Shown here in pieces: positions 1-64,000 of a stretch of DNA of 64,000 bases. The stretch comes from a virus. The translations under genes and the position numbers were made by a program. Every line of letters begins with the position of its first letter. The first letter of the stretch is position 1. The DNA is taken from IMG/VR virus record IMGVR_UViG_3300045988_174170; one strand, written 5' to 3'. The notes below the pieces were generated by a model. That model had not been told where the DNA came from. It did no database searches and saw nothing but the letters and a program-made list of their open reading frames with translations.

Positions 1-1185
1 GACTACCTCATCAACGCACAAGTAGACCTCGGCGTATACCCATACCCAATCGAATGGACAACCTACGACAAAGAAAACCCCGAAGCGGAATGGGACTTCT
101 ACCCCGGACACGTCATCGCCAGCAACTTCTACAAAGCTATCCTAGAATACATCGACCGAGCACCCGAAAAGAACGACGCTTTCCTCGCCTTCCAAGGGCT
201 ACTAGTCTACCGCACAGACACAGAACTAGCATCCATCCAAGGCGAAGTAAGCCCCGACGAACAACACATCAACGGGTCACCATACATCGGGCGCTGTATC
301 ACCATCACCTCCAAAAAAGGTGGAACAGGTAAAACCACAACCTCACTAGGACTAGCAAACGCCCTAGCCAAATACAGCCAAAAAGCCGTAGAAGAAGGAC
401 GCGCCAAAACCCCACTAAAAATCATCGTCATCGACCTCGACCTACAAGACGGACAAGTAGGATACGACACAGGCAACCAAGCAAAAACCGTAGTAGGCAT
501 CTTTGACGACTTCCGCTCAGAATACCGCATACTAGGCGAAGACCCCGCCGAAGACTGGCGTATCATCAACGACAACATCAACCACAACACCCGAGTAGGA
601 GTAGACACACTACTAGCACCCGAAAACCCAACCGACCTCAACGACCTACGCCCACCATTCTACCGCACCATCATCCAGGCAATCCGCGAACACTACGATA
701 TTGTCATCATCGACACATCAGTACTACTCAACGACCCCTACATGAAAGAATGTGCATACCCCCTAACCCACAAACTGTACTACGTGACACAGCCACACTT
801 CAAGCCGCTAATTACCATGAAACGACAGTTTGTGTACGGTCTAGGCTCAGGACGGCACGGCGGAGGAATGGACCCGCGCCGCATCAGTGTATTCGTAAAC
901 GGCGTAGAAGACGAAGATACCGTCAAAGCAGGTTCAGCAGTATCACTCCCCGGAGTGCAAGACTACTGCGCCGCAGGAATCGAAGTGCTCACAGGCGTAC
1001 CATACCTACACAGGAAAGTACTAGACGCAACCAACCCGCGCCTACCCGGAGGATTCGACTACCTACTAGAAAACGACGGATACCGCGAAGGTATGGAAGT
1101 GCTACTATACGACATCATTAGGGGTACCGACTACCCGCTATTTGATGCGGAAACAGCTGAAGCTTTTGAAGCTGACTACCTATAA
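1..1185 (+). CDS. ParA/MinD-family P-loop ATPase (CpaE/TadZ-like), 5'-partial at window edge
   Basis: Frame 1 is open from nt 1 to TAA 1183-1185. Deviant Walker A 'ITSKKGGTGKTTTSLGLA' and a hydrophobic 'IVIIDT' Walker B-like strand. The track ORF 742..1185 is only its C-terminal part. Confidence 0.75.
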   Translation, partial: DYLINAQVDLGVYPYPIEWTTYDKENPEAEWDFYPGHVIASNFYKAILEYIDRAPEKNDAFLAFQGLLVYRTDTELASIQGEVSPDEQHINGSPYIGRCITITSKKGGTGKTTTSLGLANALAKYSQKAVEEGRAKTPLKIIVIDLDLQDGQVGYDTGNQAKTVVGIFDDFRSEYRILGEDPAEDWRIINDNINHNTRVGVDTLLAPENPTDLNDLRPPFYRTIIQAIREHYDIVIIDTSVLLNDPYMKECAYPLTHKLYYVTQPHFKPLITMKRQFVYGLGSGRHGGGMDPRRISVFVNGVEDEDTVKAGSAVSLPGVQDYCAAGIEVLTGVPYLHRKVLDATNPRLPGGFDYLLENDGYREGMEVLLYDIIRGTDYPLFDAETAEAFEADYL

Positions 1186-1200
1186 AATCAGCACCAAAAA

Positions 1201-1248
1201 ATTAAGGCGGGAAGCGACCTGTAAAAACAAGTCACTTCCCGCCTTAAT
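1201..1248. terminator. bidirectional hairpin terminator between convergent genes
   Basis: 14-bp perfect stem ATTAAGGCGGGAAG / CTTCCCGCCTTAAT with a 20-nt loop, sitting between ParA-like (+) and 1255..1524 (-). Confidence 0.55.
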
Positions 1249-1254
1249 GCACTT

Positions 1255-1524
1255 TCAGACTAGAGGAACCGTTACCTCATCATCCCAAGAATTGCTAGGA
1301 GCCGTATTTTCCACCACCTGCGGTGACTCAGGTATCACCCAGCCGATAAACAAGCAGATAGCTGATATTACAAGTAGCAAAATAAAAATAGTTCCGCTAC
1401 CATTCCAGAACTTAACATCACCCAACTGCCCAACAATAAATCCAAGAAACATGATTCCAGGGGCGATAATCAGCATAAGTGAAGCGCCAACCATGCAAGC
1501 CCAGCGCTTCACCTCACCTAGCAT
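1255..1524 (-). CDS. small membrane protein
   Basis: Track ORF 1255..1548. The GTG at 1548 abuts the SD, whereas the ATG at 1524 has GAGGTG 12 nt upstream. Two hydrophobic segments. Confidence 0.4.
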   Translation of the reverse strand: MLGEVKRWACMVGASLMLIIAPGIMFLGFIVGQLGDVKFWNGSGTIFILLLVISAICLFIGWVIPESPQVVENTAPSNSWDDEVTVPLV

Positions 1525-1597
1525 TTGAGAACTATTCACCTCAAACACCCACCTAACGGATAAACAATCATTTTACATGAGAATCATATCCGCAACT

Positions 1598-2104
1598 TTA
1601 CAGGCGCGTAACAACAAGAAGAAAGCCAAGCCCCAGAAATATTAAAACAATAAAACTTATAAGGATTTTAAGAACTTTCTGAACCTCGCCTGTTTTTTCG
1701 GTTTTACTATCCTTGCAGATGCCTGTGCTAACACTGTATGACCCAATGACAGTAGTGCATTTATCAGAAGGGGAAGAACTAGGAGTAGAAGGCGTGGGGC
1801 TAGGCGAAGAGGTTACTTGATTTGCAGGTGCTGACGCTGTGTGCTTAGGTAGTACATGCTGTGTAACACCATAAAGTGCGCCGCCAAGCAACCCAAGAGT
1901 GAAACAGATACCAATAATAACGGCAATAGTTTTACCCAGCTCTCGACGTTTTCACCGTGACTTCTCAGCATCCTGTGCTTTCTGGATACCTTCAACCCAA
2001 TCACACTGCAACTTATCGTAACCCAAGATACGGGCTGAGCCCGCATACGGTGATTCTTTTATCTGCATCGCCGCATTATGCTCTTTGGTATAGACCTTAG
2101 TCAT
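1598..2104 (-). pseudogene. paralog of the 2119..2661 membrane protein interrupted by an in-frame TGA (1952..1954); nonsense-inactivated or read-through/recoded
   Basis: ATG at 2104 with AAGGGG 13 nt upstream. 50 codons align to paralog residues 12-61 (SPYAGSARILGYDKLQCDWVEGIQKAQDAEKSR vs SPYMGAARVLGYDHKQRDWIKAIQDAKDAEEAR). TGA sits at the position of Val in the paralog. The same frame then continues (KRRELGKTIAVIIGI...) for 117 more codons into track ORF 1598..1891, including the TM segments. Confidence 0.45.
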
Positions 2105-2118
2105 AAGAGTTAGACCCC

Positions 2119-2661
2119 TTATTCTATTGCCCCAACGGAGGATATGCTATTTGAGCTTTTACTCGGTGGTGCGGGCAGGTTGTTCATTGCGTAAAATACA
2201 GCTCCAAGCAATGACAGAACGACGATAAGTGGGATAATTAGCCTTATGTTTTGAGCTTTTACGGCATGGAACATGCCAAAAAGAACTATCAAGAGGCTAA
2301 CTACCATAAACAGTTGCATTGCCCTGGAGGAGAAAGGGCTTGTACTGCTACTCGAACTAGTTGTACTTGCTGGTGTCGATTTAGGGAGCAAGTCACCCCA
2401 CGGCACTTGGGAAAGCCCGTAGATAGCCGCAATGATAAGACCGATAATCGCACCAATAATAACTAGAACACCTAGTACCTTGAGTGCTGATTTACCTAGC
2501 TCTTGGCGGGCTACCCGCGCCTCTTCAGCATCCTTAGCGTCCTGAATAGCTTTAATCCAGTCACGCTGTTTATGGTCATAACCCAAGACACGAGCGGCAC
2601 CCATGTACGGCGAGTTAGCTACACGCTCAATTATTCCTTGCCCAGTATTTGCGGTACTCAA
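2119..2661 (-). CDS. small membrane protein (soluble N-domain, TM helices, Ser/Thr-rich tail); likely PspA-associated anchor
   Basis: 180-aa ORF. TTG start 5 nt after the PspA-like stop, with AAAGAGAAAGGG upstream. Hydrophobic stretches LKVLGVLVIIGAIIGLIIAAIYGL and MQLFMVVSLLIVLFGMF. A paralog lies immediately downstream. Confidence 0.55.
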   Translation of the reverse strand: MSTANTGQGIIERVANSPYMGAARVLGYDHKQRDWIKAIQDAKDAEEARVARQELGKSALKVLGVLVIIGAIIGLIIAAIYGLSQVPWGDLLPKSTPASTTSSSSSTSPFSSRAMQLFMVVSLLIVLFGMFHAVKAQNIRLIIPLIVVLSLLGAVFYAMNNLPAPPSKSSNSISSVGAIE

Positions 2662-2666
2662 AAGAA

Positions 2667-3587
2667 CTACAGCCCTTTCTCTTTACGTAGAGCTTCCAGG
2701 CGTTCCTGTGCCGTCAAGCGGGTAAACTCATAGTCGTTACTACCCTCTTGAACTTCCCGCATACCCTGCAAACGAGCCTCGGCTTCCTCGGCAAGTTTAT
2801 CGAACGCGGAGCCGGTAGTCACGTCGCTAAGCTTGTCCTTCAAGCTATTCACCAGTTCTTGCTGTTTCTGTGAAGTATGCAAATCACCTAGGCGACGCAC
2901 CCCACGCTCAGCTTCCTTCAAGATACTAAGATTGCTCTTAAAAGCCGCCTCCGTATCCTTCAGGAACTTACGGCTAACCCTCAGAGAGTTTTCAGCGTCA
3001 ATAAGCTCGATAGCCAGCTCCTCATTGCGGGCGGCAACCTCTTCAGCATCACCCTTCTTACGCCAACTACTCTGACCCTTCAGGCCAGCTTCAATCTCTG
3101 ACTCTAGACGCTTAACCTTAGCCTCCAACATGGCAATATCATCTAGATAGTCAATGATATTAGGTGCCGAATCACCCAAAGCTTCACGTGTCTCAGCAAT
3201 CAGTTTCAGACCCTTAGCAATCTCTTCTTCGTTTTCCATACCTACACTGCTCATGCGTTCAAAAGCCCTTTCAAAAGTAATAATTTTCTCTAGCCTACTA
3301 TCAGACGGTAAACCCCGCCCAACGTAGTACACCTTAGCCGCCGCCAACGTCTCCCGCCTAATCTTCACCAAGTCAGAGGTAAACATCAGGTCAGCACCCT
3401 CACGTTTCTGTGCACCCCTAGCCTTAATAAGAGCACTCCTCAAACTTTCAGGGCACCCCGTGTCGTAATAAGTAAGCAAAGCATCAGCAAGCGTAAGCTT
3501 CTGCTCCAAAACAAGCATCGGTTCAAGCTCGGTAGGCGGCTCAACCTTAGCTTCACGTCGGAAAAACTTCAAAATAGAACCTTTCAT
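2667..3587 (-). CDS. PspA/IM30 (Vipp1/LiaH)-like coiled-coil protein (tentative)
   Basis: Track ORF 2667..3704. The start is more likely M40 (ATG 3587), because a TGACCG-17-TACAAT promoter lies downstream of the 3704 start. N-terminal amphipathic MKGSILKFFRRE, a long heptad-rich coiled coil, and a C-terminal 'SAFDKLAEEAEARLQGM' reminiscent of the PspA/Vipp1 'AFERMEEKV' helix. Similarity is judged by eye only. Confidence 0.45.
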   Translation of the reverse strand: MKGSILKFFRREAKVEPPTELEPMLVLEQKLTLADALLTYYDTGCPESLRSALIKARGAQKREGADLMFTSDLVKIRRETLAAAKVYYVGRGLPSDSRLEKIITFERAFERMSSVGMENEEEIAKGLKLIAETREALGDSAPNIIDYLDDIAMLEAKVKRLESEIEAGLKGQSSWRKKGDAEEVAARNEELAIELIDAENSLRVSRKFLKDTEAAFKSNLSILKEAERGVRRLGDLHTSQKQQELVNSLKDKLSDVTTGSAFDKLAEEAEARLQGMREVQEGSNDYEFTRLTAQERLEALRKEKGL

Positions 3588-3608
3588 AACAAAATTAATA
3601 ACAAACTC

Positions 3609-3637
3609 ATTGTAGCATGTGTGACATAAGGCGGTCA
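3609..3637 (-). promoter_or_regulatory. sigma70-like promoter TGACCG-17-TGcTACAAT for the PspA-like operon
   Basis: Read on the minus strand: -35 TGACCG (3637..3632), 17-bp spacer, extended -10 TGCTACAAT (3617..3609). Confidence 0.45.
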
Positions 3638-3731
3638 CCCCCGAAACACAAAGGCAAAACACGGTCAGCAAGCTATAGGTTACACAGCCTAAAAAAGACC
3701 CCAAACAACCAGTAAAGGAAACACAGACGCA

Positions 3732-5288
3732 ATGACCACTACCGCTGGGCTTTCACTCAACCAAATGCGCAAAGCAACAAAGCGACCCAACAACGTTGCT
3801 GAAACACGCAAACGACTCAACCGAATCAACGAAGAAGTAGCCGCCCACGCGGAAGTAACCCCCAACGAACAGCCAGCCACCAAAGAAAAAGAAGGCACCA
3901 CCCTCACAGCTGAAGAACTCAATGAAATCATTGAATCAGCAATCAGCGCCGCCGCCAACGCAAACCGAAGCCAAGAAAAACCAGAAAAGACTGAAACACC
4001 CAAAGTAGACACGTCACAAGCACGTACCATCAAGACAAGTCTAGGTGACGGCAACCCGCTACGATACTCAGTGCCCGAAGCCCGCGACGAACCGCCCGGC
4101 TTCCCAATCTGCGCAATCCTAACGGAAGCAATCAACAGGGGCGCAACAGACGTATACATCACCCCAGATACACCTATCCGCTTCAAAATCAAAGGCGGAA
4201 ACAACATCTACGACGGGTTCAAAATCCCAGACCGAACCGAAATTAACCGTATGATGAAGGTAATCATCCCAACAGGTGAACAAGACATCTTCACCTCACA
4301 GAAAGAGCTTGATACCTCATATACGCTACCCCTATACGAACATGCCGGTCGAAGGACACGTCTCAACGTCAGCGCGGCAAGCCCCGGATTCGGTAACGCG
4401 GTACTGTCATTCCGTATCCTAGCCGGAAACCTGTACCATCCAAAGTATTACGGGCTACCTGACGTAGTACTTAAAGCAATGCACCAATCCGGCGGACTTA
4501 TCGTATTCTCGGGACCAACCGGTTCAGGTAAAACAACCAGTATCGCGTCGCTACTACTCTACGCATCAAGGGAAGTACATCGACCCGACGCTAACGGCAA
4601 CCCAACAGGGCCGACAATCATCACCATTGAACGCCCAATTGAGTACCTGTTCGACAATAACAATGAGAAGGCAAACGGCTCACTCTTCATCCAGCGTGAA
4701 GTAGGACGTGACACATACTCATTCGATAACGCTATCTCATCAGCTATGCGACAGCAACCTAACATCATCCTTATTGGTGAGGTTAGGAAGTCAGTTGAAA
4801 TGCAAGCCGCTCTAACTGCCGCAACCACCGGTCACCTGACCTTGACCACAGTACACGCCGAAGATACAGCGGGTATTATCCAGCGCCTTATGAGTGCCGC
4901 AGACACCGGTGCGAACACCCGTGAAGACGTTCTACGTTCAATTGCCGCCTCTGGTCGAGTCTTTGTCACGCAGGCTCTAGTAGACCGAATCGACGGCGAA
5001 AAGATAGCTGTACACGAAGTTCTTGTCATCAAGCAGTCTGACCAGTCCCTCATTCAGGCAATTCAAGAAGGCGACTTCCGACATATCCGTCAGTCTCTAC
5101 AAGCAACAGGTGAAGACATGAGTAGTCGCCTAGTGGAACTTTGCCGCGAAGGTGGGCCTTGCTACGTCGAAGCGGCGTTGAAGCACAGCCCCGACCCCAA
5201 TAGGTTCTGGCAACTTATCCAGCTTGAAAAGTCGAACGGAATTGAGCACAACTATGACCCGAACAAGAAGGAAGAAGACCTGTGGTAG
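3732..5288 (+). CDS. PilT/GspE/VirB11-family secretion (traffic) ATPase
   Basis: Walker A 'FSGPTGSGKTTS', Asp box 'IITIERPIEY', Walker B 'NIILIGEVR', His box 'TGHLTLTTVHA'. The N-domain 'AILTEAINRGATDVYITPDTPIRFKIKG' is PilT-N-like. AAAGGA RBS. Confidence 0.85.
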   Translation: MTTTAGLSLNQMRKATKRPNNVAETRKRLNRINEEVAAHAEVTPNEQPATKEKEGTTLTAEELNEIIESAISAAANANRSQEKPEKTETPKVDTSQARTIKTSLGDGNPLRYSVPEARDEPPGFPICAILTEAINRGATDVYITPDTPIRFKIKGGNNIYDGFKIPDRTEINRMMKVIIPTGEQDIFTSQKELDTSYTLPLYEHAGRRTRLNVSAASPGFGNAVLSFRILAGNLYHPKYYGLPDVVLKAMHQSGGLIVFSGPTGSGKTTSIASLLLYASREVHRPDANGNPTGPTIITIERPIEYLFDNNNEKANGSLFIQREVGRDTYSFDNAISSAMRQQPNIILIGEVRKSVEMQAALTAATTGHLTLTTVHAEDTAGIIQRLMSAADTGANTREDVLRSIAASGRVFVTQALVDRIDGEKIAVHEVLVIKQSDQSLIQAIQEGDFRHIRQSLQATGEDMSSRLVELCREGGPCYVEAALKHSPDPNRFWQLIQLEKSNGIEHNYDPNKKEEDLW

Positions 5289-5688
5289 AGTAGCGTAAAC
5301 TGCATAACAAAAACCCCTCAAGAGAATCATCTTGAGGGGTTTTTGTTGTTATAACCTTATGGCTTTACAGTCCGCGAGAGTAATAGCCACATAACATGCC
5401 ACAGATAGCCCAAGAAGCCACCATATAGCCCCTAAAAGCAAGCTTATTACTAGTAAGTGGGCTATGAAAAACCTTGCCTTTAGAGAGCTATATAAGGATT
5501 CAACACACATACTGGAATATATTAGGAAAGGTGGACACCATACAGAAGTAAAGACAAAATATACACAACTAGAACAACGGAACCTACAGGCAGGAAGTCG
5601 AGCACCAGCCACGTAGCCCAGCATACGTAAAAAGGGGAACCTTCAGCACAATCAAGCTAAAGGTTCCCCCTTTTTTTGTCACGACACA

Positions 5689-7332
5689 CTAGAAACTAAA
5701 AACAGATTCCGTATTCTCAAACACGCCACCTTCAGGACGTTCCAACCTGTAAGCAACAATACGGTCAGAAACCCCCTCCTCAGTAGCCCACTTATTCACG
5801 CGGCGAACCATAGTGTCCGATGTGCACAACCAAACCACCTTACTGAACACTGAACGGTCATCACGGTACTGCTCCAAAATCTCAACCAGCTTACCCCTAG
5901 ACTTAGAGGAACCACGCTCAACCTCAACCGCAATACTACGCGCCTCACCATTCTCACCACGCGGCAAAATAGCCACAATATCCGGCACATGGAAAGTCGC
6001 TGTAGAAGCCGCCGACAAAACAGCCCACATCCACTCATTACCACCAAAACACTCAGGGCCAACACCACTACCACCACCAGCACGCCACTCACGCAAAATC
6101 CTAGCACGCTCAGCAATCAGATAATCACGCATCTCAAGCGCATTATTACCCCTCAAAAGACCCTGCAAAGAACCATTAATCTGACGGTCAGACACAACGT
6201 TAAACCCACGAAGAGCAGAACCACCTGAAGAACGACCACCCCAAACACCAGTACCAAGATTCAATACGTCAGTAGACCCGCACCACAACAAGGCACCAAC
6301 ATATGTAACAAGAACCCTATGCGGAAACTCCATATTGCCCAAAGATGAACGCTTAAACGCGCCGCCACCAACACCAAACTCATCAAGCCCAACACGAGTA
6401 CCCACCCAAACACGGTGACCACCAGCACCCGCAACATCAACAGCCTCAATACAGCCCCTAGACTGCAAACCCTTCAAATACTTCAAAGCCGTAACACGAG
6501 TAGACACACCAAGCAAAAGCATAGTAGCCCTAACATCAACCCAACCAAAAATACCGATAAAGCTCATAATCTCAACCTCACGGCGAACACCCATAAGGCG
6601 AGGACGAACACCACCATCAGCACGCTCCTTAGAACGCAAACGCTTCACCCTAGCCTCAACAACATCAGGCGACTCGCCAACCAGCGGCGGCGACACAACA
6701 TCAACACCACCAACACGACTCAACCAATAAGAAGACTGCTCAACAGCCAAAACATTAGAAACTTCAACAGACGACATAACGCCGCCCCTCCCATCATAAT
6801 CAAACCTAAAAGAAGACAAATCAGAAACACCAACACCAACAGGTAACCCCAAAGAACCAGAACCGGAACCAGGCGGCGCAACAAGACCACCCAAAACCAA
6901 ATCCTCAACCCCCGCAGACTCACCCAAAGCACGGGCACCAACACCACCAACAGGAACCCTAAACCCATCAGCAACAGCGTTCAAATCAACCGAACCACCA
7001 AAAGACCAACGAGCACGCGGCGTAACACCAAATGAAAAACCACCATGAGTAAACACAGAACCAGACCAGCCCGACACAGAGGCATCCCACACATAACCCG
7101 AACATTCAGATTCAAACGACCTAAACGGCTTAGGAATATCCGAAAAATCCCTCACACCAACACCACGCTCAAGAACCGACGTGCCACCATGAGGCCAAAC
7201 AAACCCCTCCGTCACATGAGACAAACCAACACCAGAAGGGAACGCCCCCGGCAACAAGCCAGCACCAACACCAGCAATAGCACCAATAACAGGCTTAGAA
7301 ACAGCAGAACCAGCCAAAACCAGAACCTCCAA
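5689..7332 (-). CDS. replication-relaxation (Replic_Relax)-like winged-helix protein with ~260-aa Gly-rich N-terminal extension
   Basis: The C-terminal half 'REVEIMSFIGIFGWVDVRATMLLLGVSTRVTALKYLKGLQSRGCIEAV ... HVPDIVAILPRGENGEARSIAVEVERGSSKSRGKLVEILEQYRD' matches the architecture of plasmid replication-relaxation family proteins, recalled from memory. TTG start, so the start is uncertain. Confidence 0.5.
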   Translation of the reverse strand: MEVLVLAGSAVSKPVIGAIAGVGAGLLPGAFPSGVGLSHVTEGFVWPHGGTSVLERGVGVRDFSDIPKPFRSFESECSGYVWDASVSGWSGSVFTHGGFSFGVTPRARWSFGGSVDLNAVADGFRVPVGGVGARALGESAGVEDLVLGGLVAPPGSGSGSLGLPVGVGVSDLSSFRFDYDGRGGVMSSVEVSNVLAVEQSSYWLSRVGGVDVVSPPLVGESPDVVEARVKRLRSKERADGGVRPRLMGVRREVEIMSFIGIFGWVDVRATMLLLGVSTRVTALKYLKGLQSRGCIEAVDVAGAGGHRVWVGTRVGLDEFGVGGGAFKRSSLGNMEFPHRVLVTYVGALLWCGSTDVLNLGTGVWGGRSSGGSALRGFNVVSDRQINGSLQGLLRGNNALEMRDYLIAERARILREWRAGGGSGVGPECFGGNEWMWAVLSAASTATFHVPDIVAILPRGENGEARSIAVEVERGSSKSRGKLVEILEQYRDDRSVFSKVVWLCTSDTMVRRVNKWATEEGVSDRIVAYRLERPEGGVFENTESVFSF

Positions 7333-7417
7333 AAAGAATCAACAAAAACAAGGTATAAAACAGGCGCAACCCCGCAAAATCAGAGCCGCGCCCACCACCA
7401 ACATAGCGGCAAATAAA

Positions 7418-7437
7418 AAAGTGTGCTACAATTATAA
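7418..7437. promoter_or_regulatory. back-to-back overlapping divergent extended -10 promoters (TGCTACAAT on + / TGTTATAAT on -)
   Basis: gtgTGCTACAATtataacagta. The + strand element feeds 7478 and its reverse complement TGTTATAAT feeds 5689..7332. Confidence 0.4.
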
Positions 7438-7477
7438 CAGTACTTGGTAAACCCCTACAGATAAGGACACCCAACAA

Positions 7478-7669
7478 GTGAACACCCCAACCAACGGCAA
7501 GAACTACCTCAACGGCAAGCTCATTGAAAACCCCATCGGATACCTCTTCGGAGCGGATTATGCAGAGACGCTAGATGAAGACACTAAAGCCTACATGGAA
7601 TACCTTGTTAAGGAGTTTGATAGTTGGGACGAAGAAGCAAAGAATAGCAACACCGAAAGCGAACAGTAA
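7478..7669 (+). CDS. hypothetical protein (GTG start)
   Basis: 63-aa ORF with AAGGA 12 nt upstream. Confidence 0.45.
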   Translation: MNTPTNGKNYLNGKLIENPIGYLFGADYAETLDEDTKAYMEYLVKEFDSWDEEAKNSNTESEQ

Positions 7670-7671
7670 CA

Positions 7672-7986
7672 ATGTTTAGCCAACAGGAATATTATCCCAT
7701 CCTGGCACTAACACTAGAAACCCGTGTACGTAGACCAATGGGCGGAGGCCCACAGTTGGCACGTATGCTAGTCGTACACTTCGTAGACGCTGAGAATAAC
7801 CCCTGCTACAAAACCTATGGATACTCAGGGATGAGCCCAGAATACGACCTGCCCACTGTAAAAATTGTCTTCAAAAACACCGACACCCCCTACCTTGTTA
7901 AGGCGGGGAATAATGGGCGTGACGAAATCCAGCTAAGCAAAGACCATTGGAAAAATATCCATACCGGTAACGTAAGCCTAATCTAA
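7672..7986 (+). CDS. hypothetical protein
   Basis: 104-aa ORF tightly packed after the previous gene. Confidence 0.5.
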   Translation: MFSQQEYYPILALTLETRVRRPMGGGPQLARMLVVHFVDAENNPCYKTYGYSGMSPEYDLPTVKIVFKNTDTPYLVKAGNNGRDEIQLSKDHWKNIHTGNVSLI

Positions 7987-8017
7987 CCCACCCCTAAGAC
8001 AGAAAGATATTCAAAAC

Positions 8018-8284
8018 ATGAATAACTACACCGTCATCAAAATCCAGTTTGAAACCATCGTAACCGAAAGAACCACATCATACAATACACAGAGCGCAAC
8101 CCGCGTACATTACCTGCAAACCGACGGTACAGTAGCGTCAGTTCGGTACGACCCCGGCGAGCTGAAGATGGTTCTTGACCAGCACGAAGGTAAACTACCC
8201 TACCTCACCGACGATAATGTACTACACGTACACCCGGAACACCTGAAAGACATTCAGACTTCCGTCATCAGGTACTTTAAGTAA
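8018..8284 (+). CDS. hypothetical protein
   Basis: 88-aa ORF, followed by a 17-bp perfect GC hairpin at 8311..8361. Confidence 0.5.
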   Translation: MNNYTVIKIQFETIVTERTTSYNTQSATRVHYLQTDGTVASVRYDPGELKMVLDQHEGKLPYLTDDNVLHVHPEHLKDIQTSVIRYFK

Positions 8285-8394
8285 ACCTGCAAACCAAACC
8301 CGCTAAGAAACGCCCCGGCGGGGCGGCATAAACCACCCCAAACCATGCCGCCCCGCCGGGGTGCACAAGCACTACAGAATAGGAAAACCAACCC

Positions 8395-9186
8395 ATGCTG
8401 AATAACCTTGAGCCCGGCGACATCATCATCACCGATGACCACTTCTATAAAGTCACCCGCACAATGCGCACCCTACGAGGTGTCCTCACCTCAATGCACA
8501 TCCTCGGCAAGGAAGGCGCGGAACAGTATATTAATGCAGAAGGTGGGTACCCCATTGAGCTTATCGGCGGCTTTGACCACATCAAGAAGTCGGAAAATGT
8601 AGATATTGAAGAGTTGTTCGATATGGAACGCGGACGGGATGAACTCATTGAAGGATACACCAAAATTCAAACCCTACTGCCGGGAGCTTACAAGCCCGCC
8701 CAGCCGTCTAAAGCTAACAACCCCAACAGCACCTCATGGATGCTCAACCACCCCGACAAGCTGACCCTAAGCCTACACCCAGCTAAGTGTGAAGAAGAGC
8801 TGGAAAAGATAAAGAGCCTACTAGAAGAAGCGGAACGCAAGCTTCATGATGCGGCATGTGATATTCGAGAGGGGCGCAAAAAGTATGCCGCCAAATACAC
8901 GGAGGTAGCAATCGAGAACGCCACCTATCTAGAAACCGAAGAACACCGCAAGAAGTTCTGCAAAGCAATCAAAGAGGCATACCACGAAAGCTTCCCCTGG
9001 GAAAACCAGCCTTTCAACATCGCCTACCCCCGAATCTACAGCACATCATTCCCTGAAAAATTGCACGCGAAACTTCAGGAAAACGTGTACAACACACACC
9101 AGGAAATTATTAAATCACTACTAGTAATCGAATACCTCGACACCCTAGCGGAAACCCTATACGGTGAACCCAATAAAAAGGGTTAA
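8395..9186 (+). CDS. hypothetical protein with N-terminal 'PGDIIIT' motif
   Basis: 263 aa. The motif LEPGDIIITDD is shared with 16024, 32636 and 42749. RBS AGGAAAA. Confidence 0.6.
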   Translation: MLNNLEPGDIIITDDHFYKVTRTMRTLRGVLTSMHILGKEGAEQYINAEGGYPIELIGGFDHIKKSENVDIEELFDMERGRDELIEGYTKIQTLLPGAYKPAQPSKANNPNSTSWMLNHPDKLTLSLHPAKCEEELEKIKSLLEEAERKLHDAACDIREGRKKYAAKYTEVAIENATYLETEEHRKKFCKAIKEAYHESFPWENQPFNIAYPRIYSTSFPEKLHAKLQENVYNTHQEIIKSLLVIEYLDTLAETLYGEPNKKG

Positions 9187-9234
9187 ACCCTAAAACAAAT
9201 AACCCAACAGGTGCACCCCACCAAGGAGTAAAAC

Positions 9235-9786
9235 ATGACAAAACCCAAGAGCCTATCTTACGGAAACATCAACAACCGCTACATCTTTCACAACTCGTTT
9301 GATACCCCCAGTAGGTACTACTGGACAGCCGATAAAATCGCTAAGCGCGAGAATGAACTCCGCAAAGCAGGCTGGGTAGCACTCCCAGGAACCTTCACCC
9401 TAGACGACCCACAGCGAGAAATCGTTGAGGTTAAACCGGGTACTGAAACCACCAAACACCTAGTGCACCTCATCAGGTTCCTTGCGGGCAAGCACAAGAG
9501 GGAAACTGGCACCCCCTACAAAATGTACGCGCACCTCAATGTATCGGTAAACACCAAAGATGAAGACGGCATTGGTGTAGTCGAAATCAATACCACCTTC
9601 ACTAGTGACCCCGAAGGTAAACACAAGATTGGTGTATCAATGACCACCTGCCTAGATGAACCTTGGGAACTCAGTACTGAAGAATGGCTCAAGATGGACG
9701 GTAAAACCTACCCCATCGGAACCCCTATCTGGAGCGACTGGCACAAAGACATCGAAATCCTAATCAACCCCAAACAAGGTAAATAA
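9235..9786 (+). CDS. hypothetical protein, paralog family C
   Basis: 183 aa, about 55% identical by eye to 10875..11441 (GWVALPG.FTLD.PQR.IV..KPG.ET.KHL.HL..F.AGKH...TGTPY.MYAHLNV). Confidence 0.7.
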   Translation: MTKPKSLSYGNINNRYIFHNSFDTPSRYYWTADKIAKRENELRKAGWVALPGTFTLDDPQREIVEVKPGTETTKHLVHLIRFLAGKHKRETGTPYKMYAHLNVSVNTKDEDGIGVVEINTTFTSDPEGKHKIGVSMTTCLDEPWELSTEEWLKMDGKTYPIGTPIWSDWHKDIEILINPKQGK

Positions 9787-9890
9787 CCCCATAACATAAC
9801 GGCAAAGGGCGCCCCTGAACAATCAGTAAAAGGGGTGCCCTAAACGCCACACTAAACCACCAACACCAAAAACACGGAGAGTAAAACACC

Positions 9891-10790
9891 ATGCGAATCC
9901 CCCTAGCACCCCACACCCTAACCGTAGGCGAAGCCTTCATCCTACAAAACAACAACGAAAAATCCCTATACAAAGTAACCCACACCGAAGGCAACACCAT
10001 CACCGCCGAACGCAAACACACCACCAACAGTGAAACAGCACCCCAAACCATCACCGGAACCCTACTCAACGGAACCCTAACCACCACCACACCAGTACAC
10101 AACACCCGAACACCCAAAATCATCGACCTCAACACCACCAAAACCAACACCATAAAAGCCACCACCAACAAACCCGAATACACCATCATCAGCAAGAACA
10201 CCAACGAAGACATCAACATCTGGCAAACCATCGAAACAATCACACCAGACGTAACCCTAGTACAATCACAAACCACCCCCACCCAAAAACGCATACACCT
10301 AACACCCCAACTACAAAAAGAAATCAACACAAACACCACCAACCTAACCCCCACACACACATTCTACCTAAACAACAACAACACAGAATGTGTACCCCAC
10401 GACGCGGCAAAAGCCCTAAAAACCATCATCAACCACCCCCACTGGAACGCCCTAAAACAAAAAGCAGTCAAGAATAATGACTGGGAAACCACCCTAACCA
10501 CCGACTACCTAACCGACACATACTGGGAACAAATCAGCACCGACTACAGTGACGGCTACGCATGGGGAGTCTCCTACGACCTCATCATCGACTACACCAT
10601 CGACTACGCAGAAGAGCTAAAACACCTCACCAACAGCACCGACCCCCAAACCCCAAACAGCAAAAACCTAACACCCAAACAACAAAAACAACTCACCACA
10701 ATGCTGAACAACGTCATCAAAAAACTCGAACAATCCGAATGGTACGAACCCGACCCCGAAGACTACACCATCATCCCCTACATCGAATAG
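9891..10790 (+). CDS. Thr/Asn/Pro-rich low-complexity protein with structured acidic C-terminal domain
   Basis: 299 aa, GGAGAG RBS, flanked by the family-C paralogs. Its C-terminus (DWETTLTTDYLTDTYWEQISTDYSDGYAWGVSYDLIIDY) is non-repetitive. Confidence 0.5.
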   Translation: MRIPLAPHTLTVGEAFILQNNNEKSLYKVTHTEGNTITAERKHTTNSETAPQTITGTLLNGTLTTTTPVHNTRTPKIIDLNTTKTNTIKATTNKPEYTIISKNTNEDINIWQTIETITPDVTLVQSQTTPTQKRIHLTPQLQKEINTNTTNLTPTHTFYLNNNNTECVPHDAAKALKTIINHPHWNALKQKAVKNNDWETTLTTDYLTDTYWEQISTDYSDGYAWGVSYDLIIDYTIDYAEELKHLTNSTDPQTPNSKNLTPKQQKQLTTMLNNVIKKLEQSEWYEPDPEDYTIIPYIE

Positions 10791-10874
10791 TTTGCATACC
10801 CCTAGCCGGTGTGGTAACCTATACCTACAGGTGCCACACCGGTACCCCAAAACACGCAACCAAGGAAATCAAAA

Positions 10875-11441
10875 ATGAAGTCTTACGAAGATGACATCCT
10901 AAACGGGTATATGTTCTGGGATGACGATAAATGGAATTACAAGGCGAAGATGGTTACTGAAGCTGAAGGCTACCCCTGTGTGGAGCACGCTATCATGTGG
11001 GACAACAGGTTCCGCAAATCAGGCTGGGTAGCACTCCCAGGAGCCTTCACCCTAGACGAACCCCAACGAAAAATCGTCAAAGCTAAACCGGGTCAAGAAA
11101 CAGCTAAGCATCTGATGCACCTCATGGCGTTCCACGCAGGCAAGCACCAGAAAGCAACCGGCACCCCCTACAATATGTACGCGCACCTCAACGTATGGGT
11201 GAACTCCGGTGACGAAGACGACCCCCACGAAATCGGAATTGACGCAACATTTACCAACGACCCCGAAGGTAAAAACCCGGCAGGTGCTTCAATGGCAACC
11301 TACCTAGCAGGTGACTGGGGTGGGCTAACCATGAAAGAATGGCTCAAGCTAGACGGTAAAACCTACCCCGTAGGTTGCCCCATCTGGACAGACTGGGGCA
11401 ACCGAATCGAAATCCTCATCCACCCAAAACGGGGTAAGTAA
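10875..11441 (+). CDS. hypothetical protein, paralog family C
   Basis: 188 aa, paralog of 9235..9786. Confidence 0.7.
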   Translation: MKSYEDDILNGYMFWDDDKWNYKAKMVTEAEGYPCVEHAIMWDNRFRKSGWVALPGAFTLDEPQRKIVKAKPGQETAKHLMHLMAFHAGKHQKATGTPYNMYAHLNVWVNSGDEDDPHEIGIDATFTNDPEGKNPAGASMATYLAGDWGGLTMKEWLKLDGKTYPVGCPIWTDWGNRIEILIHPKRGK

Positions 11442-11455
11442 CCCCAACACAATAA

Positions 11456-11492
11456 GCCCCGGCAACCCAAACAAAACACAGGTTACCGGGGC
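11456..11492. terminator. GC hairpin terminator
   Basis: CCCCGGCAACC ... GGTTACCGGGG followed by CTTC. Confidence 0.45.
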
Positions 11493-11552
11493 TTCATGCT
11501 ACCTTTTCAATACAGAAATCGCGTATCCCGCACTAAGGAAGGAACACCCACC

Positions 11553-11777
11553 ATGAGCTTCTACCACACCAACTGTAGCTACGACCCTACCGATGCCATA
11601 GGCAACGACGACGAATGGAACCCAGGAGAACCAGACTGGCAAACCAACGAAGAAGAATGGGACTGGATAGCTTGGAGAAACAACATCGCCATGTCCGAGC
11701 CACCAGAACACGAATACGAAGACTACCCCAACAGTCCATATGAAAGCGTCTCTGTTGCACTTGAAAACAGGGAATAA
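11553..11777 (+). CDS. small acidic Trp-rich protein
   Basis: Track ORF 11496..11777. The ATG at 11553 has AAGGAAGG upstream. Confidence 0.5.
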   Translation: MSFYHTNCSYDPTDAIGNDDEWNPGEPDWQTNEEEWDWIAWRNNIAMSEPPEHEYEDYPNSPYESVSVALENRE

Positions 11778-11816
11778 GTAAACACCACCAACACCACGTC
11801 GCATATACAGCAAAAC

Positions 11817-11853
11817 CCCCGGCAACCCGCACACGCAGGAAACCGGGGGTTTA
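11817..11853. terminator. bidirectional terminator between convergent genes
   Basis: CCCCCGG-N20-CCGGGGG + TTT. Closely resembles the 11456 hairpin. Confidence 0.5.
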
Positions 11854-11904
11854 CTAACACCCAAAACACCAAACAAAACACCACACCAAACCAGACACTA
11901 AACC

Positions 11905-13422
11905 CTACAATAGGTCAGACACAACACCGGCAACATCCACCAAATCAACACCTAAGCCCGCAACCGGCGAACCCACCGGAACATCAACAACACCACCAAC
12001 AAACCCCTCGCCAACACCAGCAGAACCACCAAACAAACCAGCAGAACCACCACCACCATTCACAACACCAACCGGCGAACCATAACCCTCACTACCACCA
12101 ATAAAACCCAAACCCAAACCAGGCACAATATCAGAACCAGAACTAGAACCCGAACCAGAACCAGCAGAAATAGTACCTACAACATCACCCCAACAGGCAC
12201 GACCAACACCACCAACAACACTATCAACCCAATTACGGACAAGCCACCAACCGGCGAAACGACCCAAACCAGCAACCCTAGCCTCAACCGGCGAAACACC
12301 ACCCAAACCACCAACAGAACCAAACTCAACATCAGGCACATCAACCAATGCAACACCATCAACAGACCCAGACACACCAACCCCAACAGAACCCGCCACA
12401 TCAACAAAACCAGCAGGAGCCAAACGCGAACCAAACACCAAACCCCTATGTGTCACACCATCAACAACAACCTCAGACCCAACACCAACACCACCAGAAA
12501 CACCAACAACACCAGGAACAAAACCACCAGCACCCAAACCCGAAACACCCAAAACACCACGCCAACCAGAACCCCCACCACCAACAGACAAAACACCCAA
12601 AGAAGCCGAAGACAAACCCCAAGACACAGACAAACCACCAAAACCAGACACACCAGACACCACAGGAACACCCACCAAAGACACACCACCAGAACTACCA
12701 GAAACACCACTAGAAATACCCGAACCCACACCAACACTCAAAGGAAAACAACCCACCAAAGCATCACCAACACCACGCCAACCAGAACCCCCACCACCAA
12801 AAGGCAAAGCACCAAACCCCACAGACGAAACACTCAACCCCGAAAAATCACCAACAAAACCCTCCCACAAAGGAACACCAACACCACCAACAACAGACAA
12901 ACCACCACCAGAAACACACCCCAAAACACCACCACACTCCTCCACAAAAGACAAAGACACACCCTCAGACACAGACACCACACCACCACCAGAACACACA
13001 CCACCCACAGACACCAAAAACCCATCCCAAACACTAGAAACAGACCCGGACACACCAAAAGAATCAACAAAACCCACAGAAGCCTCATAGGGGCACTCAA
13101 ATACACTAGAGGTATAATCACCCACCCCAACACCAAAAGAACCCATAGAAGGCTCCACAGGGGGTGTAAAAGAATGACCATACCCCCACGCCTCCTCAAC
13201 ATTAGAAGCAATAAACCCCCTACCACTAACACCCCAAGCAGAAGACTGCCAACCACACTGCACAAAACCAGGCATAGTCAAACCACTAGCAGACGGGGGA
13301 TTATGACCAACAGGGGTATAAAGTACACCACCATCAGGTAGCGTATCACCTATCGGCGGGGCTGTTAGAGTGCCAGGAACCCACGTCTCAACAACACCAA
13401 TAACAGTGCTATCTACAGCCAT
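11905..13422 (-). CDS. Gly/Val/Ser-rich 505-aa protein with internal repeat GGGGSGWRGV
   Basis: Track ORF 11905..13443 (TTG). The ATG at 13422 is preceded by GGGAAAGGG. The non-repetitive N-terminal 100 aa and the terminator at its 3' end support this strand over the mirror-image + strand Thr/Asn ORF. Confidence 0.5.
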   Translation of the reverse strand: MAVDSTVIGVVETWVPGTLTAPPIGDTLPDGGVLYTPVGHNPPSASGLTMPGFVQCGWQSSAWGVSGRGFIASNVEEAWGYGHSFTPPVEPSMGSFGVGVGDYTSSVFECPYEASVGFVDSFGVSGSVSSVWDGFLVSVGGVCSGGGVVSVSEGVSLSFVEECGGVLGCVSGGGLSVVGGVGVPLWEGFVGDFSGLSVSSVGFGALPFGGGGSGWRGVGDALVGCFPLSVGVGSGISSGVSGSSGGVSLVGVPVVSGVSGFGGLSVSWGLSSASLGVLSVGGGGSGWRGVLGVSGLGAGGFVPGVVGVSGGVGVGSEVVVDGVTHRGLVFGSRLAPAGFVDVAGSVGVGVSGSVDGVALVDVPDVEFGSVGGLGGVSPVEARVAGLGRFAGWWLVRNWVDSVVGGVGRACWGDVVGTISAGSGSGSSSGSDIVPGLGLGFIGGSEGYGSPVGVVNGGGGSAGLFGGSAGVGEGFVGGVVDVPVGSPVAGLGVDLVDVAGVVSDLL

Positions 13423-13475
13423 ACTTAAAGCCCTTTCCCGCAATCACAAAAGTGTGACATAAACATAATTTTAGT

Positions 13476-14360
13476 GTGTTATATCTTCTACAAAATTCCG
13501 AGCGGAACACAACCCCCAGAACAGCAATCAAAAAAAATACCCATAGCAAAGGGCTAATAAAAGACGACCCCCAGCACAAAACCCGAATAAAAATAACAAA
13601 AATTTTCCAACACGCCACACCCACCAAAAAACACAAACCACCAAACCCAAAAAACAAGCGCCCATCACACCACCATGATAAACGCCACAACAAACGGGTA
13701 ACACGCAACACAACAGTACACAGCACACATACAGAACACAGAGAAGAACATACACAGCCACACAGGATACATACATACAGGAGAGCGCACACAGGCAGAC
13801 ACATATAGATACATGCAGACAATATACACAGACACACAATAGACACATAAGAGTAACAGGCACACAAGCAACAGACCCAAGGAGAACAACACACAAGACA
13901 CACACAACAGACACATACAGGGGAACAACACATAAGACACAGAACAAAGAAGACCACAAACACAGACACAATAGACACACAAGAGACAAAACACAGGAAC
14001 ACAAGAACACAACAAGGGCACAGGGGAACAGAGGGAACAAAAGCTAGACAGAACACACCAACAACACAGCTAGACAGAAACAACACAACAGACACACAAT
14101 AGACACACAGAGAACAGCTAGACAGAACACACGGGGGGTAACACACGGAACAGAGTAAAGGTAAAGAAGGCTAGACAGGGCACGGGGTAATAAGGGGTAG
14201 AAGAAGGGCGGGTAGAAGGGGAAGGAAAGGGGGGCGGGAAAGAGGAAGCGAAGGGTGGAAGGTAGAGCGGGGTGGTAGTAGGTGGGGTGGTGGTGTTTAT
14301 TCTCTGTTTTGTTTTGTTTTTTGGGGTGGTTTTTCTTGTTTTTGGCTGTTTTTTGGGGGT
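13476..14360. repeat. non-coding low-complexity tract graded CA-rich to GA-rich to GT-rich, with iteron-like direct repeats
   Basis: Three copies of CACAATAGACACA(T/C)A(A/G)GAG at about 13836, 13967 and 14096 with ~130-bp spacing. Four copies of GCTAGACAG at about 14043, 14069, 14117 and 14170. Purine-only GA stretch 14160..14280, GT-only stretch 14280..14420. Confidence 0.7.
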
Positions 14361-14376
14361 GTTTTTTGGTATAATG

Positions 14377-14386
14377 GTTTTGGGTG
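14377..14386 (+). promoter_or_regulatory. extended -10 promoter TGGTATAATG
   Basis: Consensus TGnTATAAT, rightward. Confidence 0.4.
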
Positions 14387-14557
14387 GTTTTTTTGGTATC
14401 TAGCCCTGTGTGGAAAGTAGCCTTTTGCCTTGTCAGGGCGTTATGCACTGTGGTGCATTTTCTTCATTTTTGGGGTCTATAATCAACCTGTAGGGGTTGT
14501 TTTTGGGTTGGTGGGGCACCTTACTCCTGTTTAGGGTATGTGGGTGGGGTTATTTTA

Positions 14558-14565
14558 GGTATAAT
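14558..14565 (+). promoter_or_regulatory. extended -10 promoter (a)GGTATAAT(g) upstream of 14607
   Basis: Second copy of GGTATAATG, 40 nt before the start codon. Confidence 0.4.
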
Positions 14566-14606
14566 GTGGGTTATGTACTGTTCAATTGACGGCTGGAGGC
14601 GTATCT

Positions 14607-14816
14607 GTGTTTGCTACGACTGGTGAGATTCTTTACGTGTTTTTCAGTGGCGCGTTGTTCACTTGTTTTGGGGCTTGGTTCTTTTGGAGGGCGGGTGATA
14701 AGAAGCTTATTTCGCGTGATGGGGTGCATATGGCGTGCTTGTTTTTAGTTCCGGGTGTTCTGTCTATTGTGGTGGCATTGCCAGTTGTTCTGAGGTTAAT
14801 GTTTGGTTGGTCATAA
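14607..14816 (+). CDS. small membrane protein
   Basis: Track ORF 14586 (TTG). The GTG at 14607 has GGAGG 7 nt upstream. Two TM segments. Confidence 0.4.
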   Translation: MFATTGEILYVFFSGALFTCFGAWFFWRAGDKKLISRDGVHMACLFLVPGVLSIVVALPVVLRLMFGWS

Positions 14817-15098
14817 TAAGTAGGAACGCGAGCGCCTAACTGTGAAGGAAGAAGTACCCATCGGGGCGGCTACAGGAACCACCGAAAGCATCGAAGCCGA
14901 AGGCAGTAAAGTACCTGAACCTACCGAAGTAACCGGTAGTATTCTTAGCGACGGAGAACGCGCTGAACTCAAAGAGGCTGAAGAGGCACCGGGTGCACTC
15001 AATGACTAGCCATATAGTTGTTACTGTCGTGTAACGCCTAGACGCAGTTCAGGTCACCCCCCCGCGAGCGCTTACTAGTTGCTTGTACGTGTATTGAA

Positions 15099-15141
15099 CA
15101 CCCCCTAGTGGTTATCCGCCGCTAGGGGGGGGTCTTTTTTT
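15099..15141 (+). terminator. rho-independent terminator
   Basis: CCCCCTAGTGGTTATCCGCCGCTAGGGGGGGG followed by TCTTTTTTT. Confidence 0.6.
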
Positions 15142-15250
15142 GGGGGGGGTGTTGCTTGTGTCTATATGTGCTGTCTGTGTCGCCTGTGGTAGGATGGGGG
15201 TATCTTATTGTTAGTATTGCGGGGGTGTACCCTGAGAGGATTTGATGTTT

Positions 15251-15424
15251 ATGATTGAGCCGTATGTGTCGTTGGTTTGGTGGGCTGTTGGTTGCCTTGT
15301 GGTTGCGGTGGCGTTTGAGGTGGTGGCTTTTAGGTGTGCGTCTGTTGGGCGGCGTTCTTGGTGTGGTTGGTTCTTCAGGCTGGGTTACAGTTTCGGTGGT
15401 TGAGCATAAGCGCCCTGGTAGGGA
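15251..15424 (+). CDS. 57-aa membrane peptide
   Basis: The ATG has GAGAGGA 10 nt upstream. The same 'GGA(A/G)GGATTTGnTnTTT-ATG' context recurs at 16024. Below the track size cut-off. Confidence 0.3.
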
Positions 15425-15656
15425 TAGTGCCTCTGAGATTCGTACTGCTTACACGTGGAGCGAGGTGCGCGGCAATGAGACTGTCGCTAAGACTACTACT
15501 GTTGAGCAGGATGACGTTTCGGTAGTTGAAGACGTTGCGGCGGGTGGCACGCCGTGGGTTGAGTACATTCCCATGTATCATCTTGTGCCTGCTGGCATTT
15601 TTGATGGTTCGCACGCTGACCCGGTTCAGGGTAAGCTCTGTGTTCGGGGGGCGTGA
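15255..15656 (+). CDS. hypothetical protein (alternative frame, TTG start; true start unclear)
   Basis: The C-terminal 85 aa are non-repetitive (VEHKRPGRDSASEIRTAYTWSEVRGNETVAK...), but there is no convincing RBS. Confidence 0.25.
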   Translation: MSRMCRWFGGLLVALWLRWRLRWWLLGVRLLGGVLGVVGSSGWVTVSVVEHKRPGRDSASEIRTAYTWSEVRGNETVAKTTTVEQDDVSVVEDVAAGGTPWVEYIPMYHLVPAGIFDGSHADPVQGKLCVRGA

Positions 15657-16023
15657 TACTGACTGTAAGGTGAACGCATTGCGGGCGAACATGAAGTATG
15701 TGCTACATGTCCCGGCGAGCGCCTAATAGTCAATGAACTATCACGCTAGAGGTGGCGTCAAGTTCCGGCGGGTAAGCGCCTCTAGTCGCACCCTAGTTGC
15801 TCAGCGGTAGCCCGTAGTGCCCACGCTCAGCTTTTGACTTAATGTGGGTACTACGGGCTTTTCTGTGCCCTCCTGTAACCTTTCAAGGATTCGGGTATTG
15901 TGGTTACCCGTGTCCGGCGCGTACTGTACATGGCGGCTTGTCTATGGTAGGATAGGTGTATCTTATATTGTTGTTACCCCCTGTTGGTTAGGGGGTGTGT
16001 TCTTTTGGAAGGATTTGTTTTTC

Positions 16024-17127
16024 ATGTCTGTTGTGTCTGTTTGCCCTGGTGATGTTGTGTCTACTGGTGTGGGTGTTCTGCATGTGGGGTCTGTTATTGT
16101 GGAGCGTTCGCGTGAGGGTGAGTCTTTTGCTGTGTCTGGTGTTACTGGTGATGGTGTGGTACGTGCGGGTGTTCCTGTCACTGATGATGTGGTTCCGTTG
16201 GCTGTTGATGCGTCTGATGCTGAGGCGTTGGTGTGGTTTGACCGTGAGCGTTATTTGAAGCGTTTGAGTGAGGCTGTGTTTTGTCCGGGTGATGGGTTTG
16301 CGGCTTTGGGTAGGTGTATGTCTGAGTGGGTGGATTTGTCTTTGTCTGACCGTGAATCGGTTGATGCTGTTCTTGAGCGTCTGGTCAAGGTTGATGCTGG
16401 TCTTGTTTGGGATTACCAGTGGGTTGTTAGGAAGCGTGCTGAGTGCTTGGAGGCGTTTGAGGATTTTCATGCGGGTTGGTTGAAGTATCAGAGTAAGCCT
16501 TGGAGTGAGCCGGTTTTGGGTGAATGTCGTAAGATTGATGCCCATAAGGTTGTTGGTGGTGTTGAGCTTAGGGTTGGTGGTATCTATCAGTTCCGGCGTG
16601 CTGATGCGCCTGTAGAGGGCGGGTATGAGTACTTTAAGGTTGTTAGTAGTAACTATAACCCTGAGATTATTCTTTATGGTGCGTCTACTAGGGTGAATGG
16701 TTGTTCGGGTGTTATTATTAGCAGTAATGGGGGTTTTGTTTCTTACGCTAACCTGCGGGCTAAAGTGGGTGATGAGCTGTTTTGGATTGATGCGGATACT
16801 GTGAAGCTTCTACCTATTGGCTCTCTTAATGATATTGACTCTTACCTTGAGTTGAGCGAGTATGCGGACGTTTCTCTTTCTGAGGCATTGCAGGGGATTT
16901 TCCTTGACATGTTCAGTGCCGATGAAGGTAAGCCTAAGTGCCTACCTGTTCGTGAGGAACTTGATGATGACCGCTACTGTTGGGATGATGATTATGCTAA
17001 GTGTCGTGGTGTGCTGATGTCTGCTACTGCTGACCTGCTGTTCGATATTGAGAAGAGCCTTGGGCATGTCCGGTGGGTGCGTGACCAGCTGAAAGTCTTC
17101 TACCGCGAACTAGGGTTCACCTTCTAG
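16024..17127 (+). CDS. hypothetical protein with N-terminal 'PGDVVST' motif
   Basis: Track ORF 15844. M61 (ATG 16024) has GGAAGGA 11 nt upstream. Motif CPGDVVSTG. Confidence 0.55.
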   Translation: MSVVSVCPGDVVSTGVGVLHVGSVIVERSREGESFAVSGVTGDGVVRAGVPVTDDVVPLAVDASDAEALVWFDRERYLKRLSEAVFCPGDGFAALGRCMSEWVDLSLSDRESVDAVLERLVKVDAGLVWDYQWVVRKRAECLEAFEDFHAGWLKYQSKPWSEPVLGECRKIDAHKVVGGVELRVGGIYQFRRADAPVEGGYEYFKVVSSNYNPEIILYGASTRVNGCSGVIISSNGGFVSYANLRAKVGDELFWIDADTVKLLPIGSLNDIDSYLELSEYADVSLSEALQGIFLDMFSADEGKPKCLPVREELDDDRYCWDDDYAKCRGVLMSATADLLFDIEKSLGHVRWVRDQLKVFYRELGFTF

Positions 17128-17296
17128 GGGCTAAGAGGGGTTAGTCTATGGAGTCTCTGACCAGGTTTAGGTAACCGCCTGTACTGGAAAGGTGGCACCC
17201 GTTTAGGTGTGTGCGTCTCAGTGGGTGCGGGTCTAAGTGGGTGTATTCCTTGGTGGGTGTGTTCCTTACTGGTGGTTGCCTGGATGGTTCACTGTG

Positions 17297-17340
17297 TGCG
17301 ATAATGGGTGCGAGTACCAACTCAAGTACTCGCACCCATT
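17297..17340 (+). promoter_or_regulatory. extended -10 promoter TGcGATAAT overlapped by a perfect 15-bp inverted repeat (operator-like)
   Basis: AATGGGTGCGAGTAC-caactcaa-GTACTCGCACCCATT starts inside the -10 element. Downstream lie GGAAGGAAGG and ATG 17374. Confidence 0.45.
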
Positions 17341-17373
17341 ATTTATTTCTTGTGGAAGGAAGGTGTACCTATC

Positions 17374-17715
17374 ATGGGTACTGTGCAGGATAGCCTGATT
17401 AGTAAGTTCGGTTGGGGTATCCGTGATTCGCTTGAAAGCTTTGAGGAAGCTGAGTGGAGCGAGGCGGTGGCGAACGCAGGCGTTTCCCCCGCTGAGGCAC
17501 GCCGCACGTTCATGGTTGGGCTGTTGCGAGAGATTGAGTCTCTAGTCAATAAGGCTAGGTATAGTGGTTCCATGTGGCGGCTACAGCACCTTGAGCGTAA
17601 AGTGAGCGAACTGATTGTTTCCAGGTTTGAGGAAGAAGAGAAGACGGTTCGTGGTCGTATCGACAAGTTGCGCGAAGCGCTAGAGACTGTAGTCGAAATC
17701 AACAGCCAGAAATAG
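17374..17715 (+). CDS. hypothetical protein
   Basis: Track ORF 17308. M23 is preceded by GGAAGGAAGG. 113 aa. Confidence 0.55.
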   Translation: MGTVQDSLISKFGWGIRDSLESFEEAEWSEAVANAGVSPAEARRTFMVGLLREIESLVNKARYSGSMWRLQHLERKVSELIVSRFEEEEKTVRGRIDKLREALETVVEINSQK

Positions 17716-17989
17716 TCATAAGTGCTTAACATTAGGCGAGAGAAGCCGCCATACGCCCTGTACCGCCCCTCTAAAGGGTCGCAAGTGCCTGTGGTGGCTC
17801 TTTCCTTTCTTAGGGGTGCGAGCGCCCACTGTGTCCACTGGTGGTGGTTCTGTTGCCGCCCGTGTGGTGCTAGTGGCTTAGTGCTAGTGAAAGCTTGTAT
17901 GAGCGCCTACGTGGTATCATTGGGGGTGGGATACCTTGAGGGTTCCCACCCTGTTTTGTTTACTGGCTTATTGAAAGGATGTGCCTGTT

Positions 17990-18406
17990 ATGGGTGTTGT
18001 TGGTTTTATAGATTTGTTTGCACCTTTCCGGTTCTTGATTGAATCCCCACCGTGGGTTTCATTCTTCGTACCCGGTCTTGTGCTTCCTGTGGCTTTGCTA
18101 GTTATTGGAGTTATTGCCACCGCTATTAACCCGGCACTTGGGTTTATTTCCGTGCTTTATGTCATGATTGCTTGGGTTGGTGGGGTTCCAATAACCTTGG
18201 CTGTGGTTCTTTATAACGCCGGGGTTCATGATAGTTTCCCTTTGGGTTTACTTGTGATACTAGGGTTCATGTCGAACACTGTTGTTGCGGCGACGGTGTT
18301 CGCGACTATCTGCTGGGTTCTTGAACGCTTTGTAGGTGAAGAGCCTGTAGAAGCTGTTGAGTCTGGACGGGTTAAGACCTACCCCCCATATGAGAAGACC
18401 TCTTAG
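17990..18406 (+). CDS. membrane protein related to family G (MFVDxxNxF...PxW..F.PG)
   Basis: Track ORF 17981 (GTG abutting the SD). The ATG at 17990 is 9 nt after GAAAGGA. 4 TM. N-terminus GFIDLFAPFRFLIESPPWVSFFVPG. Confidence 0.55.
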   Translation: MGVVGFIDLFAPFRFLIESPPWVSFFVPGLVLPVALLVIGVIATAINPALGFISVLYVMIAWVGGVPITLAVVLYNAGVHDSFPLGLLVILGFMSNTVVAATVFATICWVLERFVGEEPVEAVESGRVKTYPPYEKTS

Positions 18407-18481
18407 TGCTTTCCTTACGCCCACCTCTAATGGTGTAACCCCAATACATTTTTGATTCACTAACGGAAAGATTAGCAAGTT

Positions 18482-18685
18482 ATGAGTACAGCGGCGCTAT
18501 TCACCATCTCCATGTTCGGATTCATACTAGCAATGAGCGGACTAGCTATCGCGCTGGAAAGCTCTAGTATCCGAGACCGAAACGGTAATAAGCTGAAAAC
18601 TATCAGCACCACTGTTGCTGTTATAGGGTGGCTCATGATGGGCTTTTCCGCTTTCACTAGCGCTCAAAACATGGGCATGTTATAG
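18482..18685 (+). CDS. small membrane protein
   Basis: 67 aa, 2 TM, GGAAAG RBS. Confidence 0.45.
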   Translation: MSTAALFTISMFGFILAMSGLAIALESSSIRDRNGNKLKTISTTVAVIGWLMMGFSAFTSAQNMGML

Positions 18686-18764
18686 GATAAACAAGGTAAG
18701 CCGCGTATTACCCGTCGTGTAGCGGGCATACACTACTAATCCATAAAGGGAAAGGGAACACGTC

Positions 18765-18947
18765 ATGTGGATACTTCTAGTTCTAGCACTAGTTGCCTGT
18801 ATCGTCGTTTGCTCACTGGGTGGTATCACAATGGGTGAATATTTCGACTCTGATAATGATATGGTGGGTGTGGGTTGCCTCATGATACTCATCGGTATTA
18901 TTTGCTGTACTGTCATTATCATCGTTGCGCTGGTCATGGCACCCTAA
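18765..18947 (+). CDS. small membrane protein
   Basis: 60 aa, 2 TM, AAGGGAAAGGGAA RBS. Confidence 0.45.
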   Translation: MWILLVLALVACIVVCSLGGITMGEYFDSDNDMVGVGCLMILIGIICCTVIIIVALVMAP

Positions 18948-19212
18948 AGGTAATCACTACCTTACCACCCGCACATGGTAGCCGCCCTACTACCAGGTGT
19001 AGCACGGTTTGCGTCCCAGCCGTTTACTATGCTAAAATATTTACGTACCCCTTCCTTGGGGTACACATACCTCGACGGTTTGTTCTTACACAAAAGCCCC
19101 TATGTCTTTATCTGTTAATAAGGCATAGGGGCTTTATATTCTGGCATAACCTAGGTGTTCGTCATCTTCAACTTTGGTAAACGTTCACAGTTTGCGTTCC
19201 GGTCATTCGTCA

Positions 19213-19222
19213 TGCTACAATA
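19213..19222 (+). promoter_or_regulatory. extended -10 promoter (ca)TGCTACAAT
   Basis: Same TGCTACAAT element as at 7421 and on the minus strand at 3609. It sits between two near-identical hairpins at 19093..19136 and 19277..19324. Confidence 0.4.
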
Positions 19223-19228
19223 AGAGTG

Positions 19229-19324
19229 TCCCGCTAGGTAACTAGTGGGAACAATATACACATAACCTTACTGTTGCGAAAGCCTCTATGTCTTTGTCTG
19301 TAAATGAAGACATAGGGGCTTTGC
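19229..19324 (+). ncRNA. candidate ~95-nt small RNA (promoter to hairpin terminator)
   Basis: Bounded by the TGCTACAAT promoter and AAGCCTCTATGTCTTTGTC...GACATAGGGGCTTT. No ORF or RBS inside. Confidence 0.25.
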
Positions 19325-19328
19325 CTTA

Positions 19329-19337
19329 TGTTATAAT
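19329..19337 (+). promoter_or_regulatory. extended -10 promoter TGTTATAAT
   Basis: Lies upstream of GGAGGG and ATG 19383. Confidence 0.35.
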
Positions 19338-19382
19338 CAGTGTGTTCACTATTCCTATTCCATCTAATACCTGGAGGGCTTC

Positions 19383-19502
19383 ATGTTTTTCTTTATTGGC
19401 GCTATTGCCCTGAGTCTATACGCCTTATACTCCAAGATGAGCACTGAGGATTATCTCATGTGGTTCGCTCTACTTGTGTTCTTCTCATTCATCCTTGGGT
19501 AG
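19383..19502 (+). CDS. 39-aa hydrophobic peptide
   Basis: GGAGGG RBS 6 nt before the ATG. Sequence MFFFIGAIALSLYALYSKMSTEDYLMWFALLVFFSFILG. Confidence 0.35.
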   Translation: MFFFIGAIALSLYALYSKMSTEDYLMWFALLVFFSFILG

Positions 19503-19618
19503 GTATCCCACTTCGCACATATTCGACTTGCATACTATTTTAAATCTGTTTTAGACTATAGGCGTAAAGCAACCCGAAGTTTTAGAAAGTTTTCAAGCCT
19601 ACCGAAAGGTCGTTCATT

Positions 19619-20038
19619 ATGGCACAGGCAACCCTTAATCCCATCAAGTTCCTTGGTCGCCCTCTCCTTAAAACTGGCGAGTCAGGTCGAACATTCTTGG
19701 GTGAGAAAGTTGAGCTTGACCGCGATGCTGTTATCGAAGCACTAAAAGAGGTTAAGCTTTCAGCTATCCATGCTGTAGCTGAGGAGGAGCCCGGCATCTT
19801 TACTCTGGCATTGGACATATGGGAGGAGACGAAGTATATGCCCGGCTTTGCAAACCATACCCCGTTCGTTGCTTTCATTTGCAATAAAGACTCTCTGACA
19901 GGCGGCGCTAACTACCGTATTTACGCCATTGTGGAAGCCGATGGCGAAATTGCAGACGATTTCCAAACCATGCTTGAGTCTGGCATCCCAGCCAGCGCTA
20001 AGTTCAATGAGAAAGACGGTATTACCACCAGCTTCTAA
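19619..20038 (+). CDS. hypothetical protein, paralog family A
   Basis: 139 aa, GAAAGG RBS, paralog of 39040..39462 (LNFIGR.L...E.GR...GE..EL.R.AV..I). Confidence 0.75.
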   Translation: MAQATLNPIKFLGRPLLKTGESGRTFLGEKVELDRDAVIEALKEVKLSAIHAVAEEEPGIFTLALDIWEETKYMPGFANHTPFVAFICNKDSLTGGANYRIYAIVEADGEIADDFQTMLESGIPASAKFNEKDGITTSF

Positions 20039-20124
20039 CGCCCCCCTAGTGGGTGCCACCTAGCACAGGTGGTTACCTGTCACGTTTTATTAGACCTTGA
20101 TTTTGAAAGAAGGTTACACCCCTC

Positions 20125-20565
20125 ATGTCACCCCGCACTGTTGATTCTGTGGTGAAGGATTTCCTAAAAATTGAATGGGATGCCACTCTAGTAAGCATGA
20201 CCGCTTACCCGCCTGGTGACTATGTAGAGCAACCTGTACGGGATAACATGGCTAGGTCACGCAATAAGGCAGAGGCTCTCGCTAAGGTTGCCGAACAGTC
20301 CGCTAAGTATCTTGAGATGGTTGCTAATGGGTCGAGTGGTGACCTTGAGGATTTGCTGATTTTTGCGAGCGCGCAGGTTTCTGTACTTCGTGAACAAATG
20401 GCTAGTATTTCTGACTTGGGGTACTACTCTGAGCATGTTGCAAGCAAGGCGGCACGCAAGACACTATCTGAAGTTGCTGAAAGGTACGCGCCTTATAGGA
20501 AGAATTGGGCTGAGCGGCGTGAGAGTAAGGGGCTTATTTTCAAGCAAAACCCTCATGTGAGCTAA
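20125..20565 (+). CDS. hypothetical protein
   Basis: 146 aa. Its stop codon overlaps the TGTGA of the next cassette. Confidence 0.65.
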   Translation: MSPRTVDSVVKDFLKIEWDATLVSMTAYPPGDYVEQPVRDNMARSRNKAEALAKVAEQSAKYLEMVANGSSGDLEDLLIFASAQVSVLREQMASISDLGYYSEHVASKAARKTLSEVAERYAPYRKNWAERRESKGLIFKQNPHVS

Positions 20566-20610
20566 TTCACACGGTTTTAACTTGCATGGGGGTTATTGTT
20601 GTGCCATAAT
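20556..20610 (+). promoter_or_regulatory. cassette promoter C1
   Basis: TGTGAgctaatTCACA, TTGCAT, 17-nt spacer, TGcCATAAT. Confidence 0.6.
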
Positions 20611-20677
20611 AGAAATGTAGCAAGGGGATAACTCCTAAAGCTACTTCCACTATCTACCTTATGAAAGGGTTTCCATC

Positions 20678-20923
20678 ATGGCACGTTTTAAGATTGCGAA
20701 TCACGAGCTGGCTATCGAAGCTATCAAGGAAGGCATGAAGCTTTACCCCAGCCTGATTTGCCGTGACCACTACAGCAAGCAGGGTCGCTTTACCGTATGG
20801 TGCGGCGAAGAACGTGGCACTGTTGATGTGAAGGTACTTGCAGATTACGAAAACTTCCAGGATGTTTTCGATACCCCCAAGGTCAATTGGGAAGAGGGTT
20901 ACATCACCATTAACAAGAAGTAG
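20678..20923 (+). CDS. hypothetical protein, paralog family B
   Basis: 81 aa, paralog of 36885..37202 (..WCGE.R....V......NWEEGY.T.). Confidence 0.75.
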   Translation: MARFKIANHELAIEAIKEGMKLYPSLICRDHYSKQGRFTVWCGEERGTVDVKVLADYENFQDVFDTPKVNWEEGYITINKK

Positions 20924-21008
20924 TACCTAGTGCCCCGTATCTAACCTAGCCGGGTTGGATACGGGGTTTTCTGTATCCCTATTGGTTGATGACGCATCTC
21001 AAATATAA

Positions 21009-21063
21009 TGTGACCTAATTCACACGTTTTTAACTTGCGCACCCTTAATGGTTGTGTCATAAT
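21009..21063 (+). promoter_or_regulatory. cassette promoter C2 (leader deleted)
   Basis: Perfect palindrome TGTGAcctaatTCACA, TTGCGC, TGtCATAAT. The ATG lies only 5 nt after the -10. Confidence 0.55.
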
Positions 21064-21068
21064 AGTTC

Positions 21069-21377
21069 ATGACTAACTACCGCATCTTTAACCTGGTCGA
21101 GGGCGCTACCCCCACCCTGGAAAGCATGGCAAAGGCACTGGTTGCCGCTGTAGAAAACGAGTGGTTCCGTGATAACACTCTCTGCGTAGATGATGTAAAG
21201 GTCGAAAACGACGCGCTTCTCTTCGAGATTGACGGCTCGCACTTCAAGGCTGTAATTTCCGGTCGAGAAATCCACCTGTACGCCCGCAATGACGAAAGCG
21301 AGCTGGGTACCGACGGCGCAACCCAGTTCATTAAGACCATGAACCGCATCGGTTGCACTAAGGAATACATCTACTAA
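21069..21377 (+). CDS. hypothetical protein, probably translated from a leaderless mRNA
   Basis: ATG at 21069 lies 5 nt downstream of the -10 (CATAATagttcATG). No SD is possible. 102 aa. Confidence 0.6.
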   Translation: MTNYRIFNLVEGATPTLESMAKALVAAVENEWFRDNTLCVDDVKVENDALLFEIDGSHFKAVISGREIHLYARNDESELGTDGATQFIKTMNRIGCTKEYIY

Positions 21378-21450
21378 GCAACCCCAAACCACCCCCCCTA
21401 TGGACTCTACCTACCATAGGGGGGGGAGATTACCCACAGGAAGGTTTACC

Positions 21451-21819
21451 ATGTCGCACATTCTCGAAGCCGCCGCAGAACTTTTTGAAGCAATCGAAAA
21501 GGACGCGCGCGCCCTAGTATTCCCCTCCTCGGAGATGAATCAGAACGACTTCACGCGGGCACTCATGCCTATTAGCACTGAGATGCGTGTTATTGCAGGC
21601 TTTGCACAGCGCTACGCGGAACGTTGCCGCGCCTATCTTGAGAGTGGCAACGTTGTCGCCGGTAAAGAGTTTGCCTATGTGCAATCAGGGGAAATTAGCA
21701 ACATGATTAGCAATGCATGTGAAAAGTACCTAGAGCCAGGAGTCCGCTACCTACCATATGATGTAAAACAGCGCCTTGCGGCAATGTACCAGAACTATAC
21801 CATCCCAGTCGCACCGTAA
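21451..21819 (+). CDS. hypothetical protein
   Basis: Track ORF 21400 starts inside the upstream terminator hairpin. M18 has CAGGAAGG upstream. Confidence 0.6.
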   Translation: MSHILEAAAELFEAIEKDARALVFPSSEMNQNDFTRALMPISTEMRVIAGFAQRYAERCRAYLESGNVVAGKEFAYVQSGEISNMISNACEKYLEPGVRYLPYDVKQRLAAMYQNYTIPVAP

Positions 21820-21906
21820 GACCTATAAGACTCCCACCCCTTTGGAGCGAACGGGGGTGGGGGTTGAGTGCCCCCCCGTAATACATGACCCCTAGAAAGA
21901 ATCAAC

Positions 21907-22323
21907 ATGTCAGCTACCATCATTGAATTAGATGAAGAAATTAAGGCGCACCTGACCCTTAGTGTCGCCCCCGATAAGCGCAAGGAAATTGTAGAGTATC
22001 TTTCCTGGAAGCAACCACCCGCCCACCTAGGCGGATACATCACAGTAGAAGAAGTAAGAGGAAGCGTTTACCCTATTGCCCTAGTGCAAGCGTATGACTC
22101 AAATATGGAATGTGAGCTTATTCCAAGCCTTGAAGTTCATTTCAGGGGTGAAGATGGTGCCCTTATCTATGGAACCTTGGAGGCGGAAAATTGGCGGGTA
22201 ATGTACCTGCTGGCTGGTATTGGGGTTACAGGTGCCGATATTACGTCCTACCAAGTGCAGGGCGGCGAATCTGAAGAGCTGGCACAAATGATTATTAGGA
22301 AGCTTGAGGTTATCGCCTACTAG
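21907..22323 (+). CDS. hypothetical protein
   Basis: 138 aa, GAAAGA RBS. Confidence 0.6.
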   Translation: MSATIIELDEEIKAHLTLSVAPDKRKEIVEYLSWKQPPAHLGGYITVEEVRGSVYPIALVQAYDSNMECELIPSLEVHFRGEDGALIYGTLEAENWRVMYLLAGIGVTGADITSYQVQGGESEELAQMIIRKLEVIAY

Positions 22324-22423
22324 GGGCTTTACCTAGACCACGAACCGCTCGATAGATTGATAGAGCCCTAGAGACGCTAAAGCCTGTAGATAAAAGATAG
22401 TGGAACACGCCCCATAACCCCTA

Positions 22424-22478
22424 TGTGAGCTATTTCACGTGATTCTGGCTTGCATAGGGGTTAGGGGTGTGTCATAAT
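22424..22478 (+). promoter_or_regulatory. cassette promoter C3
   Basis: TGTGAgctattTCACg, TTGCAT, 17-nt spacer, TGtCATAAT. Confidence 0.6.
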
Positions 22479-22546
22479 AGAAGTACAGCAAGGAGGGAAG
22501 CCCCTAGCAATGAATCCACTATCTACCTACCGAAAGGTTACCAACC

Positions 22547-22891
22547 ATGAGCACCTACGCAATTCAGGACATTGTTGTCATTGGCACCGCAAGCGAACAC
22601 CTCTGGGACGCTCTCGAAACCTATAACGCCTTCAGTGAAACCGAAGCCCGCCGCAAGTTTAACGACATCTTCTCTCACGTTATCAAGGGTCTGAATATCA
22701 CCCCCGACACCGTTCTTTACGTAAACGAAGGTAACCGCCACGGTGATAAGGTGTGGCTCAACCTCTCCACTGATGAAGCCCTCACCAAGTACACCGAGCT
22801 CGATATTGTAATTAAGACCCCGACCAAGATTGAAGATGGTCAGGCTGTAACCCTGAGCATTGGCGACACCCCCCAGGTGACCATCAAGTAA
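22547..22891 (+). CDS. hypothetical protein
   Basis: 114 aa, cassette leader ending in GAAAGG. Confidence 0.7.
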   Translation: MSTYAIQDIVVIGTASEHLWDALETYNAFSETEARRKFNDIFSHVIKGLNITPDTVLYVNEGNRHGDKVWLNLSTDEALTKYTELDIVIKTPTKIEDGQAVTLSIGDTPQVTIK

Positions 22892-23117
22892 CCACCCCAT
22901 AGGGGAAACCCTATGACTAACACCCCGCCCTAGCGTAAGACATGCAGGGCGGGGTGTTACTGTACCCCTATAGACCGGGGCACCTGTATAATTAGGCGTG
23001 TTTGGCTTTGAGAGTTGCACGCCCCCGGTCAAGCCTGACATAATGGCTTACATAGGCGCTAGAAAACCCGCCTAGCCACACAATCCACCATTTCCCGCCT
23101 GAAAGGAAATAAATACC

Positions 23118-23915
23118 ATGACTAAGAAGAGTAATAAGGAAGAGCCTGCCTGGGTAGAAGTCACACCCGAAGCGGTCACCCCACCCGCAGACCTATTGCG
23201 AGTGGCTAACCTCGTGTTCGACACGCTAAGGAGGGGTCGCCCCATCTTTAAAGACCCGGAACTAGATACCCTTGGGTCACCTCTGAGTAGTCTTGGGGAA
23301 GCTTTAAGCTGGGATGGGACGCACCCCGAACGGGAGGGGGTTCTCTATCAGGACTTGAAGCCACTAGAGCGGCTACCTAGCCGGGAGATTATTGACGCAC
23401 GCATCAACTACTATATGCAGGAATGGCACGCGGGGCGTATAGACAACCGGTATAATCGTCCGGCATTTCTTGGTGGTGCCCTACTAACGATTGATGATGT
23501 TTCGCGAAATACTGGAATCCCGGTTGATGAGCTACTGCGTGAAACTGATTCACGCGAGCCACGTTTCATCACAGACCGCTGGTATGAAGATTTTAACAGC
23601 GACGAACCTCCGCATTTCTACTCGGAACAGTTCAACCCCGACGGAACACTCAATGGGCGTAAAGCTAACTACATCTCTTACGCGGCAGAATACTATGATG
23701 ACGCAGATGGCTTCTTTTCTGACGTATTCGAGCCTAAAGTGATTTTGGGGTTTGTTAGCCCGGTATCCTATGTTGCTTTGAGTGATGAGCATCTAGAAGC
23801 ATGTAAGAAGGCGTTTAGTGCGTATATGTCATGGGATGCCAACCGCTGGGAAGATGACCCTCTTGAGTTCGACCCTCTTGAGTGGAATGATGCCCTCTTT
23901 AATAATTGGTTCTAG
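23118..23915 (+). CDS. hypothetical protein
   Basis: 265 aa, GAAAGGAAA RBS. Confidence 0.6.
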   Translation: MTKKSNKEEPAWVEVTPEAVTPPADLLRVANLVFDTLRRGRPIFKDPELDTLGSPLSSLGEALSWDGTHPEREGVLYQDLKPLERLPSREIIDARINYYMQEWHAGRIDNRYNRPAFLGGALLTIDDVSRNTGIPVDELLRETDSREPRFITDRWYEDFNSDEPPHFYSEQFNPDGTLNGRKANYISYAAEYYDDADGFFSDVFEPKVILGFVSPVSYVALSDEHLEACKKAFSAYMSWDANRWEDDPLEFDPLEWNDALFNNWF

Positions 23916-23989
23916 CAATAGGCGCTAACTGCATATATTCCCCTGTGATTCACCCATAATAAGGGGCAACCCTCTATAGCTAACTCCTA

Positions 23990-24044
23990 TGTGACCTATT
24001 TCACATGATTTAGATTTGCAAAGGGGTTAGGGGTGTGTCATAAT
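23990..24044 (+). promoter_or_regulatory. cassette promoter C4
   Basis: TGTGAcctattTCACA, TTGCAA, TGtCATAAT. Confidence 0.6.
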
Positions 24045-24104
24045 AGAAGTGTACCGAGGGGTTAGCCCCTCAAACAGTCCACTATCTACCGAAAGGTGCT
24101 AATC

Positions 24105-24464
24105 ATGGCTAACACCGTATTTAACTTCCAGAACGGTTACGAAGATATCAAGGTTTCCGCTTGTGACTTCCTGATGCCCGATGATGAAGTAGTGAACTTT
24201 ATCAACAATGAAGCAATTAGCGGTAAGTTTAGCTTCGAGTATGGCACCTGGGATTTTGGCGGCTTCGATGACGATGAGGAAGACATGGTGTTTATTAACT
24301 TCCAGGGCAACGACCCCCGTAAGACCCTCAAGGTAGAAGTAAGCAACACTGGCGAGTACTTCAGCTATTGGTGCGCAATTGCACGCAGTGAAGCTGTGAT
24401 TACTGACTTTGAATTGATGACCGACGAGATGGAACGTCACACTATCCTCCGCATCAAGGGCTAA
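24105..24464 (+). CDS. hypothetical protein
   Basis: Track 24096 (GTG). The ATG at 24105 is 8 nt after GAAAGG. Confidence 0.7.
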   Translation: MANTVFNFQNGYEDIKVSACDFLMPDDEVVNFINNEAISGKFSFEYGTWDFGGFDDDEEDMVFINFQGNDPRKTLKVEVSNTGEYFSYWCAIARSEAVITDFELMTDEMERHTILRIKG

Positions 24465-24527
24465 GCCCCTTATAATGCACCCCCGCTAGAGCTTTCCTAG
24501 CGGGGGTGCATCCAGCTCTAAATATAA

Positions 24528-24582
24528 TGTGACACAATTCATATAGTTTAGACTTGCACACCCGGCTAGGGTGTGGCATAAT
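24528..24582 (+). promoter_or_regulatory. cassette promoter C5
   Basis: TGTGAcacaatTCAtA, TTGCAC, TGgCATAAT. Confidence 0.55.
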
Positions 24583-24650
24583 AGTTATATAAGCGATAGA
24601 GAAAACCTCTAGAACTAGTTCGTTATCTACCTACCGAAAGGCTGGATACT

Positions 24651-24989
24651 ATGTCTACCGTTATTACCTACTCCGAGTTCCTTCTCACCTTCGACATTCC
24701 CGAAGAGCTTAGCGCAAAGGTGAAGGTATCCGATTTAACCCCCGAGGTTGTTTCCTTCGTTTTGTCCGGTGGTCGTGGTTCCGGTCGTGCCGTGCTTACC
24801 GTAAAGCTCGACGGTGAAGAGTACAAGCTGAACACCCGCCTGTACCCCGAGGAGTATGATGCCCTTGATTCTATTACCAATGATGGTATCAACTGTGATA
24901 CCAACAAGATTGTAGGCATTGAATGGGGTTCCTACTGTGCTTACGTTGAGTTTGGAGAGATTCGCCTCGCGGTCGGTAAGGCGCGCTAA
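24651..24989 (+). CDS. hypothetical protein
   Basis: 112 aa, cassette leader. Confidence 0.7.
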   Translation: MSTVITYSEFLLTFDIPEELSAKVKVSDLTPEVVSFVLSGGRGSGRAVLTVKLDGEEYKLNTRLYPEEYDALDSITNDGINCDTNKIVGIEWGSYCAYVEFGEIRLAVGKAR

Positions 24990-25051
24990 GCCCCTAGAAG
25001 CCCTAGTTGCTGAACCTAGTAGCTAGGGCTTGCTTCATGCCTTAAAACCCA

Positions 25052-25106
25052 TGTGCTCTATTTCACATGATTTTGACTTGCATGGGGGTTAGGGGTGTGG
25101 CATAAT
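25052..25106 (+). promoter_or_regulatory. cassette promoter C6
   Basis: TGTGCtctattTCACA, TTGACT, TGgCATAAT. Confidence 0.55.
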
Positions 25107-25172
25107 AGTTATATCAGGCGTTAGGGGAACCACCCTAGAGCCAATTCATTACCTACCGAAAGGCTAAATATA

Positions 25173-25466
25173 ATGGCTATCACTGTTTCTTACGAGCTCT
25201 CTCTCGACTACACTGCCCCCGAGGAACTTCTCGAAAAGATGGATGAGCTCAATGAAGACCCCGAGCCCGTTTCTTTGGATTCAGATGGTACGCTCACCGT
25301 TGAGCTTGACGGTGAAGAGTACGAACTGGATATTAACCATAGTCTTCTCGCTGAGGAAGTTGATGCTCTTGAGACAGTAGGCTTTAGTGCCGAGGCAATT
25401 GAAGAGATTATCTGGAGCGGGAATGATGCAATCGCACACTTCGCGGATATTAGCTACACTCCGTAA
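25173..25466 (+). CDS. hypothetical acidic protein
   Basis: 97 aa. 'LTVELDGEEYEL' resembles 'LTVKLDGEEYKL' of 24651..24989, so these may be divergent paralogs. Confidence 0.7.
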   Translation: MAITVSYELSLDYTAPEELLEKMDELNEDPEPVSLDSDGTLTVELDGEEYELDINHSLLAEEVDALETVGFSAEAIEEIIWSGNDAIAHFADISYTP

Positions 25467-25762
25467 GGCGCTCTAGAGCCTATGAGTCCTAGTTACTGCA
25501 TCTAGTGGCTAGGACTTGCCCTATACCCTTAGAAGGACACGGGAAGCCCGTAGAGCCACCGTAGACCTAATGGCACTACAGGAAGGTGTAAAAGGGCTTA
25601 GGTGCCCCCTAATGCTTCCTGGAAGCCGTCTAGCACCCCTCAAGGGTATTTAGGGGTATAGATTATAGGCGTGAGTGCCTAAAGCGCCCCCTTAGAACGC
25701 CCATAGAGCCCTATATAGGGCTTCTAGCCAATCCACCCCTATATGACAGAAAGAGATAAACC

Positions 25763-26173
25763 ATGCCACACGAAATCATAAAGCTCATTACCGAACACAC
25801 AACCGAGGTGTATGCCGGGTATGGTCTACTGACTGCCCTGATTATTACCGGGTGTACTATCCATCTGTTCCTAAGCGCCCACAAAAAGGGCTCCGGGTCG
25901 AATAATACGAAGAACTACCGTAGCGCCTTTTGTGTAGCAATTGGTGGTATGGTGCCCTGGGGTTTTGCTACAATCCTACTAACTAGCGGTACCCATGTGG
26001 GTCTACTGGCACTTATCCTAGTGCTGGCTATTCTGGCATCTTTTGCGACCTCTACTAGTGAGATTAGGGGCTTTGAGGTGGTACCCCGTGACATTCTGGC
26101 TTTCGTGGCACAGGCGGCGGGTATCGCACTCACTACTAGCCTAATTACCTTGGTTACCATTGCTGGGATTTAG
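25763..26173 (+). CDS. membrane protein (4 TM)
   Basis: 136 aa, AGAAAGAGA RBS. No cassette upstream; a 300-bp spacer precedes it. Confidence 0.55.
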   Translation: MPHEIIKLITEHTTEVYAGYGLLTALIITGCTIHLFLSAHKKGSGSNNTKNYRSAFCVAIGGMVPWGFATILLTSGTHVGLLALILVLAILASFATSTSEIRGFEVVPRDILAFVAQAAGIALTTSLITLVTIAGI

Positions 26174-26255
26174 CCTAATACCCCTAAATACACATAACCC
26201 CTTTACTGTAGTGTTTAGCTCATGTGCCCCGTGATTTTCAGCCTTCTACGGGGTA

Positions 26256-26310
26256 TGTGAGCTATTTCGCATGATTTGGACTTGCACACCCCTAAAAGGT
26301 GTGCCATAAT
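26256..26310 (+). promoter_or_regulatory. cassette promoter C7
   Basis: TGTGAgctattTCgCA, TTGCAC, TGcCATAAT. Confidence 0.55.
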
Positions 26311-26378
26311 AGTTACATAAGCAAGGGAAAACCCCTACAGCTTAGTCCACTATCTACCGACCGAAAGAGGTTAGAACC

Positions 26379-26876
26379 ATGATGCAGTCCACCACCAACA
26401 CCACCGTAGCGGCAATCGTTGAGCGTATCGGCGCTGAACCCCTGTACGGCATGAAGAAGCTTGAAATTGAAATCCGCGCAATGGTAGAGGTTGCCACTCA
26501 GGAACAGAAGGCACAGCTCAACAAGGAAATTGACGCATACCGCAACAACTTCCTGGAAGCGCTCAATGGCGACACCTTCAACGACGAAGCGGGTAACCGT
26601 AGCCTGGAATTTTCCGCCCTGATGAGCAAGCTGACCACCTTTGCCGACGGAATCGCTATCTATTGCGAGGTAGCAACCGAAGACGTAAAGGAAAGCTTCA
26701 ACGGCGACTTTGACGAAATGCCCTATATCCAGCACGGCATCACCGACAAGGAAGAAATGAAGAAGATTCGCCTCGAGGAAGCCCTGAACGCATTTACCAA
26801 CGTGTGCAGTGGATTCATGCGCAAGCACGAATGCTTCACCGCCGAGTGGGATAACCTGATGCTCAAGTTCAACTAG
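26379..26876 (+). CDS. hypothetical protein, paralog family I
   Basis: 165 aa, paralog of 56519..56986 (NGDF...PY.....E...K..R...A..F). Confidence 0.7.
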   Translation: MMQSTTNTTVAAIVERIGAEPLYGMKKLEIEIRAMVEVATQEQKAQLNKEIDAYRNNFLEALNGDTFNDEAGNRSLEFSALMSKLTTFADGIAIYCEVATEDVKESFNGDFDEMPYIQHGITDKEEMKKIRLEEALNAFTNVCSGFMRKHECFTAEWDNLMLKFN

Positions 26877-26980
26877 CCACCCCGGTAGCCGTGCCCCTAG
26901 TGATAACCAACTAGGGGCACGGCGCGCACCCCATTCTGACACTACCCCCCCCGGATAACCCCTAGCGAAAGGATAAAACA

Positions 26981-27379
26981 ATGTCTCACTATCACATAGA
27001 ATACGCTTTCCCTGAAAATCACTCAATGCCCATTATTGCGAAAACCATCCGCGACATTGAAAGCAATCACTTCGTTCCAAAAGAGCACATTGCGCCAGTA
27101 GACGAGGTACACGAGATTGATGACACCTATACTGCAATCGGTATTGATGGTGAATGGTTCCATATTGCGGCGTATGAGTTTGAGCGTGTTCTATCCCTTA
27201 AAGGTGAGCGTAAAGACCCATACCGCTCTGTAAATGTTTTCGAGGATGAGTATATTCAGTACTGTGCTGGTGAATGTGAACACGGCGGGGAATGTCCAGC
27301 CACAGCCGGTGCCAAACCCCCGAAGGGGTGGGTTATGCTCACTGAAATCATTAAGGCGCTCGGATACAAGGAGATGTAA
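26981..27379 (+). CDS. hypothetical protein
   Basis: 132 aa, GAAAGGA RBS. Confidence 0.6.
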   Translation: MSHYHIEYAFPENHSMPIIAKTIRDIESNHFVPKEHIAPVDEVHEIDDTYTAIGIDGEWFHIAAYEFERVLSLKGERKDPYRSVNVFEDEYIQYCAGECEHGGECPATAGAKPPKGWVMLTEIIKALGYKEM

Positions 27380-27471
27380 CCACACATACCTAAATCCGTA
27401 GACTCTAAGCCCTACCCCTGGCAAATCGCCAATAGGAGGTTTTCCCTATGCGCCCTACCCCCTAACCCTTA

Positions 27472-27526
27472 TGTGAGCTAATTCACATGGTTTCAAGTTG
27501 CATACGCCGTTAGAGCGTGTCATAAT
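27472..27526 (+). promoter_or_regulatory. cassette promoter C8
   Basis: Perfect TGTGAgctaatTCACA, TTGCAT, TGtCATAAT. Confidence 0.6.
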
Positions 27527-27595
27527 AGTTATATAAGCAAGGGGGAAACCCTCTAGCAATAAGTTCACCATCTATCTACCGAAAGGTTGAATACT

Positions 27596-27916
27596 ATGTC
27601 TCTTGCTACTTTTACTTTTGAAATGCCCCTCGAGGAACTTGATGAGGTTGCACCTCACCGCAACTACGAATACCCTGGTTGTTGTGAACTTATTGTTGAG
27701 GGTGTTGAATTTAATGACCATGACCACACCCTGACTCTCACCCTGGGCAATGACCACGGTAGCCGCGATGTAGACGCTCAGCCTAAAGATGTAGAAGACT
27801 TTGAAGCTCTTAGGGCACGCTACGAAGGCGAAGAAATCCCTGAGTACTACCTGTTTGAAAAGTCGGCTGTCTGGGACGTAGACCCCGAAGAAGGTTACGT
27901 AAAGTTCAACGTCTAA
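27596..27916 (+). CDS. hypothetical acidic protein
   Basis: Track 27587 (TTG). The ATG at 27596 follows GAAAGG. Confidence 0.7.
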   Translation: MSLATFTFEMPLEELDEVAPHRNYEYPGCCELIVEGVEFNDHDHTLTLTLGNDHGSRDVDAQPKDVEDFEALRARYEGEEIPEYYLFEKSAVWDVDPEEGYVKFNV

Positions 27917-27989
27917 AACATGCATACAAACCCCCTCTACGGGCTTCCTAGAGGGGGTTTAGCACCTACCATAAGGAAAGAAGAGTAAC

Positions 27990-28778
27990 ATGTCTACTAC
28001 CGAATACGTTTACGCTCAAGCTGGAACCCCTAAGCTGTGCTGGGATATTACCCCCGGCGACAAGGTGCGCCTACTAATTCCCGCCCGGTTTGGCGGGGGC
28101 GCAATCGAAGGCACCTATGGGTGTGAAATTAACACTGACCAAGGCGTTATCTATAGGCGCGGTGACATGGTGACCGATAACGCGGGACAGGTCTACAACT
28201 TCCTAGAGCTACTGGCATACTGGAATAGTACCGCCCTGCGTTCAATGGTAGTTAAGAGTGGCTTTGCCACCCTTGGAGACATTGCACGCCGCCCCGCCGA
28301 TACCCCGTCGAACCAGGACTATGACGTTACCGGCAACTTCCTAGAGAACCCACCTGTAGAGCCTGAAAGCATCACAGAGGTCATGGCACGCATTGGGGTA
28401 CGTTTCACCTTTGGTGGTACTGGAAGCGACCAGCAAGATAAGCTTGAATATCAGCTACGAATCACCCCCAGCATTAGCACCCTCACCTATGAAGAGTGCG
28501 AATACTACAGCGGCGCAGTCGTACCGGAAGACCCGCTATCGTTCATTCCAGACCTAAAGGAAGACACCCGCCCCATAACCGACCGCGACATCAAGGGGCT
28601 CTACCCTGTACCTACCGACAATGACAAGGTGAATAACAGCCAGGTCATTAGCCCCCGCAAACAGGAACAGGTCATGCGTGAAATCAGTGCATACAAGGCA
28701 CACCTAGACGAAATGGCGCTAGATAATGATGAATCGCACCGGGTAGACCCGAACGACCCCTGGGGCAACTACCTTTAA
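27990..28778 (+). CDS. hypothetical protein
   Basis: 262 aa, AAGGAAAGAAGAG RBS. Confidence 0.6.
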   Translation: MSTTEYVYAQAGTPKLCWDITPGDKVRLLIPARFGGGAIEGTYGCEINTDQGVIYRRGDMVTDNAGQVYNFLELLAYWNSTALRSMVVKSGFATLGDIARRPADTPSNQDYDVTGNFLENPPVEPESITEVMARIGVRFTFGGTGSDQQDKLEYQLRITPSISTLTYEECEYYSGAVVPEDPLSFIPDLKEDTRPITDRDIKGLYPVPTDNDKVNNSQVISPRKQEQVMREISAYKAHLDEMALDNDESHRVDPNDPWGNYL

Positions 28779-28791
28779 AGCACTTGAAAGG

Positions 28792-28799
28792 TACGTGTA
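28792..28799 (+). promoter_or_regulatory. extended -10 TGTATAAT promoter
   Basis: gtacgTGTATAATgtt, 45 nt upstream of 28844. Confidence 0.4.
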
Positions 28800-28843
28800 T
28801 AATGTTAGCTGTACCCCCCCTATCTGAAAGGTAGACACTTATT

Positions 28844-29245
28844 ATGTTTGTGGATATTCTAAACAGCTTCCAGCCCGTCCAGTTCTTCATGGATTCCCCT
28901 ATATGGGTTACCGTTGTTGTGTTTGGTGTTATTGGTATTTTTAGGAAAGTCCTTACTGTCAGCATAATGGTGGGTGTTGAGCAAGCTATCGAAGAAATTG
29001 ACAAAGGTGAACCGGTGGACGGTATTGCTGGTGCGCTTGTTACGTTAATTACGGCTTTCATTGTGGCTATTATTAACGCTATCTACCTTTTTTCCCTTGG
29101 TTATGTATCACTCTCGGTACTGACACATAAGGGCGTAGATAATGGTTTCCCTGTAGCGGCTGGACTGTGCATTATTGTGCTCTTGTCATGGGGTTTATCG
29201 GCTCTTGCTTACAAGGTTATTGCTAAGCTTCGTAAGAAGCCCTAA
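28844..29245 (+). CDS. membrane protein, paralog family G
   Basis: 133 aa. N-terminus MFVDILNSF matches MFVDFVNMF (58750) and MYVEFVNMF (60579). Confidence 0.65.
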   Translation: MFVDILNSFQPVQFFMDSPIWVTVVVFGVIGIFRKVLTVSIMVGVEQAIEEIDKGEPVDGIAGALVTLITAFIVAIINAIYLFSLGYVSLSVLTHKGVDNGFPVAAGLCIIVLLSWGLSALAYKVIAKLRKKP

Positions 29246-29285
29246 AGCGCCCATATACCCCTAATAGGGATACCCATAACCCCTT

Positions 29286-29340
29286 TGTGACTCAATTCAC
29301 ACGTTTTTGAGTTGCAAGGGGGTTATAAGTGTGTCATAAT
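29286..29340 (+). promoter_or_regulatory. cassette promoter C9
   Basis: Perfect TGTGActcaatTCACA, TTGCAA, TGtCATAAT. Confidence 0.6.
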
Positions 29341-29413
29341 AGAAATGTAGCAAGGGGATAACCCCTAAAGCTACAGGTTTTGTTTATTGTTTCTCTACTG
29401 AGAGGTGTTTATC

Positions 29414-29785
29414 ATGTCGGTTACTTTCGAGGCTCTGATTGCTGATTACAAGTCCTTTAAGGACGACGCTAGTGAGTTCGGTTTCGCCGCCCTGAGCGCC
29501 CCCAACGCCCTGTCGGTAAACCACATCAGCCTTGCAGGTACTATGCTTCACCTTGCACGCCAGGCTAACGAAGCTATCGCAAACCTGGAGGCTGTCGGTG
29601 ACAAGGAAGGCGCAAAGGAATTTGCCGCCCTCATGCTCGAAGGTGCAAAGCGTAGCATGGCACTGTCCATTATTGACCTGCGCACCCGTACCGAGTTTGC
29701 CCCCGAAAAGCTGGAACAGCTGGAAGGTATCGCGGCAAAGTACCACGCATACCTCACCGACGAAGATTACGAGGGCGACTTCTAA
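29414..29785 (+). CDS. hypothetical protein
   Basis: Track 29405 (GTG). The ATG at 29414 is 9 nt after GAGAGG. Confidence 0.65.
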   Translation: MSVTFEALIADYKSFKDDASEFGFAALSAPNALSVNHISLAGTMLHLARQANEAIANLEAVGDKEGAKEFAALMLEGAKRSMALSIIDLRTRTEFAPEKLEQLEGIAAKYHAYLTDEDYEGDF

Positions 29786-29896
29786 GACTAGTCACCCCTA
29801 GCACCCGCCCCGCTACCCACACTGTAGCGGGGTTAGGGTATACAACCACCACCACGCGAACCACGCCCTATAGGAAGCCACGAAAGGACACCACGC

Positions 29897-30379
29897 ATGA
29901 GCAAGAATCAGAGCCCCGAAATGGACACCGGCGACAAAATCACGTTCGCTTTCCTATTCGGATTCCCCCTTCTACTTCTCATCATTTTCATTGCCGGTTT
30001 GCTGATTACCCGTGAATCTATCCCGAACTATTGCCACATCAACCAACAAACCACCGACACGCCCATCGAGACGCGAAACTACAAGCCGTCTAGGTCATGG
30101 AGCACCCACGAATGGGGTTGGTGCTTCAACCCCACCAAAGCCACCTATGAGGGGTGCTGGAAGGACGAAGACCACTACGAACCGGCAACCTTTGAATGGC
30201 GCTACGTAGGAACCGAAGACTGGGCTAAGGAAACCCGCGAACCCGCCGGAACCGACAATGAGCACCCGTACCGCCGTGTCACCGAATACGACGTACAGAT
30301 TTGCGACGGACGCTCACAGCACGCGGACAAGAACGGGCAGATTGAATCCCACCAGGTATCCGTAAGCTACTACATCTAA
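29897..30379 (+). CDS. membrane-anchored protein, paralog family F (Cys/Trp motif)
   Basis: 160 aa with an N-terminal TM. Motif 'FEWRY...W......HPY.R.T.YD.Q.CD.R.QHA..NG.I..H' shared with 42209, 48296 and 54079. Confidence 0.7.
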   Translation: MSKNQSPEMDTGDKITFAFLFGFPLLLLIIFIAGLLITRESIPNYCHINQQTTDTPIETRNYKPSRSWSTHEWGWCFNPTKATYEGCWKDEDHYEPATFEWRYVGTEDWAKETREPAGTDNEHPYRRVTEYDVQICDGRSQHADKNGQIESHQVSVSYYI

Positions 30380-30449
30380 CTACCCATCTACCCCCCGGTT
30401 GCTAACCGTGACCTGGGGGGGTAACCCCTAACCCGAAAGGAACCCCATA

Positions 30450-30884
30450 ATGTTCATTCCACAGAAGAAATACGAATACACCCGCACCTGGGAAGAAGTA
30501 CACGCCTTCCAAAGCGCCCTATGGAGTACGGAGAAGTCCAAGGCTGAACGCATGGCGGAATACCGCGCCGCCGGTGGTAAGATTCTTCTCGCATGGGAAT
30601 TTGATGCCGATTTCAGCCTCATTATCGAAGATAGCGATACCAATGTTAATGATGGTTACGAATCACAGTACAGCTACAAGCTAAACCTAATGGTGCCATA
30701 CCTTGAGGGTGAAGACCCCTGCACCGGATTCATGACCCTAGAGGGCAACACTGAATATTTCGACTGGGAGCACTACACCTTCAAGGCATCTATGCCCGGC
30801 AACCCCTTCGAGGAAGCCGAAAACGAACTACTAGCAAAGTATGGACTCACCAAAGAAGATGTAGATTACTACCAGAGCTTCTAA
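30450..30884 (+). CDS. hypothetical protein
   Basis: 144 aa, GAAAGGAA RBS. Confidence 0.65.
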   Translation: MFIPQKKYEYTRTWEEVHAFQSALWSTEKSKAERMAEYRAAGGKILLAWEFDADFSLIIEDSDTNVNDGYESQYSYKLNLMVPYLEGEDPCTGFMTLEGNTEYFDWEHYTFKASMPGNPFEEAENELLAKYGLTKEDVDYYQSF

Positions 30885-30918
30885 ACTAAACCACCAACAG
30901 AAAGGGGCTTACCCGCCC

Positions 30919-31590
30919 ATGCAACGAAATATTGACTGGCTAACTAATGTACTAGACCATGACATTAAAGAGCTCAAGGAAACGCTAGAAACCATACTAG
31001 CCCTTCGCGCCGAGGAAGAAAGCTACCATGTTGTGACTAATCAGCACGCCGCCGGTAAGCGTGAAGAACAGGGCGCACTTTTGGAGCGCGTCAAGAATCT
31101 AGCTGAGTACACCCATAAGGTATGTGTACGCCGCAATGAAGTATGTGCCGCCGAAATTGCGAGGGTGACTCATAATGTGACTAGTGAGCCGTCTATCGCG
31201 GGCGTGGAGTGGGTGCCTGTCAGTTTCCATATGGAGTTTCAGTCACCCGAAGATGCGCACCGCATCTTTCACCTGTGGGCAAATATGCGCACCTTCACCC
31301 TGGAAGATTTTACGCACCCGGAGACTGTGAACACAGCTTCACGTCTCTATTGTGCTACCTTTAAGATTCCGGCTATCAATGACGGATTCACGCAGGCACC
31401 GGAGCGGCTGTTCTACGGCTGGACTACATGCCAGGCATCAGGTGGCTCCCTCGAATGGCTTAATGGCGCTAACGGCGGCATGGTTGATGGTGTGCCATGC
31501 ATTATCTCTGACATTTTCCGTCGCGAAGGTAAAGGAAATGATACCGACATGGTTGTAGATGCGCTAGTTCCTACACACCCCAAATACTAA
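30919..31590 (+). CDS. hypothetical protein
   Basis: 223 aa, GAAAGGGG RBS with 13-nt spacing. Confidence 0.55.
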   Translation: MQRNIDWLTNVLDHDIKELKETLETILALRAEEESYHVVTNQHAAGKREEQGALLERVKNLAEYTHKVCVRRNEVCAAEIARVTHNVTSEPSIAGVEWVPVSFHMEFQSPEDAHRIFHLWANMRTFTLEDFTHPETVNTASRLYCATFKIPAINDGFTQAPERLFYGWTTCQASGGSLEWLNGANGGMVDGVPCIISDIFRREGKGNDTDMVVDALVPTHPKY

Positions 31591-31613
31591 GGGAATATAC
31601 CCAATAACCCCTA

Positions 31614-31668
31614 TGTGAGCTATTTCATATGATTCTGGCTTGCATAGGGGTTATTGGTGTGTCATAAT
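31614..31668 (+). promoter_or_regulatory. cassette promoter C10
   Basis: TGTGAgctattTCAtA, TTGCAT, TGtCATAAT. Confidence 0.6.
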
Positions 31669-31731
31669 GGTTATATACAGAAGGGGTAACCCTTGAAGTT
31701 AGTTCCATTATTTACCGAAAGGGGCTTTATT

Positions 31732-32040
31732 ATGATTCAGGAACTTCTGGCAAAGTCAGGGGAGCTTGTTCGGTGTACCGAAAAGCTGGATAAGCTTGCA
31801 GGTGTTGCCAATGGTTTTGCGGGTGCCATGCGTTTCATTGGTGACATGGAGCGCTCTAGTGAAGCCCGGAATCTCTATAAGGAAATTTGCGCTAAACGTA
31901 ATCATTGCAAGGCTCTTACTGCTTGGTACTATTCTTCCGATGTGCGTATGCGCAAAATTGAAGACCTGGATATTCGGGCTATCGAAGAAACTATAGAAGA
32001 GTATCGAAGCCAGCTAACCGCCCTTATCGAGGGAAAGTAG
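31732..32040 (+). CDS. hypothetical protein
   Basis: Track 31693 (TTG inside the leader). The ATG at 31732 follows GAAAGGGG. Confidence 0.65.
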   Translation: MIQELLAKSGELVRCTEKLDKLAGVANGFAGAMRFIGDMERSSEARNLYKEICAKRNHCKALTAWYYSSDVRMRKIEDLDIRAIEETIEEYRSQLTALIEGK

Positions 32041-32056
32041 CATACTCTCAATTCAG

Positions 32057-32111
32057 TGTGACTAGGTTCACATGAATCTGGCTTGCATACCCGGCTAGGG
32101 TGTGCCATAAT
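32057..32111 (+). promoter_or_regulatory. cassette promoter C11
   Basis: Perfect TGTGActaggtTCACA, TTGCAT, TGcCATAAT. Confidence 0.6.
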
Positions 32112-32172
32112 AGAAGTATAGCAAGGGAAAACCCTTAAAGCTACTTCCACTATCTACCGAAAGGCGCTAATC

Positions 32173-32538
32173 ATGGCTAACATTATGAACCCCTTCAACC
32201 GTAAGGTAATCCTCGAAGACGTGAACATTGGCGACTCACTCAAGTTTGTGTACGTCGGTGATAATGGTGAGCTTGTCAAGCACGACGACTATATTGCCGC
32301 CTACGATTCGTTTGCCGGTGCGCGCCTTGAAAACTGTGAAGGTAAGCTTATGGGTTACCTCAAGGTTGCCGAGTTCACTACCGAATGTGAAGAGTGCATG
32401 AGTGAAGATGACGAAGTTCACGCAATGGTCTGTGATGGTAACTACGTAATCGACGGTATGCGCTACATTGACGCTAAGGGGCGCGATTGGGGTCAGGCAT
32501 TTAACCTGCACGTATCCAGCAAGGTAACCTGTCTCTAA
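32173..32538 (+). CDS. hypothetical Cys-rich small protein
   Basis: 121 aa with CEGK...CEEC...C. Cassette leader. Confidence 0.7.
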   Translation: MANIMNPFNRKVILEDVNIGDSLKFVYVGDNGELVKHDDYIAAYDSFAGARLENCEGKLMGYLKVAEFTTECEECMSEDDEVHAMVCDGNYVIDGMRYIDAKGRDWGQAFNLHVSSKVTCL

Positions 32539-32635
32539 GTCCACAGCCTCTGCCCTATCCCCTAGAGTAGCTTCTAGGGGGTAGGGGTAACCCCACACAA
32601 CTACCCCCTATTCCTGGAAGGAACCTAGACCTATT

Positions 32636-33826
32636 ATGCGACCTATTGACTTTGCAAACCTGAACCCCGGCGACATTCTCATTGCTGACACCTTCGACTC
32701 TGAGGTTATGTTTTTTGACTTGTACTATCAGTACCGTTACCGCCTGTTTGTTGTAGAATCTTGCAACAAGGTAGATAATGCCTTTATCGTGTCGGTAGGT
32801 GGCCGTGGGTACCGTAACGTTGTTACCAAGCATGACGACGAATATGTTATTACCAGTATGCTGAATGGAAACTCTGTATTCGTCGCTAACGGTGCTATCT
32901 ACCACTACACTGCCGAGGAAGCTGAAGCCGCTAACCTGTATGAGCGCGCTGAGGCGCAGGAAGACTTGCGTGACTTTGTGTGCCGGAGTGGTGGTCGCAA
33001 TGCCCCTAAGAGCCTTGAAGAGGTGTTTGATAACCTGTATGCTCAGCATGTCCCGAATAATGACCATGCACTAACTAGCGTTGTAAACAATGAGACGGCG
33101 CGCGCTATCATGGGTGAAGTTGTTCGCGGCGGTATCAATATTGCCCGTGACCTTCTGGAGGAAGACCTCAAGAAGATTGATGAGCTTATCCAGGAAGCAA
33201 AGGAAGCCCGTAACAAGATTAACCAGCTCGCTACCGAGAATACTGTTGCCCTCCAGCCGAACAGTGAAGTCGCTATCTTCGTTAATCCGACCATTCCCAA
33301 GCCGTTCGATAACCTGCTCATCACTGGAACCGCAATCACTGAAGACGGTACCGAATATCTTGTTAGCCGCATGGATGAGAGCCGCGCATACGTGACCGAC
33401 CCGGCAACCGGTAAGGAAGTAGGATACCTGGCTGTAGATTCTCATGACCACCCCGACCTGCACTTCAACAATGGCGATAAGGTAAGTTTTTACGAGTCCG
33501 CACGCGCATACCCCGCCGTATCCATTGAGGACATTGAAGCCCGTAAGGAACTTACCGAACAGGTAAAGGTTATCTTTACCGCCTTTTGGGAGCCGTTGAA
33601 GAAGGCTAAGAAGGAAATGAATTACCCTGTTGATACCTGGGGTCACCCTATGCGTCAGATTGATAGTGGGTGGGATGAGCGTGGTAATAACACTATCTCT
33701 AACATTCTTCCCCTGGCAACCCACCGTGTGTCACAGTTGAAGACGGCGCGCCGCGAACTTATCAAGCAGGCGAACGGATACATCGCTCAGCTTGAAGAGT
33801 ACTACGAGCTGGCACATGGCGAGTAA
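32636..33826 (+). CDS. hypothetical protein with N-terminal 'NPGDILIA' motif and central coiled coil
   Basis: 396 aa, GGAAGGAA RBS. Confidence 0.6.
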   Translation: MRPIDFANLNPGDILIADTFDSEVMFFDLYYQYRYRLFVVESCNKVDNAFIVSVGGRGYRNVVTKHDDEYVITSMLNGNSVFVANGAIYHYTAEEAEAANLYERAEAQEDLRDFVCRSGGRNAPKSLEEVFDNLYAQHVPNNDHALTSVVNNETARAIMGEVVRGGINIARDLLEEDLKKIDELIQEAKEARNKINQLATENTVALQPNSEVAIFVNPTIPKPFDNLLITGTAITEDGTEYLVSRMDESRAYVTDPATGKEVGYLAVDSHDHPDLHFNNGDKVSFYESARAYPAVSIEDIEARKELTEQVKVIFTAFWEPLKKAKKEMNYPVDTWGHPMRQIDSGWDERGNNTISNILPLATHRVSQLKTARRELIKQANGYIAQLEEYYELAHGE

Positions 33827-33921
33827 CTAGCCCCCCTATTCATGTACCCCCTGGAAGAGTCCCTAGAGCCTTCTAGGGGGTATAGGTGGGTAGCGCCCCT
33901 GGCTAGACCCTCAATATTAAA

Positions 33922-33976
33922 TGTGACCTATTTCACGCCATTTCAGTTTGCACACCTCTAAAAGGTGTGTCATAAT
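33922..33976 (+). promoter_or_regulatory. cassette promoter C12
   Basis: TGTGAcctattTCACg, TTGCAC, TGtCATAAT. Confidence 0.55.
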
Positions 33977-34056
33977 AGAAGTGTAGCGAGGAAGTGATAG
34001 ATAACTTCCATAAGGCACTAAGCCCGCTACGATAGATTCCCTGAAAGGAATACCTA

Positions 34057-34434
34057 ATGTTTACTGCTATTTCCCGTGGCGACCACCGACTCAACGACCG
34101 CCTGATTGACCTTCGACAGGTTGAAGACGTGAAGCGTCTCGAAGTCATTGCCTGCGGCGACATGGCAACCACCGGTAAGTTTGCAAAGATGCTGGAGCCT
34201 AAAATCCGCATTGAAGACATTGATACCGAAAGTGAAGAAGACGCAGTACGAGCTGAACTTACCATCTTCGACCCTGAGACTAATGCCTACTATGACTTTA
34301 TCGCCGTTGAAGACATTGACAGCTCTATCGGTCAGTTCCTTATCAACGGGGAATACGGCGAATTTACTGTACTTCTTATGGTGGTAAATGAAACCGACGA
34401 GGATGCCGTCATCTACCTCACCACCACCAACTAG
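34057..34434 (+). CDS. hypothetical acidic protein
   Basis: 125 aa, GAAAGGAA RBS. Confidence 0.7.
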   Translation: MFTAISRGDHRLNDRLIDLRQVEDVKRLEVIACGDMATTGKFAKMLEPKIRIEDIDTESEEDAVRAELTIFDPETNAYYDFIAVEDIDSSIGQFLINGEYGEFTVLLMVVNETDEDAVIYLTTTN

Positions 34435-34552
34435 GCATAACCGCTAAGGTACCCCTAAGCTTGAGGGGGGGGGTGCATAATCCCACCCCCTCAAGCCCCC
34501 TAACCAACACCCCATTACCCCTAATATCTATTACACGAAGGAAATAACACAC

Positions 34553-35083
34553 ATGGCTAACAGCACCCTGGCACACCAGACCTTTTTCGCAAACCGCTAC
34601 GCCGACACTGAAGCCGGTATGCGTGACCTCCCCGCCGGTGAATACTACATTGAGCTTATTGATGAAGTAGTAGACGCTAAGACCCTAGAGGAACAGCTCT
34701 CGACCATTGGAGACACTACCGTAGTTCGAGTACCGTTCGAGGTCTTTAAGTGCATGAAGCCCCTGTACAGCCTGTACAACGACATGTACGACATTCACCG
34801 CGCACACAAGCACCTGAACCTCAACAGCGAACAGGAAATTCCCCTGCGCGTATATGGTCACCTCAAGCAGGAATACCTCTACGAGTACTCTCTGGCTCTC
34901 ATGACCGACATTGACGGCTGGATGGACATTACCCGCTTCACTATCCCCCGTCCCACCAGTGACGAGCAGGAGGCGGCAATGGAAAAGGTTGCCGGTAAGT
35001 ACCGCTACATGCGCCTGGGTGCCATTGTAGATAATCGTGAAACCATTGACTTCTACTTCACCAACGAGCCCGCCGGTGCCTAG
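34553..35083 (+). CDS. hypothetical protein
   Basis: 176 aa, GAAGGAAA RBS, followed by terminator CCCTAGC-aatccac-GCTAGGG. Confidence 0.6.
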   Translation: MANSTLAHQTFFANRYADTEAGMRDLPAGEYYIELIDEVVDAKTLEEQLSTIGDTTVVRVPFEVFKCMKPLYSLYNDMYDIHRAHKHLNLNSEQEIPLRVYGHLKQEYLYEYSLALMTDIDGWMDITRFTIPRPTSDEQEAAMEKVAGKYRYMRLGAIVDNRETIDFYFTNEPAGA

Positions 35084-35321
35084 TTAGCCCACCTATAAGT
35101 AATAGGCATTATATAGATTTCTCACCCAACCCCAAACCCCCTAGCAATCCACAGCTAGGGGGTTTATCCATGCCCACTAAAATAACCAGCCACACCACAC
35201 TACAATCCACCATGTGCTACACTAGAAACACAAAAGGCAACCCAACACGCCAAACCCGGCAACACATAAGGGGAAGCCCTATAACCCCACATATACCCCT
35301 ACAAGAAAGGCATATAAAGCA

Positions 35322-36692
35322 TTGGGTAACGAACCAGTCACAAAAGACCCACCAAAGTACACCGACACCATGACCGAAAAGGTCACCACGCCACCACTCG
35401 ACCCGGTAACCAACAGGCGAAACCGTGAAAACGTCGTAACCGTCATTACTAGCATCGTCTTCATTGCTTCACTCGCTGGGGGTATCACCTACAGGGCGCT
35501 AAACCCCGAACTGACAGCCAATAGCTTCTATACACTGACGCTACTAAACGCTATCGGCATAATCTCAGGTGCCGCCGCCCTTGTCGGACTCACCCTCAAC
35601 TTTAAAACAAGTAAAGAGCTTAATATTTGCCAGTGGGAAATTTCCCCCTACCTGTACCCAAAAAACCTCCGTTCCGTCCTACTAGGAAGCCAGGAAGAGA
35701 TTACATTCAAGGTAAAGGCAACACAGCCCACCGATAGGAACCCCCTAGCCCCCTGGATTTCAAACCAAGACGGCAACGTAGTTCTAGACGTACAGAACGA
35801 CAAGCACGGTGAAGGCACCCTAGTTATTCACCCCGCCGACATCTACGAAGTCACATTTGACCTACTCGAAGGCAACGAACCGCAACTAGTTGGATACGCC
35901 TCAGAATGGCGATACGACACCCGTAGCGTTTGCTGGCATCTACACCTACCCGCAAGCTACCGCAAGCACTACAGCGCCGCTTTCGGTGAAAGGGCAAAGG
36001 GTAAAGAGCTATTCAACAGCAAGATAACCCTACAGGATAAGGCCCTATCCTACAAGGGAGACATTTACCCCTATACGCTAGGTAAGCCCAAGGATAGGCT
36101 ATCGCACAGGCTAAGCCCTAAAGCATTTGGCGGCTACGGGGCATTGCTTCTTGTAGCTGGAGTATTTGGCGGCACATCCCTAACGCTTGCTATAGACGCT
36201 CTCGCAAACCTGCGTTTTGGTGACGCATTTTTCCCTCTCCTACTTGCTGTAGGCTGTGTTTTCATGGCTGTAACGTTTGTATCCTTTACCTTAGGGGAAG
36301 CTTGGATTAATAGGGTAACCCCCCTCAAGGATTATTCTGAGATGTGGGACTGGTCATCTATGGGTCTTCCTAAGAATTTCAAGGAAGAACTAAAGTACCG
36401 TTCCCGCTCGATTGTCCTGCCGCTTATCCCATTCGGTAAAGACGGTAGCAAGTATGCAGACTGGATTCAGAGCCGCCCCACTCAAGATGCGGACGGTAAG
36501 AGCAAGAGCGTGGTAGGTGTGTATCTACCGCGCGGCGAGTATGGTCTTATTGAGATTCCCGATAAGACGAAAATCAAGTACGAACACCTAAAGTATCCAA
36601 CAGATGCCCCCTGGGTTTCCTTGGAAGTCAGCCCCGAGATTGAAGAGCCATACAGTGCTACTATCCACCTACCGAGTAGTGTTCTAGAATAG
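35322..36692 (+). CDS. multi-pass membrane protein (456 aa)
   Basis: TTG start 11 nt after GAAAGG (alternative ATG at 35370). At least 4 TM segments. Followed by terminator 36703..36755. Confidence 0.5.
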   Translation: MGNEPVTKDPPKYTDTMTEKVTTPPLDPVTNRRNRENVVTVITSIVFIASLAGGITYRALNPELTANSFYTLTLLNAIGIISGAAALVGLTLNFKTSKELNICQWEISPYLYPKNLRSVLLGSQEEITFKVKATQPTDRNPLAPWISNQDGNVVLDVQNDKHGEGTLVIHPADIYEVTFDLLEGNEPQLVGYASEWRYDTRSVCWHLHLPASYRKHYSAAFGERAKGKELFNSKITLQDKALSYKGDIYPYTLGKPKDRLSHRLSPKAFGGYGALLLVAGVFGGTSLTLAIDALANLRFGDAFFPLLLAVGCVFMAVTFVSFTLGEAWINRVTPLKDYSEMWDWSSMGLPKNFKEELKYRSRSIVLPLIPFGKDGSKYADWIQSRPTQDADGKSKSVVGVYLPRGEYGLIEIPDKTKIKYEHLKYPTDAPWVSLEVSPEIEEPYSATIHLPSSVLE

Positions 36693-36761
36693 GCATTGTG
36701 GTAACCTGAAATACCCTAGATAGTTTGTGAATCATCAAGTTATCTAGGGTATTTTTGTGTA

Positions 36762-36817
36762 TGTGACCTATTTCATATTATTTTGACTTGCAACCCCATG
36801 CTCAGGTGTGCCATAAT
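36762..36817 (+). promoter_or_regulatory. cassette promoter C13
   Basis: TGTGAcctattTCAtA, TTGCAA, 18-nt spacer, TGcCATAAT. Confidence 0.55.
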
Positions 36818-36884
36818 AGAAGTACAGCAAGGGGAGAACCCCTAAAGCTACTTCTACCATCTACCTATTGAAAGGGTTTCAATT

Positions 36885-37202
36885 ATGGCGCTGTTCGAGT
36901 TCGAGCTCAAGCACCACGAAGATGTTATCGACGCAATCAATGAAGGCATTAAGATTCGCGTTGGTCAGATTCACCAGAACAGCAACGGCTATCTCACTGT
37001 GAACGTATGGTGTGGCGAAGACCGCGACTGCGCCGAGGTGTGGGTAGATGGTGACTATGACGAAGAGAACGCCCTTATCAAGCTCATCAAGAATAATGAT
37101 TATTATGACCTGGATATTAACTGGGAAGAGGGCTACCTGACTGTCGAATTTGACGAGTACGAAGAAGAAGACGACTGGGGCGACGAAGATGACGAGTGGT
37201 AA
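36885..37202 (+). CDS. hypothetical protein, paralog family B with acidic tail
   Basis: 105 aa, paralog of 20678..20923. Confidence 0.75.
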   Translation: MALFEFELKHHEDVIDAINEGIKIRVGQIHQNSNGYLTVNVWCGEDRDCAEVWVDGDYDEENALIKLIKNNDYYDLDINWEEGYLTVEFDEYEEEDDWGDEDDEW

Positions 37203-37339
37203 GTCACTCAACTAGCCCCTAGCCTATCTACCGTTTACCCCACCCTTATACTCAGGGGTGGGGTAAACGGAAACCAAAGCACCAATGACTTAACCAACAC
37301 TAACTAACTAATTTTCCACCAAGAAAGGGAATACCTACC

Positions 37340-37717
37340 ATGTCTATTATTACCATCGAGAAGCTGACCGACCTGCTGTTTGATGACCTGAACCGCATCG
37401 CAAGCATTATCAACACCCTCAACTCTGGCAACTTCCTCATGACCTGCTACGTCAATAAGTCCAAGGACAAGATGACCGCAAAGGGTGAAGTTGAGGCGAA
37501 GAAGATTAGCGCCAAGTACATTAAGCTCATCAAGGACGCGAACAACCTTAACAACGCAATCAATAAGGCTATCGCTGAACCGAACCCGAGCCGACACATG
37601 GCACTCCGCCCGAACAAGCGCGGCATGATGACTACCAACTGGGCGGGCGAAATCGAAGAGCTTCTAAAGCATGTCGATAAGCTGACCGAGAAGCGCATGG
37701 AGTTCCGCGCCCACTAG
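37340..37717 (+). CDS. hypothetical protein
   Basis: 125 aa, GAAAGGGAA RBS. Confidence 0.6.
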   Translation: MSIITIEKLTDLLFDDLNRIASIINTLNSGNFLMTCYVNKSKDKMTAKGEVEAKKISAKYIKLIKDANNLNNAINKAIAEPNPSRHMALRPNKRGMMTTNWAGEIEELLKHVDKLTEKRMEFRAH

Positions 37718-37827
37718 CATCTAAGCCACAAAACCATATAGGGGGTGGTGTACACCTTCACCATGTACCACACCCCCTATATGGACACCCATTTTCAACT
37801 CTAGCAACACAGAAAGGGGAAACCCTT

Positions 37828-38295
37828 ATGTCCATCTTCACTAACGGCGGGGCACCTAGCCAGGAAGCCCTAACCGCCCTCCTGAACGCCCTAGCACCTG
37901 CAACCATTATGAGCGACACCTGTAGGCTAACGGCTATTCAGCCGCGCGGCGACTGGGGCTTCCATAATAGCCTGTTTGGGGCATGGCACCCTATTCACGC
38001 TGAGGTGCCAACTAGCGCCACCCCTAAGGATGTTCGAGAGGCACAGTTTGCCCTGCTCCACAAGGCACTCACTGGCTGTACGGTGCGTGAGCTTGCAGAA
38101 GCACTCACGGAAGCCCCTGTAGAGGGGTCTTGGGATTGGTGGTGTGCCATTTACGACAGCTACCTCGGTGTGCGTGTTCAGGGGCGCGGTAAGACCCTTG
38201 AAGATACTCGTAGGCACATTATGGCATGGGCTAGTAGCATGGAACGCTCAAACCTTCTAGAACACCTAACGCCTATCTCTGACGAATCCATCTGA
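37828..38295 (+). CDS. hypothetical protein (one of only three TGA-terminated genes)
   Basis: 155 aa, GAAAGGGGAAA RBS. The TGA is followed by 16 sense codons up to the next gene's RBS. Confidence 0.6.
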   Translation: MSIFTNGGAPSQEALTALLNALAPATIMSDTCRLTAIQPRGDWGFHNSLFGAWHPIHAEVPTSATPKDVREAQFALLHKALTGCTVRELAEALTEAPVEGSWDWWCAIYDSYLGVRVQGRGKTLEDTRRHIMAWASSMERSNLLEHLTPISDESI

Positions 38296-38345
38296 CATTA
38301 CACAGTAACCACAACATTAAACACCCACAAGGAAGGGGAATAATC

Positions 38346-38792
38346 ATGACTCTGGGAATTATTCAATATGGAGGCAAGGAGCTAGGTTTTGGTACCTATC
38401 TATCAACCCCCCGACCTGCTGGCAAAATTATTGATGAAGTCATTCTACTGCACAAGGCATCTGAGTTAGACAGTAGCAAGACCAAGGTTTCCCTGCCGCG
38501 CCTTGATAAGATTAACCGTATCTGCTTTGAGGTCGAAGACATTCCTGTAGAAATTTCCTGGGACACCGACGGGTACGACACCTGTGATGAGGATACCTCA
38601 TGGGATTATTTCTCAGGGGGTGCTATTGCGTGCCTCATTAGCCCTAAAAGCACGGCATCCACCTCTGAGGAGGTTGTGCTTGACCGAACTGTTACGAAGG
38701 TAATGGGGCGAATCCTGGCTTTGGTTTCAGGTCTTGAGGTTATTGGTGAGATAGAAGAATATCATAAGGTCTATGAAAAGTACCATCCGTAA
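38346..38792 (+). CDS. hypothetical protein
   Basis: 148 aa, GGAAGGGGAA RBS. Confidence 0.6.
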   Translation: MTLGIIQYGGKELGFGTYLSTPRPAGKIIDEVILLHKASELDSSKTKVSLPRLDKINRICFEVEDIPVEISWDTDGYDTCDEDTSWDYFSGGAIACLISPKSTASTSEEVVLDRTVTKVMGRILALVSGLEVIGEIEEYHKVYEKYHP

Positions 38793-38917
38793 CACTTTGG
38801 CGGAAAGCCCCTAGTAGCTACAGGAATTAGTCGCTAGGGGCTTCCTATTGCTGGGTATTGCTGATTTTAGCTGGCTCATTGCCTGAGATTTAGGGAAATC
38901 TACAATCCCTAGCTAGA

Positions 38918-38972
38918 TGTGACTAGGTTCACGCGGTTTTGACTTGTATATCCTATTTGAGTGTGCCATAAT
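38918..38972 (+). promoter_or_regulatory. cassette promoter C14
   Basis: TGTGActaggtTCACg, TTGTAT, TGcCATAAT. Confidence 0.55.
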
Positions 38973-39039
38973 GGTTATATACACAGGGGAGAACCCCTAA
39001 AGCTACTTCTACCATCTACCTATTGAAAGGGTTTCAATT

Positions 39040-39462
39040 ATGGCGCTGGCAACTATCACCCCGCTTAACTTCATTGGTCGCGAGCTCACCGCAACTGACG
39101 AGCCGGGCAGGTTCCACATGGGTGAAATCACCGAGCTTAACCGCGAAGCCGTAACCGATATCATCCTTGAGGACCAGGAGCTTTCCCGGGTTCAGGCAAT
39201 CAAGGAGACTGAACCCGGCATCTTCATTCTAGCTCTTGATGTTTGGGATGAAGACCCGTACATGCCTGGCTCTGCCCACCATGCCGATTTTATTGCTTTC
39301 CTCCCCAAGGAAGGTCGCCGTTTCGAGGAAGCCCGCTACCTCATCATGGCAACCGCCCAGGCAGATGGCGAGCTTGCCGATAGGTTCCGAGACATGATTG
39401 AGCATGAGTGGAGCGCCCGCGCCGAGTTCAACTACGAGGATGAAACCATCACCGTCTTCTAA
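39040..39462 (+). CDS. hypothetical protein, paralog family A
   Basis: 140 aa, paralog of 19619..20038. Confidence 0.75.
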   Translation: MALATITPLNFIGRELTATDEPGRFHMGEITELNREAVTDIILEDQELSRVQAIKETEPGIFILALDVWDEDPYMPGSAHHADFIAFLPKEGRRFEEARYLIMATAQADGELADRFRDMIEHEWSARAEFNYEDETITVF

Positions 39463-39581
39463 AGTCGTTTGCAGTCCCACCCCTTATATTTAGGGTTGAG
39501 ACTGCAAGCCATACAATCCCAACTGACCATCTAACAAGTGTAAGCCGTGAAGAGCTTACACTATGAAAGGAAAACTGAAAC

Positions 39582-39977
39582 ATGACTATCCTGCGACTTC
39601 CTGAATCCCTGGAATTTGAGCTTGAGCTTGAGCCTATCGAGGGCGTAAGCATTGACGACATTGTAGAAGCCCTTGAAGCAGGGGCGGAATACGTCGAAGT
39701 TGCCGATACCTCACTTACTGTTATTGATAAGTATATGGAATTTTATTTCTACGATAGCAACGGTGAGCCCCTTATTGCAGATGAAGATAATGACGAAATG
39801 ATTTGCGGCTCACTAATTGGTGAAGCACGTAATGTTGATAGTGAGCAGAACTGCATCTATCGCACTATGCGCACCCTAGAGCTTGTGGGTGAAGTGGAAA
39901 GCGTTTCGTTTGATGGTGAAGTGCTTACCGTGTCCATTAGCAACTTTCCTACCCGCACCGGAACCCTAGCATACTAA
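39582..39977 (+). CDS. hypothetical acidic protein
   Basis: 131 aa, GAAAGGAAAA RBS. Confidence 0.6.
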   Translation: MTILRLPESLEFELELEPIEGVSIDDIVEALEAGAEYVEVADTSLTVIDKYMEFYFYDSNGEPLIADEDNDEMICGSLIGEARNVDSEQNCIYRTMRTLELVGEVESVSFDGEVLTVSISNFPTRTGTLAY

Positions 39978-40003
39978 CCCCCTTCCTGCACCCCTAACCC
40001 CTT

Positions 40004-40058
40004 TGTGACTCAATTCACACGTCTTCGAGTTGCAAAGGGGTTAGGGGTGTGTCATAAT
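40004..40058 (+). promoter_or_regulatory. cassette promoter C15
   Basis: Perfect TGTGActcaatTCACA, TTGCAA, TGtCATAAT. Confidence 0.6.
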
Positions 40059-40127
40059 AGTTATATAAGCGGTAGAGAAAAATTCTAGCGCACAGTCCAC
40101 TACCTACCTATTGAAAGGTTGTTTATC

Positions 40128-40514
40128 ATGGCAAAGCTCATTCTCGACGGTTACATGGGTATCAACACCGAAATCGCCTCCCTCCTGGTCGAAAACCACA
40201 AGTATGTAACCGACGACACCGAAAACGAAGAGCTCTGGGAAATCCTTGAGAATACCGCAACCAAGGTAGACATTTCGATTGGTGAAGAGTACGAAGATGC
40301 CGCCTGGTTTGACTTCACTTTCCACACGGACACCGACGATAGCCACATTGCATACGAAGGCGTGACCCGCTCCATTACCGGCGTAAGCGTAGTAGGTAAG
40401 GATAACCCCAAGTACGAAACCCGGCGATTCATTGCTAAGAGCGGCATGACCGCAACCATTGAAAGCATTGATAAAGGCATTATCTTCATTGACGGCGCAA
40501 CCAAGGACGACTAA
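40128..40514 (+). CDS. hypothetical protein
   Basis: Track 40119 (TTG). The ATG at 40128 follows GAAAGG. Confidence 0.7.
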   Translation: MAKLILDGYMGINTEIASLLVENHKYVTDDTENEELWEILENTATKVDISIGEEYEDAAWFDFTFHTDTDDSHIAYEGVTRSITGVSVVGKDNPKYETRRFIAKSGMTATIESIDKGIIFIDGATKDD

Positions 40515-40685
40515 CCCCAATTAGTCACCCGCCCCGCGTGAATACCATAAGGTACACGCGGGGCAAGCCCGCACCCCCACAACATTATCCCCAGCAGGCG
40601 ACAAAACCGCGCCGAAGAGTGATACAATCAATACGCACCCCTATAGAAGAAGGGTACCACACAACAGGAAAGGGAAGACCCTGCA

Positions 40686-41036
40686 ATGAACAAGGACATT
40701 CAAGAACTTATCGCCAAAATCAATAGTAAAGACTACGGTAAGCCCACCCTAAGCGGACACAACCTAAACCGCCTCATTACCCCAGAGGTAGGCTGGCTAC
40801 TGTCCTGTATGGAAAAGCGTGCCTCAACCGTAATCATGACCACCAAATACCCACAGGTACGCCAAAATGCACAAAATATTATGCTGGGCGCTATCAAAAC
40901 CATCACGCAGGAAGGTCGAGCCGCCCGCCGCTGGAATAAGCGAGGACGAACAGCCTACTACAAGGCACTAGCCCGACACGCCCTAAACCTTGAAAAACTA
41001 GGAAAAAGCAACACCTACACTATCTACATCCCCTAA
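40686..41036 (+). CDS. small basic protein (possible nucleic-acid binding)
   Basis: 116 aa, pI high by eye (many R/K), GGAAAGGGAAGA RBS. Lies in an AC-rich island. Confidence 0.55.
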   Translation: MNKDIQELIAKINSKDYGKPTLSGHNLNRLITPEVGWLLSCMEKRASTVIMTTKYPQVRQNAQNIMLGAIKTITQEGRAARRWNKRGRTAYYKALARHALNLEKLGKSNTYTIYIP

Positions 41037-41070
41037 ACAACAGACCCCACTAATGGAAGGAATACGCCCA

Positions 41071-41616
41071 ATGTTCAACACCTCAAAGCCCGCCCGTAAA
41101 GGAATCCGCCTCATGCTCAGCGACCGCAAGATAAACCGTGAGCTCAAAAAAATCAACAAAGCAAACGGTATCAACATCGCACTACAGTATCAGGCGAAAG
41201 CAACCCTAACGGCAACCCGTCAAGACCTCAAAGAAATTATCGAAGCCCTGCGCACCATAGGCGGCAACGAAAGCACCAATCCCTACAAGAGCGACCTAAT
41301 CCGCACCGCAAAGGTACTAGACAAGCAAATCATCCCCGCACAAGAAAAAACCGTCGAACAGCTAACCGAAATGGTACGCGCCGGACAAGAAGCCGCAACC
41401 AAACTCAACGAAGCCCTACGCAACAAGCGCCTCACCGCCGCCACCAAATCCCTAATCAGCAACGTGCAACACATCAACGCGCTACCCAACGTAGACGACA
41501 CCGACCTGAACCTCAGCCACGAAACCCTCAAGGCATACAACGAAATTCAGGACGAATATAAAGAACTAGACAAGCTAGACGATGAAGCATACATCAAGGA
41601 ACTACTAGCACGATAA
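41071..41616 (+). CDS. hypothetical coiled-coil protein
   Basis: Track 41053. M7 follows GGAAGGAA. Confidence 0.55.
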   Translation: MFNTSKPARKGIRLMLSDRKINRELKKINKANGINIALQYQAKATLTATRQDLKEIIEALRTIGGNESTNPYKSDLIRTAKVLDKQIIPAQEKTVEQLTEMVRAGQEAATKLNEALRNKRLTAATKSLISNVQHINALPNVDDTDLNLSHETLKAYNEIQDEYKELDKLDDEAYIKELLAR

Positions 41617-41645
41617 CCACCCACCCGACGAAAAGGAACCCTACA

Positions 41646-42167
41646 ATGCGGAAGCTTACCGCACAAGAGCACCTAGAAAACATCATTATTCAACAGAATA
41701 AAGACCAGTCCGTAAACCAGTACACAGCCCTACTATGGAATGAAGGCAAGACTGGATTTGAACGTCCACATTATATTATGGACTACGGAGAGTATAATAG
41801 TGAAGAAGAACTCTCAACGGTTCAGGGCATAATGTGCATCTCACTGCTCATCTTTGCCCCGCTAATGATTCTTGTTTGGTTGCTTCTTGATTTAGGTGTT
41901 GTGAACTTTATAGGTTGCCGAAACAATAAGTCTATTATTCGCGTATTTCAAGACCAAGGTAGCTGGGCACTTATAGGACTAGGATTTATTGCGCATTTTA
42001 TTTTGACTGGAGGCGTTACTTTGGTGTCTTCTGTGAGTGGTGGAACCTCTGGATTTTGGGGTATTTTTATGCTCCTAAACCTGATTGGTCTAGCATGGGT
42101 TATTCTTGCAGAAAGCGTTAATGCCCTAGTATCACTCGCATACCTTAAAACCCTAGAGCAATCGTAA
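41646..42167 (+). CDS. membrane protein (4 TM)
   Basis: 173 aa, AAAAGGAA RBS. Confidence 0.55.
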   Translation: MRKLTAQEHLENIIIQQNKDQSVNQYTALLWNEGKTGFERPHYIMDYGEYNSEEELSTVQGIMCISLLIFAPLMILVWLLLDLGVVNFIGCRNNKSIIRVFQDQGSWALIGLGFIAHFILTGGVTLVSSVSGGTSGFWGIFMLLNLIGLAWVILAESVNALVSLAYLKTLEQS

Positions 42168-42208
42168 CTATACCCCAGACCCTATAGAAGAGTATGGAGC
42201 CGCAACAC

Positions 42209-42640
42209 ATGCGTAAGAAACTAGCCGCACTCACGGCACTACCTGTGCTACTACTGACCGGGTGCGATAGTCCTAACCTTTGTGAAGTGAACATCAATGA
42301 GACGCGGGTTAATGTTGAGGTTCGCAACGTCTCGTCTAGCTACACGTGGTACAGTACCGAGTACTACACCTGCCCCGACGGTAAAGGCGTATGCAGTCGT
42401 CAAGACCCGCACTGGGAAGACGGCGGCCTTGATTGGCGTGAAGCAGGTAAGTATGATAACCCTGATGAGGGGTGGACTCACTGGGTGGGTGACGCTAAGC
42501 GGGTAGATAACCTAGACCAACCCTATAAGCTGGACGTTGAGAGTGACGACATGATTTGTGACGGTCGCGAGAACTATAAGGCGCGTGACGGCGAAATCGT
42601 AGCTCACAATTCATACTCCAAGTTCTATGTACGTAGCTAA
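42209..42640 (+). CDS. lipoprotein, paralog family F
   Basis: Track 42194. MRKKLAALTALPVLLLTGC is a classic lipobox signal. Conserved 'ICDGRENYKARDGEIVAHN' motif. Confidence 0.7.
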   Translation: MRKKLAALTALPVLLLTGCDSPNLCEVNINETRVNVEVRNVSSSYTWYSTEYYTCPDGKGVCSRQDPHWEDGGLDWREAGKYDNPDEGWTHWVGDAKRVDNLDQPYKLDVESDDMICDGRENYKARDGEIVAHNSYSKFYVRS

Positions 42641-42748
42641 CGCCACACAGTAACCCCCTCTAAGGGAACGAAGGCTACAGTCACCGCTGAAAGCTTCCAC
42701 CCCTAGAGGGGGTACCCCCTAACCCTACTAATAGAAGGAATTTAACCT

Positions 42749-43987
42749 ATGACTAACATTAGCTTCAACCCCGGCGACATCATTATCACTAGCCATGCCG
42801 TGACCGGCGAATACGGTATGCACACCATTGCAGGTACCAACGGTGGCGGCAATATCGCAATGATGAAAGATAGCCCCTACTGGGATAGGCGATACGCCCT
42901 AGAGTACAACCCCGGAATCACAGAGGAAGGACACCCCTACACTCACACTCTCTACCAGAGCGATAAGTGGTCAAAGCGCAACCCTAAAGGCTCAAAGGCA
43001 GAGCCGGTAAACATCATCAACCACTTCACCAAGGAAGAAGCCGCCAAACGGAACATTGACCGATACTATGCCAACCTCTACAAGGCACATAACCTACTAG
43101 CTGATATTAGGCGTGAAACCCGGCATGACAAGCCGGTACCACCACTGAACCAGTGGTGCAACAACCCGCACACTGTAGCCAGCGAACAGGACGTGACCGA
43201 CATTATCCGTTGCTTCCAGGAAGAAAGCAACGAGCATGTCGAAAACTACCGCAAGGAAACCGGGTGGGCGGTAGACATTATCAATGACCATGCACGACAG
43301 GATGAAGAGCAAGTAAACGCCTACATGGGCAAAGTGCGGGCAAGTAAGGTTATGTCCGGCTGTGAGTTCATCTATCTACAGGACGGAATCACAGGAATCT
43401 ACGACATGGGCGTTACCGTAGGTGACATTCTACAGGTAACAACCCGCCACGGCTGGCAATACTTTCAGGTGACCGGCGGCAACACCAAAAAGGCTACCTT
43501 GAAGAACCTTGACACGGGCGACGAAAGTACCCTAGCCGTAGTAGCAACCCACGACGACAGTAACCCCTCATTCTGTCAGCCTGACTGTGACCTTGAGTTC
43601 CACTACAAGACCGACCTACAGCTAGGCTGGGCAGACGGAACCGTAGATACCGTAGCAGAGTACACTATCTTGCCTAGCCCTGACCTGGAACTAGTGGAAG
43701 ATTACCATGCACTAGTGACGGGACAGCATAAGTCATTGCATAGTATGCGCAATATGCTCGGCGGTTACGAGCAGAGCTTGATGAGGTCTAGCTTCACTCT
43801 TGCAAACCTGTGTGTTGAAACTGACAGGTTATTGCATGAGGTCGGCAATATCTTCCGTATCCAGAAGCTCAAGGAACATACACGCGAGCATATTAAGCAT
43901 GAAGTCAATGACTACCTAGAAGAGTCCAAGCGGAATCACGCTGAGCTTTGGTCATGCTTGCAGGGCATTGCTGAATTTAATAGATAG
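42749..43987 (+). CDS. hypothetical protein with N-terminal 'NPGDIIIT' motif
   Basis: 412 aa, GAAGGAA RBS. Confidence 0.6.
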   Translation: MTNISFNPGDIIITSHAVTGEYGMHTIAGTNGGGNIAMMKDSPYWDRRYALEYNPGITEEGHPYTHTLYQSDKWSKRNPKGSKAEPVNIINHFTKEEAAKRNIDRYYANLYKAHNLLADIRRETRHDKPVPPLNQWCNNPHTVASEQDVTDIIRCFQEESNEHVENYRKETGWAVDIINDHARQDEEQVNAYMGKVRASKVMSGCEFIYLQDGITGIYDMGVTVGDILQVTTRHGWQYFQVTGGNTKKATLKNLDTGDESTLAVVATHDDSNPSFCQPDCDLEFHYKTDLQLGWADGTVDTVAEYTILPSPDLELVEDYHALVTGQHKSLHSMRNMLGGYEQSLMRSSFTLANLCVETDRLLHEVGNIFRIQKLKEHTREHIKHEVNDYLEESKRNHAELWSCLQGIAEFNR

Positions 43988-44010
43988 AGCACTATACCAT
44001 CTAACCCTTA

Positions 44011-44065
44011 TGTGAGCTATTTCACGTGAATCTAGTTTGCATAAGGGTTAGGGGTGTGTCATAAT
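44011..44065 (+). promoter_or_regulatory. cassette promoter C16
   Basis: TGTGAgctattTCACg, TTGCAT, TGtCATAAT. Confidence 0.6.
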
Positions 44066-44135
44066 GGTTATATAAGCGTTAGGGAATCACCCCTAACACG
44101 TAATCCACTAACTATCTACCGAAAGGCTGGACACT

Positions 44136-44567
44136 ATGACTGCAAAGAAGACCTACAAGGTTTCCCCGTTCTTTATGTCTAAGAGATTTGCAAAGGCTGA
44201 ATGGGAAACCCAGGAAGAACATAATGAAGACATTATGAAGCTGGCAAACTCTTTCTTCCTTGCAACCCGCCCCGGTAGTATTATCACCATTGAGAAGGCA
44301 AATCAGCATTACGGCGAAGATATTGTACTGATTAAGTACCCTGTTACCAGCCTTGAAAAGATGGGTGACTATTGGGAATACTACGTTAGCATCCGCAACC
44401 AGGTCGCCCAGTCCTGGTCTGACCGTGGATACGAAACCCCTATGAACGGTAAGTACAAGGTCATCAAGTCAGAAGACGAGGAATGGGTACGTACCGGCGG
44501 AGATGAAGGTGCATACTACTGCGACGGCATGACCCTCACCCTTGAAAAAGTAACCGAAGAGTTCTAG
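44136..44567 (+). CDS. hypothetical protein
   Basis: 143 aa, cassette leader. Confidence 0.7.
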   Translation: MTAKKTYKVSPFFMSKRFAKAEWETQEEHNEDIMKLANSFFLATRPGSIITIEKANQHYGEDIVLIKYPVTSLEKMGDYWEYYVSIRNQVAQSWSDRGYETPMNGKYKVIKSEDEEWVRTGGDEGAYYCDGMTLTLEKVTEEF

Positions 44568-44966
44568 CCCCCCCCCATAGGCACCCCCTGGTAATAGGGG
44601 GTGCCTGGAACCATACTATCCACTTACCTATTGAAAGGTTTCCCAATGTCCAAGAGTGCCACCTGTACTTTTTCTGAGCCTATTTCTTTTGATATTGGCT
44701 TCGGTTTGCCCTAGGTTTATCCAAGCGCACCTAAGCTCCAAAAGCTAGTACGGGAATACGTAGTGGCTGAGCTTTATAAACCCACCTATTCCCCGCCTGA
44801 TAGAGTGAACAGGCGGGGAATAGGCACACCCCTTACACCTCAAATCGACAGGAACAGTAGAACATGCTCCTAGTAATCATCGCCATGTCATGCCCCGCGC
44901 TACTAGGCGTATGGTGGGCTGTGAACGTGACCCTATAACCAACCATTCAGAAAGGCTAGATGAATA

Positions 44967-45353
44967 ATGAGAGAAGTTAATGTAACCCCCGAAATGCTAC
45001 GTGAAACCGGCGACAAGGTATGGGCGACTATTCGGGAGATGAGGCGTAACGTCCGCATCTGCAACCTTACCGACGAACTACCTAAAGATAACCCCACCTT
45101 TAGTGAAATGGACACTATTACCTATAAGCTCGAAAATCTAGGACTTACACTCAGGGGTATGACCAACGACCTCGAACATGCCCTACAGTCACCAACCGGA
45201 AAGACGGGCATTAAGTCCCTAGAAGTAATTGTGCGTGATGGGCAGGTAACCCTCAATGAAGCTAACCGCATGATTCAAGAAGGGGAAGCTAGTATCGAGA
45301 CACTTATCCAGGAAATCGCTAGAAGCAAAGAGCGGGGTAATGCGGATAAGTAA
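44967..45353 (+). CDS. hypothetical protein
   Basis: 128 aa, GAAAGG RBS. Confidence 0.55.
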   Translation: MREVNVTPEMLRETGDKVWATIREMRRNVRICNLTDELPKDNPTFSEMDTITYKLENLGLTLRGMTNDLEHALQSPTGKTGIKSLEVIVRDGQVTLNEANRMIQEGEASIETLIQEIARSKERGNADK

Positions 45354-45418
45354 ACATGGGGTGCTTGGGTGACTGTGACTAGCCTGTAATACCAAGAGTA
45401 TCCCCCAAATAACCCCCG

Positions 45419-45473
45419 TGTGAGCTATTTCACTTGATTTTGGCTTGCGTAAGGTTTTAGAGTGTGTCATAAT
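45419..45473 (+). promoter_or_regulatory. cassette promoter C17
   Basis: TGTGAgctattTCACt, TTGCGT, TGtCATAAT. Confidence 0.6.
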
Positions 45474-45548
45474 AGTTATATAAAGCAAAGGGGTGCTACC
45501 CCTAATACCAGTTCCACTATCTATCTATCTACCGAAAGGGTAACCATC

Positions 45549-46013
45549 ATGACCGTATCTATTGCTAACCTCCGCAATGCTTTTGCAACCCTTCAGAATG
45601 AGGGTCATGCAACCCCGCTCGTGGCACGCTTTGAAACCCTGAACCGTACCGAGCTTGAAGATGATGTATACACCGAAGAGTTTACCCACATCGGCAACTA
45701 CGTAACTGTTGAGTGGGAGCTCGAAGACGGTATCATTATCGGTTTTGATGAAGCTATCTACTACCTTGCAGGTGAAGAGCTTGAAGCTTTCAGTGAAGCC
45801 ATTAAGGAAGGAAAGCTCTACTTTGAGCATACCCAGGAAATTCCCGCCGGTGCCAATCTCAAGGAAGTACAGGATGAAGTAGACGCAAAGATTGAAGACA
45901 TGGTATCCGCATGGACTGAATACCTGTTCGGTGACATTGAGCTTGAAGAGTCCCCCTCCTCTTCCTACGAAATTATGGACATTGAAGGGGAATATGAGGA
46001 ATACGAAGGCTAA
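45549..46013 (+). CDS. hypothetical acidic protein
   Basis: The track ORF 45462 begins inside the cassette. M30 follows GAAAGGG. Confidence 0.7.
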   Translation: MTVSIANLRNAFATLQNEGHATPLVARFETLNRTELEDDVYTEEFTHIGNYVTVEWELEDGIIIGFDEAIYYLAGEELEAFSEAIKEGKLYFEHTQEIPAGANLKEVQDEVDAKIEDMVSAWTEYLFGDIELEESPSSSYEIMDIEGEYEEYEG

Positions 46014-46194
46014 CACCAAAGCCCCTTAGCTACAAATAAAAGCTAAGGGGCTTCATTATTGCCCTAAAATACCCCCTGGAAGCCCTCTAGGGGGTATTTC
46101 GCGCCCTAAAACTAGTTGATAGTATAACTTTACCCCCAGGTAAACAAAAGCCCCCTACGGGGCGATAGGCGGCGCGTCAAAATATATATATGTT

Positions 46195-46203
46195 TGCTAT
46201 AAT
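46195..46203 (+). promoter_or_regulatory. extended -10 promoter TGCTATAAT
   Basis: An AT-rich tract (aaaatatatatatgtt) precedes it, and GTGACATAAGG follows. Confidence 0.4.
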
Positions 46204-46288
46204 TGACACGTGACATAAGGTGTAATATGTGCCGCAATGACCACGCAAACATCCCCCTAAAGGCTAGATAGAAAGGAAGTCCTAGCCC

Positions 46289-47341
46289 ATGCTGAAAAAG
46301 ACCCTAGAATCACTCAAGGATAAGCTTAATCATAAGGAAGCATACAGTGCCGATAGTGACCGTAAGTATGAAATCCTGCATGGTGACTATAAAGATATTG
46401 GTACGACCCGCTACTATCGCATTAAGGCACTACGTCATATTGACCGTCCCCTTAATCTACCCTCTGTGGAAGCGGGCGACCTGGGTGGGTACGTATCCCG
46501 TGAAGATTGTCTAAGTCATGAGGGGACATGCTGGGTTGGTGACATGGCGCTAGTGTCCGGTGAAGTGTCAGGTGACGCGCAGGTTAGTGGTCAAGCAACC
46601 GTGCAGTTCCCCGCAGTGGTTACTGGGCTATCCTATGTATCGGACTATGCGCGTGTACTGCATGGCGCATTTGTGGAAGATTCAAAGATTATTAACACTG
46701 CAACCGTGACCGGCAATGCAACCTACATAACTAACTCCATGATAGCTAAACTGAGGGGCGACGTACCCGAAAATGAGTCACCAATTCGGGAAACAATCAT
46801 AAAGCGTTCTGTCATTATGGATAACGCCCATGTAGCCAATGGTGTACGCATTGAAGATAGTACCGTTAGCGGCTCTGTGTATCTTGCAGGCAATATCTCT
46901 GTGAAAGACCGTTCCATGATTCATGGCGCAATCGCACTAGTAGCAGAATCAGACCCACTTAGTATTGAGAATGTCATACTGGAAGAACCAGTGAACAGCA
47001 ACGGCTCACCCAACGCATTTACGACCGGTTACAGGGATAAGGGGTGGAAGATTACCCCCGATAGCTGTGACATTACCGAACTATCGCACAAGTCACAAGG
47101 TGCCTCAGATGACCTTCAGAAACATATAAGGGACAGTGAAAAGCACCATAGTAACCTTGCGTGGGTAAATCCCGGACAGGGCAAGTTCACTAGGCATTGG
47201 CGTAAATCGTATTATCTCAGGGCTACCCGCTGGAGTACACGAAATCCCAATGATGAGCTACTGGAATACGCGGCAACCAATAGGGTTCTAGGCGTTTACT
47301 ACAGGAAGCCCCTAGAAGACGTTGAAGAATTTGAAGATTAG
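46289..47341 (+). CDS. hypothetical protein with C-terminal beta-helix-like repeats
   Basis: 350 aa. Repetitive V/I-x-G-x-x motifs (VSGEVSGDAQVSGQATV ...), similar in character to the C-terminus of 59154. Confidence 0.6.
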   Translation: MLKKTLESLKDKLNHKEAYSADSDRKYEILHGDYKDIGTTRYYRIKALRHIDRPLNLPSVEAGDLGGYVSREDCLSHEGTCWVGDMALVSGEVSGDAQVSGQATVQFPAVVTGLSYVSDYARVLHGAFVEDSKIINTATVTGNATYITNSMIAKLRGDVPENESPIRETIIKRSVIMDNAHVANGVRIEDSTVSGSVYLAGNISVKDRSMIHGAIALVAESDPLSIENVILEEPVNSNGSPNAFTTGYRDKGWKITPDSCDITELSHKSQGASDDLQKHIRDSEKHHSNLAWVNPGQGKFTRHWRKSYYLRATRWSTRNPNDELLEYAATNRVLGVYYRKPLEDVEEFED

Positions 47342-47433
47342 CACTTAGTGCATTGAACATTAGACCCCCTAAAGGACAAACTTTAGGGGGTCTAATGTTT
47401 TGGGGCATATTGTATAAATCACAGTATTTCGGG

Positions 47434-47462
47434 TTGCGCTACGCATTAGAGTGTGTCATAAT
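47434..47462 (+). promoter_or_regulatory. cassette promoter C18 (upstream palindrome degenerate)
   Basis: TTGCGC, 17-nt spacer, TGtCATAAT. Confidence 0.5.
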
Positions 47463-47531
47463 GGAAGTATATTAAGTAAGCGGGGAACCACCCCGGTACC
47501 CACCCACTGCCCACTGAAAGGAATAGATACC

Positions 47532-47900
47532 ATGTCCTGGGACTTCATGAACGAAGAGTTTAGCCGTGAGCGCCATGTCTTCATCCCCAATACCTACACC
47601 GTCGAGGATATTTTCGCACATATTGAGCGCACCATGAAGAGCGGAAACGTTCAAGAGTACGCCCGAGAGTACACCAACGGGTGGATTGGTGAGCCTATGG
47701 GTAACCAGATTGGTATTATCCACCTTGAGTTTGGCGACAATGAACAGGAGATTGAAGTATACATCTACGAGGATAAGGACTCTAAGAACCGCCTCGCAGT
47801 AGACGGTGATGCCATTCATGAAGATTACCTTGAATGGTCAGATGCAAGCTTCGATACCTTTGAGTCGGTAGTTAATTGCCTCAAGGAACTAGAACGTTAG
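47532..47900 (+). CDS. hypothetical protein, tandem paralog family D
   Basis: Track 47451. M28 follows GAAAGG. About 50% identical by eye to the next gene. Confidence 0.7.
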   Translation: MSWDFMNEEFSRERHVFIPNTYTVEDIFAHIERTMKSGNVQEYAREYTNGWIGEPMGNQIGIIHLEFGDNEQEIEVYIYEDKDSKNRLAVDGDAIHEDYLEWSDASFDTFESVVNCLKELER

Positions 47901-47939
47901 TCACCACCAATAGACCCACTACCGTAAAGGAATGACACC

Positions 47940-48260
47940 ATGACCGAGTTCTTTAGCCGCGAACGACACATCTACCTCCCCGGCACCTACACCGTTGAAG
48001 ATATTTTCAACCACATCGAAGCTAACGAAGACACCCTAGAATACACATCCTGCAACCTTGGTGAACCCGCCGGTGAACAGATTGGAATTATCCACTTTGT
48101 ATTTGGTGACAATGAACAGGACATTGAGGTGTGCATCTATGAATCCAATCACCTCGTAGTAGACGGTGAAACCTTCGGTGAAGACTACACGGATTGGTCG
48201 CCTGCAAGTATCCGTGCCTTTGAGTCGGTAGTAAATTGTCTCTATGAACTTCAGGGCTAA
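47940..48260 (+). CDS. hypothetical protein, tandem paralog family D
   Basis: 106 aa (FSRERH...TYTVEDIF.HIE...GEP.G.QIGIIH..FGDNEQ.IEV.IYE). Confidence 0.7.
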   Translation: MTEFFSRERHIYLPGTYTVEDIFNHIEANEDTLEYTSCNLGEPAGEQIGIIHFVFGDNEQDIEVCIYESNHLVVDGETFGEDYTDWSPASIRAFESVVNCLYELQG

Positions 48261-48295
48261 ACAGTACCAATAGACCTGCTAGGAAAGGAAAGCTA

Positions 48296-48769
48296 ATGAG
48301 TGACGACGAAGAAACCATTGGTGGCATCATTGCTAAGGCGGTAACCGCAATGGTTGTAGGGCTAGGTGTATTCGGCATTATCAGTGCCAACGAAAAGCCT
48401 AATACATGTGTCAGGAACGAAACCAGCCAGGAAGTTCGGGTAGAAATCCGAAACTACAGCCCCGGATACTACGAAAGCGTCCACGAAATGCGCCCGTGCC
48501 TGAACGCTGACGGGTCTATGGGCTCATGCCCCTACGACGGCTCAGAATGGCACAGTGGTAGCTACCAGTGGCGATACGCTGACAAGTACACAGACCCCGA
48601 GGAAGGTTGGACTAACTGGAGTGGTGACCCTGAAAAGTCCAGCACCGGTTACTCTTACTACCTCCACCAAGAAAGCGACACCGCAGTCTGTGATGGACGT
48701 GAACGATTCAAAGACAAGGACGGGCAGGTTATCAAGCATAACGTAAGCGACACGTTCTATATGGCATAA
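48296..48769 (+). CDS. membrane-anchored protein, paralog family F
   Basis: 157 aa with an N-terminal TM. Conserved 'YQWRY ... VCDGRERFKDKDGQVIKHN'. Confidence 0.7.
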   Translation: MSDDEETIGGIIAKAVTAMVVGLGVFGIISANEKPNTCVRNETSQEVRVEIRNYSPGYYESVHEMRPCLNADGSMGSCPYDGSEWHSGSYQWRYADKYTDPEEGWTNWSGDPEKSSTGYSYYLHQESDTAVCDGRERFKDKDGQVIKHNVSDTFYMA

Positions 48770-48893
48770 CCCACCCCCGCAGGCGTGCCCCTAGAGCTAA
48801 CCAGAAAAGCACTAGGGGTACGCCACCAACACCCCAGGGGTGCCGCCACAGAACAACCCCCTACCCCCCTCTAAGAGTAAAGGAACCTAAACC

Positions 48894-49322
48894 ATGAGCA
48901 CACCCCTCATCCCCATCACGAAGGTGCGGTTAGCTACAAAGTCGAACAATGTACTCAAGGCACACCTGAGCAACAATATTATCCGTAAGAACGGCGAAGA
49001 ATACTGCACAATCAAGGACACCCTACGTGGCATTGCCGCAATCGGTGAAGAACACGCCTATGTCGATTACTGGAACGAAAAAACGGCACCCACATTTAGG
49101 ACAGCCGGATTTGGTCTAGTAAACACCAAGTCAAAGACCGTGCCACTCATCATTGCTAGACGCAAGGCACTAAACGCACCCCTAGAAGCATTGAAAGAAC
49201 CCAGCCTCCTGGTAGGTCGTAAGTTCCCCAGTAAAGACGGTTCCTACTACAGTAGGATTACCAGCGCACACATGACAGATAAAGGCAACCTATATGTTGC
49301 CTACGGTCTAGTCCTTCGATAG
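48894..49322 (+). CDS. hypothetical protein, family E1 (first copy of duplicated block)
   Basis: 142 aa, paralog of 50119..50559 (IPI.KV.L..KSN..L......I..). Confidence 0.7.
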   Translation: MSTPLIPITKVRLATKSNNVLKAHLSNNIIRKNGEEYCTIKDTLRGIAAIGEEHAYVDYWNEKTAPTFRTAGFGLVNTKSKTVPLIIARRKALNAPLEALKEPSLLVGRKFPSKDGSYYSRITSAHMTDKGNLYVAYGLVLR

Positions 49323-49339
49323 AGCAGGAAACAAGTACA

Positions 49340-49714
49340 ATGAACACGATACCCCTCGACGCTTTCAGCTTCACCTCACGTGAAGTAAAGGAACTACTGC
49401 AAGTAGCATACAAACCCGTCAATGGCGGATACACCCTGAAAGACATCCTAGCCGCCATAGAAAAGCTAGAGGCTGGTTATGCCAGCACAGATAGCCACAC
49501 CTTCACAGAGGCACTATTCGGTAAGGTTAGCCGTGGAAAGGTTGCCCTCACAGACGACGCAAACCTACTAGGCACCTTTGACGCAAGCGTCATGCTCAAC
49601 CCTGGTAAGCTGGTAGGTGAAAAGGTGACACTAGGAAACAGTATCAAGGGGCGTATCGAGAATTTCCGAATCACCCAATACGGCGGACTACTCCTAGCTA
49701 TCCACGAAGAATAA
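49340..49714 (+). CDS. hypothetical protein, family E2
   Basis: 124 aa, paralog of 50584..50976 (YTL.DIL...E.L). Confidence 0.7.
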   Translation: MNTIPLDAFSFTSREVKELLQVAYKPVNGGYTLKDILAAIEKLEAGYASTDSHTFTEALFGKVSRGKVALTDDANLLGTFDASVMLNPGKLVGEKVTLGNSIKGRIENFRITQYGGLLLAIHEE

Positions 49715-49744
49715 AAACCACCCCTAACGAAAGACTAATTACTC

Positions 49745-50089
49745 ATGGCATTTTTTGGACTCGAAGCAATTACTAAGATTATCGACAGCATCAAGAATAG
49801 TATTCCCTCCTGGGTTAGTTCCCTTGGAAACAAGGACGAAAAGCCTACCACTGATTCTGAGGAACACGACGATAAATCGTGGGGTAGTGAACCGCATTAC
49901 GGTTATCACGATGATGATTACGATGATGACTACGAGGACTATAACCCCGACGGGGAATATTATCACGAAGAATACGACGCTGATGACGGTTCCTATAGTG
50001 TGACTGAAATTGGGCGGCGCGGCGCTTACGATGATGATGACAACTTTAGTTTCGTCATGTTCTCGGAATATGACGACGACGATTATTAG
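49745..50089 (+). CDS. highly acidic Asp/Tyr-rich protein
   Basis: 114 aa with DDDYDDDYEDY and DDDDNFSFVMFSEYDDDDY. GAAAGA RBS. Confidence 0.5.
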   Translation: MAFFGLEAITKIIDSIKNSIPSWVSSLGNKDEKPTTDSEEHDDKSWGSEPHYGYHDDDYDDDYEDYNPDGEYYHEEYDADDGSYSVTEIGRRGAYDDDDNFSFVMFSEYDDDDY

Positions 50090-50118
50090 ACCAAGGAAAA
50101 AGTAAGGAAATAGAAGCC

Positions 50119-50559
50119 GTGATTTCGGGAATCCCTATCCCTGTCAAGAAGGTAAAACTTGACAGTAAGAGCAACCGTGAGCTAAGGGGTTGCATTGGTG
50201 AAGATATTATCTATCATAATAACCAACCGTTCGCCACGCCGCGTAATATCATGAAGGGGCTCGCCCTGCTGGAAGAATCAAGCGCCTATTATTATCGTGG
50301 GGAATTTATCTTCGCCACCGCCGATATTTTTGTTCACGTAGGATTCGGCGCAGTAGACCCCATTAAGAAGACCGCCCCGGTCTTCATGCTTGGCGAAAAG
50401 ATTCTTGATGTCCCGCTGGAAGTCGTAAAGAATCCTGATAAACTAGCGTGTCAGCGGTTTAATTGGGGCGAGCCATGTAATCCAACTTTCAGGGTTTCAG
50501 ACGTTTACGTGTCGGATACTGGAAGCGTTTATGTTGCATACGATGCTAGTGGTTTCTAA
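50119..50559 (+). CDS. hypothetical protein, family E1 (second copy; GTG start)
   Basis: 146 aa, AAGGAAA RBS. Confidence 0.65.
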   Translation: MISGIPIPVKKVKLDSKSNRELRGCIGEDIIYHNNQPFATPRNIMKGLALLEESSAYYYRGEFIFATADIFVHVGFGAVDPIKKTAPVFMLGEKILDVPLEVVKNPDKLACQRFNWGEPCNPTFRVSDVYVSDTGSVYVAYDASGF

Positions 50560-50583
50560 AGCTAAAAGATAGGAAGATAAATC

Positions 50584-50976
50584 ATGGTGTATTTGGCATG
50601 GCGTGGAATTTCAGTAAGTAAGATTCAGGATAAGGAAGTCGCACGGGTACTTGTGGCAACATGTAAGCCCGTCGCTGAAGATAGGTACACCCTAGAGGAT
50701 ATTCTAGAAGTTCTTGAAAATATGGATAAAAAGAATCTTCAGACGTGGGCTGGGTATATGTTTAGCCGAGTACAGTTCGGGTCACCTGTTGATGGTCGAG
50801 TGTTCTTGTACCGCGACGCTTCGCTTATCGGGTCGATTAACGAACGGGGAATGATGAATCAGCGGAACCTCGTTGATGAGATTATTACTAGCAAGAACGG
50901 GGAGCGTGTAGGACAGATTGCGGCTGTTCGTGTAACCCGGCTAGGTGATGTATTCCTAGCTATTAAATATGACTAA
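50584..50976 (+). CDS. hypothetical protein, family E2 (second copy)
   Basis: 130 aa, GGAAGA RBS. Confidence 0.65.
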   Translation: MVYLAWRGISVSKIQDKEVARVLVATCKPVAEDRYTLEDILEVLENMDKKNLQTWAGYMFSRVQFGSPVDGRVFLYRDASLIGSINERGMMNQRNLVDEIITSKNGERVGQIAAVRVTRLGDVFLAIKYD

Positions 50977-51026
50977 CTAGAGTACACGCCTATATCTACC
51001 CCCTATAGGCAGTACTATAACCCCTA

Positions 51027-51081
51027 TGTGAGCTATTTCGCACTATTTTAGCTTGCATAGGGGTTGTTGGTGTGCCATAAT
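51027..51081 (+). promoter_or_regulatory. cassette promoter C19
   Basis: TGTGAgctattTCgCA, TTGCAT, TGcCATAAT. Confidence 0.6.
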
Positions 51082-51159
51082 GATTACACAAGCAAAGGGG
51101 GTATCTCACTAAGGGGTGCCACCTACACACCTTACCCACTTACTTGAAAGGCTGTAACC

Positions 51160-51525
51160 ATGTACCAAACTAATGAATTTGACACATACATCACCGTTCC
51201 CGAGTCTCTTACCCTTCAGGAAGTAAAGGACTTCCTTGCCGCGAATAGGGAGAAGCTTAATATTTCCCCCGCAAACGGTAAGTACAACATTGATAGTGGC
51301 TTGTGCATGTACACGTCCGGCAACGGGTCTATCGACGTTCACCGACTCAAGGGTGAACAGGGGCTTAATATTAGGTTCCATGACCGCTACTCATGGGGCG
51401 GCAAGGTACTCGAAATTGCAAGTTTGGCAATGATTGATGAAGAGTACAACGAGTACTACATTCCCTGTGAAGACTTTAGCGACCTAACCGACGCTCTTCT
51501 CGAAAAGTTTGAGATTACCCCCTAA
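51160..51525 (+). CDS. hypothetical protein
   Basis: 121 aa, cassette leader. Confidence 0.7.
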   Translation: MYQTNEFDTYITVPESLTLQEVKDFLAANREKLNISPANGKYNIDSGLCMYTSGNGSIDVHRLKGEQGLNIRFHDRYSWGGKVLEIASLAMIDEEYNEYYIPCEDFSDLTDALLEKFEITP

Positions 51526-51608
51526 CCCCTTCAACCCCCCTTGCCCCCTGAAGTTGATGAGAAGCTACAGGGGGTAAGGGCACCCAAGCCATAACACCCT
51601 AAACCTTA

Positions 51609-51663
51609 TGTGAGCTATTTCACCTGATTTTAACTTGCGTGGGGGTTAGAGGTGTGCCATAAT
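51609..51663 (+). promoter_or_regulatory. cassette promoter C20
   Basis: TGTGAgctattTCACc, TTGCGT, TGcCATAAT. Confidence 0.6.
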
Positions 51664-51745
51664 AGAAATGTAGCAAAGGGAAAGCCCCTAGCAATGAGTT
51701 CACCATCTAACCTTTGTCGCAAAGACCGAAAGGACAAGCCCACCA

Positions 51746-52087
51746 ATGAGTAACGCTGTTTACAATCTACTGTACGCCCGCCTGCACACCCGCAAGTACA
51801 CTACCGGTAAGATGTCCCCCGAAACTCGCACCAATAGGGACGTTCATAACGCCTCTCTGGAAACCAAATATGAGATGACCACTACTATGAGTATGGTCAA
51901 TCCCGAAACTCAGGAATTGCGTAATGTGACCGTTCCGCGTAGTAAGGTGACCATTATTGGTGACCAGCCTGCGGGCACCCTGCCTTACGTCATTATTGAT
52001 GAACGTGACCGCTACTACGTGCATATTGACTCTACCTTCACCTACGATACCCGCATTGACTTTATCACCCCGGAACTGAACTTCTAA
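51746..52087 (+). CDS. hypothetical protein
   Basis: 113 aa, GAAAGGACAAG RBS. Confidence 0.65.
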   Translation: MSNAVYNLLYARLHTRKYTTGKMSPETRTNRDVHNASLETKYEMTTTMSMVNPETQELRNVTVPRSKVTIIGDQPAGTLPYVIIDERDRYYVHIDSTFTYDTRIDFITPELNF

Positions 52088-52163
52088 TCCGTACCCCCCC
52101 TTTACCCCCGCCCCCAAATGAGGTGGGCGGGGGTTGCCGCCCATCAACTGAAAGGAATCACCC

Positions 52164-52577
52164 ATGACTGAACTGCCCCCGATTGAAAAGCGTGCTATCG
52201 AACCTATCACCTTCTCGCTCAGCTTTAAGCACGTCAATAACATTCCCGTTGAAGAACTTGCAGAGCGCGCAATGGGCAAGGATGTGATTTACATTGATGC
52301 CGTGACCGAAGATAACGAAGACGATGGTCTTCCTATGGTGGACTTCTGCGACGAAGACGGCTACCCCGTAGGTGTTATCGACCCTGAAGACCCACTAGAG
52401 CTCACCCAGGACGTTACCGCCTACATTGAAAGTGTCGATACTCGACAGCTGGACGGTCACGAAGCACTCAAGGAAGGCGAATACCTCGGTACCGACCTCA
52501 GCTTCACTGTAGAAGAAGACGGCTGGGTATCAGTAACTATCAACTCTGTTATTGACCGCAACATTCTTCGATTCTAA
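52164..52577 (+). CDS. hypothetical acidic protein
   Basis: 137 aa, GAAAGGAA RBS. Confidence 0.65.
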   Translation: MTELPPIEKRAIEPITFSLSFKHVNNIPVEELAERAMGKDVIYIDAVTEDNEDDGLPMVDFCDEDGYPVGVIDPEDPLELTQDVTAYIESVDTRQLDGHEALKEGEYLGTDLSFTVEEDGWVSVTINSVIDRNILRF

Positions 52578-52686
52578 AGCGCACCTACCTAACTCCTAAC
52601 CCCCGTATCTATATGGTTGGGGGTTAGGCAGAACGTGGTACCCCACCCTAACCGTCATGACTAACACCCCATAGAAAGGCTCTAAC

Positions 52687-53484
52687 ATGGAACGAGAAGA
52701 CGCTCTAGAGCGCTACGTAAACGCCCTCGTAAGCTACCACCACGACCGGGATACCGGTGCCCGCTGGTACAACGTACTAGGTGCAACCCTGCATATTGAC
52801 CGCAACAACGGCGGATACTATGTCCCCAATGAGGATATTATCGGCTGGGAGGGAGCCGAATACCATATCGACGGGTACACACACGGCGACTACACGTTCG
52901 TAACCAACACCTACTACAAGGTGGAAAACAACCCCCTCAACGCTAAGCTACACGTGCTCGCATACTACGCCCTAGCACACAAGCACAACAAGTACGGCAA
53001 CCCGCACAACATCCCAGACTTTGTACGCACCAGCTTCTTCATTGAACCCGTACATGACTACGCATACTCTGAACTAGCCCACTACGAACATAAGGGGCAG
53101 GGTGTAGCTGAAGCTGTAGCGAACATCAACATCAACACCCTAATCATTTATATTAAAAAGGCGCTCGCTAACTGTGAGCTAGAACATGGTGAGGGCGAGT
53201 TCATTATCGAAGATGATGAGCTGGAAAAGCTGTACAAGCTCACCAACCCGCCCGTAGAAAACGTGCCGCCCGTAACCCAGCAGGAATGGCTCACCGGCGA
53301 CGAGTTGAAGGAACGCTACAACGAAATCAAGGAAGCTACTAGCCACCTTGCAGGACTTCTCGAAACCCTGCCCACCTACGCAACCCTAGACGTACTAACC
53401 TGGGTAGACTGGCAAGAATCCCACACCGTACTAGACATCATCAAGAACGTCATCGGTACCGAAATCGACAGTAAGATGAAGTAG
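52687..53484 (+). CDS. hypothetical protein
   Basis: 265 aa, GAAAGG RBS. Confidence 0.6.
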   Translation: MEREDALERYVNALVSYHHDRDTGARWYNVLGATLHIDRNNGGYYVPNEDIIGWEGAEYHIDGYTHGDYTFVTNTYYKVENNPLNAKLHVLAYYALAHKHNKYGNPHNIPDFVRTSFFIEPVHDYAYSELAHYEHKGQGVAEAVANININTLIIYIKKALANCELEHGEGEFIIEDDELEKLYKLTNPPVENVPPVTQQEWLTGDELKERYNEIKEATSHLAGLLETLPTYATLDVLTWVDWQESHTVLDIIKNVIGTEIDSKMK

Positions 53485-53521
53485 CACACCGTAACCATTA
53501 ACGGAAAGGAAACCAGCCATT

Positions 53522-54091
53522 ATGGAAACCACGGAAACCAACAAGTACCCCCGCCTCAGTGAAGACAATTTCGACTCCGGCGAGTTCTACCAGTTCCTCA
53601 AGAACGCCCTCATCGGTCGCCGCATCATGAAGCTCACCTCTACCTACATTGAGCTTGATAACGGATACACTGTCAAGATTCGCCCTAACTGGGGTTGCGA
53701 CTGTGGCAATGGTAGCGCCGTCATTGAATCAGATTATGTCGGTGAACCCCTAGATGCCGCCGTTATGAATGTTGATTATGAGGAAATCAAAGAGTACGAC
53801 GACCGCTATCACGAAGGCTTCAACATCTTCATCTACATGAAGAACAAGGTCATCAACATTGAAGGCACCGACGCATATGAAGACGGAAACTACTACGGCT
53901 CCGGTTTCTGGGTAAGCGCAGAAATGCCAGTAGACCACGAACGTGAAGTGGAGGAATCTAAGCGCCGCGAGGAAGAAGCCGCTAGGAAGCGTAAGCGGGC
54001 TGGCGGCGCAATGGGGTACATGGCAACCCGCCCCATTATCCGCCCTAAGAAGAAGGTAAAGCCGGGGAATAACCTGAAGTGGAAAATCTAA
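53522..54091 (+). CDS. hypothetical protein with basic C-terminal tail
   Basis: 189 aa. The C-terminus (EEAARKRKRAGG...RPKKKVKPGNNLKWKI) is lysine/arginine rich. Confidence 0.6.
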   Translation: METTETNKYPRLSEDNFDSGEFYQFLKNALIGRRIMKLTSTYIELDNGYTVKIRPNWGCDCGNGSAVIESDYVGEPLDAAVMNVDYEEIKEYDDRYHEGFNIFIYMKNKVINIEGTDAYEDGNYYGSGFWVSAEMPVDHEREVEESKRREEEAARKRKRAGGAMGYMATRPIIRPKKKVKPGNNLKWKI

Positions 54092-54525
54092 TCAGACGAG
54101 CTAAGCAGTTCCTTCTAGCTTTCGGGTTCATCGCCGGTCTAGTCGGTATCGTTGCCGGGGTGAACTATATTACCCCTAAGACGTGCCGGGTCAATGAGCA
54201 TAATGACGATACCCCTATTCAGGTGCAGAACTATGTAGAAGAGTTTAACGGCGAAACGTTACAGCACACGTTCTGCACCGAAGACGGTGCTTATAAGCCG
54301 TGCATGAAGATGATGCCTACCCACCGCGCCGAAAGCTTTGAGTGGCGATACGAGGGAACCTGGAATTGGGTTAAGCATGAAGGTAAGCCCACGGGTAAGA
54401 ACAACAGTCACCCTTACCACAGGTTCACTCACTATGACCAGCAGGTATGTGATAGCCGCGAACAGCACGCAGGAGTGAACGGTAAAATCACCAAGCATGT
54501 TGTAGAAGAATACTTCTTCATCTAA
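54079..54525 (+). CDS. membrane-anchored protein, paralog family F (GTG start overlapping upstream gene by 13 nt)
   Basis: 148 aa with an N-terminal TM. Conserved 'FEWRYEGTWNW ... HPYHRFTHYDQQVCDSREQHAGVNGKITKH'. Terminator 54547..54596. Confidence 0.6.
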   Translation: MENLIRRAKQFLLAFGFIAGLVGIVAGVNYITPKTCRVNEHNDDTPIQVQNYVEEFNGETLQHTFCTEDGAYKPCMKMMPTHRAESFEWRYEGTWNWVKHEGKPTGKNNSHPYHRFTHYDQQVCDSREQHAGVNGKITKHVVEEYFFI

Positions 54526-54546
54526 CTACACGATATGTGCCCACAT

Positions 54547-54596
54547 AAGGGGCACCTACTCGCTAACAGTAGCAGGTAGGTGCCCCTTCTTTTTGC
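54547..54596 (+). terminator. rho-independent terminator
   Basis: AAGGGGCACCTACT ... AGCAGGTAGGTGCCCCTT followed by CTTTTTG. Confidence 0.6.
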
Positions 54597-54745
54597 TATC
54601 GGGTCATTAACCACGCCCGCTAAGTTGATAAACTTACAGCTTCACGTGTACACTAAGAAACATCAAAGGTTCACAGGGCACTATGAACACGCCCCTAAAG
54701 GTTCACGACACGAACCCGTAGGGGGTAGTAGACTGTGAATCTGCA

Positions 54746-56314
54746 ATGTTCCACGACAGGAAGAATAACTACATAATGCAAGTAGCGAACCTACTAATTA
54801 TCGCCGTAGCCGCACTCATCATCATTGGTATCGGTGTGGCAATCTTCATGGCGGGTATCGTATCGGCAAGCCCCGGCGAGGTGAAGGTCATCTCAGGTCG
54901 CCGTGGTATCCGTGTACTGCAAGGTAAGACTGGTTGGCGTGTCCCGTTCATTGAGCGTGTAGACTCCATGACCGCAAGCATGGTATCTATCGACGTGAAG
55001 ACGAACGGTAGCACCCCCACCAACGACTTTATCAACGTGCAGGCTGAAGCTGAAGTGAAGGTACGTATCGGTCTAGACCGTAAGGAACTGTTCGAGGTTG
55101 CCGCTAGGAACTTCCTCGGTAGGACTGATATTGAAATCGCTGACTCGGTACGTGAAACCCTTGAAGGTCACCTACGTTCCATCATTGGTGAGATGGAGCT
55201 GAAGGCTATCGTCCAAGATAGGCAACAGCTCGCTAACAAGGTTCAGGAAAACGCAACGAACGACCTAGAGGAAATGGGTCTAGAAATCGTAGCGTTCAAC
55301 ATCCAGACCGTCCGTGACGATAAGGGTGTTATCGACAACCTTGGTGCTGACAATACCGAAAAGATTCGACAGGAAGCGGCAACCGCTAAGGCTATCGCAA
55401 CCCAGAAGATTGAGGAACAGCAGGCAAGCTCTGAAAAGCTCGCAAACGACGCACGTGTCGCCGCTGATAAGGAAATCGCTAAGAGGCAGAACGAGCTCGA
55501 AATCTCTAAGAGCCAGCTGAAGGCTGAAGCTGAGAAGGAACGAGCAATCGCTGAAGCCGCGTTCGAGACTGAGTTCGAGAACCAGCGAAGCCGAACCGAA
55601 GCCGCCCGCGCTAACGCTAACATTGTCCGACAGGAAAAGGAAGCACTAGTCAAGGCTAAGGAAGTTGAAGTCCGAAAGCAGACCCTAGTCGCTGAGGTTG
55701 AAGAAACCGCGAACACTGAACGTCGAGCACGTGAACAGCGCGCACAGGCTGAACTATTCGAGAGCATGAAGAAGTCCGAAGCTGAAGCGTACCGCCGCCA
55801 GCAGGAGGCAGAAGTGCTGAAGATGACCGCTGAAGCTGAGGCGTACCGCCGTCAGCAGGAAGCGGAAGCTCTCAAGATGACGGCAGAAGCGGAAGCAGAC
55901 GCAATCCGCCTACGTGGTGAAGCAGAAGCAGAAGCAGTGCGCCTCAAGCTTGAAGCAGAAGCAGACGGTCTAGACAAGAAGGCTGAAGCAATGCTCAAGA
56001 TGAAGGATGCCGCTGTTATTGAGATGCTTGTCAATGTCCTACCTGAAGTTGCCCGCGCTGTATCTGAGCCGCTGAATAATGTTGATAGCATCACCATGTA
56101 CGGTGAAGGTAATGCCGGGCAGATGGTTGGCGACATTATGACCAGCATGGATAAGGTAACCGCCGGACTAGGACTTGATGTTCGTGACCTGATTCAGGCA
56201 ACCGTAACCGGTCGAGCTATTGGTAGTGGAATCAATGCCGCTACCAAGAAGGATGCTGAGACGGTTTCGGCACCTCTGAACCTAGATGACCTAGAGAATG
56301 AGGACGCTATCTAG
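54746..56314 (+). CDS. flotillin (SPFH/band-7 domain protein, FloT/YuaG-like)
   Basis: An N-terminal TM is followed by an SPFH domain. 'LEGHLRSIIGEMELKAIVQDR ... LEEMGLEIVAFNIQTVRDDKGVIDNLG' closely matches Bacillus FloT 'LEGHLRSILGSMTVEEIYKNR...LAKMGLVIVSFTIKDVRDKNGYLESLG'. A long EA-repeat coiled coil (AEAEAYRRQQEAE, twice) precedes a C-terminal 'MLVNVLPEVARAVSEPLNNVDSITMYGEG' that matches FloT 'MIVKMLPEYAKQAAAPLSNIDKITVVDTG'. The alternative start at ATG 54776 is possible. Confidence 0.85.
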   Translation: MFHDRKNNYIMQVANLLIIAVAALIIIGIGVAIFMAGIVSASPGEVKVISGRRGIRVLQGKTGWRVPFIERVDSMTASMVSIDVKTNGSTPTNDFINVQAEAEVKVRIGLDRKELFEVAARNFLGRTDIEIADSVRETLEGHLRSIIGEMELKAIVQDRQQLANKVQENATNDLEEMGLEIVAFNIQTVRDDKGVIDNLGADNTEKIRQEAATAKAIATQKIEEQQASSEKLANDARVAADKEIAKRQNELEISKSQLKAEAEKERAIAEAAFETEFENQRSRTEAARANANIVRQEKEALVKAKEVEVRKQTLVAEVEETANTERRAREQRAQAELFESMKKSEAEAYRRQQEAEVLKMTAEAEAYRRQQEAEALKMTAEAEADAIRLRGEAEAEAVRLKLEAEADGLDKKAEAMLKMKDAAVIEMLVNVLPEVARAVSEPLNNVDSITMYGEGNAGQMVGDIMTSMDKVTAGLGLDVRDLIQATVTGRAIGSGINAATKKDAETVSAPLNLDDLENEDAI

Positions 56315-56340
56315 CCTGTAATGACATAAGGTGCAACACT

Positions 56341-56392
56341 AAGCCCCTAACCTATAGAGTATGAAACCTCTTAGGTTGGGGGCTTTCTTTAT
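56341..56392 (+). terminator. rho-independent terminator
   Basis: AAGCCCCTAACCTAT ... TTAGGTTGGGGGCTT followed by TCTTTAT. Confidence 0.55.
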
Positions 56393-56430
56393 ACCTCTAT
56401 TGGGGCGTGATGTATATCATAGTATTTAAC

Positions 56431-56459
56431 TTGAAAGCACGTCTAAAGTGTGCCATAAT
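56431..56459 (+). promoter_or_regulatory. cassette promoter C21 (degenerate upstream half)
   Basis: TTGAAA, 17-nt spacer, TGcCATAAT. Confidence 0.45.
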
Positions 56460-56518
56460 AGACATATAGAAGTTCCTATAAGAAACCCAAGCCACTACAG
56501 GAAAGGAAAAGGTACACA

Positions 56519-56986
56519 ATGAACACCCCTGAAATTGAAGAAGTGCTAGAAAGCATTGGCGAAAAGCTCCAAGCCCTATATGGGCTACAGCAAGAAGCGA
56601 ACCGCCTCCTCATCAAACTCAAGCAAGAAGAGCTTAACCCTGAGCGTGTAGAAGCCGTAGCAGATGCATACGCAAACTTCAGCACTATCAATATTGGGAA
56701 CAAGATTAACGACGGCACCCTAGCCAAGACTAAGCAGTCACTATACAGTGACCTTATCAAGCTCTCCAATGATATTGACACCCACCGGTTCGCCTTCACT
56801 AACGACGCAAGTCAGACCCTCAACGGCGACTTCTCGGCAATCCCATACCAGGGGCTAGAAGAACCGACTGTCCACGAAGTGCAGATGAAGCGACTCCGCA
56901 ATGCTGAAAGCTTCCTCGAACGCTCCATCACCCTATATGAGTTCGGGCGAGACAAGCTCAAAGAAGCAGTAGAAGCCGCAAACTAA
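56519..56986 (+). CDS. hypothetical protein, paralog family I
   Basis: 155 aa, paralog of 26379..26876. Confidence 0.7.
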   Translation: MNTPEIEEVLESIGEKLQALYGLQQEANRLLIKLKQEELNPERVEAVADAYANFSTINIGNKINDGTLAKTKQSLYSDLIKLSNDIDTHRFAFTNDASQTLNGDFSAIPYQGLEEPTVHEVQMKRLRNAESFLERSITLYEFGRDKLKEAVEAAN

Positions 56987-57023
56987 CCCCACCCAATTAC
57001 CCCCCCAAAGGAAAGGACACGTC

Positions 57024-57806
57024 ATGAGCCTCACCGAAGCAGGACGCATCATCTGGGACATCACCTGGAACTATGGGAAGCACCAGGTTCAGAGTATTAT
57101 CGACACTGGACAGGTTCGACGTATGACCCCCCCCGACTGTAAGAAGCATCCTTACTTGAAAGATAAGGCGTTCCGTGATAGTAACCGCTACCTCTACGTG
57201 GAAGACCCTACAGGTATTCATTTCCCCGAAACCTTCGGTGCCGCCTCGCTCACCATCCTACTTAATCGCGACTACGACGTGAAGAAGCGAGAGCATAGCC
57301 TCATGGGTTGGTGGGACCACAGTACCCTCTACGGCTGGTCGAAGGGTAACGCTGTTGTACTTAATGGTTCCAATCGCCCCCACAAGCCCCGAAACCAGGA
57401 TGAGAGCCGAAAGGCTAAGGAAGCTATCAATTGGTACACCGAAGAGAAGCGGCACCTAGTAACCTCCTTCACCCCGAAACAGTCCTTTGAGGTGACTGTG
57501 AACTTCAGTAAGGGTGACGAATGGGATTTTGAAGACTTCCTCTACGACTATTCGCCGCTCTACTACTACAAGGGTAAGAACCCGGCGAAGTATCTTGCAA
57601 ACAACTACCCCACTGAGCGAGAGATTGTCTTCATCAGTGACAGTATCGCCGTCTGCGTACCCAGTAAGCCCTTCCATGATGAGCCGCTGATTATTCTCAC
57701 CGCAGATAAGCCTATCGCGTCAGGTCTTGCAGGGCACACCTTCAATATTGCATCAGTAGAAGTTGATGGGTGTCACCGCAATAAGGCTAAGGTAACCCTC
57801 AAGTAA
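57024..57806 (+). CDS. hypothetical protein
   Basis: 260 aa, AAAGGAAAGGA RBS. Confidence 0.6.
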   Translation: MSLTEAGRIIWDITWNYGKHQVQSIIDTGQVRRMTPPDCKKHPYLKDKAFRDSNRYLYVEDPTGIHFPETFGAASLTILLNRDYDVKKREHSLMGWWDHSTLYGWSKGNAVVLNGSNRPHKPRNQDESRKAKEAINWYTEEKRHLVTSFTPKQSFEVTVNFSKGDEWDFEDFLYDYSPLYYYKGKNPAKYLANNYPTEREIVFISDSIAVCVPSKPFHDEPLIILTADKPIASGLAGHTFNIASVEVDGCHRNKAKVTLK

Positions 57807-57948
57807 CCAAGAGCAACCAACACGAACTACCCCTCCCTTAGCGGACAGTAAACAGTACTCTGTTTTGTTTACCCGGGGGGGGGTACGTTTTTGCCCACAA
57901 CACGGAAAGCGTACCCACCAAACAAGCAGAAAGGACACAGGCAAATAT

Positions 57949-58572
57949 ATGCTGACAGCACCAGCAAACATCACCGTGCAGATACTAGGGCTAGGCGTGA
58001 GCGCCGGTCTATTCTTCATTGGGTACGCAAACCGCACCTGGGTCAGAAACATCAGTCTAGGAATGTGTGCCCTAACAGCCGCCCAATCATTCCTCCTAGG
58101 ACAAACCGGCGTTCTAGCCATGAACCTAGTGAACCTGGCATACTACATCATGCTACTATTCGAGAACCGTCTAGCGTTCGTCCAGTCACCCATCTACCGT
58201 GCCGCATCAATGAGTGTAGCAGTCGGTACCGCCGCCGTCACACAGTACGGCATACTAGGCTGGGGCTTATGGTCACCCGGCACCCTAGCGCTACTAGGTG
58301 GACTAACAGGACTCATTATGGCGCTACTAGAAAACTTTGTAGCACTCAAAACCGTAACAGTTCTCAATGTGGCGTGCTGGGTCAGCTACTATATTCTAGT
58401 CGGTAGCTACACTAACATTATCGGTAACGGGCTAGTCCTCGTAGGTGTAGCATTAAGTGTATGGCAACGTATGCACACCACCGAACCGCCGCCCATCACC
58501 TCGTCCGGTATCACCGTCCCGGTCGATACTGGAAGCCTGCGACAAGCAGAACTACACACCGAACAACAATAA
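57949..58572 (+). CDS. multi-pass membrane protein
   Basis: The track ORF 57865 begins in a basic low-complexity stretch. M29 follows GAAAGGA. At least 5 TM. Confidence 0.55.
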   Translation: MLTAPANITVQILGLGVSAGLFFIGYANRTWVRNISLGMCALTAAQSFLLGQTGVLAMNLVNLAYYIMLLFENRLAFVQSPIYRAASMSVAVGTAAVTQYGILGWGLWSPGTLALLGGLTGLIMALLENFVALKTVTVLNVACWVSYYILVGSYTNIIGNGLVLVGVALSVWQRMHTTEPPPITSSGITVPVDTGSLRQAELHTEQQ

Positions 58573-58749
58573 CCATATAGGGGCAGTTAAGCACCGTAAG
58601 AGCACAAACATTGAACCGTGCCCTTACGGTGCTTTAGTACATATAGGGGTAACCTGCAAGATGCAGTAACCCAGCTTACTAGACCCAGCAGTAGCACCAC
58701 TGGTAGAATGAAACAATGAATACTATCCTGAACGAAAAGGTGACCGCCT

Positions 58750-59112
58750 ATGTTTGTTGATTTTGTAAACATGTTCGCAGACCCGACTGGGTTCTTTAGT
58801 GCCGCACCCCTATGGTTAGCCTTCGTGATACCAGGGGTTATCACAGCCGTGCCTGTGGCTCTAGTGTGGTGGCGGCTAGGGTGTCCCGTGTGGGAAGCCA
58901 CGTTCAAGGGCGGCACCTCAATCATTATTGGGGTAATCCAGGCTGTTGCCACTGTCTATTGGGGTATCGTTGTTACACCCGCGTTCATTGCACATGGAGT
59001 CATTGAAGGGAACCCCCTAATCATTTCCGGTACCTTCGGCTGGGGTGCAATGATGCTAATTTCCAACCTAGTACCCTGGGCTGTTACAAAGTACAAGGAA
59101 CGCTACAACTAA
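58750..59112 (+). CDS. membrane protein, paralog family G
   Basis: 120 aa (MFVDFVNMFADPTGFF..AP.W..F..PG). Confidence 0.7.
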   Translation: MFVDFVNMFADPTGFFSAAPLWLAFVIPGVITAVPVALVWWRLGCPVWEATFKGGTSIIIGVIQAVATVYWGIVVTPAFIAHGVIEGNPLIISGTFGWGAMMLISNLVPWAVTKYKERYN

Positions 59113-59153
59113 AAGCCAGTCGTAAGCCCACAGAAAGGTGAAACCCTATAACT

Positions 59154-60491
59154 ATGACCAAGCATAAAACCGCCACCGGTTCCAGTAAGAAGCCGCTAGT
59201 CCCCGTGTGCCTTACCCCCGAGCCTCAAGGCAGTGTAACAGCTGAAAACGTTCCAGACCCAAAAACAGTGGTAGCTCTCATTGGGCAAGAACAGCGCCTC
59301 ATGAACCTATGGGTTGAAGGTGGAACAAGGGCACTAGCTGAAATCCTAGAAGTACCCGAAGACGTTCTAGCTAAACGTTGGAACCGAATCAAGAACCACT
59401 CTAACTTCGTAGACGGCTACCTACCTATGGAAGCACGGGTAAGGTGCCTTCCGCCTCTTGAGCCAATAGTTGAGGCCTTGGAAAAATATGCGCACGAGAC
59501 ATTCCGTGACCTCGACTATACGGAAAGGGACACGCTCGTAATGATGCCCCGCCCAGACCTCGGGTGGGTATCCCTAGCAGAGTACGCCCGCATCAACGAA
59601 TCATACCGATACCTGGAAGTTGCCGGGGTAGTCATCAAGAAATACTACGACTACAAGAAGCCGCCCCGCTACGACCTAGACCCAGGAATCAGCAAAAGCT
59701 ACCAAGTGCTACCCGGAACCGTGTTTAGCCGCTACACAGGCAAGACACTACGGTTCGGACGTAAATACCGCGAAGCACACAAGCACCTACTAGCATACCC
59801 TCGCACCTCCGCAAGGACACACAGGGTAGTATGGGACAAGCCGGAAACCTACGAAGGGGAAAAATACTACCCCGTAGAAGCTATCCACGACTTCACGCAA
59901 CCATACGGTAAAGACGATTGGAAAGTTCGCGCCGGTGAACAAGGCGGATACGTCAAAGAATACGACAATCTCGAACCTTACAGCTGGGTAGCAGACACCG
60001 CACACGTAAAAGGTAAAGTCAGTGATGGTTCACTAGTAGCAGGTAACGCCTATATTTGCGAATACACTACCGTCCTAGCCCGCTCCATCATCTCAGGTGA
60101 CGTGCGAATCAATAGGAAAACAAAGGTTGCAGGCTCCAATGTCACGGGTGAAGTCACTATCGGCACCAAGCCCACCCTAAGCGGTGAAGAGCTGACACTC
60201 TACTATGCGACAGTAGACGGTAAGGTAACCATTGACGACAATGTTAAATGCATTGCACAAGCAACCATTAGCGGCGACATTGAAATTAACGGTGACCTGA
60301 CTATCGCCAACAACATTAGCCTAACCGGTTCAATGGCTGTAAACTCTACCGGAGGGTATGAGCTGTACGACTCCATAGAGGGCAAGCTAGACCATAAGGG
60401 AAATAAGCCCATATTTGAGCTACACAATGGTAGCGACAGGCGATTCCACCGCAGTATGGGACTCTACCAGCAGAAACTGCCGGTAGACTAA
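59154..60491 (+). CDS. family H protein: HTH-like N-domain plus C-terminal beta-helix-like repeats
   Basis: 445 aa. 'LIGQEQRLMNLWVEGGTRALAEILEVPEDVLAKRW' has a helix-turn-helix pattern and aligns to 'LIGREQWLMDIYVQGGIPAVAKILDIPVSTLTYRW' of 60962. The C-terminus has V/I-x-G repeats (VAGSNVTGEVTIG...ISGDIEINGDLTI). Confidence 0.6.
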   Translation: MTKHKTATGSSKKPLVPVCLTPEPQGSVTAENVPDPKTVVALIGQEQRLMNLWVEGGTRALAEILEVPEDVLAKRWNRIKNHSNFVDGYLPMEARVRCLPPLEPIVEALEKYAHETFRDLDYTERDTLVMMPRPDLGWVSLAEYARINESYRYLEVAGVVIKKYYDYKKPPRYDLDPGISKSYQVLPGTVFSRYTGKTLRFGRKYREAHKHLLAYPRTSARTHRVVWDKPETYEGEKYYPVEAIHDFTQPYGKDDWKVRAGEQGGYVKEYDNLEPYSWVADTAHVKGKVSDGSLVAGNAYICEYTTVLARSIISGDVRINRKTKVAGSNVTGEVTIGTKPTLSGEELTLYYATVDGKVTIDDNVKCIAQATISGDIEINGDLTIANNISLTGSMAVNSTGGYELYDSIEGKLDHKGNKPIFELHNGSDRRFHRSMGLYQQKLPVD

Positions 60492-60578
60492 CACCCAAAC
60501 ACCCAATAACCAAGTGTGCCCCTGAGTAAGGGCAACCAAGCCCAGGGGCACACACCCTAAAACAGAAAGCATAAACGC

Positions 60579-60944
60579 ATGTACGTTGAATTTGTGAACA
60601 TGTTCACCGACCCGACCGGGTTCTTCAAGACAGCCCCAATGTGGGCATCCTTCATACTGCCCGGCGCTATCAACGCCCTACTTATTGTCATTCCCGCCGC
60701 CATAGCTGGTCTTATCGCCCACGATGAAGAGTTTGCCCTGTCTACCTCTTGGGTATTGAGTGTGTTGAATCTAGCTGTAGGTACTATATTTTGGGGTATT
60801 ATCGTTTCGCCTGCATTTGAGGCGCACGGCGTGAACCCTGGATTCCCCACTGTAATATCATTTGCACTAGGTTTCCTGGCAATGGCATCTGAAACCTGCC
60901 TGGCAACTCTACTATTCACAAAATTTGTAAGCAATAACTTCTAA
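60579..60944 (+). CDS. membrane protein, paralog family G
   Basis: 121 aa. Confidence 0.7.
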   Translation: MYVEFVNMFTDPTGFFKTAPMWASFILPGAINALLIVIPAAIAGLIAHDEEFALSTSWVLSVLNLAVGTIFWGIIVSPAFEAHGVNPGFPTVISFALGFLAMASETCLATLLFTKFVSNNF

Positions 60945-60961
60945 GGAAAGCAACATAAACT

Positions 60962-61951
60962 ATGGCAACCGATGTTGTGATACCCGCCCTGTTTCTAGAC
61001 CTCCCATGCAACCCATATTCACTAGAGTACTGGGAACTTACCGCTTTCCCCGATAGTTTCAAGGTAATATCTCTCATTGGTAGGGAGCAGTGGCTTATGG
61101 ACATCTACGTGCAGGGCGGTATCCCCGCTGTGGCAAAAATCCTTGACATTCCTGTTTCAACACTCACCTATCGGTGGTGGAAGTTCAAGAAACACCACTG
61201 GAAAGACCTAGCTGTAGAGCCCCCGTTTGGGATTAGGTGCGAATATGACTATGAGAAGCTATTGGCAGACGATTACTGTATCCATGAGACAGCTTACAGT
61301 AAAGGCTCTAAATGCATAACTTGGAAACTTGAAAGGTTCTGCATGGCTTCCGAGAAACGGCGAGAACTTAAAGAGCTTCTAGAAGAAGCAAGTAAAGGCA
61401 TTGAGTTGTCATATGAAGACCGGGCATGGATACTTTTCGCACCCCGCCTAGACCTTGGACTATTGTCGCTAGTAGACTACGCGGAACTGTGCAACCTTGA
61501 CAAGGAAGTGTCGGCACTCATTATCAAAAACCTTCTAGCTTACAAGAAGCCCCCACCGGAAAAGCTTGTTGATGGTCGCCCCGAATGGATGCGCCAATAC
61601 ACACTAAACACAGCATTTACCGACGATAACGACAAGGAACCCGCCTACAAGAAACAGCTACTAATGCGCCGGTACCGCAAGAGCCAATGCTACAAACTCG
61701 CATACCCACGGTACAAGAGTAGGAAGTTTCGGGTACTCTGGAACGAACCTCAAACACATAACGGGGTAACCTTCTATCCGGTTGAAGCACTATGGAACCT
61801 CATGGCTGAAAACAAAGGGCACCCAACTAGCATTAAAGCCGGTTCACGCGGTGGATATGTGACAGCTGAATATGTTGCAGAGAACGGCTGTGGCACATGG
61901 ATTCTAGAAGGCGAATACGCCACAGTGAAGAAATCCGCTAATGAAAGGTGA
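60962..61951 (+). CDS. family H protein (HTH-like N-domain); TGA stop in frame with next gene
   Basis: 329 aa. The C-terminal block 'KLAYPRYKSRKFRVLWNEPQTH.GVTFYPVEAL....GGYV' is shared with 59154. The TGA at 61949 overlaps the GAAAGGTGA RBS of 61958. Confidence 0.6.
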   Translation: MATDVVIPALFLDLPCNPYSLEYWELTAFPDSFKVISLIGREQWLMDIYVQGGIPAVAKILDIPVSTLTYRWWKFKKHHWKDLAVEPPFGIRCEYDYEKLLADDYCIHETAYSKGSKCITWKLERFCMASEKRRELKELLEEASKGIELSYEDRAWILFAPRLDLGLLSLVDYAELCNLDKEVSALIIKNLLAYKKPPPEKLVDGRPEWMRQYTLNTAFTDDNDKEPAYKKQLLMRRYRKSQCYKLAYPRYKSRKFRVLWNEPQTHNGVTFYPVEALWNLMAENKGHPTSIKAGSRGGYVTAEYVAENGCGTWILEGEYATVKKSANER

Positions 61952-61957
61952 TACGTT

Positions 61958-62359
61958 ATGGTTTTAGCCGCCGCTAATGCGGATACGAAAGACCCTATGG
62001 CGATTCTAGTAATACTGATATTTTTTGGTGCCTTGTTCTTGGTACTTGCCGCCTATACGGGCATTATATGGTTCGTTAAGCGGGGCAAGACGATTGATAA
62101 GCTAGGCATTATCTATAATGTCACCCCTACTATCGCTATTGGTGTTGCTGTTATCATTCTTGGTACTCAGCCTAGTTTCACTAAGGGGCTGTTTATGGGT
62201 GCTACATCTTTGGTTATTATGTTGTTTGCTCTGAGCTTCTTGTCGAGGTATTGTGAGCCGCCGGTGGCTGTTGGTAAGACGGCAACGCTAATGTTTGCTG
62301 GTTTAGGTGCATCTATTATTGTGTGTGCTATTCTGGCTTCTTTGACGGCAACCCTCTAA
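61958..62359 (+). CDS. membrane protein (4 TM)
   Basis: 133 aa, GAAAGGTGA RBS. Confidence 0.55.
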   Translation: MVLAAANADTKDPMAILVILIFFGALFLVLAAYTGIIWFVKRGKTIDKLGIIYNVTPTIAIGVAVIILGTQPSFTKGLFMGATSLVIMLFALSFLSRYCEPPVAVGKTATLMFAGLGASIIVCAILASLTATL

Positions 62360-62417
62360 GGTACATACCCCCTATCTGCAGGTGATTCACTTACGGTTAG
62401 GGGGTATGTCTATGCCG

Positions 62418-62474
62418 TGTGACCTATTCCCCATAATGTCTTGGTTTGCAAACAATACTAGAGTGTGTCATAAT
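62418..62474 (+). promoter_or_regulatory. cassette promoter C22
   Basis: TGTGAcctattcC.., TTGCAA, TGtCATAAT. Confidence 0.5.
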
Positions 62475-62537
62475 TGAAGTATCCACTTTCCTGGTAACCC
62501 TATAACGGGTACCAACACACCATGAAGGAGTCCAAAC

Positions 62538-63119
62538 ATGCTATTCAAGACTGAAGCCGAATATATCACTTTCCCCATCGAGAATAACCCCGATTTCATT
62601 AAGGAAGCCGAAGCGGGTAAGCCTATCAACATGCTCTACCGTAGCGACTTCCGCATCACCCGCCTCGGATACCTCAATAGTGAAGGCGCGTGCGACATTG
62701 GTGTTACCCTCGCATGTGGCGACGCTATCCACTATGTAGAAAAGAACTTCGACTTCCTCTATGCGCTCCCGTTCCACAGCACCGGCGTAAAGAACAACCC
62801 CGGCGAACTCTGGAACCACCCAGAGCGTAAAACCCCCGCCGTAGCGTTCAACTTCAAAGGAAAGTTCTTTGAAATTGATAACCCGCAGGTACCCATCCAC
62901 TTCAACGTACATGCCGTAGAAGAACGCGCTCTCAAAGAAGCCACCAAGATTACCGGAAAACCCTGTAGTAACCTCAATGCATACAAGGAACACGTAGAAG
63001 ATGGTGCATACCATGCACTATGCAACTACACCACCCAAGCCGAAGACGGGAACGGTATAGTCTACCACACTGGAAACCTGACCGTGGACTTCACCACCGG
63101 AAAGCTCACTATCTCATAA
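62538..63119 (+). CDS. hypothetical protein
   Basis: 193 aa, AAGGAG RBS. Confidence 0.6.
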   Translation: MLFKTEAEYITFPIENNPDFIKEAEAGKPINMLYRSDFRITRLGYLNSEGACDIGVTLACGDAIHYVEKNFDFLYALPFHSTGVKNNPGELWNHPERKTPAVAFNFKGKFFEIDNPQVPIHFNVHAVEERALKEATKITGKPCSNLNAYKEHVEDGAYHALCNYTTQAEDGNGIVYHTGNLTVDFTTGKLTIS

Positions 63120-63264
63120 CATGCAACAGGCATACCCCTGCGTAGGTCAAATAGCACCTAACCGGGGGTATTCTATGATATGATTAAGGCATACAGGTCA
63201 CCTGTAGCATAAGCATACAAAGACTGTATACCACAAGTCACTAGACAGAAAGGTTATAAGAACC

Positions 63265-63576
63265 TTGAAACGTAAGTCTGTAACCAAAAAGCATAAGGCA
63301 CGCGATTCACGCTACAACCACTGGCACTGGAAGTCCAACAAGAACGTCATCATCAACTCTAGCTGGGCAACAACCGGCGGTGGTGGTGCACGCAGTGTAG
63401 TTCACCCGTGGCGTGACGAGTCAGACCTTCACCTTCTAGCCAATGAGTACAACACTTACGGGCACCTAGAAGAGGAAAGCGTAGAAAACCTTGATGCCAA
63501 CCTACGCCGCCCGTCCGTGAACAGCTGTAGTGTCCATTGGTGTGATAGCTTATCATGCATGTACATCAAAAAGTGA
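63265..63576 (+). CDS. small basic protein (TTG start)
   Basis: 103 aa, AGAAAGG 12 nt upstream, TGA stop. Confidence 0.4.
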   Translation: MKRKSVTKKHKARDSRYNHWHWKSNKNVIINSSWATTGGGGARSVVHPWRDESDLHLLANEYNTYGHLEEESVENLDANLRRPSVNSCSVHWCDSLSCMYIKK

Positions 63577-63636
63577 CGCACATCACATGAAATCGACTTG
63601 CAAAGCACAAAATACTGTGCCATAATAGTTATATAA
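63573..63636 (+). promoter_or_regulatory. cassette promoter C23 (drives a leader with no ORF, upstream of the tRNA promoter)
   Basis: GTGACgcacaTCACA, TTGCAA, 17-nt spacer, TGcCATAAT, then leader hairpin CGGGG-ttatcgagag-CCCCG. Confidence 0.5.
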
Positions 63637-63725
63637 GCCGCCGGGGTTATCGAGAGCCCCGACAGCTTACACAATGAGGAATACTGACAAACGACTGAAC
63701 GTGATACAAAACACAGAAAGTCGAG

Positions 63726-63754
63726 TTGCATACCCCGCCAGGGAGTGCTATAAT
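63726..63754 (+). promoter_or_regulatory. consensus sigma70 promoter TTGCAT-17-TATAAT for tRNA
   Basis: TTGCAT 63726..63731, 17-bp spacer, TGCTATAAT 63746..63754, about 40 nt upstream of the tRNA. Confidence 0.6.
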
Positions 63755-63793
63755 GAAACATGTACTCAGCTGAAAAGCTGGTATGCAACGTAA

Positions 63794-63866
63794 GCCCCTA
63801 TCGTCTAGCAGCCAAGGATATTGCCCTTTCACGGCAAGGACACGGGTTCAAATCCCGTTAGGGGTA
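63794..63866 (+). tRNA. tRNA-Glu: tRNA-Glu (anticodon UUC)
   Basis: Manual fold with acceptor GCCCCTA/TAGGGGT (G1-U72), D-stem GTCT/GGAT, anticodon stem TTGCC/GGCAA with loop CTTTCAC (U33, UUC, A37), T-arm ACGGG-TTCAAAT-CCCGT, discriminator A, no encoded CCA. Confidence 0.7.
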
Positions 63867-64000
63867 CGTAACACATTCCTTTCGAGTGTGTTCACCCACC
63901 TCGCCTGCGAGAGACGGGAGAGGTGACTAATCTAAACGGACATTCACGTGTCAAGGCCAGGGTCAGCTTCGGCTGGCTTGAGGGTCACCGTCTAACAAAA

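What the first reader, a model, noticed from the sequence alone, without database searches (positions are those of the whole stretch)
1..5288. ParA/TadZ-like and PilT/VirB11-family ATPases on a phage-like element
- A MinD/ParA-type ATPase and a full-length PilT/GspE/VirB11-family hexameric ATPase flank the PspA-like operon.
- The traffic ATPase has all four signature boxes intact.
- Traffic ATPases are motors for pili, secretion or DNA transfer.
- On a viral or plasmid element this may indicate a DNA transfer or translocation function, or a partition system such as ParA, in a hybrid phage-plasmid lifestyle.
- Other pilus or T4SS components are absent from the window, which suggests a repurposed motor.
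Basis: partly seen in the sequence, partly recalled or inferred. Interest (0 to 1): 0.55.

Follow-up and report, generated by a model that had tools for sequence, protein, structure and literature searches.

The report
Extra motor ATPases beside a secretion system
Two motor-type ATPases are real, and they are conserved core genes of an undescribed family of giant (230-410 kb) DNA elements from the human mouth, next to a very divergent DNA-transfer (type IV secretion) gene set, so they are probably parts of that machine and not stray repurposed motors.

Summary
Both ATPases are present. A MinD/ParA-type protein ends at 1185; the window holds 394 of its 563 aa. A full-length PilT-family ATPase lies at 3732-5288. 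HMM scores place the second protein with PilT/PilU, not VirB11, GspE or TadA, although it falls below the curated cut-off. The 'PspA-like operon' between them is a 2.06-kb insertion specific to this lineage. It has no detectable PspA homology. In relatives only one small 2-TM gene separates the two ATPases.

The window belongs to a prevalent family of 230-412 kb elements from oral metagenomes. IMG/VR lists them as viral. They are absent from the reference phage, plasmid and GTDB collections searched. About 140 kb was inspected, and annotation coverage was uneven; no capsid or terminase gene was found.

Three clades share a conserved order: TcpE-like, VirB4 C-terminal ATPase, ParA-like, small 2-TM gene, PilT-like, MobC-like. 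In a sister clade the 55 kb upstream also holds the matching VirB4 N-terminal half as a separate gene, a coupling-protein-like ATPase, paralogous giant membrane proteins, cell-wall hydrolases and SSB.

Best reading (confidence 0.45): the two proteins are accessory ATPases of a divergent Gram-positive-type type IV secretion or conjugation system. This would be a new variant of a known kind. Function is inferred, not shown.

The parts
1..1185 (+). C-terminal 394 aa of a 563-aa MinD/ParA-superfamily ATPase. It has an N-terminal ~220-aa alpha/beta domain and a deviant-Walker-A ATPase domain. Its 5' end lies outside the window.
1201..1248 (.). 20-bp-stem hairpin between the convergent ParA-like gene and the small minus-strand gene. 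It is probably a terminator, with the T-run on the minus strand.
   Evidence: Terminator scan. The hairpin is conserved in L005.
1255..1548 (-). Small 2-TM membrane protein with a C-terminal ...TVPL(V) motif. It is the only gene between the ParA-like and PilT-like genes in relatives.
   Evidence: 73% identical in L005. Analogous 138-156-aa 2-TM ORFs with TVPL motifs occupy the same position in the other two clades.
1608..3665 (-). Lineage-specific 2.06-kb insertion carrying four minus-strand genes: 1598-1891, 1952-2104, 2119-2661 and 2667-3587.
   Evidence: In L005 this stretch is replaced by ~53 bp. It is absent from L003, L004 and L008 and present in L001 and L002.
2667..3587 (-). 306-aa all-helical protein: a helical bundle, a long hairpin and two further helices. 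It is an orphan family and PspA/IM30 membership is not demonstrated.
   Evidence: A promoter-like site at 3638-3609 fits the start codon at 3587.
3732..5288 (+). 518-aa PilT-family hexameric traffic ATPase. A ~125-aa N-terminal extension carries a conserved N-terminal peptide followed by a variable acidic/proline-rich linker, ahead of a complete PilT core.
   Evidence: T2SSE 1.2e-32. NCBIfam bit scores: pilT_fam 212, TraJ 115, ComGA 112, DotB 102, GspE 88, PilB 81, VirB11 46, TadA-type 34. PDB PilT 1.2e-38. Clade alignment.
5689..7332 (-). 547-aa conserved protein (58-61% identical across clades) with a weak MobC/replication-relaxation-like C-terminal region. Its codons are extremely G/T-rich at the third position.
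   Evidence: NCBIfam MobC_subf 6.8e-5, below the cut-off. Conservation. No pairwise similarity to a bona fide replication-relaxation protein. No PDB hit.

Best explanation
The two proteins are conserved core components of a very divergent Gram-positive-type type IV secretion or conjugation apparatus. The apparatus is carried by an uncharacterised family of 230-412 kb extrachromosomal elements from the human mouth.

Proposed roles (inferred):
- The PilT-type hexamer is a third 'traffic' ATPase. It would dock at the cytoplasmic face of the channel, as VirB11, DotB and TraJ do in Gram-negative systems, perhaps through its conserved N-terminal peptide on a flexible linker. It would power assembly or substrate delivery.
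- The ParA/MinD-type protein is co-operonic with the TcpE/VirB3-like protein and the VirB4 ATPase half. It would act as an ATP-dependent positioning or recruitment adaptor, in the manner of TadZ for TadA or VirC1 for the relaxosome. It may also serve as the element's segregation ATPase.

Shown: the family assignments, intact catalytic motifs, conserved synteny and operon structure, the split VirB4 and the T4SS-type neighbours.

Inferred: the physical association of these proteins, the substrate (the element's own DNA), and that transfer happens at all.
For: - Synteny. The order YdjM ... TcpE-like, VirB4-C, ParA-like, 2-TM gene (minus strand), PilT-like, MobC-like (minus strand) is kept in three clades that are only 43-68% identical at the protein level.
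- Operon structure. The gaps TcpE-like to VirB4-C to ParA-like are 18 and 28 nt in L002, and a 4-nt overlap and 22 nt in clade 2.
- Split VirB4.
  - The 408-aa protein aligns to residues 482-819 of an 851-aa VirB4-like protein of a Niallia plasmid conjugation cluster (E=5e-27) and to NCBIfam TcpF (7e-21).
  - A separate 502-aa protein about 40 kb upstream aligns to residues 2-416 of the same Niallia protein (E=7e-12).
- Other T4SS-type neighbours, seen on a clade-2 contig:
  - an 863-aa protein with N-terminal TM helices and P-loop, whose only meaningful PDB hits are the coupling proteins DotL (0.0028) and TrwB (0.47);
  - a lysozyme-like plus CHAP-like hydrolase that matches hydrolases on Gram-positive conjugative plasmids;
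  - an M23 peptidase inside a polytopic membrane protein, and SSB;
  - three paralogous 1158-1340-aa polytopic membrane proteins.
- All three ATPases are orphan clades found only in this element family. This argues for co-evolution as one module.
- Catalytic motifs are conserved in both proteins.
Against: - No relaxase was recognised in the regions scanned.
- The coupling-protein call is weak, and it has no tblastn hit in PLSDB.
- The TcpE-like call rests on Pfam E=0.0038 plus topology and position.
- VirB6-likeness of the giant membrane proteins is based on topology only.
- From my own knowledge of the MPF classification: known Gram-positive T4SS classes (MPF-FA and MPF-FATA) have no VirB11/PilT-type ATPase.
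- The module is interleaved with replication and repair genes: DnaB, DnaG-like, RecG-like, SbcC-like and SSB. A role in replication or segregation is therefore possible.
- The upstream T4SS-type genes were read on clade-2 contigs. For the window's own clade only the nearest ~25 kb of synteny was confirmed.
- Only about 140 of ~300 kb was inspected.
- IMG/VR files the relatives as viruses.
Confidence: 0.45

Rival explanations
1. The ParA-like protein is simply the partition (segregation) ATPase of a low-copy giant replicon. The PilT-like gene is functionally unrelated cargo that happens to be adjacent.
For: - A deviant Walker A ATPase of the ParA/MinD fold.
- PHROG 'ParA-like partition protein' at 4.3e-11.
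- A 300-kb element needs active segregation, and no other ParA, ParM or TubZ was seen in the regions scanned.
- The gene lies ~13 kb from a putative origin, marked by a composition flip and iteron-like GCTAGACAG repeats at 14.0-14.2 kb.
Against: - No ParB-like or HTH gene and no obvious centromere repeats lie next to it. The gene downstream is an antisense 2-TM gene.
- It is co-operonic with the TcpE-like and VirB4-C genes.
- Its 260-aa N-terminal alpha/beta domain is unlike type Ia or Ib ParA.
- The nearest sequence relatives outside the clade are CpaE/TadZ and MinD, not plasmid ParA, and all are weak.
- Adjacency to the PilT-like gene is kept in three diverged clades.
Confidence: 0.2
2. The PilT-like ATPase acts on the host's own type IV pili, for example by forcing retraction or blocking pilus function. 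This could exclude pilus-dependent phages or competing DNA uptake, or alter adhesion. It would not act on any element-encoded machine.
For: - It is closest to the PilT/PilU retraction ATPases: 212 bits against 115 or less for all other subfamilies, with a full PilT core.
- From my own knowledge: retraction ATPases need no dedicated platform gene of their own.
- No platform protein, pilin or prepilin peptidase was detected in the regions scanned with Pfam.
Against: - It scores below the PilT family cut-off (212 against 319) and lacks the AIRNLIRE motif.
- It has a unique conserved N-terminal extension.
- It keeps invariant synteny with the element's VirB4-C and ParA-like genes.
- The host is unknown, so the presence of host type IV pili cannot be checked.
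Confidence: 0.12
3. The element is a huge phage. The ATPases and the T4SS-like genes serve a viral function such as genome delivery, cell-to-cell spread or envelope remodelling, not plasmid conjugation.
For: - Relatives of 306-361 kb are listed as viral genomes in IMG/VR.
- An array of 16 tRNA genes follows the window.
- 17 copies of one element-specific promoter cassette drive arrays of small unknown genes.
- The element has its own DnaB, primase and SSB.
- PilT-like proteins fall in two PHROG families of unknown function.
- Oral catalogues list thousands of 'huge phages' that cannot be placed taxonomically (PMC12297358).
Against: - No PHROG head, tail, portal or terminase family matched any of the 73 window ORFs or the 10 upstream ORFs scanned. 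The only structural-category hits were the M23 peptidase domain.
- tRNAs and replication genes also occur on giant plasmids: Inocle (PMC12340149) and Hodor (PMC12934698), both initially confusable with phages.
- VirB4, a coupling-like protein and cell-wall hydrolases form a conjugation signature.
Confidence: 0.1
4. The pair is a TadZ-TadA-type module that assembles a Tad/Flp-like pilus.
For: - The nearest non-family sequence hits of the ParA-like protein are CpaE/TadZ at E~1e-5.
- It sits next to a T2SSE-family ATPase.
Against: - The ATPase is PilT-type, not TadA/CpaF-type (TadA-family model 34 bits against a cut-off of 373).
- No TadB/TadC (T2SSF), Flp pilin or prepilin peptidase was found in the regions scanned with Pfam.
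Confidence: 0.04

Closest known systems
PilT/PilU type IVa pilus retraction ATPases (e.g. Aquifex aeolicus PilT, PDB 2EWV/2GSZ)
   Same: Full two-domain PilT core, aligned over 380 residues at E=1e-38. Walker A, Walker B glutamate and His box are conserved. This is the best-scoring subfamily model.
   Different: It scores 212 bits against a curated cut-off of 319. The Asp box has lost its second acidic residue, and there is no AIRNLIRE motif. It has a 125-aa N-terminal extension. No pilus genes are nearby. It is only ~30% identical to its nearest cellular relatives.
DotB / TraJ (PilT-like ATPases of type IVB secretion and IncI conjugation) and VirB11
   Same: A soluble PilT-like hexameric ATPase encoded within a T4SS gene neighbourhood as an extra motor beside VirB4 and the coupling protein. 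TraJ and DotB are the second and fourth best models (115 and 102 bits).
   Different: Those systems are Gram-negative. The scores are far below their cut-offs (368 and 463). VirB11 proper scores only 46 bits. The partner proteins here are of the Gram-positive TcpE/TcpF type.
Gram-positive conjugation modules (pCW3 Tcp, ICEBs1 Con, Tn916; here a Niallia plasmid cluster, NZ_CP137637)
   Same: VirB4/TcpF homology (E=5e-27 and 7e-12). A small TcpE-like membrane protein lies directly upstream of the ATPase. There are also a bifunctional cell-wall hydrolase, large polytopic membrane proteins and a replication-relaxation-type gene nearby.
   Different: VirB4 is split into two genes ~40 kb apart. The genes are spread over ~55 kb and interleaved with replication and repair genes. 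No relaxase was recognised. There are additional ParA-like and PilT-like ATPases. All proteins are orphan clades.
TadZ/CpaE (with TadA) and VirC1 (with the T-DNA relaxosome): ParA/MinD-type adaptors of secretion machines
   Same: A MinD/ParA-fold ATPase with an extra N-terminal alpha/beta domain, encoded beside a secretion ATPase. CpaE proteins are the nearest hits outside the clade.
   Different: Sequence similarity is limited to the P-loop region (E~1e-5). The fold scores do not separate TadZ from ParA, MinD or BcsQ. The partner ATPase is PilT-type, not TadA. No Tad platform or pilin genes were found.
Giant plasmid-like elements of human microbiomes: Inocle (oral Streptococcus, PMC12340149) and Hodor (gut Bacillota, PMC12934698)
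   Same: A 250-400 kb size and mostly unknown genes. VirB4 and a coupling protein are present. They are easily misfiled as phage and are prevalent in metagenomes but absent from reference collections.
   Different: GC is 49% here, against 24-32% for Inocle. Hodors are gut elements with Rep_3, ParAB/ParM and an intact VirB4. There is no DNA or protein similarity to catalogued plasmids. Here there are a split VirB4, extra PilT-like and ParA-like ATPases, and an extreme strand-composition flip.

Membership tests
PilT/PilU family type IVa pilus ATPase (TIGR01420) | Score at or above the curated family cut-off | tested here: not met
   212 bits against a cut-off of 319.1. It is still the best of 18 matching models.
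PilT/PilU family type IVa pilus ATPase (TIGR01420) | Complete N-terminal (PAS-like) plus C-terminal ATPase core with Walker A, Asp box, Walker B and His box | tested here: met
   Aligned to 2GSZ residues 4-358. Walker A, GE and HLxxxxxH are conserved in 7 clade members. The Asp box reads E-[RQK]-P-[IV]-E, so one acidic residue is lost.
PilT/PilU family type IVa pilus ATPase (TIGR01420) | C-terminal AIRNLIRE motif of retraction ATPases | tested here: not met
   The aligned position reads SDQSLIQAIQEG. It is not restored in relatives.
PilT/PilU family type IVa pilus ATPase (TIGR01420) | Association with type IV pilus genes (platform PilC/T2SSF, pilins, PilB) | tested here: not met
   No such Pfam families were found among 73 window ORFs or the Pfam-scanned upstream ORFs to about -36 kb. 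Genes further away and in the host were not examined.
VirB11 / TrbB (P-type T4SS ATPase) | Match to the VirB11 or TrbB equivalog models | tested here: not met
   VirB11 scores 45.9 bits (cut-off 250) and TrbB 34 bits (cut-off 305). No VirB11 structure appears among PDB hits at E<1e-5.
DotB / TraJ (T4BSS and IncI ATPase) | Match to the equivalog models | tested here: not met
   TraJ scores 115 bits (cut-off 368) and DotB 102 bits (cut-off 463). PDB DotB matches at 2.3e-26. Similar in kind, but not a member.
TadA/CpaF | Match to the TadA-family model | tested here: not met
   TIGR03819 scores 34 bits (cut-off 373), over a fragment only.
TadZ/CpaE | N-terminal receiver-like domain plus MinD/ParA ATPase domain, next to TadA, TadB and TadC | tested here: inconclusive
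Type I plasmid partition ParA | Deviant Walker A ATPase | tested here: met
   KKGGTGKT is invariant. NCBIfam ParA_partition matches at 5e-7, far below its cut-off and over the P-loop region only.
Type I plasmid partition ParA | Cognate ParB gene immediately downstream and a centromere | tested here: not met
   The downstream neighbour is a convergent 2-TM gene in all clades. No ParB-type domain is present in the flanking ORFs. Centromere repeats were not searched for systematically.
VirB4/TcpF conjugative ATPase (the neighbour upstream of the ParA-like gene) | C-terminal P-loop ATPase domain homologous to VirB4 | tested here: met
   AAA_10 7.4e-38. TcpF 7e-21 and TraC 8e-16. BLASTP to a plasmid VirB4-like protein, residues 482-819, E=5e-27.
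VirB4/TcpF conjugative ATPase (the neighbour upstream of the ParA-like gene) | Single ~800-aa polypeptide with an N-terminal domain | tested here: not met
   The protein is 408 aa in all clades. The N-domain homologue is a separate 502-aa gene ~40 kb upstream on clade-2 contigs.
PspA/IM30 (the cassette between the ATPases) | Sequence or profile match to PspA, Vipp1 or IM30 | tested here: not met
   No Pfam hit. No PDB hit with phmmer or with a profile. Only 6 homologues in 1.84 billion representatives.
PspA/IM30 (the cassette between the ATPases) | ESCRT-III-like helical hairpin fold | tested here: inconclusive
   The AF2 model (pLDDT 71) has a long hairpin plus two helices. The best Vipp1 match has probability 0.92 and TM 0.52 but E=0.73. 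BAR domains and designed bundles score alike.
MobC / replication-relaxation family (5689-7332) | Match to the family model | tested here: inconclusive
   NF041423 at 6.8e-5, 22 bits against a cut-off of 200. No Pfam hit. BLASTP to an annotated replication-relaxation protein gives E=0.08.

The most novel reading that the evidence does not exclude
These elements are a new lineage of giant conjugative plasmid-like replicons of oral Gram-positive-type bacteria, currently misfiled as 'huge phages'. They move by a new class of mating-pair-formation system that uses four or five ATPase polypeptides: a coupling protein, a VirB4 split into two genes, a PilT-type hexamer and a TadZ/ParA-type adaptor. 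This would be the first Gram-positive-type T4SS with a VirB11/DotB-like third motor.
Probability: 0.3. Interest if true: 0.75.

Novelty: new variant of a known kind. Interest (0 to 1): 0.6.

Why it matters
If the reading is right:
- A very common resident of the human mouth is an unstudied 300-kb mobile element with its own unusual DNA-transfer machine. The PilT-like protein of one clade is listed in 331 blocks of the assembly collection.
- It would show that PilT/DotB-type motors and TadZ-type adaptors can be recruited into Gram-positive-type type IV secretion systems.
- It would show that VirB4 can function as two polypeptides. Both points bear on how these machines evolve and what the third ATPase is for.
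- It would flag a likely systematic misclassification of giant plasmid-like elements as 'huge phages' in viral catalogues.

Even if the reading is wrong, the pair is a clean marker for tracking this element family in metagenomes.

Tried and rejected
- Identity with Inocle elements is rejected. Inocles have 24-32% GC and a Streptococcus host; this window has ~49% GC.
- Hodor gut megaplasmids are a comparator only. They have Rep_3, ParAB and an intact VirB4.
- Similarity searches found nothing useful. Megablast of 1-5400 against phages gave no hit. tblastn of the PilT-like protein against phages and plasmids gave only hits of 38% identity or less. Two GTDB genome scans found no relatives.
- The 'PspA-like' label is not supported.
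- My guess that the conserved 247-aa upstream protein is RusA-like failed. BLASTP against a recalled E. coli RusA sequence gave E=29, and there was no Pfam or NCBIfam hit. I dropped it.
- I tried to sample the rest of the genome by scanning IMG/VR for the element's promoter motif. It retrieved only the one clade-1 contig plus random matches.
I therefore walked upstream with five IMG/VR scans.
- Several comparisons gave nothing:
  - the MobC-like protein against a real replication-relaxation protein;
  - the TcpE-like protein and the giant membrane proteins against the Niallia conjugation proteins;
  - the coupling-like protein and the 848-aa protein against PLSDB.
- The Foldseek afdb50 library was not available.
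- Rfam found only the tRNA.

Full report
**What is in the flagged region**

- Frame 1 of the plus strand is open from the first base of the window to 1185. It encodes the C-terminal 394 aa of a MinD/ParA-type ATPase (Pfam AAA_31 1.3e-10, CbiA 8.5e-6; PHROG 'ParA-like partition protein' 4.3e-11).
- An identical human oral metagenome contig supplies the whole 563-aa gene. Window position 1 equals L002 position 6270.
- A 518-aa T2SSE-family ATPase lies at 3732-5288 (1.2e-32).
- Between the two are five minus-strand ORFs: 1255-1548, 1598-1891, 1952-2104, 2119-2661 and 2667-3587.
- A hairpin at 1201-1248 separates the convergent ParA-like gene from this minus-strand set.
- Downstream, on the minus strand, a 547-aa gene occupies 5689-7332.

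**The traffic ATPase**

- It aligns to Aquifex PilT over the whole PilT core: residues 126-506 against 4-358, E=1.2e-38.
- NCBIfam bit scores rank the subfamilies clearly:

| Model | Bits |
|---|---|
| PilT/PilU | 212 |
| TraJ | 115 |
| ComGA | 112 |
| DotB | 102 |
| GspE | 88 |
| PilB | 81 |
| FlaI | 49 |
| VirB11 | 46 |
| TadA-type | 34 |

- It is therefore PilT-like, not VirB11-like or archaeal-type. It stays below the PilT cut-off of 319 bits.
- In seven clade members Walker A, the Walker B glutamate and the His box are invariant. The Asp box is E-[R/Q/K]-P-[I/V]-E, and the AIRNLIRE motif is missing.
- A 125-aa N-terminal extension carries a conserved N-terminal peptide followed by a variable acidic/proline-rich linker.
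- The protein forms a clade of only seven 90%-identity clusters. Identity then drops to ~30% for cellular PilT/PilU proteins.

**The ParA-like protein**

- The deviant Walker A (SKKGGTGKTT), A' (DLDLQDGQ) and Walker B (IIIDTS) are invariant in six relatives.
- Outside this six-cluster clade, the nearest sequences are CpaE/TadZ proteins at E~1e-5 over the P-loop region.
- A PDB profile search gives MinD at 1.5e-5.
- An AF2 model (mean pLDDT 62) is confident for residues 1-222, an alpha/beta domain, and weak in parts of the ATPase domain.
- The superfamily is certain. The subfamily is unresolved.

**The 'PspA-like operon'**

- Alignment with a relative whose PilT-like protein is 87% identical (L005) shows that window 1608-3665 is a 2.06-kb insertion replacing ~53 bp.
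- The four genes of this insertion are absent from L005 and from the two other clades. Only the small 2-TM gene (1255-1548) is conserved there. It has a C-terminal TVPL motif in all clades.
- The 306-aa helical protein has no Pfam, PDB or profile similarity to PspA/Vipp1.
- It has only six homologues among 1.84 billion representatives.
- Its AF2 model gives only non-significant Vipp1/ESCRT-III-like matches.
- The two ATPases are therefore ancestrally near-adjacent, and the cassette between them is an accessory insertion of unproven nature.

**The element**

- The PilT-like protein and its relatives occur on contigs of 230-412 kb from human oral metagenomes. One clade's protein is listed in 331 blocks of the assembly collection.
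- IMG/VR holds relatives of 306,861, 319,426 and 360,643 bp as viral genomes.
- There is no match in the INPHARED phage collection, in PLSDB or in GTDB species representatives.
- GC is ~49%, so these are not Inocles, which have 24-32% GC.
- Genes carry GAAAGG(A) Shine-Dalgarno sequences. From my own knowledge, this pairs with a CCUUUC 16S rRNA tail typical of Gram-positive-type hosts.
- A 16-tRNA array follows the window.
- Of 73 window ORFs, only six Pfam and five PHROG families matched, none of them structural.

**The neighbourhood**

- Three clades, only 43-68% identical at the protein level, share this order: RecG-like helicase, 232-aa protein, YdjM, five small proteins, TcpE-like 2-3-TM protein, AAA_10 ATPase (408 aa), ParA-like, 2-TM gene (minus strand), PilT-like, MobC-like (minus strand).
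- The gaps from TcpE-like to the AAA_10 ATPase to ParA-like are 18 and 28 nt, or a 4-nt overlap and 22 nt. This indicates one operon.
- The 408-aa ATPase matches TcpF (7e-21) and TraC (8e-16). By BLASTP it matches residues 482-819 of an 851-aa VirB4-like protein in a Niallia plasmid conjugation cluster (E=5e-27).
- I walked upstream on a clade-2 IMG/VR contig. The genes found there include:
  - a separate 502-aa protein that matches residues 2-416 of the same VirB4-like protein (E=7e-12), so VirB4 is split into two genes ~40 kb apart;
  - an 863-aa protein with N-terminal TM helices, GSPGSGKT and IFFDEFQ motifs, whose best PDB hits are the coupling proteins DotL (0.0028) and TrwB (0.47);
  - a 495-aa lysozyme-like plus CHAP-like hydrolase similar to hydrolases on Gram-positive conjugative plasmids;
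  - three paralogous polytopic membrane proteins of 1158-1340 aa, one of which carries an M23 peptidase;
  - SSB, DnaB, a DnaG-like primase and an SbcC-like ATPase.
- No relaxase, capsid, portal or terminase was recognised in about 140 kb.

**Interpretation**

- The conserved operon link to VirB4-C, the restriction of all three ATPases to this element family and the T4SS-type neighbours make one reading the most economical. The PilT-like and ParA-like proteins are accessory ATPases of a divergent Gram-positive-type T4SS.
- In that reading the PilT-like hexamer is a VirB11/DotB/TraJ-like third motor, and the ParA-like protein is a TadZ/VirC1-like positioning adaptor. I give this 0.45.
- These roles are inferred from analogy and synteny. 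Nothing here shows interaction or transfer.
- The rivals are a plain partition ParA with unrelated PilT cargo (0.20), PilT acting on host pili (0.12), a huge-phage function (0.10) and a Tad-like pilus (0.04).
The system found is far from an ordinary plasmid backbone.

**Novelty**

The proteins belong to known superfamilies. The combination appears undescribed: a PilT-type and a TadZ/ParA-type ATPase inside a Gram-positive-type T4SS neighbourhood with a split VirB4, on a prevalent giant oral element. Literature searches found only the unrelated Inocle and Hodor elements and generic catalogues of oral 'huge phages'. I rate it a new variant of a known kind, with interest 0.6.

Noticed in passing
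window 5500-18500, flip at ~14150-14300; also L004, L005 and L008: Extreme strand-composition asymmetry. The plus strand is A+C-rich, rising to A47 C43 G8 T2 % at 12501-13000, and flips abruptly to G+T-rich. Genes on both strands follow the local strand bias: third-position A+C ranges from 0.06 to 0.94. The flip is conserved in all three clades, and its sign fits a bidirectional replication origin. The magnitude is far beyond ordinary replication skew and is unexplained.
   Followed up: partly
window 13450-14580: Non-coding divergent control region at the composition flip. It has an ACACA-rich tract, four GCTAGACAG iteron-like repeats (14043, 14070, 14117, 14171), a purine tract, then a G/T tract with TGGTATAAT extended -10 boxes. 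It is a candidate oriV. Three copies of the same 9-mer occur at the equivalent place in L005.
   Followed up: partly
window 22467-62474 (17 sites, all on the plus strand): An element-specific promoter cassette, repeated 17 times where 0.02 copies are expected. Each copy has a CRP-type palindrome TGTGA-N6-TCACA, a TTGCA -35 box, GTGTGYCATAAT as an extended -10 box, a conserved 5'-UTR hairpin and a CTATCTACC-GAAAGG leader. None occurs in 1-22 kb, so the ATPase module belongs to a different transcription programme.
   Followed up: partly
window 63794-63867 and onward (L006 12833-16061): The window ends at the first gene of an array of 16 tRNA genes. One of them has a predicted 4-base anticodon.
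   Followed up: no
window 11905-13443 (-): A protein with a globular N-terminal part and a ~350-aa Gly/Val/Ser low-complexity tail encoded almost only by G and T. The equivalent gene is hypervariable in length (505-695 aa) among otherwise near-identical relatives.
   Followed up: no
clade-2 contig IMGVR_UViG_3300045988_174689: L046 2083-3591 and the homologue of L002 4508-5734: VirB4 is split into an N-domain gene (502 aa) and a C-terminal ATPase gene (408 aa) about 40 kb apart. Each aligns to the corresponding half of one plasmid VirB4-like protein.
   Followed up: yes
L046 4609-8472, L037 8285-12307, L031 2330-5806: Three paralogous giant polytopic membrane proteins (1287, 1340 and 1158 aa) with large extracytoplasmic domains and coiled-coil or proline-rich tails. 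One carries an M23 peptidase domain. They may be VirB6-like channel proteins, but this rests on topology only.
   Followed up: partly
window 1952-2104 (-) and 2119-2661 (-): Two genes of the inserted cassette share an N-terminal motif, SPY(M/A)G(A/S)AR(V/I)LGYD..DW...IQ.A.DAE. The 50-aa ORF may be a truncated paralogue, or the head of a frameshifted gene that continues in 1598-1891.
   Followed up: no
window 54746-56314 (+); 46289-47341 and 59154-60491 (+): One of the 73 window ORFs scanned matches SPFH/Band_7-flotillin; on a related contig the homologous 512-aa gene at this position carries the same families, so it is probably 54746-56314. Two paralogues match PHROG families 5070 and 7964, of unknown function. 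One unidentified window ORF gave a weak Pfam DotD hit (2e-4) that could not be traced.
   Followed up: no

Follow-up and report, generated by a model that had tools for sequence, protein, structure and literature searches.

A 64,000-nucleotide stretch of viral DNA (IMG/VR record IMGVR_UViG_3300045988_174170; hereafter, the window) carries a minus-strand operon of four genes, which code for a soluble helical-hairpin protein of 306 aa and three small membrane proteins. The genes of the operon are real and under purifying selection, and the 306-aa protein, as judged from its sequence, belongs to no described family. The explanation that we tentatively prefer, at somewhat less than an even chance, is that this lineage-specific operon builds a membrane-tethered coiled-coil complex on a giant, uncultivated element of about 230-290 kb, extrachromosomal or phage-like in nature, from the human oral microbiome.

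Organization and conservation of the operon

The features of the operon, together with a flotillin gene located elsewhere in the window, are collected in Table 1.

Table 1. Coordinates of the operon features and of the flotillin gene in the window
Feature	Position	Strand	Evidence and remarks
Intrinsic-terminator-like hairpin	1202..1247	-	20-bp stem, 10 G-C pairs, then TTTTTT; scan and sequence
Small two-TM protein, acidic C-terminal tail	1255..1548	-	GTG start at 1548 gives 97 aa, ATG start at 1524 gives 89 aa
Membrane anchor paralog 2, 168 codons	1598..2104	-	In-frame TGA at 1952-1954 (codon 51)
Membrane anchor paralog 1, 180 aa	2119..2661	-	ORF, TTG start; hydropathy; aligned to orthologs and to paralog 2
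Soluble all-helical coiled-coil protein, 306 aa	2667..3587	-	ORF, ATG start
Promoter-like site	3609..3638	-	GTGACC-18-TACAAT, TG just upstream (extended -10); consensus scan; function inferred
Flotillin gene	54746-56314		Band_7 5.7e-21, 75.8 bits (cut-off 23.6); Flot 6e-9, 36.5 bits (cut-off 27)

A single promoter-like site and a single terminator enclose all four genes. The terminator-like hairpin begins 8 nt past the last stop codon of the operon, and the TTG start of anchor 1 lies 5 nt after the stop of the coiled-coil gene. A preliminary description of this DNA had proposed a minus-strand operon composed of a coiled-coil protein, two paralogous anchors and a further small membrane protein, under a promoter of its own. 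Both proposals hold: all of the ORFs are present, and the -10 box of the promoter-like site is conserved in relatives, the sequence TGCTAC(A/T)AT being invariant in loci L001, L006, L008 and L009, among which the spacer varies. A longer reading of the coiled-coil gene from a TTG at 3704 (345 aa) was rejected, as the promoter lies within the extension and the conserved N-terminus begins MK(G)..FFR in all clades.

The coiled-coil gene has a dN/dS of 0.10-0.29, the small two-TM gene one of 0.17-0.29 and the anchors 0.25-0.62, and relatives at 81-96%, 50% and 24-31% identity have the same gene order; the ORFs of the operon are therefore not due to chance. An anchor gene directly follows the coiled-coil gene in every clade (from 96% to 24% identity) with one exception: in P0020 the next gene codes for a soluble 243-aa protein, which together with a tail-anchored 294-aa protein replaces both anchors. 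The module of the 50% clade has one anchor and lacks the small protein. In distant clades a small two-TM gene is found at the same position in the module. The genomic surroundings of the module vary from clade to clade.

The encoded proteins and a putative membrane-tethered scaffold

Hydropathy analysis reveals no TM segment in the 306-aa protein. An AlphaFold2 model based on a diverse alignment (pLDDT 80.9, pTM 0.70) predicts a disordered basic N-terminus in residues 1-22, comprising MKGSILKFFRRE and a Pro-rich linker (pLDDT below 50), followed by a well-predicted helical bundle (residues 23-115), an antiparallel hairpin of 52 + 77 residues (helices 121-172 and 178-254) and two short helices (261-281 and 286-303). 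The N-terminus contains an LKFFRR motif, the hydrophobic part of which is missing from the P0024 clade. A first model, calculated from 16 close sequences, was discarded (pLDDT 49.8), its Foldseek matches to F-BAR and other proteins (E>=0.13) being meaningless. The family is small, with only 22 proteins among 5.8 billion, and a profile search run exhaustively over 1.84 billion proteins yielded 8 relatives (representatives). The protein has no family in Pfam, NCBIfam, PHROGs or PADLOC, no sequence match in the PDB, no match in phages by tblastn and no significant match in a BFVD fold search. L014 and L016 had candidates for a second coiled-coil paralog, which were not supported.

The two anchors are true paralogs, as had been suggested: in the alignment they share the N-terminal motif SPYxGAARxLGYDxKQxxW, followed by a TM helix, a S/T/P-rich segment and a C-terminal TM helix, and the N-domain contains residues that are invariant across paralogs and orthologs. 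By hydropathy the anchors have two to three TM segments and the small protein two. In anchor 1, a conserved N-domain of ~50 aa is followed by a basic stretch, TM1 (about residues 57-85), a Ser/Thr-rich segment and C-terminal hydrophobic helices. Anchor 1 is related to the anchors of the distant clade, with an hhalign value of 96.9% across TM1 and the juxtamembrane region; anchors of the two deepest clades are thus related. Between the window and L009, identity falls from 93% in the coiled-coil protein to 67% in anchor 1 and 45% in anchor 2; the anchors thus diverge far faster than their soluble partner, as would be expected for an exposed part.

Five related lineages have an uninterrupted anchor 2 of 172-180 aa. 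In the window it consists of a 50-aa ORF and an open 97-aa remainder in one frame, an interruption that the preliminary description had missed. Codon 51 is CAA in L006, L009, L021 and L022, and TAA in L008. On this sequence evidence the window copy is a nonsense allele; it may be a pseudogene or else supply the 50-aa N-domain as a free unit. Recoding of TGA was rejected, since under code 11 the window genes have normal TAA or TAG ends, and at codon 51 five relatives have CAA and another has TAA. The occurrence of nonsense alleles of one anchor in two lineages indicates that this anchor is, to that extent, dispensable.

The hydrophobic segments of the small protein span residues 16-45 and 47-76, and it is 73% identical to its counterpart in L006. 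The 89-aa start is the choice of the gene callers in L001.

In the model that we prefer, the 306-aa hairpin protein would dock on the cytoplasmic N-domains (~50 aa) of both anchors, probably via the helical bundle at its N-terminus, which is highly conserved. Both anchors would span the membrane, their Cys-containing segment rich in Ser/Thr/Pro being exposed to the envelope, and the small two-TM protein would complete the membrane part. In this way a scaffold in the cytoplasm would be linked to a surface-exposed module that evolves fast. Because anchor 2 is a nonsense allele in the window, the complex would rely there on anchor 1. We infer the protein-protein interaction, the membrane topology and the scaffold role alike. 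The variable composition of the module (50% clade and P0020), the nonsense alleles of one anchor and the failure of Pfam, NCBIfam, PHROGs and PADLOC to return a functional annotation for any of the four proteins count against the model.

The carrier element and its secretion-type genes

All relatives of the operon reside on metagenomic contigs of 230-360 kb, such as ERZ27256098 k141_130695 (290,973 bp) and IMGVR_UViG_3300045988_174371, and those that could be traced are from the human oral cavity. The 306-aa family is represented in none of 185,579 reference (species) genomes, and relatives are found in IMG/VR. The earlier view that the DNA belongs to a mobile element agrees with these results, the carrier having the appearance of a giant extrachromosomal or viral element. 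Only 7 of the 90 window ORFs match Pfam, and Rfam identifies only one tRNA. A DNA search with window bases 1-8000 against phage and plasmid collections gave no match, and tblastn of the T2SSE ATPase and an LbH protein against phages gave only distant, uninformative matches. The 'Inocle' elements were considered and rejected (GC content of 24-32% versus about 49% here).

The presence of a flotillin gene at 54.7 kb, also put forward previously, is borne out by an SPFH/Band_7 and a flotillin C-terminal domain, both above cut-off, and a hydrophobic N-terminus is visible in the translation. The protein is 62-64% identical to Catonella flotillins and 53% to those of Lancefieldella/Atopobiaceae. Assignment of a host from flotillin was abandoned as ambiguous, given the GC content of Catonella (35%) versus Atopobiaceae (48-52%) and the unrelated flanks.

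The genes around the operon suggest another role, namely that the module is an accessory of an envelope-spanning transfer or secretion apparatus (Gram-positive type IV-like) or of surface display, in which the anchors would form a channel or stalk and the coiled-coil protein a cytoplasmic adaptor. In the window clade the operon is flanked by a divergent gene for a T2SSE/VirB11/PilT-type ATPase (3732-5288; PF00437, 1.2e-32), and on its other side by a convergent gene for a ParA/MinD-like ATPase (window 1-1185; AAA_31). The convergent set also includes an AAA_10 VirB4/TcpF-like ATPase (7.3e-38) and a small membrane protein that resembles TcpE (E 0.0037), and one window ORF matches DotD (2e-4). 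In three distant clades, the module follows a secreted protein of 612-670 aa with VEAKTGHE near its C-terminus, followed by a TM helix and then a basic tail, an arrangement that may be read as a sortase-type signal. S/T/P-rich extracytoplasmic linkers are typical of wall-spanning proteins, and we count them in favor of this role. The secretion-type neighborhood is, however, not conserved, since neither the 50% clade nor the L010-L014 clades have such genes around the module, and the operon has its own promoter and terminator. Moreover, no module protein rises above threshold for any VirB, Tcp, Prg or Dot model, the matches to IcmG/DotF and VirB10 (E 0.03-0.5) being TM and low-complexity noise. 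We therefore consider a function in transfer or secretion unlikely.

Relation to PspA and other known systems

The preliminary description had compared the operon with the Psp and Lia envelope-stress modules and had called its coiled-coil protein PspA/IM30-like. The first part of this proposal stands: like LiaH-LiaI of Bacillus subtilis, PspA-PspB/PspC of E. coli and Vipp1/IM30, the operon combines a soluble effector with a long helical hairpin and small membrane proteins that potentially recruit it. The family assignment fails in sequence and profile searches. None of 14 family members matches PF04012 at E<=10, a PDB search with the family profile at E<=10 brings up neither PspA nor Vipp1 chains, and none of the 8 relatives from the 1.84-billion-protein search is a PspA. 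With HMMER, in both directions, real PspA sequences score no better than decoys. Local hhalign against a PspA/Vipp1/LiaH profile, a shallow one built from 13 sequences of 3 branches, gives a probability of 4.8% (range 4.5-5.5%). In the BFVD fold search a phage PspA ranks 49th (E 1.5), and the fold of the 306-aa protein matches PspA as a generic helical hairpin would.

It is nevertheless conceivable, if improbable, that the 306-aa protein does belong to the PspA/IM30/ESCRT-III superfamily as an extremely divergent member with an added N-terminal docking domain and LiaI-like recruitment, which stabilizes or remodels the host membrane. Global hhalign against the same shallow profile aligns residues 91-306 colinearly with PspA 1-215 (probability 16%, P 3.6e-4); the controls (20 block-shuffled and two with one profile reversed) scored at most 14.1 and gave no full-length alignment. 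When 105 ORF products from the window and related loci were ranked against the PspA profile, family members came 1st, 4th and 5th, but those of the P0020 and P0024 clades did not stand out. By eye, the C-terminal SAFDKLAEEAEARL and EFTRLTAQERL resemble SAFERMENKV and QFAQLEA of PspA/Vipp1, and the presence of a flotillin gene on the same element would also fit. In the AlphaFold2 model, residues 121-306 have a helix pattern that would suit PspA, a long hairpin followed by two short helices; the model lacks the amphipathic alpha0 that in PspA lies directly before the hairpin, and a helical domain of ~95 residues precedes it instead.

The membrane partners differ as well. None matches the PspB, PspC, LiaI or LiaF models above threshold (the best, LiaI-LiaF-TM_PspC, has an E of 0.051 and 13.8 bits versus a cut-off of 27, amid TM-only noise), and NCBIfam contains no family for the module membrane proteins. 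The anchors of the window have a conserved cytoplasmic N-domain and a S/T/P-rich, Cys-containing exposed segment, whereas LiaI, PspB and PspC have neither. The gene order differs from that of liaIH, with the effector first, and no Psp or Lia regulator (PspF, LiaRS) adjoins the operon. Since the module proteins are not demonstrably homologous to those of Lia or Psp, a membrane-stress function of the operon would be an analogy, and the suggested active management of host membrane integrity by the element is speculation.

TelA, which had been named as a possible unrelated family, is an all-helical cytoplasmic protein of similar size that is often encoded with membrane partners; none of the 14 family members matches PF05816 at E<=10. 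TelA is thereby excluded, and the searches placed the 306-aa protein in no other unrelated family either. Generic hairpins, such as the IpaB N-terminal domain, the Smc coiled coil, HP0958/CT398 and YaxB, are 9-13% identical to the 306-aa protein, with no sequence relationship, and their translocator, ATPase heads, zinc ribbon and pore-forming head are all absent from it. Because it has no hydrophobic segment, the protein is not an alpha-pore-forming toxin.

Finally, the module might be a phage-type membrane cassette, either for lysis timing, with a holin-like small protein and its regulators, or for superinfection exclusion. The two TM segments and charged C-terminal tail of the small protein give it the look of a class II holin, with weak matches to Phage_holin_3_6 of Pfam (E 0.026, 15 bits, cut-off 28.4) and, for its L012 counterpart, to the holin phrog_2508 (E 0.0046). 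The 256-aa distant-clade anchor of L012 weakly matches a superinfection-exclusion (Sie-like) protein (E 0.05), fast-evolving exposed anchors would fit exclusion or receptor masking, and IMG/VR lists the relatives as viral contigs. We regard such a cassette as very improbable, for every one of these matches is below any curated threshold (ten module proteins gave only sub-threshold TM or low-complexity matches in PHROGs, PADLOC and NCBIfam, with no PADLOC match), no lysin gene adjoins the module in the loci examined, nor an endolysin or spanin in any clade, and, to our knowledge, known lysis cassettes do not include a conserved hairpin protein of 306 aa in the cytoplasm.

The PspA label should not be propagated into the annotation of the 306-aa protein. 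There is a slim chance that the family represents an unrecognized deep branch of PspA/ESCRT-III, with alpha0 replaced by a docking domain for dedicated, fast-evolving, envelope-spanning anchors, on a new group of 230-360 kb elements of human oral bacteria that also carry flotillin. If so, the tools for membrane remodelling would come with the giant mobile element itself; confirmation of the remote link would reveal a new architecture in the superfamily and membrane-maintenance genes travelling on giant elements. If instead the preferred reading of a scaffold with anchors is right, the operon would code for a conserved, element-specific membrane complex of poorly known giant oral elements. It is one of very few sets of genes on these elements to offer a testable hypothesis, namely that a soluble partner is recruited by defined N-domains and thereby coupled to a fast-evolving exposed part.

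Organization and conservation of the operon

The coordinates and gene list given in the preliminary description are correct, since four consecutive minus-strand ORFs, a sigma-70-like site and a predicted terminator were found at 3638-1202. The ORFs encode a soluble coiled-coil protein, two membrane proteins (anchors 1 and 2) and a small two-TM protein, for which gene callers use the ATG at 1524 in identical metagenome contigs. A TGCTAC(A/T)AT box is unchanged across four related loci despite differing spacer sequence. The anchors are paralogous, as described earlier, but the interruption of the second by an in-frame TGA had been overlooked.

Features of the operon, its surroundings and the element (window positions unless a comparison locus, L, from another contig or genome is named)
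Feature	Location	Strand or orientation	Remarks
Coiled-coil protein, 306 aa	2667-3587	-	ORF, ATG start
Anchor 1, 180 aa	2119-2661	-	ORF, TTG start, 5 nt past preceding stop
Anchor 2, 168-codon frame	1598-2104	-	In-frame TGA (codon 51) at 1952-1954
Small protein, 97-aa ORF	1255-1548	-	89 aa if ATG at 1524 used
Sigma-70-like site	3638-3609	-	Scan; GTGACC, 18 nt, TACAAT, TG in front
Predicted terminator	1247-1202	-	Scan; 20-bp stem and T-run, 8 nt past final stop
T2SSE/VirB11/PilT-type ATPase, 518 aa	3732-5288	divergent from operon	Pfam 1.2e-32
ParA/MinD-like ATPase	1-1185	convergent with operon	KGGTGKTT Walker A; runs off window start; 563 aa in L001
AAA_10 VirB4/TcpF-like ATPase, 408 aa	within L001 12403-15808		7.3e-38; just past ParA/MinD-like gene
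Weakly TcpE-like membrane protein, 145 aa	within L001 12403-15808		E 0.0037
Secreted protein, 612-670 aa	L010 7379-9238; L012 7492-9339; L013 7667-9505; L014 7175-9187
Flotillin	54746-56314		SPFH and Flot domains
Two paralogous left-handed beta-helix (hexapeptide or bactofilin-like) proteins	46289-47341; 59154-60491		phrog_5070, phrog_7964 (to 5.5e-31)
tRNA-Glu (anticodon TTC)	63794-63867		Sole RNA gene in 64 kb by ARAGORN and Rfam

The genes of the operon, one for a soluble helical-hairpin protein and two or three for small membrane proteins, are conserved together and predicted to be co-transcribed. In the clade at 81-96% identity the coiled-coil gene is accompanied by anchor 1 (166-180 aa), anchor 2 (172-180 aa) and the small protein (95 aa), and in the clade at 50% by a single anchor of 226 aa. 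The clade at 24-27% has two paralogous anchors (235-256 aa) and a two-TM protein of 61-69 aa; that at 31% (defined by member P0020) has a 243-aa soluble protein, a 294-aa tail-anchored protein and a 77-aa two-TM protein. In pairwise comparisons, dN/dS ranged from 0.10 to 0.29 in the coiled-coil gene, from 0.17 to 0.29 in the small gene and from 0.25 to 0.62 in the anchor genes. The genes of the module are real and are conserved as a unit.

Relatives of the coiled-coil protein number 19-22 among 5.8 billion clustered proteins, and an exhaustive profile search of 1.84 billion proteins yielded 8 representatives. All traced loci are metagenome assemblies, of human oral origin wherever this is stated. 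The longest contigs measure 233-291 kb in the close clade and 271-360 kb in the sister group and distant clades; three distant relatives lie on IMG/VR contigs of 306-360 kb that are listed as viral, and no relative occurs in 185,579 bacterial and archaeal species (one genome each). The mobile-element context proposed earlier is thereby upheld.

Membrane anchors and genomic surroundings

Each anchor begins with a soluble segment of ~50 residues, in which S17, Y19, G21, A23, L26-G27-Y28, Q32 and W35 are invariant, followed by a basic stretch, a TM helix, a Ser/Thr/Pro-rich segment and one or two C-terminal TM helices. A motif containing Cys, KCTTVIGSYSVSTGICK, is conserved in anchor 2. The same plan is seen in anchors from the 24-27% clade, with an hhalign probability of 96.9% across the juxtamembrane region and TM1. 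The small protein combines an acidic tail with two TM helices.

Between the window and L009, identity is 93% for the coiled-coil protein, 67% for anchor 1 and 45% for anchor 2. The anchors (window 1598-2661 versus L009 10927-12026) diverge far more quickly than their soluble partner, with dN/dS up to ~0.6, which suggests allele exchange or diversifying pressure acting on the exposed part. They have a conserved N-domain, cytoplasmic in the predicted topology, and rapidly diverging exposed parts. These N-domains would recruit the soluble coiled-coil protein to the membrane, and the recruited protein would build a scaffold under the surface-exposed module. Such a coiled-coil scaffold, tethered by the anchors beneath a surface-exposed module, is the role we tentatively favour; its likeness to LiaH-LiaI and PspA-PspBC is confined to layout.

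At codon 51 of anchor 2, the window, L001 and L002 have TGA, L008 (whose allele is otherwise near-identical to that of L006) has TAA, and five intact lineages, among them L006, L009, L021 and L022, have CAA (Gln). The two distinct stop codons coincide precisely with the point where the soluble N-domain gives way to the TM region, and the downstream frame stays open. A recurrent C-to-T hit on the G+T-rich coding strand could account for the nonsense codons, as could a selected truncation freeing a 50-aa N-domain. The first anchor of L010 is split as well (167 + 77 aa).

In the window clade the operon is adjoined by T2SSE-type, ParA/MinD-like, VirB4/TcpF-like and TcpE-like genes, which suggest a flanking Gram-positive-type transfer apparatus; one window ORF also matches DotD (2e-4). 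The module might accordingly serve as an accessory to the machinery by which the element achieves transfer, secretion or surface display, but such neighbours are not retained around it in other clades, and we consider this role rather unlikely. In the distant clades a secreted protein with a long Pro/Thr/Glu-rich region is encoded upstream of the module; its C-terminus comprises a conserved VEAKTGHE followed by a TM helix and then a basic tail. This end resembles a sorting signal for sortase, in a variant of the LPXTG or LAXTG type, and would indicate a Gram-positive host.

The coiled-coil protein and the PspA/IM30 family

The coiled-coil protein is devoid of hydrophobic segments (19-residue hydropathy peaks at 0.81). 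Its AlphaFold model was poor with close homologs alone (pLDDT 49.8) and reached pLDDT 80.9 and pTM 0.70 with relatives at 23-31% added. In the model, residues 1-22, comprising MKGSILKFFRRE and a linker rich in Pro, are disordered, helices 23-42, 47-62, 70-91 and 96-115 form a well-predicted bundle, helices 121-172 and 178-254 a long hairpin, and 261-281 and 286-303 short C-terminal helices. Residues unchanged in every clade include P23, L27, Q29, A36-L38, E106-R107, R134, G138, A269, L273 and E278.

The protein had been labelled PspA/IM30-like, with TelA named as the alternative; neither PF04012 nor TelA matches the window protein (E<=1) or 14 family members (E<=10). At E<=10 the family profile matched no PspA/Vipp1 chain in the PDB, and PspA, though a very large family, is absent from the 8 matches of the exhaustive search. 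In HMMER comparisons of the family HMM with real PspA/Vipp1/LiaH sequences, and in the reverse search, scores were no better than those of reversed or shuffled decoys. Hhalign gave a probability of 4% against E. coli PspA alone (the PspA sequence used agrees with 4WHE) and 4.8% against a 13-sequence PspA/Vipp1/LiaH alignment. A BFVD fold search returned nothing significant (phage PspA ranked 49th, E 1.5). In these predictions the match of the modelled hairpin to PspA is one that any long helical hairpin would give. In PspA and Vipp1 structures, a hairpin directly follows an N-terminal amphipathic helix, whereas here a 95-residue bundle stands ahead of it; the anchors, for their part, match no PspB, PspC, LiaI or LiaF model above threshold. 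Taken together, these results do not support membership in the PspA/IM30 family.

A true but divergent PspA/ESCRT-III member, in a very remote superfamily relationship, would fit the global hhalign result, in which residues 91-306 align colinearly with PspA 1-215 (probability 16%, P 3.6e-4, with the shallow 13-sequence PspA profile). Controls (two with one profile reversed, 20 block-shuffled) scored <=14.1, none with a full-length alignment, and reversing both profiles returned the identical colinear alignment (score 15.5). When the PspA profile was used to rank 105 ORF products encoded in the window and at related loci, three family members came 1st, 4th and 5th; those from the two most distant clades were not prominent. 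Against this stand the intervening bundle and the unmatched partners, and we regard the relationship as distinctly improbable. That the module is a phage membrane cassette of holin or exclusion type seems very improbable.

The element

Pfam matches were obtained for 7 of the 90 window ORFs of at least 80 aa (T2SSE, Band_7, Flot, DotD, YgjV, DUF7448 and LbH). Most genes lie on one strand, encode products of 120-180 aa and fall into several paralogous families; dark matter makes up most of the element. The parts examined yielded no capsid, terminase or relaxase gene. Inocle was ruled out by GC content (24-32%, versus ~49% here). Oral jumbo phages and plasmid-like elements >200 kb are on record (PMC7782811).

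The flotillin at 54.7 kb, part of the earlier account, is genuine. Its nearest genomic relatives (L017-L020) are from oral Catonella MAGs (62-64% identity, 35% GC) and from Lancefieldella rimae and an Atopobiaceae MAG (53% identity, 48-52% GC); its flanking genes are unrelated to those of its genomic relatives. Judged from these sequences, a Gram-positive oral host lineage was its probable source. The beta-helix proteins have relatives (27-35% identical) in Streptococcus, Bacillus and Xanthomonas phages. Near the module, sister-clade contigs (L013 419-4944, L014 1-4056) carry a T4-type RNA ligase (Rnl1), together with a TnpB/Cas12f-like gene in L013 and an AAA_33 and metallophosphatase gene (polynucleotide kinase/phosphatase-like) in L014. 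By similarity, the ligase-centred genes are a putative RNA-repair set, as is typical of large phages.

Irrespective of which strand is coding, positions 1-18000 show extreme strand asymmetry. Up to ~14.15 kb the plus strand is rich in A+C (AT skew 0.70 and GC skew -0.50 at 12-14 kb), and from there to ~18 kb it is G+T-rich (GC skew +0.3). The segment 13500-14150 is nearly T-free, with imperfect 'agacacaca' and 'gctagacagaacacac' repeats, and is followed first by a G/A-rich stretch and next by a G/T-rich one that contains two 'ggtataatg' boxes. The region, especially 13500-14400, looks like a replication origin or strand-switch zone, and the A-poor strand is probably what gives rise, as an artefact, to the long minus-strand 'ORF' at 13409-14146, which is rich in C/V/L/S.

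Of the earlier interpretation, the operon, membrane partners, mobile-element context and flotillin stand, and the PspA/IM30 assignment falls. As an orphan, the module represents a lineage-specific variation on the theme of a soluble helical effector with small membrane anchors; the leads of greater interest are the element itself and the remote ESCRT-III possibility.

Follow-up and report, generated by a model that had tools for sequence, protein, structure and literature searches.

The 64,000-nucleotide stretch of DNA analysed here (IMG/VR record IMGVR_UViG_3300045988_174170; hereafter the window) carries on its minus strand a membrane-protein gene, gene B, whose reading frame is interrupted by a TGA, and the question raised by this locus is whether the codon represents an ordinary nonsense mutation, a site of read-through or recoding, a sense codon of a deviant genetic code, or an error in the sequence. 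Translation of positions 1598-2104 gives an ORF that starts with an ATG at 2104, runs for 50 codons and meets the TGA at codon 51 (plus-strand 'tca' at 1952-1954), beyond which the same frame stays open for 117 more codons, up to a TAA at 1598-1600. In this our re-translation agrees with the initial annotation of the locus, which had weighed a recent nonsense pseudogene, a two-product gene and a sequencing error. We consider it highly probable that an ordinary CGA-to-TGA nonsense allele truncates gene B to its 50-residue N-domain and that the loss is tolerated, gene B or its module being dispensable and its paralog, gene A, being intact.

The features of the region, together with the lesions found in related loci, are collected in Table 1. 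A promoter-like site and a terminator-like hairpin appear to bracket four minus-strand genes as a single operon, in which gene B would be the third, preceded by the genes for a coiled-coil protein and for A and followed by that for a small membrane protein. Gene order around B is shared by the related loci that were fetched via homologs of A or B, and the small membrane gene is called downstream of gene B in all related loci that reach past it (in L007, from the ORF list). Gene A has 56 homologs (65-100% identity), all of them on metagenome contigs, and the identifiable sources are all loci of this element family in human oral samples.

Table 1. Features of the gene B region (positions in the window unless a related locus is named) and lesions of gene B in related loci.
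Feature	Position	Strand	Remarks
CpaE/ParA-like AAA_31 protein, end portion	1..1185	+	
Intrinsic-terminator-like hairpin	1202..1247	-	20-bp stem, then T run; would end the four-gene operon
Small two-TM membrane protein, last of operon	1255..1548	-	97-aa ORF, GTG start; relatives called at 89-95 aa
Gene B	1598..2104	-	Paralogous to gene A; the intact relatives L002, L003 and L004 have 168 codons; here interrupted at codon 51
Rest of gene B beyond the TGA, predicted to be untranslated	1598..1951	-	Frame still open; juxtamembrane stretch, TM1, linker, KCTTVIGSYSVSTGICK loop, TM2
In-frame TGA, codon 51 of gene B	1952..1954	-	From CGA (Arg), most simply by one C-to-T transition; same TGA in L001 and L018
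Residual 50-codon ORF of gene B	1955..2104	-	Predicted cytoplasmic N-terminal domain; 50-aa gene call on 10 contigs
Gene A, intact paralog	2119..2661	-	180 aa, TTG start; same N-domain, three predicted TM helices, Ser/Thr linker
Coiled-coil gene, first of operon	2667..3590	-	307 aa; 80-97% identical across lineages
Sigma-70-like promoter match	3609..3638	-	Upstream of the coiled-coil gene; consensus match only
T2SSE/PilT-like ATPase	3732..5288	+	
VirB4/HerA-like ATPase	Just outside the window		From the gene order of related loci
CAG to TAG, codon 44 of gene B	L013		DNA alignment
CAA to TAA, exactly codon 51 of Q-type gene B	L008, L009		Intact L004 has CAA; DNA alignment
CGA to TGA, codon 54 of gene B	L005		CGA kept in 97.7%-identical L006; DNA alignment
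1-nt deletion, ~codon 57 of gene B	L010, L011, L012		DNA alignment
2-nt insertion, ~codon 93 of gene B	L006		DNA alignment
Deletion of ~2 kb	L007 (IMG/VR UViG_3300008748_000172), 5880-5960		Removes the coiled-coil gene, A, and B save its last ~12 codons

The kinship of the two paralogs, described at first as a residue-for-residue match between the N-terminus of gene B and 2119..2661, was borne out by alignment. An intact close relative of gene B (P0064) aligns with gene A without a gap, 26 of 54 residues being identical (48%; E = 7e-19), and the stop of the window falls, as had been claimed, opposite a Val of gene A, in '...EEARVARQELGK'. The N-domain shared by the gene B family shows the motif SPYAG.AR.LGYD..Q.DW in the family alignment. 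In an AF2 model of B (pLDDT 61), helices at residues 7-16 and 19-27 are followed by a long helix (30-84) that runs via a basic juxtamembrane stretch into TM1; according to alignment and model together, TM1 is followed by a disordered Ser/Pro/Thr linker, a KCTTVIGSYSVSTGICK hairpin and a C-terminal TM2. The nearly invariant KCTTVIGSYSVSTGICK loop, with its two Cys residues, presumably lies outside the cell. In the model, the stop at codon 51 cuts within the long helix, a little ahead of the membrane. With an intact B as query, 45 family members were retrieved, mostly of 160-196 aa. The plan of gene B is also kept by the distant members P0108 and P0110.

The segment after the Cys loop, including TM2 (window 1598-1700; alignment columns ~400-515), occurs as two sharply different alleles, so that the C-terminal third of gene B reads either ...KTDKTGEVQKVLKIL...VVTRL or ...VNDSHS.QVDLKF...DRDILLM. 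These alleles are shuffled among otherwise close lineages, a pattern that indicates recombination within gene B.

Searches of A, B, the coiled-coil protein and their neighbours against Pfam, NCBIfam and PHROGs returned nothing significant. A profile built from A and B and run against 1.84 billion representative proteins retrieved only 14, all belonging to the same family or being frameshifted versions of its members, and a search with the 50-aa product as query found only two short proteins, one of which (P0105) led to the allele with TAG at codon 44.

Codon 51 was read in the three related lineages fetched via their gene A proteins (L002, L003 and L004), in which gene B is intact at 168 codons. 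The codon is CGA (Arg) in L002, TGG (Trp) in L003 and CAA (Gln) in L004. Among full-length relatives of at least 90% identity, position 51 is Arg in nearly all, the exception being P0061 with Trp; in the divergent (Q-type) gene B it is Gln. TGA at this codon is confined to one shallow lineage, that of the window, and because the closest relatives have Arg, encoded by CGA, the TGA is most simply read as one C-to-T change from CGA. In L002 and the close relatives, with their Arg, the sense codon is a single substitution away from the stop, which is the picture expected of the recent nonsense pseudogene proposed among the initial options.

The window is not alone in having lost an intact gene B. 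Further lesions were found by tracing short members of the gene B family back to their contigs, and all point lesions of the gene (Table 1) were confirmed in one DNA alignment. The loci that carry them differ by 5-18% in DNA, and the lesions are therefore independent; gene B has been broken in at least five lineages besides that of the window. Other frameshifted members of the family are P0106, P0107, P0109 and P0111. Truncation or deletion also affects a few variants of gene A (P0054 to P0056). The flanking ATPase genes were called at full length in every fetched locus that spans them completely.

Several of the disrupted loci show peculiarities of their own. The deletion in L007 is clean, extending from the leader region of the module to the last ~12 codons of B, and in P0056 (a JGI contig) the leader region is fused to the middle of gene A; judging from such loci, the coiled-coil/A/B module appears to behave as a dispensable cassette. 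In P0103, a member of the gene B family, one nucleotide is deleted after ...ELG (locus L010, 2650-2720). P0080, seen at the protein level only, apparently combines the frameshift of P0103 with a compensating one; its TM1 would then be read in an alternative frame, LLPLLLASVSLLGCLVAHFMV, which is still hydrophobic, as in a frame-tolerant transmembrane segment.

The positions of the nonsense mutations call for a closer look, since they suggest a refinement of the nonsense explanation, rather than an alternative to it: convergent truncation may have been selected, the stops before TM1 retaining a soluble N-domain of 43-53 aa and removing the surface part of B. Four independent nonsense mutations lie at codons 44, 51, 51 and 54, between the conserved N-domain and TM1, although, of the transition paths that lead to a stop, only three of ten in the R-type gene and one of six in the Q-type gene fall in this zone; the chance that all four would do so is 0.3^3 x 0.17, or ~0.005, a value uncorrected for the post hoc choice of the zone. 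Moreover, none of the nine placed lesions (four nonsense, five frameshifts) lies in codons 1-43. Against this, the zone was set after the data had been seen, and codons 42-58, a charged juxtamembrane stretch, hold 11 of the ~50 codons that are one step from a stop. Detection is also biased, in that N-terminal fragments shorter than ~40 aa are rarely called or retrieved. The frameshifts at about codons 57 and 93 and beyond show that plain loss is tolerated, as does deletion of the whole module, N-domain included, in L007 (also P0056). We regard selection for truncation as unlikely. If it were real, the N-domain peptide, provided that it is stable, might act as a regulator, or compete for a partner shared with A or the coiled-coil protein; the surface part of B might be disadvantageous, for instance by offering a target to phage, immunity or exclusion; and the stops would amount to an irreversible convergent switch that sheds the Cys loop and alters the membrane module or the outside appearance of the host.

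On the coding strand, each of the four nonsense mutations is a C-to-T change, in a region with a strong strand skew. Strand-biased deamination of C to T was considered as their cause and rejected, there being no excess of C>T: polarised singleton substitutions in six lineages, per 1000 bases of the respective type, amount to 58 for C>T, 72 for G>A, 62 for A>G and 57 for T>C.

Programmed read-through or recoding of the UGA, by which gene B would yield a short soluble and a full-length membrane form, must be weighed next. The frame past the TGA is open, few genes of the element use TGA as a stop, and one ortholog has TGG at the site, as would be produced by near-cognate decoding of UGA by tRNA-Trp. 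The frame is likewise fully open in the three other nonsense alleles, and this too is what a read-through gene would be expected to look like; we attribute the open frames to the youth of the alleles. A recoding site would be expected to recur, but the TGA is found in one shallow lineage only, with CGA in the closest relatives and no conserved stop at codon 51 across orthologs (CGA, TGG, CAA), and other lineages have TAA at the same codon or TAG at codon 44, which are not the usual leaky stop. Nor did we detect a stable structure downstream of the TGA: the minimum free energy of the 76 nt around and after it is -15.8 kcal/mol, compared with a shuffle mean of -14.4 (z = -0.51), and an Rfam scan of the window returned a tRNA-Glu and no recoding element. 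Finally, orthologous gene ends show TGA exchanged for TAA or TAG (see below). The suggestion in the initial annotation of a two-product design, with a soluble N-domain beside a membrane-anchored form, is thus contradicted by the ortholog alleles, the other stops and the lack of an RNA fold; the comparison of orthologs that was to decide on recoding shows most copies intact with CGA, TGG or CAA and the others cut by different lesions. Programmed read-through is accordingly judged very unlikely. A different matter is background leakage. UGA followed by A is not a strong terminator context in E. coli. Since TGA is strongly shunned as a stop, termination at UGA may be inefficient in the host, and some full-length product of gene B is possible on that account.

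The rarity of TGA also bears on the genetic code itself. Among greedy, non-overlapping ORFs of at least 80 aa, 52 end in TAA, 32 in TAG and 6 in TGA; with a threshold of 50 aa the numbers are 56, 34 and 12, respectively. Several of the TGA-ended ORFs in both sets are short or antisense to better ORFs, leaving three believable TGA-ended genes (15255..15656, 37828..38295 and 60962..61951), the same number that had been counted initially among roughly 90 confident genes. TGA accounts for ~3-7% of gene ends and TAG for ~35%, the latter being about ten times commoner as a stop, which is a real peculiarity in a sequence of 49% GC and may stem from the release factor or tRNA set of the host.

Could TGA be read as sense, by genetic code 4 or 25, in the element or in its host, or encode selenocysteine? 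The skewed stop usage recalls genomes that lack RF2. We compared orthologous gene ends with three loci of 15-21 kb from other lineages (L014 to L016; ~85% protein identity). The gene at 37828..38295 ends in TGA in the window and in TAA in L015, and that at 49745..50089 ends in TAG in the window and in TGA in L016; most other orthologous stops are the same. The TGA at 61949-61951, which ends 60962..61951, lies inside the Shine-Dalgarno sequence of the next gene, AAGGTGAT, and is conserved; at the equivalent place (~11003-11011), L015 has a TGA-TAG tandem. Because TGA swaps with TAA and TAG at orthologous ends, it terminates despite its rarity, and on this comparison it is a true stop in the element family. 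Read with the standard code, the window is densely packed with ORFs, none of the other conserved genes in the 64 kb requires an in-frame TGA, and the tRNA-Glu is the sole tRNA in the window. As for selenocysteine, the site is occupied by Arg, Trp or Gln in the orthologs and never by Cys or Sec, no hairpin beyond chance expectation and no SECIS-like fold is present downstream, and the Rfam scan gave no match. A sense reading of TGA is, on all these grounds, extremely improbable. Rarity of a stop codon alone is a poor ground for inferring a reassigned code; TGA is rare here, yet it terminates.

The end of 60962..61951 was at first a candidate for a second in-frame TGA, as the next gene lies in the same frame. 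This was rejected: with the TGA inside the Shine-Dalgarno sequence and a TAG next to it in L015, these are two genes. In L014, ~1.6 kb of extra DNA lies between them.

That the TGA might be a sequencing or assembly error, an option left open initially, has a negligible probability: gene calls for an identical 50-aa product are present on 10 contigs, drawn from JGI, ENA and Logan assemblies, and the TGA itself was read directly in two ENA assemblies, namely in L001, whose sequence matches that of the window at 100% over 5.4 kb, and in L018, a recombinant haplotype carrying the other C-terminal allele of gene B. An allele that is present in several contigs and on a recombinant haplotype is neither an error nor a brand-new mutation.

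The age of the allele can be bracketed from the other side as well. Between copies of gene B, pN/pS is 0.14-0.40 both before and after codon 51, pairs with the window included, and for the part past the TGA compared with relatives it is 0.14-0.22, a low value that seems mostly to reflect history before the stop arose. By these ratios, gene B appears to have been functional and under purifying selection until recently, and the stop in the window appears to be recent relative to the divergence between lineages. The gene B of the window has no second lesion beyond the TGA. In L018 the nearly invariant Cys116, past the stop, is changed to Phe; this hints at drift in the untranslated remainder, in a contig whose coverage of 1.46x leaves room for a read error. 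A set of numerous young and independent lesions, with no decayed copies of older date, may mean that loss alleles are frequent but short-lived, or that losses are locally favoured.

To return to the nonsense allele, which we prefer as explanation, codon 51 of B changed from CGA (Arg) to TGA in the lineage of the window, most simply by one C-to-T transition. With the standard code and TGA as a true stop, translation would end after 50 residues and, under standard decoding, yield nothing beyond the 50-codon ORF; those parts of B that span the membrane or lie outside the cytoplasm would not be made, barring a background leak at UGA in the host. No functional full-length B would then be produced. 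The allele would be young, having neither a second lesion nor visibly relaxed constraint past the stop, and old enough to have reached several samples and a recombinant haplotype. It is one among many independent loss-of-function lesions of B in these ~290-kb human oral elements, and such lesions suggest that B can be dispensed with, as can the entire coiled-coil/A/B module in some lineages, the loss of B probably being buffered by the intact paralog A. The locus should accordingly be annotated as a disrupted gene and not as a case of recoding. The repeated loss of B, or of the three-gene module, from otherwise well-conserved elements marks the module as conditionally useful.

The element family itself consists of contigs of ~250-313 kb from human oral metagenomes. 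It is nearly unannotated: the 86 ORFs scanned gave matches to only 6 Pfam families and to 7 PHROGs, of which six have an unknown function. No close relatives were found among GTDB representative genomes, PLSDB plasmids or INPHARED phages, and IMG/VR provided one contig; the matches in PLSDB and INPHARED were distant and PilT- or VirB11-like only. Identity with the giant oral elements known as Inocles was considered and rejected, as these have 24-32% GC (PMC12340149), compared with 49% in the window. The recurrent, clustered truncations of B and the element, almost unannotated as it is, are points of modest interest.

Two further observations concern the window as a whole. Over 11905-13443 the plus strand consists almost only of A and C (GC skew -0.50, AT skew +0.70), and a 512-aa minus-strand ORF within it would consist of G/T-only codons; T is almost absent from 13480-14140, only purines occur at 14140-14260, and the strand turns G/T-rich from ~14260, with a flip in the sign of the skew. 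Throughout the first 14 kb the plus strand is rich in A and C whatever the orientation of the genes. The pattern could represent a strand switch of the origin or terminus type, or an unusual low-complexity region. The second observation is an SPFH/flotillin-like gene (Band_7 + Flot) at 54746-56314, whose product is the most conserved protein seen (96-97% across lineages) and stands out in a window otherwise almost without known domains.

Among known systems, the operon invites comparison with the PspA/LiaH stress modules and their partners PspB, PspC and LiaI. As in those modules, the gene for a long coiled-coil protein is followed by genes for small membrane proteins, and a long helical hairpin with shorter helices is predicted for the C-terminal half of the coiled-coil protein; by eye, its 'GSAFDKLAEEAEARL' stretch also recalls the C-terminal region of PspA. 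In a single-sequence AF2 model (mean pLDDT 57) it has helices at 120-172 and 178-236, forming the hairpin 120-236, and then three shorter ones. Unlike PspA, however, it matches neither PF04012 nor any NCBIfam or PDB sequence: in searches up to E = 10, DUF745 appeared at E = 0.08-0.15 only, and the best PDB sequence matches (E ~0.14-0.4) are unrelated proteins. A Foldseek search of the model against PDB gave no hit at E <=0.001, Vipp1 ranking 7, 20 and 23 among generic coiled coils. The 'PspA-like' neighbour named in the initial annotation was hence not confirmed, and the N-domain of A and B matches no known family.

Like the phages and bacteria in which a stop codon is reassigned (TGA as Trp or Gly; codes 4 and 25), the element shuns TGA as a stop and makes high use of TAG; unlike in those genomes, standard-code genes are uninterrupted by TGA here, and TGA swaps with TAA and TAG at gene ends. 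With programmed UGA read-through or selenocysteine recoding in bacteria the locus shares an in-frame UGA beyond which the frame stays open and conserved. It differs from such sites in that the UGA is not conserved, the orthologs have no Cys or Sec, no hairpin lies downstream, and other lineages carry UAA and UAG at or near the position.

The closest known counterpart of the interrupted gene B is the lineage-specific nonsense pseudogene, or loss-of-function polymorphism, with a redundant paralog. As in that class, a single transition separates a shallow allele from intact orthologs, and many independent young disruptions are combined with long-term purifying selection where the gene is intact. 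The gene B locus departs from the class in two respects: its nonsense hits cluster at codons 44-54, twice at the very same codon and more tightly than naive expectation, and the frames downstream of them are all still intact.
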